From: Fimbriosthenelais zetlandica
Taxonomy: Eukaryota
Assembly (NCBI GenBank): GCA_977030845.1
Contig: OZ365113.1
Coordinates: forward strand, 36,952,001 to 37,016,000
Direction of reading: 5' to 3'
DNA length: 64,000 nt
The notes under the pieces were generated by a model. That model worked only from the letters and a program-made list of their open reading frames with translations. It was not told where the DNA came from and made no database searches. Positions 1 through 64,000 of the stretch are shown piece by piece (within the stretch, counting starts at the first letter, position 1; every line of letters begins with the position of its first letter). The translations under genes were made by a program, and so were the position numbers.

Positions 1-354
1 TGGGCTTGAGTGAAAATAATATGTACTAAGTAGAGAAAAAGCCGATTGGAGTGGATTGGCAAACTGGCTCTGTAGCACACACTCCTGTAATCGTGAGTGA
101 TTTTTAACATTGAGCCTATGGGCGGGACACTTTTGCAGAATCCAATGGATTTAGACAGGTTAGAAGCATCGAATCGGGCTGGTTTTTTGGGAGGCTATTG
201 GGGTGGGTGCCGGGGGAAGACATTGGGGTTGGGGTGGAGGTTGGGGGCCGGGGAGGGGTCCGGGGGGCTAAATAAATTTTAACATTGGAGCCTATGGCAG
301 TACGACCTAGGCGGTTGAGGCTAAATATGAAGGGGTGTAGCATAGTGAACTGTG

Positions 355-433
355 AGCCGGGTGGTCTAGAGGTAAGACACTGGCCTGGAAAGCCAGCGAC
401 CGGGGTTCAATTCCCCGTCTAGTAACTTTTTTT
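355..433 (+). pseudogene. tRNA-derived module (tRNA pseudogene/SINE head), anticodon-loop triplet GGA, followed by T7 Pol III terminator-like run
   Basis: A-box TGGTCTAGAGG; D-stem GTCT/AGAC; anticodon stem CTGGC/GCCAG; T-arm CGGGG-TTCAATT-CCCCG. Acceptor stem pairs poorly, and there is no long variable arm, so it is not a canonical tRNA-Ser. Confidence 0.7.
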
Positions 434-709
434 CTGCTACAGTGTTCGCTACATACATGTATTTATACAGCAGTGCTGGTGCCGGGGTTGGAGATGTGGG
501 TCAACGCGGTCTCGTTAATTATTTTTCTGATCCAGAATCCGTGTTTCCGGTAGATGGCGTCAGTGTCGTTTGGTGCTGGACTCTAACACTAGATGGCCCA
601 GAGTCGCTTGTTATGATAGTGTGTTGACAAACGGGAAAAATCAAAGCCCTAGTCAACCCTGTGAAGCCGTATCCTATAAATGTGTAGCGATCAAGAAGAG
701 TGAAAAGTA

Positions 710-781
710 TATGCAAGACTGGGAATCGAACCCCGGTCTCTCACGTGCCAGGCCAGTGTCTTACCCCTAGATTACCTGTCT
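710..781 (-). pseudogene. tRNA-derived module, anticodon-loop triplet GGC, anticodon stem degraded
   Basis: Minus strand reads TAATCTAGGGGTAAGACACTGGCCTGGCACGTGAGAGACCGGGGTTCGATTCCCAG: B-box GGTTCGATTCC, same family as 355-433. Confidence 0.65.
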
Positions 782-2154
782 CACAGATATCAAACTCCCT
801 TCGAATAGTCCACTGTGTCGGTACTGCCCATAGGTTCCAATGTTAAAAATTATTTAGCCCCCCGGACCCCTTCGCGGCCCCCAATCTCCACCTCCACCCC
901 CACATCTACCCCTGACACCCACCACAACTCCCTCCCAAAAATCCAGCCCGATTCGATGCTTCTAACCTGTCTTAATCCATTGGATTCTGCAAAAGTGTCC
1001 CGCCCATAGGCGCAATGTTAAAAATCACTCACGATTACATGGATGTGTGCTACAGAGCCGGTTTCCCAGTCCACTCCAATCGGCCTTTTCCCTATCTGAT
1101 ACGTATTATTTCCACTCAAACCCACGATTATGTATAGCTTATGACCTCTACTGTTAATTCGCAAAAGAGCAGAGATGGAAAATGAGGATAACCCCGACTT
1201 CTGCGAAGTTGTCAAATCGGCCGAGCGCATACCGGCCTATAATTTGGCCTTTTAAAAACCTTAACAGCGCCCTCTCACTAAAAGTCGAAAATGTTGAATA
1301 ACTCTGTAAATAATGGGCCTAAAATTACAATCTAAACGGATTATTCTTAGTTGAGAGCATCTCCAGATATGTATGTGGTTTTTGTGCAAATAAAATAAAT
1401 TTAAAATTTCGGATTTTGAAAATTTGTCAATTTGAGGTCTTTAGCATTGGGCTCTATGGAAGAGCACAAGCCAGCGCGACAGTGGCGACCCGAGAGCGGC
1501 GAAACGGTGAACTAGCCTGCAGAGATCTAGCCAACGCTCTCTATACCTGAATTTGATTCTATGGAAGGAGCACGCCAGCGCCACCGTGATTTCTAGCGGC
1601 CAAAGGGTGAAGTAGCCTAGTGAGATCTAGCGGGACGGAGTATCTGTCCCGGTGAGGCTGCTCGCTGGGAGGGAAGGCTTGTCATACAAGCTACATACAA
1701 GCTAGCGGCGTCATACCTTCACCCACCACCTGAGGGCGCCACTGTGCCGACAATTTAGCTTTCACCATGGACTTGGCTTGGATTCGTTCTCACAGATCTG
1801 GACACCTTGAAAAATGCCTCATTTTTGAAAATCGAAATTTTTAGAAGCAGTTTCCACATGTATTACTAATACCACCCATTAGAGAATGTCCCAACTAAGA
1901 TTTTCCATTTTGAATTTCTTATAAAGACCCAGTGGTTGCCGAGATATTAAAGATTTTCGGAATCAGAGTCGTGACACGGATTGTGCAAGTCCTTGTCCGA
2001 CGAGAAATGACACCCTCCTCTATTTCATGTTTAGCTTGATTCCAGTCGTGAGAGCCGGAAGTATGCGAGCGCCAGGCTTGGGCACATGCGCAATGAAGCA
2101 CGAGACCTAGCTTCATTGTTTTTATTGAATCCCAGATTGAGAGACAGACCTGTG

Positions 2155-2234
2155 CACTATGTAGTCTAGAGGTAAGACACTGGCTTTGAACGCCAGAGGC
2201 CGGGGTTCGATTCCCAGTCTAATCTGACATTTTT
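2155..2234 (+). pseudogene. tRNA-derived module, anticodon-loop triplet TGA, T5 run
   Basis: TAGTCTAGAGGTAAGAC (D arm), CTGGC-TTTGAAC-GCCAG (anticodon arm), CGGGGTTCGATTCCCAG (T arm); poor acceptor stem. Confidence 0.7.
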
Positions 2235-2328
2235 CTGTTCCATAGGTCGCTACATAATTAGAAGGGAGAGAGTGTGGAGAAGGGACCAAATAAATAATTA
2301 TGTAGCGAACTATAGAGCCGAAAAATTG

Positions 2329-2400
2329 AAGTTCAGACAGGGAACCGAACCCCGGCCGCTGGCGTTGCAGGCCAGTGCCTTACCTCTAGACTACATAGTG
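2329..2400 (-). pseudogene. tRNA-derived module, anticodon-loop triplet GCA
   Basis: Minus strand TAGTCTAGAGGTAAGGCACTGGCCTGCAACGCCAGCGGCCGGGGTTCGGTTCCCTG; D, anticodon and T stems intact, acceptor stem poor. Confidence 0.7.
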
Positions 2401-3099
2401 TACAGGTCTGTACCTCAATCTGGGATTCAATAAAAACAATGAAGCTAGGTCTCGTGCTTCATTGCGCATGTGCCCAAGCCTGGCGCTCGCACACTTCCGG
2501 TTCTCACGACTGGAATCAAGCTAAACATGAAATAGAGGAGGGTGTCATTTCTCGTCGGACAAGGACTTGCACAATCCGTGTCACGACTCTGATTCCGAAA
2601 ATCTTTAATATCTCGGCAACCGCTGGGTCTTTATAAGAAATTCAAAATGGAAAATCTTAGTTAGGATAATGTCTAGCGGGTGGTATAGGAAATAAATGCT
2701 GAAATAGCTTCTAAATATTTCGATTCTCAAAATATAGCTAATTTCACAAGGTGTCCCGACTCCAGCCCCGTTTCCAATCCAAGGCTGCGATCTCAGCTGA
2801 AAACCCGGCACAGTGGCGCCCTCAGGTGGTGGGTGAACGAGGGCCTATATGACGATTGGCGCAGAGGCCTGGGGTCTTTATGCTATGCTGGCTGGCGCAT
2901 AGTATTTCACGTTTCCGCCGCTAGGATATCTATTGAACTCTATGGAAGGACCAATCCAGCGCAACTGTAGCGACCGACATATGATGTGGGAGAACGGTGA
3001 ACTATGCTACTATAGCATTGAACTCTATGGAAGGACCAAGCCAGCGCGACTGTAGCGCCCCCAGATATGATGTGGGAGAACGCTGAACTATGCTTCTTC

Positions 3100-3478
3100 A
3101 GCTAAGATCAGAGCCTTGGATTGGAAACTGGGCTGGAGTCGGGACACCTTGTGAAATTAGCAATATTTTGAAAATCGAAATTTTTAGAAGCCGTTTCAGC
3201 ATTTATTTCTTATACCACCCGCTAGACATTGTCCCAACTAAGATTTTCCATTTTGAATTTCTTATAAAAACCTAGTGGTTGCCGAGATATTAAAGATTTT
3301 CTAAATCAGAGTCGTGACACAGATTGTTCACGTCCTTGTCCGACGAGAAATGACACCCTCCTCTATTTCATGTTTAGCTTGATTCCAGTCGTGAGAGGCG
3401 GAAGTATGCGAGCGCCTGGCCTGGCAGCTGCGCAATGAAGCATGAGACCATAATAGCTTTACTGTTTTTATTGACACC
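3100..3478 (+). mobile_element. Solo third copy of the element-2 arm, lacking the tRNA module
   Basis: 3130-3475 aligns with ~1800-2128 (gacacc...gaaaatcgaaatttttagaag...gtcgtgagag...ttttattga) and diverges roughly 25 nt before the tRNA module would start. Confidence 0.75.
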
Positions 3479-4384
3479 CGAGCTTTTGGCTGTACATGAT
3501 TGAAAAAGGTGATATAGGTTAGGCTACAACCAAGGATTCATGTATTTTAAAGTCTTTATTATCCAGACATGGAGGAGATAATGGTCCATAAAGATTATTA
3601 GAATAGAAGGAGTAGGCTATATAGGAACATGTAGGAGGGGTAGGTACATGTCCTCCGCTGGTCAGTGTGTGGTGGTGGTCAGCTGTGGTCACTCAGTGAC
3701 TCAGTGCTAGCCTTCTCTACATTCTGTTCAGTCGGCGACACTGGAGGCTGGAATAAAACAATACTGGTTTATACATATTACAGACATTACTATATAGGTA
3801 TAGATCATAAGTGGTAACATTTTTTTACTTTTAAATATTGCTGGCTTTATCAGATTTAAACACCCCACATTGGAAGTGCTTCCGTGGTCGATCCAGATGG
3901 GACTTCCCCCACCTCTGGAAAATTTCCATTTTTTTTCATAATCTAAAAAACAAATAGCACTGATCGCAAGCAATCTCTTGTCCCTTGCGACCTAGTGGAT
4001 GAACCCTATAAGGACAATTTTGAACAAAATAATATATATTCTGGTAAGTGGCGGATTTAGGATTTGATGTGGGGCGAAGTGTAAGGGTAGTAGGGGTCAC
4101 CGCCATGGTTCCATGATTCCATGGTAACCGACATGGTTAAATTATTGGCAGGGGCCTCGGAAGGTAGTTGATGTGTGTGTGATTTGATGTTGGGAGAAGT
4201 GTAGGTGTAGGGGTAGTATAGGGGTCACTGTGCACGCCTACAACATAATGTATACCACACACCTTTTCCCCATCTTTATGAAATGCACTTTTTGTTTCTT
4301 CAGTTTGGATTCTTTAAATTATACATATATGATAATTTCAGATACCAGTACCTGTAACAAGCAATGACTGTATTAGACGTTTCT

Positions 4385-5665
4385 CTAAGTGTAAAGTGTC
4401 TTATTCCTGCAAGCGTTCCAGTAGGTTGTGAAGTATTTTGGTTGTACCTCATGTATTGCCTTCCAGTTTTTGTTGTAATGACATGTTCTAATGTCAGCGT
4501 TCTCTTTAGACATTGATGGGTGTGGCCTCAAGTTAAACCCGGCTAGATTCATTACAGTCGCCTTCTTTGTACCTTTATACATCTCCTTCATCACTAATGC
4601 GAAATAAACATCCTCTATAACAAATATAGGAACATTTGGCGACGTTTTTATTATTTGAAGTGTCAAATTGTGGGACGTTATAAAAGTTGTACCTGTACAA
4701 TAAGGAGGGAATGTTTTATTCGGGTATTCATTCCAGGTTATGTACCATTTGGACGTGACTGAGCGAGCTGGTCTTACCCCTATGTAACATTCTCCTATGA
4801 TAACCGACTGTAATTTCTCTCTGTGTCTGTTGACTAGTCCAATGATATTCGGTACATTGAGAAAATTATCATCAGCTGTTCTCACCACAAAGCGCGCCAT
4901 GTTGCAATGTTTCTTGAACCAATGATATCCACCAAGGACTTTGATGGAGAGATTGAAGTAAGAATCGATATAGTCATCCTGCTGTATGTCACCAAATTCT
5001 CTAGCTTCAGCGTCCAATATTTTCTGCTGGTCAGTGGGCCAGCCTGCCCCAAACAGAAAGATGTGCCTTGATATATTACCAGTTATTTGCTTGCTAAATG
5101 AAGTCCAAGTTTGACGAATGACCTTTCTCTCAGAAACAGCACGAGGCACTGTCGTTATCAGCAGTAGAATATCCACTTTTGAGAGTCCATCACACACTTT
5201 GGGGACAATTATTTTTTTATATTGGTATTTGAAACAATTGTTACATTCATTTTGCCTCACATGTCTTGGATACGTCCTTTGCCACAAATACTTATGACCT
5301 CTGAGAAAACGTATTGCAGAGGGCAAATAACCTTCGGAGTTTTGATCCCGTTTCCATGGCATAAATCCATCTTTAGGCAGATCTTGCTTTATATTTCCTC
5401 CATGTTCTGATCTGTTCCCTATGCTTCCTAATTTGGTGACAGTTTTTTTCATATGTACATAGTATCTTTTCATATTTTCCTTGATAACTCGGGTATATTG
5501 GTTTCCTCTTTTTTCCAGATTTTCAAAAATGGATAGGAATGGTCGAGGAGTATTATGTTTCGTTCTCATAGTGTGATCTTGTGATCTAAGTAGAATCACA
5601 AAAAAAGAAAAGAATAATATAAAGGCTAGGAGCAGACGGTAACTATATTTTCTGTCACATGCCAT
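4385..5665 (-). CDS. GT31-family beta-1,3-galactosyltransferase-like type II membrane protein, copy 1 (426 aa from MACDRKYS; in-frame upstream ATG at 5701 would add 12 aa)
   Basis: Single long ORF; N-terminal TM helix (LLLAFILFFSFFVILL); GT31 motifs R..IR.TW, HIFLFG, D..QDDY.DSY.NLS.K, (A)DD, P..KWY, FPPYCTG, EDVYF. Splice acceptor ttttattcctaccag| precedes the ORF (exon start 5732). Confidence 0.9.
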   Translation of the reverse strand: MACDRKYSYRLLLAFILFFSFFVILLRSQDHTMRTKHNTPRPFLSIFENLEKRGNQYTRVIKENMKRYYVHMKKTVTKLGSIGNRSEHGGNIKQDLPKDGFMPWKRDQNSEGYLPSAIRFLRGHKYLWQRTYPRHVRQNECNNCFKYQYKKIIVPKVCDGLSKVDILLLITTVPRAVSERKVIRQTWTSFSKQITGNISRHIFLFGAGWPTDQQKILDAEAREFGDIQQDDYIDSYFNLSIKVLGGYHWFKKHCNMARFVVRTADDNFLNVPNIIGLVNRHREKLQSVIIGECYIGVRPARSVTSKWYITWNEYPNKTFPPYCTGTTFITSHNLTLQIIKTSPNVPIFVIEDVYFALVMKEMYKGTKKATVMNLAGFNLRPHPSMSKENADIRTCHYNKNWKAIHEVQPKYFTTYWNACRNKTLYT

Positions 5666-6150
5666 ATTCCATTCATTTAATCCTGTGGTAGGCCTGATCA
5701 TATATATTATGTGTCCATCCTCACCGGATGATCTGGTAGGAATAAAATCCCCGTAGACACTCCACTACTTATAGCCGGGACCTGCGTCCCACTCTCCTAC
5801 CAATAGGCTTGGAGCAGACAGTTCCCTCAACAGAGTGTATTATGTATTTATTATACGCATTTGTTATGAGAACGGGTTATTTCATGTATGACATGCAGTG
5901 CCATTAAAACATATTATGTGATATGGCCTGGTTCCATGGTAACCGCCTCGCATGTCCGGAGCTTAATGTCAGTGGATGGCGTGAAAAATACTCCAGATTG
6001 CATGGAAATAAAATACAATATATCCCAAAATTAGTATTGGCAGGGGCCTCGGAAGGTAGTTGATGTGTGTGTGATTTGATGTGGGGGGAAGTGTAGGTGT
6101 AGGGGTAGTATATGGGTCACTGTGCACGCCTACAACAGACTGTAGGCCTA

Positions 6151-6710
6151 TACTATGGAAACGCAAATGTAACCATAACTCCCGAGATGCGAAATCGGGA
6201 AATTCGTCCAGGTTCCGGACTTCGGGAAGCCGAAGTCGGGTTTCCGAAACCCGATATCGGGTTTCGGCAACTAGCTGGGTAGACCCGAGACGCGAAACCG
6301 GGCCAGAAACCCGAAGTCGCCATTGAAATTGCACTGTAAACCCAAAAGCCGAAACCCGGTTTCGCATCTCGGGTCTTCACTGCTAGTTGCCGAAACCCGA
6401 TATCGGGTTTCGGCAACCTGACTTCGGCTTCCCGAAGTCCGGAACCGGGACGAATTTCCCGGTTTCGCATCTCGGATTTTGTCCACTTTTTAGGCCTCGC
6501 CTGAATCCGAGTATTTTCAAAAAATGTTCCGGGCTTGGGGAATCCGAAACCGGGTTTCGGGATGCCGAAACCGGACTTCGGCAAGACCCGAGATGCGAAA
6601 CCGATATCGGATTTCGGAAACCCGATTTCGGCTTGCCGAAGTCCGGATTCGGGAGTAAATTCCCGGTTTGACATCTCCAGAGTTATGGTTACATTTGCGT
6701 TTCCATAGTA
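6151..6710. mobile_element. 560-bp MITE with terminal inverted repeats and TA target duplication (Tc1/mariner-type signature), internally built from ccgaaacccg/cgggtttcgg sub-repeats
   Basis: TIR TACTATGGAAACGCAAATGTAACCATAACTC / GAGTTATGGTTACATTTGCGTTTCCATAGTA flanked by TA at 6149-50 and 6711-12. The paralogous flank at ~4240-4262 is an empty site. The short ORFs here are repeat artefacts. Confidence 0.85.
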
Positions 6711-6848
6711 TACCACACACTTTTCCCCCATCATTATGAAATGCACTTTTTGTTTCTTCAGTTTGGATTCTTTAAGTCATACATGTGATAATTTCAGATA
6801 CCAGTAGGGGCCTACCTGGAGCAAGCAATGACTGTATTAGAAGTTTCT

Positions 6849-8072
6849 CTAAGTGTAAAGTGTCTTATTCCTGCAAGCATTCCAGTAGGTTTTGAAGTAT
6901 TTTGGTTGTACCTCATGTATTGCCTTCCAGTTTTTGTTGTAATGACATGTTCTAATGTCAGCGTTCTCTTTAGACATTGATGGGTGTGGCCTCAAGTTAA
7001 ACCCAGCTAGATTCATTACAGTCGCCTTCTTTGTACCTTTATATATCGCCTTCATCACTATTCCAAAATAAACATCCTCTATAACAAATATAGGAACATT
7101 TGGCGACGTTTTTATTATTTGAAGTGTCAAATTGTGGGACGTTATAAAAGTTGTACCTGTACAATAAGGAGGGAATGTTTTATTCGGGTATTCATTCCAG
7201 GTTATGTACCATTTGTGTTTCGCTGAGCGGACTGGTTCTGCCCCAGTATAGTCACATTCCCCAAAGATAACCGACTGTAATTTCACTCTGTTTCTGTTGA
7301 CTAGTCCAATGATATTCGGTACATTGAGAAAATTATCATCAGCTGTTCTCACCACAAAGCGCGCCATGTTGCAATGTTTCTTGAACCAATGATATCCACC
7401 AAGGACTTTGATGGAGAGATTGAAGTAAGAATCGATATAGTCATCCTGCTGTATGTCACCAAATTCTCTAGCTTCAGCGTCCAATATTTTCTGCTGGTCA
7501 GTGGGCCAGCCCGCCCCAAACAAAAAGATGTGCCTCGATATATTACCAGTTATTTGCTTGCTAAATGAAGCCCAAGTTTGACGAATGACCTTTCTCTCAG
7601 AAACAGCACGAGGCACTGTAGTTATCAGCATTATAATATCCACTTTTGAGAGTCCATCACAAACTTTGGGGACAATTAAATTTTTATATTGGTATTTGAA
7701 ACAATTGTTACATTCATTTGGCCGCACATGTCTTGGATACGTCCTTTGCCACAAATACTTATGACCTTTGAGAAAACGTATTTCAGAGGGCATATAACCT
7801 TTAGAATTGTGATCCTGTTTCCGTGGCATAAATCCATCTGTAGGCAGATCTTGCTTTGTATCTCCTCCATGTTCTGATCTGTTTCCTATGCTTCCTAATT
7901 TGGTGGCAGTATTTGTCAGTTTTTCCAAGATGGATATGATTGGTCGAGGAGGATTAAAAATATGTTTCGTTCTCATAGTGTGATCTTGTGATGTAAGTAG
8001 AATCACAAAAAAAGAATAGAATAATAGAAAGGCTAGGAGCAGACGGTAACTATATATTCTTTCACATGCCAT
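6849..8072 (-). CDS. GT31-family beta-1,3-galactosyltransferase-like protein, copy 2 (407 aa)
   Basis: Tandem paralog of 4385-5665 with the same motifs, a stem region 22 aa shorter, and the same conserved acceptor (exon start 8140). The upstream ATG at 8107 is cut by a TAA. Confidence 0.9.
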   Translation of the reverse strand: MACERIYSYRLLLAFLLFYSFFVILLTSQDHTMRTKHIFNPPRPIISILEKLTNTATKLGSIGNRSEHGGDTKQDLPTDGFMPRKQDHNSKGYMPSEIRFLKGHKYLWQRTYPRHVRPNECNNCFKYQYKNLIVPKVCDGLSKVDIIMLITTVPRAVSERKVIRQTWASFSKQITGNISRHIFLFGAGWPTDQQKILDAEAREFGDIQQDDYIDSYFNLSIKVLGGYHWFKKHCNMARFVVRTADDNFLNVPNIIGLVNRNRVKLQSVIFGECDYTGAEPVRSAKHKWYITWNEYPNKTFPPYCTGTTFITSHNLTLQIIKTSPNVPIFVIEDVYFGIVMKAIYKGTKKATVMNLAGFNLRPHPSMSKENADIRTCHYNKNWKAIHEVQPKYFKTYWNACRNKTLYT

Positions 8073-8439
8073 ATTCCATTAATTTAATCCTGTGGTAGGC
8101 CTGATCATATTATATTATGTGTCGATCCTCACTGGATGATCTGGTAGGAATAAAATCCCCGTAGGTCACTCATGTCCCATTCTCCTCCCAATAGGCTTGG
8201 AGCAGACAGTTTCTTCAACTTTGGTCAAAGAGTGTATATATGTAGGCCTATCCTACAGTAAATGTGTGCGGGGAGGTCGGGGAATGATAGCCTATGTAGG
8301 CCTATTGCCAAGATGGCATATGAAACAGACGACATGTAAAAAAGAAGTTGCATGTATGGCATATTTCCCATCAAGCGTACAAGATCTTTATACCCCCCCC
8401 CCCCCCCCAGTATATGGTTTGGCCCCCGACCAAAATATC

Positions 8440-8662
8440 TAGCGTGGGATAATTATGCTTATATTCGCCTGAAAGATTGACATGCTTCACATCGCTTCTA
8501 AATGGCGCTGGACATCGGCCTTACAGGTTGGGCGGCAAATGAGCTGGCGTTGTAACGGTTTGATCAAGTTAACGCAGGTCTGTGTTTTACTGTTTTCAGC
8601 CGCTCTGGGCGCCAAGATTTGGACCCGCAAAGAAAGACGTGAAATCCACATTATCTTGTATT
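8440..8662. promoter_or_regulatory. Probable bidirectional promoter region between the head-to-head GT31 copy 2 and APEX2
   Basis: GC/CpG-enriched stretch between divergent genes whose starts are ~590 bp apart; inferred from position only. Confidence 0.4.
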
Positions 8663-11600
8663 ATGAAGATCCTCACGTGGAATATCAATGGTGTCAGGGC
8701 CTCCAAGCTTCCCCTGAAGACAGTTTTTGATGGATTGGACGCTGATATAATTTGCCTGCAAGAGACAAAAATTACGCGTATGTAGGCCGCGCGCTTCCAG
8801 TCTCCAGATTTTTGTTTACATTTTGCCGGGCGGGCCCCTCTCCCATTTATTTTATGTCAGGACGTTGTAGATCCAATAACGTCATAGAAAATAACCTAGG
8901 ATACAATAATATACCGTACCTAGATGGTGACTTTATAGGGCGAGTTATTTCCAGGGCGAGATGTGAGGATAGTGGATTGAGCGATATTAGGTGCATGTTC
9001 CATAGGCAGTAGGCCAAAATTCACATCCACTATAATAATGTTCGGATTTCCCCTCAAATATTTATTTTATTTTATTTACAGGTGATATGTTAGACGAGAA
9101 GACTGCCATTGTTGATGGCTATAGTTCCTATTACAGCTTCTCAAATACTAGAACAGGATATTCAGGTCAGTATTATTTTGTGAATTGATAGGCTCAATAT
9201 TTTCTTGATACACTTCTCTTCTTTCTTTCTTTTTTTAAATGTATTGACTTGTATTGTATAGATTTGATCTATGACTATATGGGCCGCTGTAAGTCACTTG
9301 AATTTATGTTTTTTTTACTGGATGAGTACGAAATATAATGCATAAGCCTTGATATTGAAAACAAATTCAACTTACTTGTATAAATAACTTGATTCCTTAC
9401 CATGTATTAAGTTGGTGGTGTTTTAACTGCCAGGTGTCGCTACATACGTCCGGGATGACTCAACGCCGGTCAAGGCGGAGGAAGGATTATCAGGAAGGTT
9501 GAGGGGGGACGAGGAGGCAGCCATTGGTCATTATGGTGACCACTCGGACTTCACTGAGGAGGAACTGGACGGTCTGGACAACGAGGGACGTACCATGATC
9601 ACCCTGCATAACATCAAGTTTGTTCATCAAAATCAATGTCCTAACTTGTAAAATATCATAATCCTATTATAGTAACCGAGATCAAGTCATAGTGAAGAGC
9701 TTCATGTAGGTTTATCCTTAAATTAAGGGTTTCTTGAAAATTTCAGGAAAATGCACAAAAAAAAATTACTTGAAAGTCAACTCCTGTCATATTGGAAGGA
9801 TCCCTCCTAGAATAATGATAAAATAACGAAATCTCAATTCATGTAGGGCCTAAAAAGCATCAAGTATTATAATTTTTGTCCTGAAAATTAGGAACTTTGG
9901 TCTCATCAAACGCTACAAACAATGCTCGGCATTACCATCCAGTAAAAGCTGTGCGTATTTTAAGTGAATTTGTTTGTAATTATATTAAATATTGGCACTT
10001 GTATACCTTGTACAGGTGGGGTGTGGAGGAGCAGCGCCTGTTAGCAGTCATCAATGTCTACTGTCCACGGGCGGACCCGGAACGTGAAGACCGTAAAGCC
10101 TTCAAAGCGCGCTTCTACCAACTCCTGCAGATCCGAGCACAGACCCTCCTCACATCTGGCTGGTACGTGAAAACATCCCAGGTGGGCGAGGTTCTGGAAA
10201 CATACCTCCTCCCCAAAATAAATTCCAACTGCTGCACTTTTGATTCCCAACAGAGTTCCCAGCATTTCATGGTCATGATTTTTTAGAAATCCAGGATGAT
10301 TTGAAACCTCTTCAATTATGCCTAACTTAGACGGAAAAAAGGGAGAATATTTCCCCTGATTTTCTTGGAGGGCTTGGAAATCTGTGAACCTACCTGTTAA
10401 ATTGAAATTTTACATTATAAGACATTTCAAAGTGCAATGTGACATTTATAATAGTATAAAACTAGTATTCAAACTTATAATAGTATTAAACTAGAGCTGT
10501 GTGATTCTGTATTTAAATGAATGTTTTCTCATTTCAGTCACGTTATAATACTCGGGGATGTTAATACTGCACACAAGCGTAATGACCATTGTGACCCTGA
10601 AGACCAAGATGTAAGCTTTAACTCCTACACAACCATCCCCACCTTTCTACACCATTATTAACCTTTTCCTTAATAATTAATTTAATGACAGGTAATTTCT
10701 CGATTAAGCAGTATGTCTTACGCATTCATATTGTAGTATTGTGAACGAAATTTAACCATAAACAAAATGATCAAAGTATTTTCCTTTCTTTTGCTAATAA
10801 AAATATTGTATTAATTAATTTTAGGACTTCGTCAAGAACCCAGGCCGGCAGTGGTTAGATCAACTACTTTGGACACCGCCGGTAAAAAGTAGTAATGAAA
10901 GTGACCAAAACCAAACAGAAAAACAAGAAAAATCATTGATAGAAACATACCAGGAAATAACGGAGGAATCATCGGACCATCTGTTTGTAGATACATTCAG
11001 GTATTTCTACCCCAACAAAACAAACATCTACACGTGCTGGAACACAATGAAAGGCTGCAGAGAAACCAACTTTGGTACAAGAATTGATTACATTCTGGCT
11101 GATAAACGACTGGCCGTTGACATGTGTACAGATTGTGTTATCCTGGGAGAGGTGATGGGGTCAGATCACTGCCCCGTTAAGGCTACATTCACATGCCCCT
11201 TAACACCAGCTAAACGCCTGCCTGCCTTATGCACCAGGAACTTCCCCGAGTTCGCAGGCATTCAGACCAAACTCTCAGCATTCTTTACCAAAGGTACCAA
11301 GAGACCTCATCTAGAAAGTCCAAACAAACAGGATGTGAAAAACAGTTCATCAAACGATTCACAAATTCAGAATCCTTCTGAAAAACAACCACCCCTCGTC
11401 AAATCCTCCACCTTACCCCCACCAGCAAAGAAGCTGAAAATTGAAAAACAAAACTCAGGGAAAAAACAGAGCAGCCTTGCTAACTTCTTTGGGAAGCCAT
11501 CTAACAAGTCTCTGACATCTTCTGTAAAAGATCAGGAAAAACTGGACAAACCAAAACAGACTGAAAGTGGAACAACCGCCCTGGTTACTCCAACTGTTTC

Positions 11601-11904
11601 TGCGGATTTGACTGAAACAAAAAAAGTGGAAAATCAAAGTAAAGATAGTTTAGAGAAGCCAAAAGTGGCGAGCGCTGCGTGGAAGAACCTTCTAAAGGGT
11701 CCACCCCCGGCCCCCAGGTGTAAGGGGCACGGGGAACCATGCCTGCTACGGACAGTCAAGAAGGAGGAGAGTCTAAACAAAGGTCGTCAGTTCTACGTGT
11801 GCTGCAGGCCTGACGGTCACAAGTCAGACCCACAGGCGAGATGTGATCACTTTGAATGGGTAGACAAGAAAAAGAAACCTCCACAAATGTCAAAATCTAA
11901 ATGA
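8663..11904 (+). CDS. APEX2: DNA-(apurinic/apyrimidinic site) endonuclease 2; exons 8663-8777, 9082-9165, 9434-9617, 10016-10162, 10538-10610, 10825-11904
   Basis: ExoIII/EEP motifs MKILTWNINGVR, ICLQETK, GYSGVAT, INVYCP, GDVNTAH, RIDYIL, GSDHCPV; PIP box QSSLANFF; C-terminal zf-GRF (CKGH...C...N.GRQFYVC...C). All introns GT-AG with consistent phases. Confidence 0.95.
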
Positions 11905-12140
11905 AACATGTATCTAAAACATATAGATGGGTACATTTCAGGGTCTATTTTTGATATGAAATATTGAAAATTGACCTTCGAACACACTCCTAATTGAGTA
12001 TTAAATGTACTATATTTTACTACTGAAAAGAGCACGAGATGCTTCAGGTTTTTTGTATTGTAAACGTCCAATTCTACACAATGAATGCCATGTACAAAAT
12101 GTATCATTTTAACATGCATGTCACCAATACATCTCTGCAT

Positions 12141-12146
12141 AATAAA
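12141..12146 (+). terminator. Candidate poly(A) signal for APEX2
   Basis: AATAAA 237 nt after the stop codon; second AATAAA near 12217. Confidence 0.4.
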
Positions 12147-12534
12147 GTATTTAGATTCAATCTATGCATTTAGATCTTCATTCTATGCGCCAACAATTGT
12201 CTGTAGATCATAGCTCAATAAATGAAAATTAAATCGGGCCATTATAATTTCTTAAAGCGTCTAATTTTGTACATGATAGTCAGAAGTAAAAAGCCACTCT
12301 GTGTCTACCTACATGAATACTAGTAGATAAATGAGGGAAGATTCTAGATGATTCACACTGTCTATCATTAAGGCACCATGAGGTTCGGGTCATTGACTAA
12401 TATCAAGATAAATGAAGCATAACAATTCTACATGTATCTCTATCCCTCCCATCCTACCCTCCAGAAAATGGTTTTCTCAAAGTGGGTGCAGATACTGAGT
12501 ATACAACGAATCAATGGTGATTTAACGCCATCGA

Positions 12535-12658
12535 GTATACATGTTTGACAGATGTATACATGTTTGACAGATGTATACATGTTTGACAGATGTATACATA
12601 TTTGACAGATGTATACATGTTTGACAGATGTATACATGTTTGACAGATGTATACATGT
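12535..12658. repeat. 19-bp minisatellite (atgtttgacagatgtatac) x ~6.5
   Basis: Units start at 12541, 12560, 12579, 12598, 12617, 12636. Confidence 0.95.
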
Positions 12659-13084
12659 GTATATGGAAAAAATCTCTTGAAAAAATCACATTACCAACTA
12701 ATAATTGGTACTGTTTGAGAAATACTTCATAAAATTTGGTGAATGATGTAGATGATTGAAATGGTCGAATAAATATTTTTTGAACTTTGAAACAAAGAGG
12801 AGACCCTTATATTTCATTTCCTCGCCCTCCCTGTGCGTTCCAGACATTTCAGACATAATATACGAGATCCCCAGTAAACAATAACAGATTGAGATTACTA
12901 CTGAACTACAGTAACTCCTCATAAAATGTAAATATAGTCAAACAATCTCTAAAGCTATCCATGCCAATAATCATGACCAGCTCTCTCAGTCAGGGAGAGA
13001 GGTTCCAGTTCGTAATCCATCATAATATGAATATTTTGACAAATATTATGAAATGCATGTGTGTAATGTTCATTGTCACTTTCC

Positions 13085-16000
13085 TCATTGACTTGGATTC
13101 ATGGCGTTCCATAATATGGCGTGGCCATCCGTGTGAGTTACTGGTACGGTATGTTGAAAATCAGAGTCGAGTAAACTGAGCGCCATAGATTGAGGTGGAG
13201 CCAGGCGGCAGTCCATGTTAGTAGGTGCTGCCATCTGTGGGTGAGGTGGTTGAGGTGGGGGTGGGGGGTGGGGATGATGATGATGGTGATGGTGATGGTG
13301 GTGGGGTTGGGGTTGTTGTGGTGGTTGTTGTTGTGGTTGTTGTGGGGCATGTTGCACCTGTGGTGGTGGAGGTGGAGGTAGTGAAGGTGTAGGTGTTGCC
13401 GCTGGTGGCGCCATGGGTGCTGCTTCTGATACAGTAATAACAGCAGCAGCGCCGTCTGAGCCTTGGTTGGAGAGTTTATGAACTAAATGCTGGTTGCTGG
13501 GTAGACTGAGACCGTGGACTTTCTTCATGTGAAGTCTCAGGTTGCCCTTCACGTTGGTACAGTAACTGCAGGCTGTACACGCCCAAGGTTTGTAATTCTG
13601 AAATAATAATTTAAATTTTTTTTTATATTTCTGAATAATAAAATCAGTCAAAAGTCACCATTGGTCATGCCAAATTAACAAGTTGTTGCAGATGAACTGC
13701 GTTATATCGGCAGGTAAAAATATTTTTTTAAAGAATGTTTAAGATATACTTACCCTATGTTCATGCATTCGGTCAATGTGTTTCTGCATCGCTCGCTGTC
13801 CATAACAAGCCTTGCAGGCGTAGCTGCAGCCGTCATACGGACAATTCAGCCAGGCATTGTCTTAGAGAGAAAAAAAATATTTATAAATAAATTTAAATTA
13901 AATTTAATTGAATATAATTCTGATCTATATGTCTAATCGTTTCTTAGAATATATCAGAAGGATTTCCTTGGATTCCGTCGATATTAAAATTAATTTACAT
14001 TTAATACCCATAAAGATTTTGCAGTAGAATTTAGTTTAGTGGCGTGTACATTCTGCATGTAAGATGAGTTATTTGACTTACCAGTGGCGTGTACATTCTG
14101 CATGTAAGATGAGTTATTTGACTTACCAGTGGCATGTACATTCTGCATGTAAGATGAGTTATTTGACTTACCAGTGGCGTGTACATTCTGCATGTAAGAT
14201 GAGTTATCTGACTTACCAGTGGCGTGTACATTCTGCATGTAAGATGAGTTATTTGACTTACCAGTGGCGTGTACATTCTGCATGTAAGATGAGTTATTTG
14301 ACTTACCAGTGGCGTGTACATTCTGCATGTAAGATGAGTTATTTGACTTACCAGTGGCGTGTACATTCTGCATGTAAGATGAGTTATTTGACTTACCAGT
14401 GGCGTGTACATTCTGCATGTAAGATGAGTTATTTGACTTACCAGTGGCGTGTACATTCTGCATGTAAGATGAGTTATTTGACTTACCAGTGGCATGTACA
14501 TTCTGCATGTAAGATGAGTTATTTGACTTACCAGTGGCGTGTACATTCTGCATGTAAGATGAGTTATTTGACTTACCAGTGGCGTGTACATTCTGCATGT
14601 AAGATGAGTTATTTGACTTACCAGTGGCGTGTACATTCTGCATGTAAGAGGAGTTATTTGACTTACCAGTGGCGTGTACATTCTGCATGTAAGATGAGTT
14701 ATTTGACTTACCAGTGGCGTGTACATTCTGCATGTAAGATGAGTTATTTGACTTACCAGTGGCGTGTACATTCTGCATGTAAGATGAGTTATTTGACTTA
14801 CCAGTGGCGTGTACATTCTGCATGTAAGAGGAGTTATTTGACTTACCAGTGGCGTGTACATTCTGCATGTAAGATGAGTTATTTGACTTACCAGTGGCGT
14901 GTACATTCTGCATGTAAGATGAGTTATTTGACTTACCAGTGGCGTGTACATTCTGCATGTAAGATGAGTTATTTGACTTACCAGTGGCATGTACATTCTG
15001 CATGTAAGATGAGTTATTTGACTTACCAGTGGCGTGTACATTCTGCATGTAAGATGAGTTATTTGACTTACCAGTGGCGTGTACATTCTGCATGTAAGAT
15101 GAGTTATTTGACTTACCAGTGGCGTGTACATTCTGCATGTAAGATGAGTTATTTGACTTACCAGTGGCGTGTACATTCTGCATGTGGACTCGCAGATCGC
15201 GCGCTGTAGATGACTGACGTCCACACACGGTACACTGGAACTTTTTGGGTCCTAGAAATAATAGAAATGTAGACACTGAATGAACATATGTCTGACAAAT
15301 TAAGTTATTTCCTGTCCAATATGACGACAAATCCTCAAATCAAAGGACCTCTGACCACCGCTACAGTCGACATTTCCTCGCATCTTAATCATAGTAATAC
15401 GGACACAAAAGTGATTTCACAAATTCACTGAGTTTTCCCAAACATTCTCTGTCCAATCTAAAAATGTCCCGACTTCTCCCTGACCTTGAAAGAAAACTTT
15501 ATCTAATGGCAACCCTGATTGATATTAAAATATTAATTTGGTAAGCTATCTTGTGTATACATTATGAAATAGGAAGTAAATGTAATGATTTATAAGACAG
15601 ACCATGTCGAGCAATGTGGTCCCTCAGCTTGGCCTGGGAAGGATCCGAGTAGTCACAGTGAGGGCAGCTAGTCCTGAAAAATACAAACCACAAAACCAAA
15701 ACTTAACAATTTAATTAAGTGAATATTTCCGACAATTCCACTATCCTACATAGACATATTAATTAAATAATAATGCTGTTAAGTGTTTATAAATACCCTG
15801 CGTTTCAACAGAGAAAATTAATTGTATTCTCCCATAATTAACTCACCTATGTTCTAGACTTTCCTGCTCGACGGGAACCTCCTTGTGTTTTTTGAAGACA
15901 TGTCGGCGTAGAGCATTGCTATCAAAGCATCTGTAGGGACATTTCTCACACAGATACGGCTTCTTAAGTTCGTGAACCCGCCGGATATGAGTCTGAATGT

Positions 16001-17588
16001 GAGGAAAATTAATTATTATAAAGTAACATTTATGATATTAATCCAGAAATTCGATGAGAAAAGTTAAGTTAAATTAAAAATATTCGCAATCTTTGGATTT
16101 GTGAAGTTGGATTACATTGAAGATAATTTATTTATTATTTGTTTGCAGAAAAAAATGTTACCTTTAGTTGAGCCGTTGACTTGAAGTCTTTTAAGCAGAT
16201 GGAGCATCGTGCGGGGGTGAATGACTTGTGGACAAACCTCTTGTGTTCAGCAACGCAAAAACTGTTAAACGAAAAGTAAATATTTAGAACTAAAACTATA
16301 GTATTGAATTGTATTATTCGAAAGGCGCTAAATGACATTATAAAGTAGACGAGATATTTTTTAATAATTCGAATAACGATTGTGACAAAGTTTTAAGAAT
16401 GTTACCTTGACTGATACTTCTTGCCGCACACCTCGCACACGACTCCCTCGTCCATGTGTTTTCGCTGGAAGTGACTCTCAATACTTGAGTTATAAATAGA
16501 CTTGTAGTCACATCCCTCAATCTGAAAACATGTCACAAAATGATCACAAAATGCCCAAAGATCTTCCTGACGACTGATTAAATTTTAACAATCTGAATTA
16601 TTTAAATTTTAAACAGAAGAATTCTTGAAAAAACTAGGTTCATCGATAAAAAAAAAATAATCTAGATTTTTAAAAATGCTCCGGAATGAAGGTTTTAAAG
16701 GTTGGCTATCCAAAATAAAATTTTGAAGTCCGGTTTTATCATTATTTAAAAACATTGAAGACGCACCTGGCAATAATACCACTCCGGTTCAGGCATCCCC
16801 TCCCTGTAATGTTCAAGCACTCGATGCGCCAACAGTTGTTTGGGTCTTTTAAACACCTCGTCACACTCAGTACATCGATGTCTCCTATGGGCGTGCATGA
16901 CTTCCCTGTGTTCCTGATACCCAGCTAATGTATCAAATGTTAAATGACATGTTGTACACCGCCTACTCCCCTTAGGTCCTCGCAGTTTCTTCCGAGCACC
17001 CCTGCTTTTAATCTTGATCGACTTATTGGAAATACTGCTTTTTTTCTTTTTAATTCTGGTAGTTTTCTTTTTGGGTTCTGGCTCTGGCTCATCGTAACTG
17101 TCATGATCGGCGGACCAGTCGTTGTCAGAATCATCGTGTATTTCAGACTTGACCTGGTCAGGCACCTCTGTACCTGGAAGCACCTGTGGTGTAACATCAG
17201 TAGAGATGATAGCCGAGTTCACCGCCGAGTCTAACCCTCCAAGTAAAGCACCACTCTCAGTCTCTTTCTTACAGAACCTAATCCCCTCTGGTATCTGTAA
17301 ATCTTCACAGATCTGCATGAGGGCGGGATCTTCCTCTTTGGTGGTTCCTCGATATATGATCTCCACGACAGCCTGTAGCTGGGTGAAGTTCACCTTGGGT
17401 ACAGTCAGGGTTTGGATGTATTCATCCTCAGAGAGCAGAGCGGCCTGGAAGTAGGGGGAGCTGGCTGAGGCTATGAGCTTGTGAACGTGGATAGACTGGC
17501 CATCGTCGGTTTGTAAGAAGAGGTCACAGAGTTTACTCGACTGCTGGAACTCCCATAGTTTGTCACGCATACTCCACGGCGGGTCCAT
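13085..17588 (-). CDS. BTB/POZ + ten C2H2 zinc-finger transcription factor (ZBTB-like) with C-terminal Q/P/H-rich tail; coding exons 17588-16767, 16521-16406, 16261-16162, 15992-15847, 15673-15603, 15251-15162, 13860-13754, 13597-13085
   Basis: BTB motif (LCDLFL...IHVHKLIASASSPYF...LQAVVEIIYRG); ten Cx2-4C...Hx3-5H fingers assembled across GT-AG introns with matching phases. A noncoding 5' exon is implied by the acceptor at 17623. Confidence 0.9.
14038..15186 (-). repeat. 45-bp tandem array (~25.5 copies) copying the exon/intron junction of zinc-finger exon 6; contains 25 G|GTAAGT 5' splice sites
   Basis: Minus-strand unit GTAAGTCAAATAACTCATCTTA + CATGCAGAATGTACACGCCACTG. Donor GT at 14081+45k (k=0..24). 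Translates as GKSNNSSYMQNVHAT in the gene frame. Confidence 0.97.
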
Positions 17589-18363
17589 CCTCACAGGTGA
17601 GGTCCGATCCAAACTTGACAAGCCTGAAATGAGAGGTATATAAAATAATTCATGTTTTATTTCATAGCAAAAGGTCTTGGAAGAAAAGGAAGGGAAAAGG
17701 TCATAAGATGTTTCAGGTTTATTCCAGCTCAAACTAATTTTTGCACCTAATAAAATTTAATACAGATGGTCCATAACTCTTATCTGAGAAGCCTTTAATA
17801 TAAATAATTAGTCAGCATTGCATTACTCCCATTAGGTTTAGTTTATGACTATCTGACTTAGTCGGAAGAATACTGTGAACCGGAGGGTGCGAAGAGGATT
17901 GGAAAGTGAGCTGCTCGAACGAGATTATCAGTCCCTGAGTCTGACACAGACAGTGACAGAGTGCCCCGACTTGCGGTAGCTCATGCTCACATAATTACAT
18001 GTTTATGAGATAGAGAGGAACCGGTCTGCCTTTGATACATGAATTACAGTTCAGAGACACCGTATTCATCAATATATTGTGGAATAAAGCCATGGTAATC
18101 AGTATATCAACGACAACATGCTTCTGGCTGCCCTGGACGATCACAATAGACTGAGCGATAATAGGGGTTCATAGAAAATACGATGGTAAGACATGGACAT
18201 TAAGATGCATACAAGATCACTGATGTTGAAAACAAGTACTTTAGTATCGGTACTGCATACTTAACTATCTTAATTATGACAATAACACAAAATAACAGCA
18301 CAGTCTTACTTGAATGGCCTGGTTTAGCGGACCGCTGTTTGCGGCAGGTGGCGCTTGGGTATG

Positions 18364-18388
18364 ACCGGAAGTGAGTACCGGAAGTGAG
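18364..18388. promoter_or_regulatory. Tandem ETS/GABP-type sites (ACCGGAAGTGAG x2) in a probable bidirectional promoter shared by the ZBTB-like gene and ARL6
   Basis: Two exact CCGGAAGTG motifs 13 nt apart between divergent genes. Candidate 5'UTR donor CAA|GTAAGA on - at 18309, and candidate acceptor ttttcttccag on + near 18887. Confidence 0.6.
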
Positions 18389-19017
18389 AAGTAGGCTGGG
18401 ATGGGATTCCTGCAGCTATGGACGCTTTTCATTGATCCATTTCATGCTTTACTGCTAACTATTCTACGCTTTTAGGTTCGTATCAAGGTTTGATTTCTAT
18501 AATTTCTGTTTACAAGCTTTCCCCAAGTGTATCTGATTTGTTGTTCAGTTGGTGATTGCTATTTCAATGTATATTTTATCATTGGATCCCATCTGAAATG
18601 CCGGTTGTTGGTCTTGTTTACTACTGTCATGACATGTCTGTAAACTGCAAAACAGAGCAGGGCCTCTCAATATCTGAGTCATTCTCTGGCATGAATGATT
18701 AATACCTTTGGCTTTTGTTAGGCCTACTTTATTACTCAATATCAGCATCCAGTTTACTTTAAGCATAGATAGGCAGGCTCTAGTTTATAAATATTTAAAT
18801 TTTCTATCCAATTGTTGTCATGCTTGTTCCATTATTCCAAGATTAAAAGTCACCATTTGATTCTAAAAATGTGTCTTTTTCTTCCAGTTATTCCTCAGAG
18901 GAAGTAGAATTTCAACTGCTCAACGCCATTCAATTGCCACATTGGATCCTAGCCTACTCATCAACTGCCCCTCACTGAAGCCTACCCATCACTGTGACTC
19001 ACAAATAGACCAGGAAT

Positions 19018-19590
19018 ATGGGGTTCTTTTCCAAACTCTTCCAGTTCCTTGGTGTGAAGAAAAAAGAAGCCAATGTCATTGTAGTAGGCCTTGACAACTC
19101 TGGTAAAACCACCATCTTAAACCACCTCAAGCCAGAAGAGTCCAAAGCCCAGGAGGTCGTCCCGACTGTGGGATTTAACGTGGAGAATGTCACCCATCAG
19201 AAGTTATCACTGAACGCTTTTGACATGTCCGGCCAAGGACGCTATCGTAACTTGTGGGAGCACTACTATAGAGATTGCCAGGGTATTATATTTGTCATCG
19301 ATGCCAGTGACAAGATCAGGATGGCTGTTGTCAAGGATGAGCTACTAGAGCTGATGTCTCATTCTGATATCCAGGGACGTCGTGTACCCATCCTTTTCTT
19401 TGCTAATAAATCGGATATCCGCGATTCTTTGTCCAGTGTGAAATGTTCCACCTTATTGGTACTGGAGTCTATACGTGATAATCCATGGCATATCTGTGCT
19501 AGTAATGCCATAACCGGTGATGGACTGAGCGAAGGCATGGACTGGCTAGCTGATCAAATCATTGCCGGTATGTCTAATTCTAAAAAATGA
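19018..19590 (+). CDS. ARL6: ADP-ribosylation factor-like protein 6 (BBS3), 190 aa, intronless CDS
   Basis: MG N-terminus; P-loop GLDNSGKT; PTVGF; [16 protein letters not shown]; ANK.D; PWHICAS.A..G.GL.EG.DWL, which is ARL6-diagnostic. Confidence 0.95.
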
Positions 19591-20751
19591 AATCTTGTAT
19601 TAATAATGATAATAATACATTTTCTGTTTTCCATTATGTAAAGGCTAGCTTCAATTTAAATGTCTGCCACTTGAGCGTTGTCACCCCTTCACATTCCATA
19701 TGTTTTACAAAGGTTTTATTTTGTATTTTGTTGTATCAATGTGGAAAAAGGTGGCTTCTCAGCTATTTGAACAAGGCTTGTTCCATGTCCATTCAATGAT
19801 ATATTTTCTTAATGTAAAATGCTCAGCAGTTGATTTATAATATTTGAAATTTAGTTATATTCTCAAATCGTGTGATATGAATAGCAGCAATACTTGGAAA
19901 GAATTTCTCAGTTAAATATGAATATTTCAAGTGTCCAGACCTAAAGGTTTTCTTCCTTCGTCCATCTTGAGTATTGCTCTTAACAAATAAGAAATTCTAG
20001 TTATTGTTATAGACAGAAGAATTGCGTCAGTATTATGTAAGATAGAATTACAATCGCGATTCTTCAACTGTTAAAGTTAAGGTAATTTGCTATGCAAGTT
20101 CATTTAATCTGGCGAGAAATGGGAAAGGTGATCCCAAGGTCTGAAAGATTGTATCAAAGAGAAATGGCATTTATCTCTCACCCTAAGATTCATAGATGTT
20201 ACAACACTTGATTCTTATATTGTATGTCAGTAAATACTAATGCACCGTCCAATTATACATTGTCTTGTACAGTACTCATATAATATATCCCTCAATAACA
20301 ATATCTCACTCGTGATATTCACTCTGTACTGTCTGTTATAACAGTTCAGATTATTTTGAAACTTTCCGAGCCAGAGAAGATTTTAGCATGTGTTCAATTT
20401 GTGAAAATAACTGGTGATGTTTTCTCTCCGTCCAAATTATCATATCCTCCTTAACTACTTAAGTGACTTGATGTATTTTTGAGAATGCATGTTATTCACC
20501 AGTGGTCTAATCAACTGTGTAATCACCATCTACACACGAACATTTATTGTAATGCATGATTTCAGTGAACCTGAAGAAATGTAATACCGGTATCCTCTAT
20601 ATTATGATTAAACATTGTCAGTCACGTTACTCATTTTATGTTTCATTTCTTTAAACTTTGAGTGTATCGCCCTCTAAAACACAGATTATGCATACCGGTA
20701 CTAGGATATATTGTAGTACACATTGTTCCTATAAATGAGAAAATAACATCC

Positions 20752-21318
20752 TTACCTTGCATTGGCGGCCATCTTGTCACGTTGTAACGGGTAACTGGGT
20801 AAATCTCACACCATTTCCTCGTTAGTTCTCCTTTTCCCCGGTGCTGGCGGTGGCGTACTGGTTGGTGTCTCAACAGTGTTACAGCTCTTCCATCGATGCC
20901 ATCTTGTCACGTTGTAACGGGTAACTGGGTAAATCTCACACCATTTTCTCGTTAGTTCCCCTTTTTCCCCGGTGCCGGCGGTGGCGTACTTGTCCGTGTT
21001 TCAACAGCTCTACCATCGGCATCGATGTTTCCTTACTTACTTAGCATTGGCGGCCATCTTGTCCCGTTGTAACTGGTAACCGGTTAAATCTCATACCATT
21101 TTCCCGTTAGTTCCCTTTTCCCCCGGTGTCGGCGGTGGCGTACTTGTTGGTGTCTCAACAGCAGCTGCTCTACCATCGATGTGCCCTTCCTGGCTTAGCC
21201 ATAGATGGCTTAGCATTGGCGGCCATCTTGTCACGTTGTAACTGGTAACTGGGTAAATCTCACACCATATTCCCGTTAGTTCCCCTTTTCCCCGGTGCCG
21301 GCGGTGGCGTACTTGTGG
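20752..21318. repeat. Four-copy tandem array of a ~130-170-bp GC-rich unit between the convergent ARL6 and MAGI 3' ends
   Basis: Core gccatcttgtcacgttgtaac...ccttttccccggtg.cggcggtggcgtact starts at 20768, 20898, 21053 and 21222. Confidence 0.9.
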
Positions 21319-21429
21319 CATAAGTCCAGCTTCTTAACTGTTAACTCAGCAATGATTGGCTCAAAAAATAAAGTTAATTAACGGTAAAAGAAACGACATG
21401 AAAGGTGAATATATAAGAAATAGGTAAAT

Positions 21430-21435
21430 TTTATT
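21430..21435 (-). terminator. Candidate poly(A) signal for MAGI (would imply a ~3.6-kb 3'UTR)
   Basis: AATAAA on the minus strand just before the tandem array; other sites are possible. Confidence 0.3.
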
Positions 21436-24400
21436 AGGATGGGTTATTCTTGCATGATACAGTCAGTATTGCAGCCACCACGGAACGGTGATCTGAGAAA
21501 ACAACAAAATGTTTATATAGAAAAAATGAGGTCGTCTTCAGACCACAGTTACAGCAGAGTTGGGTGAGGGATGATACTTTATACACAGCTCCATAATAAT
21601 GGCTATACTTCCCACCTTCCTTCTCTTAACACATACTTCAAATTTACAATCACAGGTCCAGGGTCAACCCTGATGATCTGCAAGTTAAAAAAGACCAAGC
21701 AAATAACACATATCCCTGTGTTCTTTCTAATTACAATATGAACAAATAGTTCCATTTTACCAACCCAAAACATTGCATTCTCAATATCGAGAAGCCAACG
21801 ATCCATCCATCAATTATTAATCATTTTTCTAAAAAAAGAAAGTTGATTTAATTATCCTAATGCTGGAGGCATTAGTGTAATTATAGATCTACATGGAGAG
21901 ATACACTGGTGACTGTGATATCAAAGTCAGCCATCAACAACGATGACATGTCTATAATGGTATCTGTAGTTAATGGCTATTCACAAAGAATGGGTTTCCC
22001 AGTGTTGTAGTGAACAAAAACAAGGTATAATCTATGTACAAAACGCGGCGGGAACAACCCACCTCACACATGCGACATTTTTTTGCCATTCACCGCAATA
22101 TAATCTGTATATTAAACAACGCTTATACAGCAACTCGTTCTCTTTCTGTAAAGTAACTACAGTAATACATGGCTAATAGTAACTAAACGACTAAATATTT
22201 ATTATATATGCACTGTGTACAATAATTACATAGAAATGTTGGTGTGTATTCTACAGCCTAGTCAACTGATATTAAAGAAAGACTGCGTCATGCAATCCAT
22301 TTATCTAAACAAAGCATATTCTACATATGATCAATACATGCGTTGTCTTCTTCTAAAGGGTCGGGTGGATTATTAAAAGGTAGCATTATATATAAACTAA
22401 ATAAATGCATATTTCTACTTAGATCTGTTTCTTTGCATACAAAATTAATAAGATTTTACAATTAAAGATCACCAGCACTTGCTGGGCTGGTCCAATCACA
22501 AGGCACACATGCGCACTACACCCACTTCCGATGTTTATAGCTTTTAACATCACAACGTTTTTGATGGGAGGGAACAAGTCATACACTAAGGTCCTCGTTT
22601 ATAGGCCTCTTGTAATAGATTAGGGACCCAGGGGGACACGCGTGACTATCAGTATAGAGTAATTATAATTAGAATGCTCATGGCATTTACACTGTAAGGT
22701 AACATGCTCGATCAGTCTCACAGAGGGATCTAGAATCTGTAGATTAAGTACAAATCAGTAGAATCAGGAACCATTCTATCTACTAGATTGATTGGAGCCC
22801 TTCCCATAATATGAACTCTGATATCGATTTGATGTTGGATTTTTACAAATATATGAATCACCAGGCTTCATTTTTGTCTGAGGTGAAAATCTAAATAACT
22901 TTAAGATGTTGAGTACTATTTACCAGTGCCTGATGGAGTGCTCATCAATCCATTCTATTGTAAGATTCAGCTGATGAGTGAGGTTGATATGTTACATGTA
23001 AGATGATGATAAAATTCCAGCCAGACAGGACCGTGGTCCCTTCTATAACATGATATTTGAGGGATCTTATTATTATAAATTCAGTTCTTAATTCTACTTC
23101 TATTATTATTAAATCTTGAGAGGTCATTTTCAGACCCATCCATATCATGATGTACATGTACATGAGATTTCTTAGATATATATGTATAACATCTAATGAA
23201 GGCAAGGTCTTATAATAGTGCAAAACAGATGCTATCATGATGGGTTTCTCTACTTAGTTCTTCGATACAAATGAGAATTCTAAACAATATACATATGTTT
23301 AGATACCTATACAGCGTAACGAATATATCCAATACTCATTCACTGCATTATGTCCCTCTTTTTTTCCATACATGACCATTTAGCACTTGAGAAGCTATTT
23401 AACCAATCTATTCACCGCCACAGACCACTCGACCACATCATGCTGACTAGAACGGTGCTACTACAACAAGGAGGGTTCTCACAATAGCTGCCTAACACTA
23501 TAAATGTGGTTCATTTGAAACAAAACAAAAATGTCTCAAAATTCAATCGAAAACTCAGTTGTTAATAGGTGTAACATACTAGAAGGTTTTCCAGATATAA
23601 ATACTTTTTCAATCACTCATATCTCATACAAACTCCGCATAAGTCTTGTTAAATGAATCTAAAGTGAACACAAAATGCTGTCCATGAACTAACTCAGGAA
23701 TATCATTTGTTTCATTACTCACAATACAATTTCTTATCACTCAGAAATAACATTACTTTACAATTTACATTACTTATAATTTTCCATGTAATTCCTAGGC
23801 ATTTCGAGTATAATTTGTAACTCAGTAATGGGCCTTTTTGTGCCATTGTATAATGGGAATGTAAAATGATTTTTGCTCACAAAAACCAACCCTAGATTGA
23901 TTCATAATCATTAATGTATAATTGATTTAAGCAGCCAAGTGGGGTACAATTCATTAAAGGGAAACCATTTTCAGAAAAGGAATCAAACTTATCCTGAAAT
24001 TGTTATGCCACAAACATACAAGCACTTCGTTTGAGGTAGGTTAGAACTCAGTTTCATTTCTAATAAATATATTTTTGATGTGAAAGTGACTAATTGGGCC
24101 TAAACAGGAGTACCAACAGACATATAGAGCCACATTTAAACGTTATCACTAGCCATAACAGAGAACTAGTATAGTACATAGTAAAAGGTCGGCGGTGTTG
24201 GTGACAGATACCCAGGCTCAATATCCAAGATCATCAACTATAACACTAAACGTCCTTGGTCTATCTCAAGCTGGGATGATCAGTAACAATGGTAAGAACT
24301 CTCGCTTGAAAGACTATTCCCCTCCATGGCAAACAATTAGATTAGGATTGTGACAACACTGTTCTATGTACACCGGTAATGTGAGAGAGTGAAATGTCTC

Positions 24401-25011
24401 TAGGCCCTATAGTTTAACACTGATGTGAGTATAGTATAGTAGTAGTATGGATAGTAGCAGTTACATTGGTAACAGCAGGCACTTAGCAGATAACGTCTCC
24501 ACAACCTCTCAGTACGTGTCACCAGCAGTCTCTACAGTCTGCAGAATATAACATATAGGAAAATTGATCCCTCTTCAGTTTTTTAAATATTCTTCTTTGA
24601 AAAATGATGCTGTCCCATACTCCGTGAAAGAATGTAACAAATATGTCTATATAGAACAGAAATATAGTCGTCCATCACTGATAATATTCTTGTAGATTGT
24701 AGATTAACAGGAGAGACTGCAGTGTTCGTTGATTCAGTCAACAAGGGAAGTTTTAAAACATTTAGTTCCTAGCGCACTCACATGGAATCGTCCCAGCAAC
24801 TGTATTTTGTATACACACCTCAATAGGTTTTAATGACATAAATGGCTCAACCAATGTTATATTGACTATATACAGAGATAATTCTCACATTATCGGATGT
24901 CATGTCTCGAGGAAATATATATATAATATATATTGCTTTGTGTAGGTCCATTTAGATGAGATAGGGAGGTAATCAAGTCAGCATGTTGATTCCTCCTGTG
25001 TGGGTATGTGT

Positions 25012-59747
<34,736 letters not shown>

Positions 59748-60761
59748 CTGCAAAAATGAAAATTTCACATGATTTTTGATCGTTTTTTAACACATTTGAA
59801 CAAATCAAATCAAATCCTTCTGAGCTATTATATACCCCTGATCCGGGCACTTCTGGGGCTATTCAGTGAACAAATAAACACTTCTATCACTTCCCCTTCT
59901 GACACAACACAAGGCAGTGATCGATCTGGTTCATATTGTGTTTCTGACATTAGAAGCTTATATAGGAGGAGAGTAGACTTTGTCACTGGCGTCATATTGA
60001 GCGGGTGGTGTGCTGGGGATTAGATCTATATAGGAGAAGGTCAATATCATAGACTCTAATGGCATGATCACACTAACAAGCATCTCCATATCTACCTTTA
60101 TATATCTACCATCTAGGCTATAGACATGTATTACCTATAGAATTTAGAATCATTTGGAGACATCATTTAATTATTTTAAACAAAAAACAAGCCTCCCTAC
60201 AATCTGTTTAAATAATTATCTATATGTAGTGTATCTCTCGAATTATAAATTTCGAAACAATTTTATTATTTTAGGCAATTTTAATTATTAACTATGTTTA
60301 TAATTTCAAGACCAATTTCCTGATTCAGTTATGATTTGATAGTTATTCAATTATTACAGTATCTGGAGAAACTATTCAACATATTTAACATGCCGATTTC
60401 TTTCAATTTGTTTTTCAAATATTCTTCCGTGTTCTTTCTTTGACTTCGGTACATTTCCTAACCTTAAAGAATAGTTTTCTTACAATTCCCTGACCAGACG
60501 GAACCCTGTCTGTCTGAACTGATAATAAATTAACATTGATGGTATTTCACACAGGGTCTACTTTTCACCTCTTCACCTAATCCCACCCTCCATCCATTCA
60601 CCTTTCACCCAATCAGTGTTGATGATCTCTCACCTCTGTCCCTCCCCCCACCCCCCCCCCCCCCACCCCCCACAAACTACAATCATTCACCAGGTGTATC
60701 TGATTACCATGGTAACTCACCTGTACACCTTCTCATGTAGCACTATCTCTGTAAACATGTA

Positions 60762-60910
60762 CCCCCCTCATAGCGGTACATAGATCCCACCTCAACCCCC
60801 CCCCCCCCCCCACCCCCCTCATAGCGGTACATAGATCCCCCCACCCCCCTCATAGCGGTACATAGATCCCCCCACCCCCCTCATAGCGGTACATAGATCC
60901 CCCCAACCCC
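60762..60910. repeat. C-rich ~30-bp minisatellite (ccccctcatagcggtacatagatccc) x4
   Basis: Four copies separated by C-runs. Confidence 0.9.
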
Positions 60911-60981
60911 CCTACACTCTATCATCCACCCAACTACAAAAGACCCCCAGTCAATTGTGACCAGTGTCATCTACTCCTTAA

Positions 60982-61168
60982 AGGCGGGACTCCACTGCTG
61001 CGACAGTGTTTGCGACATTACAGCGACAAAGGTGATGCAGGTGTTGCAATGAGAACAATACCAGTGGAGGACCACCTTAAGGTCGTAGACACTTCAAATA
61101 CAATTAGTTTTGTTGCGACACAAGCATCACCTTTGTCGCTATATTGTCGCAGCAGTGAAGTTCCACCT
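60982..61168. mobile_element. MITE family A-related, divergent copy
   Basis: Shares gggactccactgctgcga...gcgacaaaggtgatgc and gcatcacctttgtcgc...gcagcagtg; different core. Confidence 0.7.
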
Positions 61169-64000
61169 TTAAAAAACTTCAAAAAACTTTTCAAGACATG
61201 GTCTCCAGACCACATCAAACGCCGGCCAGTACACACAAGGACGTAGCCACATCAAAGACACCAATTTGCAGCCCAGACAAAAATCTTTCTTTAGGATAAA
61301 AAGGTCTATCTTGTGAGAGCCTTTATCAGCTGTGAGTCCAATAGGTGGCTATTGTATCGCGAGCCAATACAAGCTGTTAACATCACCTTGCCATTTAAAC
61401 GGCCACCTTTAGACAGGTCAAAAGTTCCTCCTGGTTCTGCTTGGCTACCCGGGTATACAAAGACATGGTGGGGCTAGCAGGTAAAGAGAAACAATTACTG
61501 ATGCTCAGATAGTGGATATCAAGTCATTACTAAATGCTCTATATACCATGGCCTACACGCAGACTATCTGGTTTAATGCATTCAGGGGTAAAAGGTATTA
61601 AAACCTTAGCACTAGTAGATAAGGAATAGCGATGGCCATTTAATGCGAAGGGTATAATTGAAATTTTATGTTATCACAAAGAAATCATTACAGGAATTGT
61701 TGTCCTGCAGTTAGACATATTTGTGGTCTGTTGAAATAGTATTGGAATGGAAGGACTTGTTCCTACACACCTGCTGGCCTCAAGAGTTCATTGAGACATT
61801 AAATATATCCACCGCTAACTAAGAGTGAGTCAGTGTCATTAATATTTATTCAGAAGGGCGGTGTCTCATTACTCATGTATTTATAAACCTTAATGTTTAT
61901 ATGTATGTGTGTACATGACCCACCAGTAGAGGGGAATGGGACGATCCTATAGGTTACCTATACATATACATAGATCCCAGGGGTTGGATTACCTCACAGC
62001 AAATGCTGCAAGCGAATTTATTGAGAAGCCCCTCTAAATATCCCTATGTTGATGTGCTTTTCTTGATTAAAAATATTCATATATTTAAAACTGACAACTC
62101 AATAAATGTTTGCTAAATCAAAATGCATAGATATACGAATGTTTCCTTTCAAGTAGAGATGTTTTTTCACTTTAGTCCATATTAAAACCATGTTGCAGCT
62201 ACCATTAAGCTAGAAGCTTCAAAGCAATATATTATGCAGAGTTCAGTCCCAAACGTAGAGGGCCATTGTACAAAATGTTAACCACTTCTGTCAAAAGGCA
62301 GGTCCCCCAAAGATTAATAGAGTCATGAATATTAACTCTAGAACCTTGTCGTTACTTCCTACCTTTATAGATCAACATCTTCCCATGGGAATATATCACA
62401 ACAATGACCTCGTCACATTATTCTCTCTGTACCGAATATCAAACAGAACTGTAGTGTCCTCTTAACATGAAATAGAGCCTAGATTTAACAGATCTATTGT
62501 CGTCTTTAGAATCGTATCACAGACAAATCATAAGGTACCTTGACTGATATTATTAAGTTGTAGAAATCATATGAACCATAATATTCTTTGCAGTTATATT
62601 GAACCGACGATTATAGGTTTGAAAATGCTCAATTTTCACATTTGAATTCTAAAGGACCTGTCTACAAATATCTAAAACAAAAAAAAGAAGTCTAAACTAG
62701 ATATTGGTATTGTGTGAAAACCGGCAACAAAATAAAACATTTCTGAAATCAATTATACAGTAGATATTTTGAAAGGCAAGATTGTTATTTTTAACGTTAT
62801 ATATTAGCATACATGTATATCAAATTATCTACGGAGTTATTTTGCTCTTTTTTCGAGGGTAGTGTTCTTGATCTCCTTCTATTTCCCCGTGTATCAAAGG
62901 TAAAAGGAAATATCTCTCCTCGTGTGATAAGGGTCCACAGTACAACACCATGAGGGATGTTGAAGAAGTCTCATGGAAAAAAATCCAGCATATGAAAGAA
63001 GATTGTATTATCACTATATAGATAATATTTCATATGAAGACAAGAAGAGAAGTAGAGTTATGGATGTATTGTTATCTAAGGACGGGAGTGATAAGAGAGA
63101 GAGGAGTGACAGGTAGCATGGGTGATATCAGGATCACACATTGACACAGCTACTGTAGGTTCAATGTGTGCAAATCAAATACGGAATTACTTCTCTTTCT
63201 CTCAACGCTAGAAATATGTTGATATTTTCTGAATTATTGACACTGAACTCTTCCCAGGATTAGTCAATACTAATATTGACAATATTTATCCTGTTTAATT
63301 GTCCATATTTTCAGATACTTTCTGTTTCATAAATAAATATTTAATAATATTATTTATTTAATTAAATAAATATATTATTAAATAAATATCTTTTAGCTTC
63401 CTTGAGGGCATGCCATATAGTCAGTTTTTGCTTAAAAATATCAAAGCAGAAACACAGGCCTTAATTATAGCTGGTTCCAAAGACTGCCAACAATAATAGG
63501 TAGTGAAAATAAAGATTAATATTTACACACAAACCTGTGTCAAGACTATCACTCCTTGAGTCCAATCCATTGTCAAATGTATTATGGTGAAATAGTAAAA
63601 CCTCTCTGGGTTTATCTGGGGGTTGGGTATGGGGGTACTCTAGGTGCCCCAGCTCACCTCCACCCCACCCTCTCCGTAAAGCCCTGTACATTCTAACTCA
63701 TCAACCTGTCAACTTGTAAAATCTGGACTTTTTTTATCAGTTATATATACAAAGGCCACTAGCGCCACCGTATGGTTATTGTTATCACTATAAATTAGTG
63801 ACAGATCGGATGTATGACAAGGGACATGCCTCATGATCACGCTTTTCGTACACTCAAGTGTTTTTTCCACCCCTTGGCTTAAAGATTGACCCAAGGTATC
63901 ACTTGTAAAGTCCTTGTTTCTAATAATGAAATGTATGTTAAAGAATTCAGCCAGTGGAACCAAGGAGTATAGAAAGAAACTCATTGGTGGAACCAACGAA

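Follow-up and report, generated by a model that had tools for sequence, protein, structure and literature searches.

A very young minisatellite made from the exon 6/intron 6 junction of a BTB zinc-finger gene reiterates its donor 25 times in frame, with the first donor tentatively proposed to dominate splicing

The window, by which we mean the whole 64-kb stretch of DNA analysed, contains on its minus strand a BTB zinc-finger gene of eight exons (Table 1), whose spliced model codes for a protein of 654 aa if the first of the donors described below is used. Pfam places a BTB/POZ domain at residues 62-157 of the exon-1 ORF (PF00651, E=2.2e-17) and C2H2 fingers C-terminal to it (PF00096 in exons 1 and 6, PF13909 in exon 8), and ten C..C/H..H motifs are legible in the spliced model. 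An earlier note, made from the letters of this DNA, had assigned finger 8 to exon 6 and finger 9 to exon 7 of such a BTB zinc-finger factor, and both the gene model and Pfam bear this out. Six of the introns are 144-351 nt long, while intron 6 measures 1301 nt from its first donor and 221 nt from its last. Donor strength was judged by the number of consensus matches, since U1 duplex energies, in which G-U pairs inflate weak sites, separated strong from weak sites poorly and were set aside; by that count the donor of exon 6, which matches eight of nine consensus positions, is the best of the seven in the gene. The last exon carries a long Pro/Gln/His tract (13190-13400, minus strand), including a run of ten histidines, in which Tandem Repeats Finder (TRF) reports imperfect repeats of 12-24 bp. 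Furthermore, a few hundred bases past the stop codon comes a 19-bp x 6.5 tandem repeat (12535-12658, 98% matches), probably in the 3' UTR of the gene or just outside it.

On the other side of the start codon, at a distance of 1.4 kb and in divergent orientation, an intronless ARL6 gene (BBS3-type Arf-like GTPase, 190 aa) occupies 19018-19590 of the plus strand. Its best match, with 88% amino acid and 75% nucleotide identity, comes from the Logan runs ERR14368245/48/49 and ERR14707600, the named matches are from molluscs and annelids (64-70%), and an exact look-up of the protein returned no record. The named matches place the genome among the lophotrochozoans, with annelid and mollusc not separated by the search. 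A 28-kb contig of this nearest relative (L002, positions 308-10791) is syntenic with 19013-29370 of the window over about 10 kb and ends 312 nt upstream of ARL6, short of the zinc-finger gene. Within this stretch, conserved blocks of 150-180 nt with 85-88% identity, separated by gaps of 0.36-1.5 kb, look like the exons of a neighbouring gene, and a 169-bp x 2.6 tandem repeat (20898-21316, 82% matches) is found downstream of ARL6. ORFs on the plus strand (9897-11904), which converge on the zinc-finger gene at its 3' end, encode the C-terminal part of an endonuclease/exonuclease/phosphatase domain and a GRF zinc ribbon, and look like an APEX2-type AP endonuclease.

Table 1. Positions in the window of the BTB zinc-finger gene, its exons and the elements of the repeat array.
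Feature	Position	Strand	Basis
Host gene, 8 exons: BTB/POZ domain, 10 C2H2 fingers, C-terminal Pro/Gln/His-rich tail	13085-17588	minus	Pfam, spliced model with intact ORF
Exon 1	17588-16767	minus	splice-site reading and translation
Exon 2	16521-16406	minus	splice-site reading and translation
Exon 3	16261-16162	minus	splice-site reading and translation
Exon 4	15992-15847	minus	splice-site reading and translation
Exon 5	15673-15603	minus	splice-site reading and translation
Exon 6, 90 nt, zinc finger 8 (CTVC...HMQNVH), ends at first donor CTG/GTAAGT	15251-15162	minus	gene model; homologous exon of L001 has same length and phases
Exon 7, 107 nt, zinc finger 9 (CPYDGC...HIDRMH), acceptor common to the 25 donors (phase 1)	13860-13754	minus	gene model, joins
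Exon 8	13597-13085	minus	splice-site reading and translation
45-bp x 25.5 minisatellite, exon-6 end and intron start	14038-15185	minus	TRF, unit listing, pattern search
24 full extra units, each with a repeated donor (last exon base from 15117 down to 14082)	14082-15161	minus	unit listing, computed joins
25 motifs resembling a 3' splice site (TCATCTTACATGCAG/AAT), one in each unit; first 'exon' base from 15132 down to 14052	14052-15132	minus	computed joins
221-nt intron if last donor used: truncated unit, unique intron, T-rich polypyrimidine tract ending AAG	13861-14081	minus	sequence, gene model

Among the 11 tandem arrays in the window, one straddles the end of exon 6. By a rough inference from this density, many overlaps between arrays and donors would arise by chance in the genome if 1-2% of it lay within the reach of a unit from a donor. 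TRF describes it as a single array with a period of 45, 25.5 copies, 98% matches, 0% indels and a score of 2254, and on the minus strand each full unit consists of the last 23 nt of the 90-nt zinc-finger exon 6 and the first 22 nt of the intron. The exon ends ...CAC ATG CAG AAT GTA CAC GCC ACT G and continues with GTAAGT, and the array closes with a truncated 26th unit (...GCCACT/AAAC) without a donor. A script search of the minus strand found GGTAAGT 25 times inside the array, with the last exon bases at 15162, 15117 ... 14082 in constant steps of 45 nt; the next occurrence past the array is the exon-7 donor at 13754. The nine-base donor CTG/GTAAGT is identical in all 25 units. Both the composition of the unit and the count and spacing of the donors are as the earlier note had described them, now supported by TRF and the unit listing.

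Across the 25 units (1125 nt) there are no indels and six substitutions, which represent three distinct changes: the synonymous CAC>CAT (array units 3, 14 and 22), the synonymous TCA>TCC (units 7 and 11) and AAT>GAT (N>D), seen in unit 21 only. The units are thus ~99.5% identical, with ~0.5% divergence from the consensus. When the 45-mer was searched with up to three mismatches, its 25 occurrences in the array were the only ones in the 64-kb window, where shuffled sequences lead one to expect 0. The gene frame is open across the whole array, each unit being translated to GKSNNSSYMQNVHAT. The 24 full extra units are intronic with the first donor in use and code for 24 x 15 aa with the last. An origin of the unit as a dispersed repeat, or as one carried by a transposon, was considered and rejected, as its copies in the window lie only in the array and its exon half codes for the essential finger histidine. 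Likewise, the predominance of synonymous variants (five of the six variant sites) was rejected as a sign of translation, because only three distinct mutations underlie it and the bias is not significant.

We computed the joins of all 25 donors to the acceptor at 13860, and every one of them gave a CDS whose length is a multiple of three and whose only stop is the terminal one. The resulting proteins would have 654+15k aa, from 654 to 1014 aa, with introns shrinking from 1301 to 221 nt, and the insert contributed by downstream donors, up to 360 aa, would fall between fingers 8 and 9. These computed joins uphold what had been claimed of the stop-free unit, of the phase-1 compatibility of every donor and of the range of insert and intron lengths. 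The context from -23 to +22 is the same for all 25 donors apart from the six scattered substitutions, and therefore only position can choose among them. Additionally, RNA folding of the first four units (z = 0.29) predicts no structure that would hide these sites.

The repeat also brings with it a possible kind of non-productive splicing that was absent from the earlier note, since each unit contains a 3'-splice-site-like motif with pyrimidines at 10 of 17 positions, compared with 7-13 of 17 in the real acceptors of the host gene. If a donor were joined to one of these motifs, 29+45k nt would be removed, the frame would shift and translation would stop at residue 454. Each repeat moreover has the shape of a 29-nt 'mini-intron' from donor to CAG, with TAAC and CTTAC as branch-like motifs. 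By our own estimate, the chance that a junction-derived unit is in frame and stop-free is about 0.2 (1/3 x ~0.62, the latter for the seven intron-derived codons; a figure of 0.37 for 15 random codons was computed alongside the composition), and this property hints weakly at tolerance or use of downstream donors.

The closest homologue of the zinc-finger gene that we found is a protein (P0001) on a locus of an ENA assembly (L001), with 40% identity over exon 1 and a first exon that ends at the same point. ARL6 is not adjacent to the zinc-finger gene there, and for this reason we speak of a homologue and not of a proven ortholog. Its finger-8 exon (17960-18049) is exactly 90 nt long, has the same phases and ends in one donor (G/GTAGGT), and no tandem repeat was found at the homologous junction of this one distant homologue. 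Inspection of the junction in another species thus shows the exon and its phases kept and the array not found. A word search with exon 1 gave no match, and an exhaustive HMMER search of a representative library with the same exon gave nothing above 40% identity, so that this library contains neither the species nor any near relative.

Since the homologue carries one donor at the end of its matching 90-nt exon and lacks the repeat, the first donor (15162) is the ancestral one, and six substitutions in 1125 nt together with the lack of indels point to a very recent array. The exon half of the unit codes for the second His of finger 8, from which it follows that the unit derives from the gene junction and not the reverse. 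The array very probably arose when a 45-bp segment straddling the exon-6/intron-6 junction was duplicated in tandem, whether by replication slippage or by unequal exchange. For this structural and historical part taken alone, namely a very young minisatellite made from the exon-6/intron-6 junction, we are highly confident.

Which of the 25 donors is used can be approached from cases in which donors are repeated. A class of minisatellites in which the exon-intron boundary lies within the first monomer has been described (Borensztajn et al. 2006, PMC1557585). According to the same source, LMNB2, PDGF and F7 use the authentic donor alone, CBS uses its first three donors, and IFI6, as it is summarised there, uses the authentic donor and only the next two of the 25 pseudo-sites that follow it. 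In F7 minigenes, downstream sites raised to a Shapiro-Senapathy consensus value (CV) of 91 were silent, and only perfect-consensus sites competed (PMC1557585). By contrast, in model substrates with strong duplicated donors nearly all splicing uses the copy closest to the 3' splice site (Hodson et al., PMC3413131). These upstream and intron-proximal preferences are reconciled by Carranza et al. 2022 (PMC9225289), in whose work on donors of equal strength intron definition (short introns) makes the downstream one win and exon definition (long introns) the upstream one. In the gene described here, the first donor closes the conserved 90-nt exon, an exon-definition unit, and the last donor opens a 221-nt intron of a length typical of the gene, an intron-definition unit. 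Such position rules would predict no even ladder of products and at most a competition between the two ends.

We propose that splicing would be dominated by position and not evenly spread, with the first donor most likely still defining the conserved 90-nt exon and the next one or two donors perhaps serving as minor sites. The array would thus lie mostly within the intron and be close to selectively neutral, and its copy number would probably vary. The first donor is put ahead because every natural precedent points to the upstream end and because an intronic array, which can grow without any change in the protein, expands without cost. An intron of 1.3 kb is moreover not unusual in this genome, given the spacing of 0.36-1.5 kb between the conserved exon blocks of the neighbouring gene. 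Several points count against the first donor: the shared -23 to +22 context means that local sequence cannot separate pseudo-donors from the authentic one, the donor is strong, and all the splicing precedents are mammalian. Dominance of the first donor is accordingly a tentative claim to which we give slightly less than an even chance, and the full statement, a young junction minisatellite together with first-donor dominance, also falls a little short of even.

The most serious competitor is the last donor (14082), which would dominate if U1 occupied all 25 strong sites and the site nearest the 3' splice site paired with it across the 221-nt intron. The array would then effectively be coding, with an exon 6 of 1170 nt and a 1014-aa protein in which a 360-aa Ser/Asn-rich linker separates fingers 8 and 9. 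Such an outcome would agree with the near-exclusive use of the intron-proximal copy of strong duplicated 5' splice sites (PMC3413131) and, in a gene whose other introns span 144-351 nt, with the downstream preference under intron definition (PMC9225289). The in-frame, stop-free unit and the synonymous nature of five of the six variant positions point the same way, though the in-frame property has its estimated one-in-five probability by chance, and two synonymous changes among three distinct ones are not significant. Against last-donor use, PMC1557585 reports no natural junction minisatellite that behaves in this manner, and each step of the expansion would have changed a finger linker. Furthermore, a search of a collection of 5.8 billion proteins with the 446-aa ORF through the array gave three word candidates, none of them significant, so that neither a protein nor a transcript-derived ORF with the repeat was found there. 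On balance, we consider dominance of the last donor unlikely, though well worth keeping in mind.

The same protein search and the same position rules, which favour one end, also weigh against appreciable use of many donors, that is, a ladder of linker lengths tuned by splicing factors and by heritable copy number. In its support, all 25 joins are in frame and would escape nonsense-mediated decay, the donors are identical over the -23 to +22 context, IFI6 (as summarised in PMC1557585) and CBS use more than one reiterated donor, and the locus straddles both recognition regimes with its 90-nt exon and 221-nt intron, so that at least a bimodal use is conceivable. However, the known cases use at most three donors, all of them at the upstream end (PMC1557585), and the arrangement is not conserved, the L001 homologue having one donor. 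We regard a ladder as improbable; in the form in which several of the 25 donors, or the first and the last in a two-peaked manner, would be used and the finger-8-to-9 linker would grow in 15-aa steps over a range set by heritable copy number, its chance would be small. It is this interpretation that the earlier note had favoured: the structure on which it was built stands, and the graded isoform rheostat, conceivable as it is, is unsupported and runs against most precedents (PMC1557585, PMC3413131, PMC9225289). Outcomes other than use of the first, the last or several donors are quite improbable. Finally, the copy number or the whole expansion could have been created in assembly, or could represent a rare allele, somatic or individual, of a gene that typically has one or few units, seeing that near-identical 45-bp units are hard to assemble and that one assembly is the basis. 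The six substitutions are nevertheless spread non-periodically and the 45-nt unit is perfect throughout, which is easier to reconcile with a real array than with one collapsed or inflated in assembly, and we hold an artefact or rare allele to be very improbable.

For now, the locus adds a lophotrochozoan example to an arrangement that has been known from human genes since the 1990s. It is also a natural experiment in which 25 strong in-frame donors in near-identical context lie between a 90-nt exon and a potential 221-nt intron and in which, all joins being in frame, nonsense-mediated decay hides no product. Mammalian cells have yielded the position rules of upstream scanning and of intron-proximal preference, and the locus bears on whether these also apply to an animal most of whose introns are short. 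Should downstream donors be used, the gene would be one of the rare DNA-binding proteins with a linker that copy number can tune.

In WT1, the +/-KTS forms come from a choice between two conserved donors, 9 nt apart and used in a regulated ratio, that lie between zinc fingers 3 and 4. The likeness, drawn in the earlier note, is that donor choice here would also alter the linker length between two C2H2 fingers. The analogy fails on conservation, since the array offers 25 young, unconserved predicted donors 45 nt apart, in units ~99.5% identical, whereas the closest homologue (L001, distant at 40% identity) has one donor and no repeat. Closer relatives are found among the human junction minisatellites. 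In IFI6 (6-16), the minisatellite at exon 2/intron 2 has a first unit that spans the boundary and about 25 identical pseudo-donors after the authentic one (Turri et al. 1995, as summarised in PMC1557585); the same summary gives the authentic and the two nearest pseudo-sites as used there, and the present array differs in having a 45-bp (15 aa) unit between two zinc fingers. CBS intron 13 (31-bp unit), LMNB2 (100-bp) and PDGF (81-bp) likewise reiterate the junction inside the following intron (PMC1557585), none of them in a zinc-finger linker. The 37-bp VNTR of F7 intron 7, the model in which the choice among copies has been studied best, is a polymorphic array with the junction in its first monomer and with identical donors in competition for a single acceptor (PMC1557585). 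It has a weak donor (TGG/GTGGGT, CV 74), four exon bases per unit, a unit that is not a multiple of three and 5-9 copies, and uses the most upstream site only, whereas the array described here combines a strong donor with 23 repeated exon bases and an in-frame unit. With its head-to-tail arrangement, its first unit carrying the authentic exon/intron boundary and its identical downstream donors, the array is, judged by its structure, a member of this known class of minisatellites reiterating an exon/intron junction, of the IFI6/CBS/F7/LMNB2/PDGF type.
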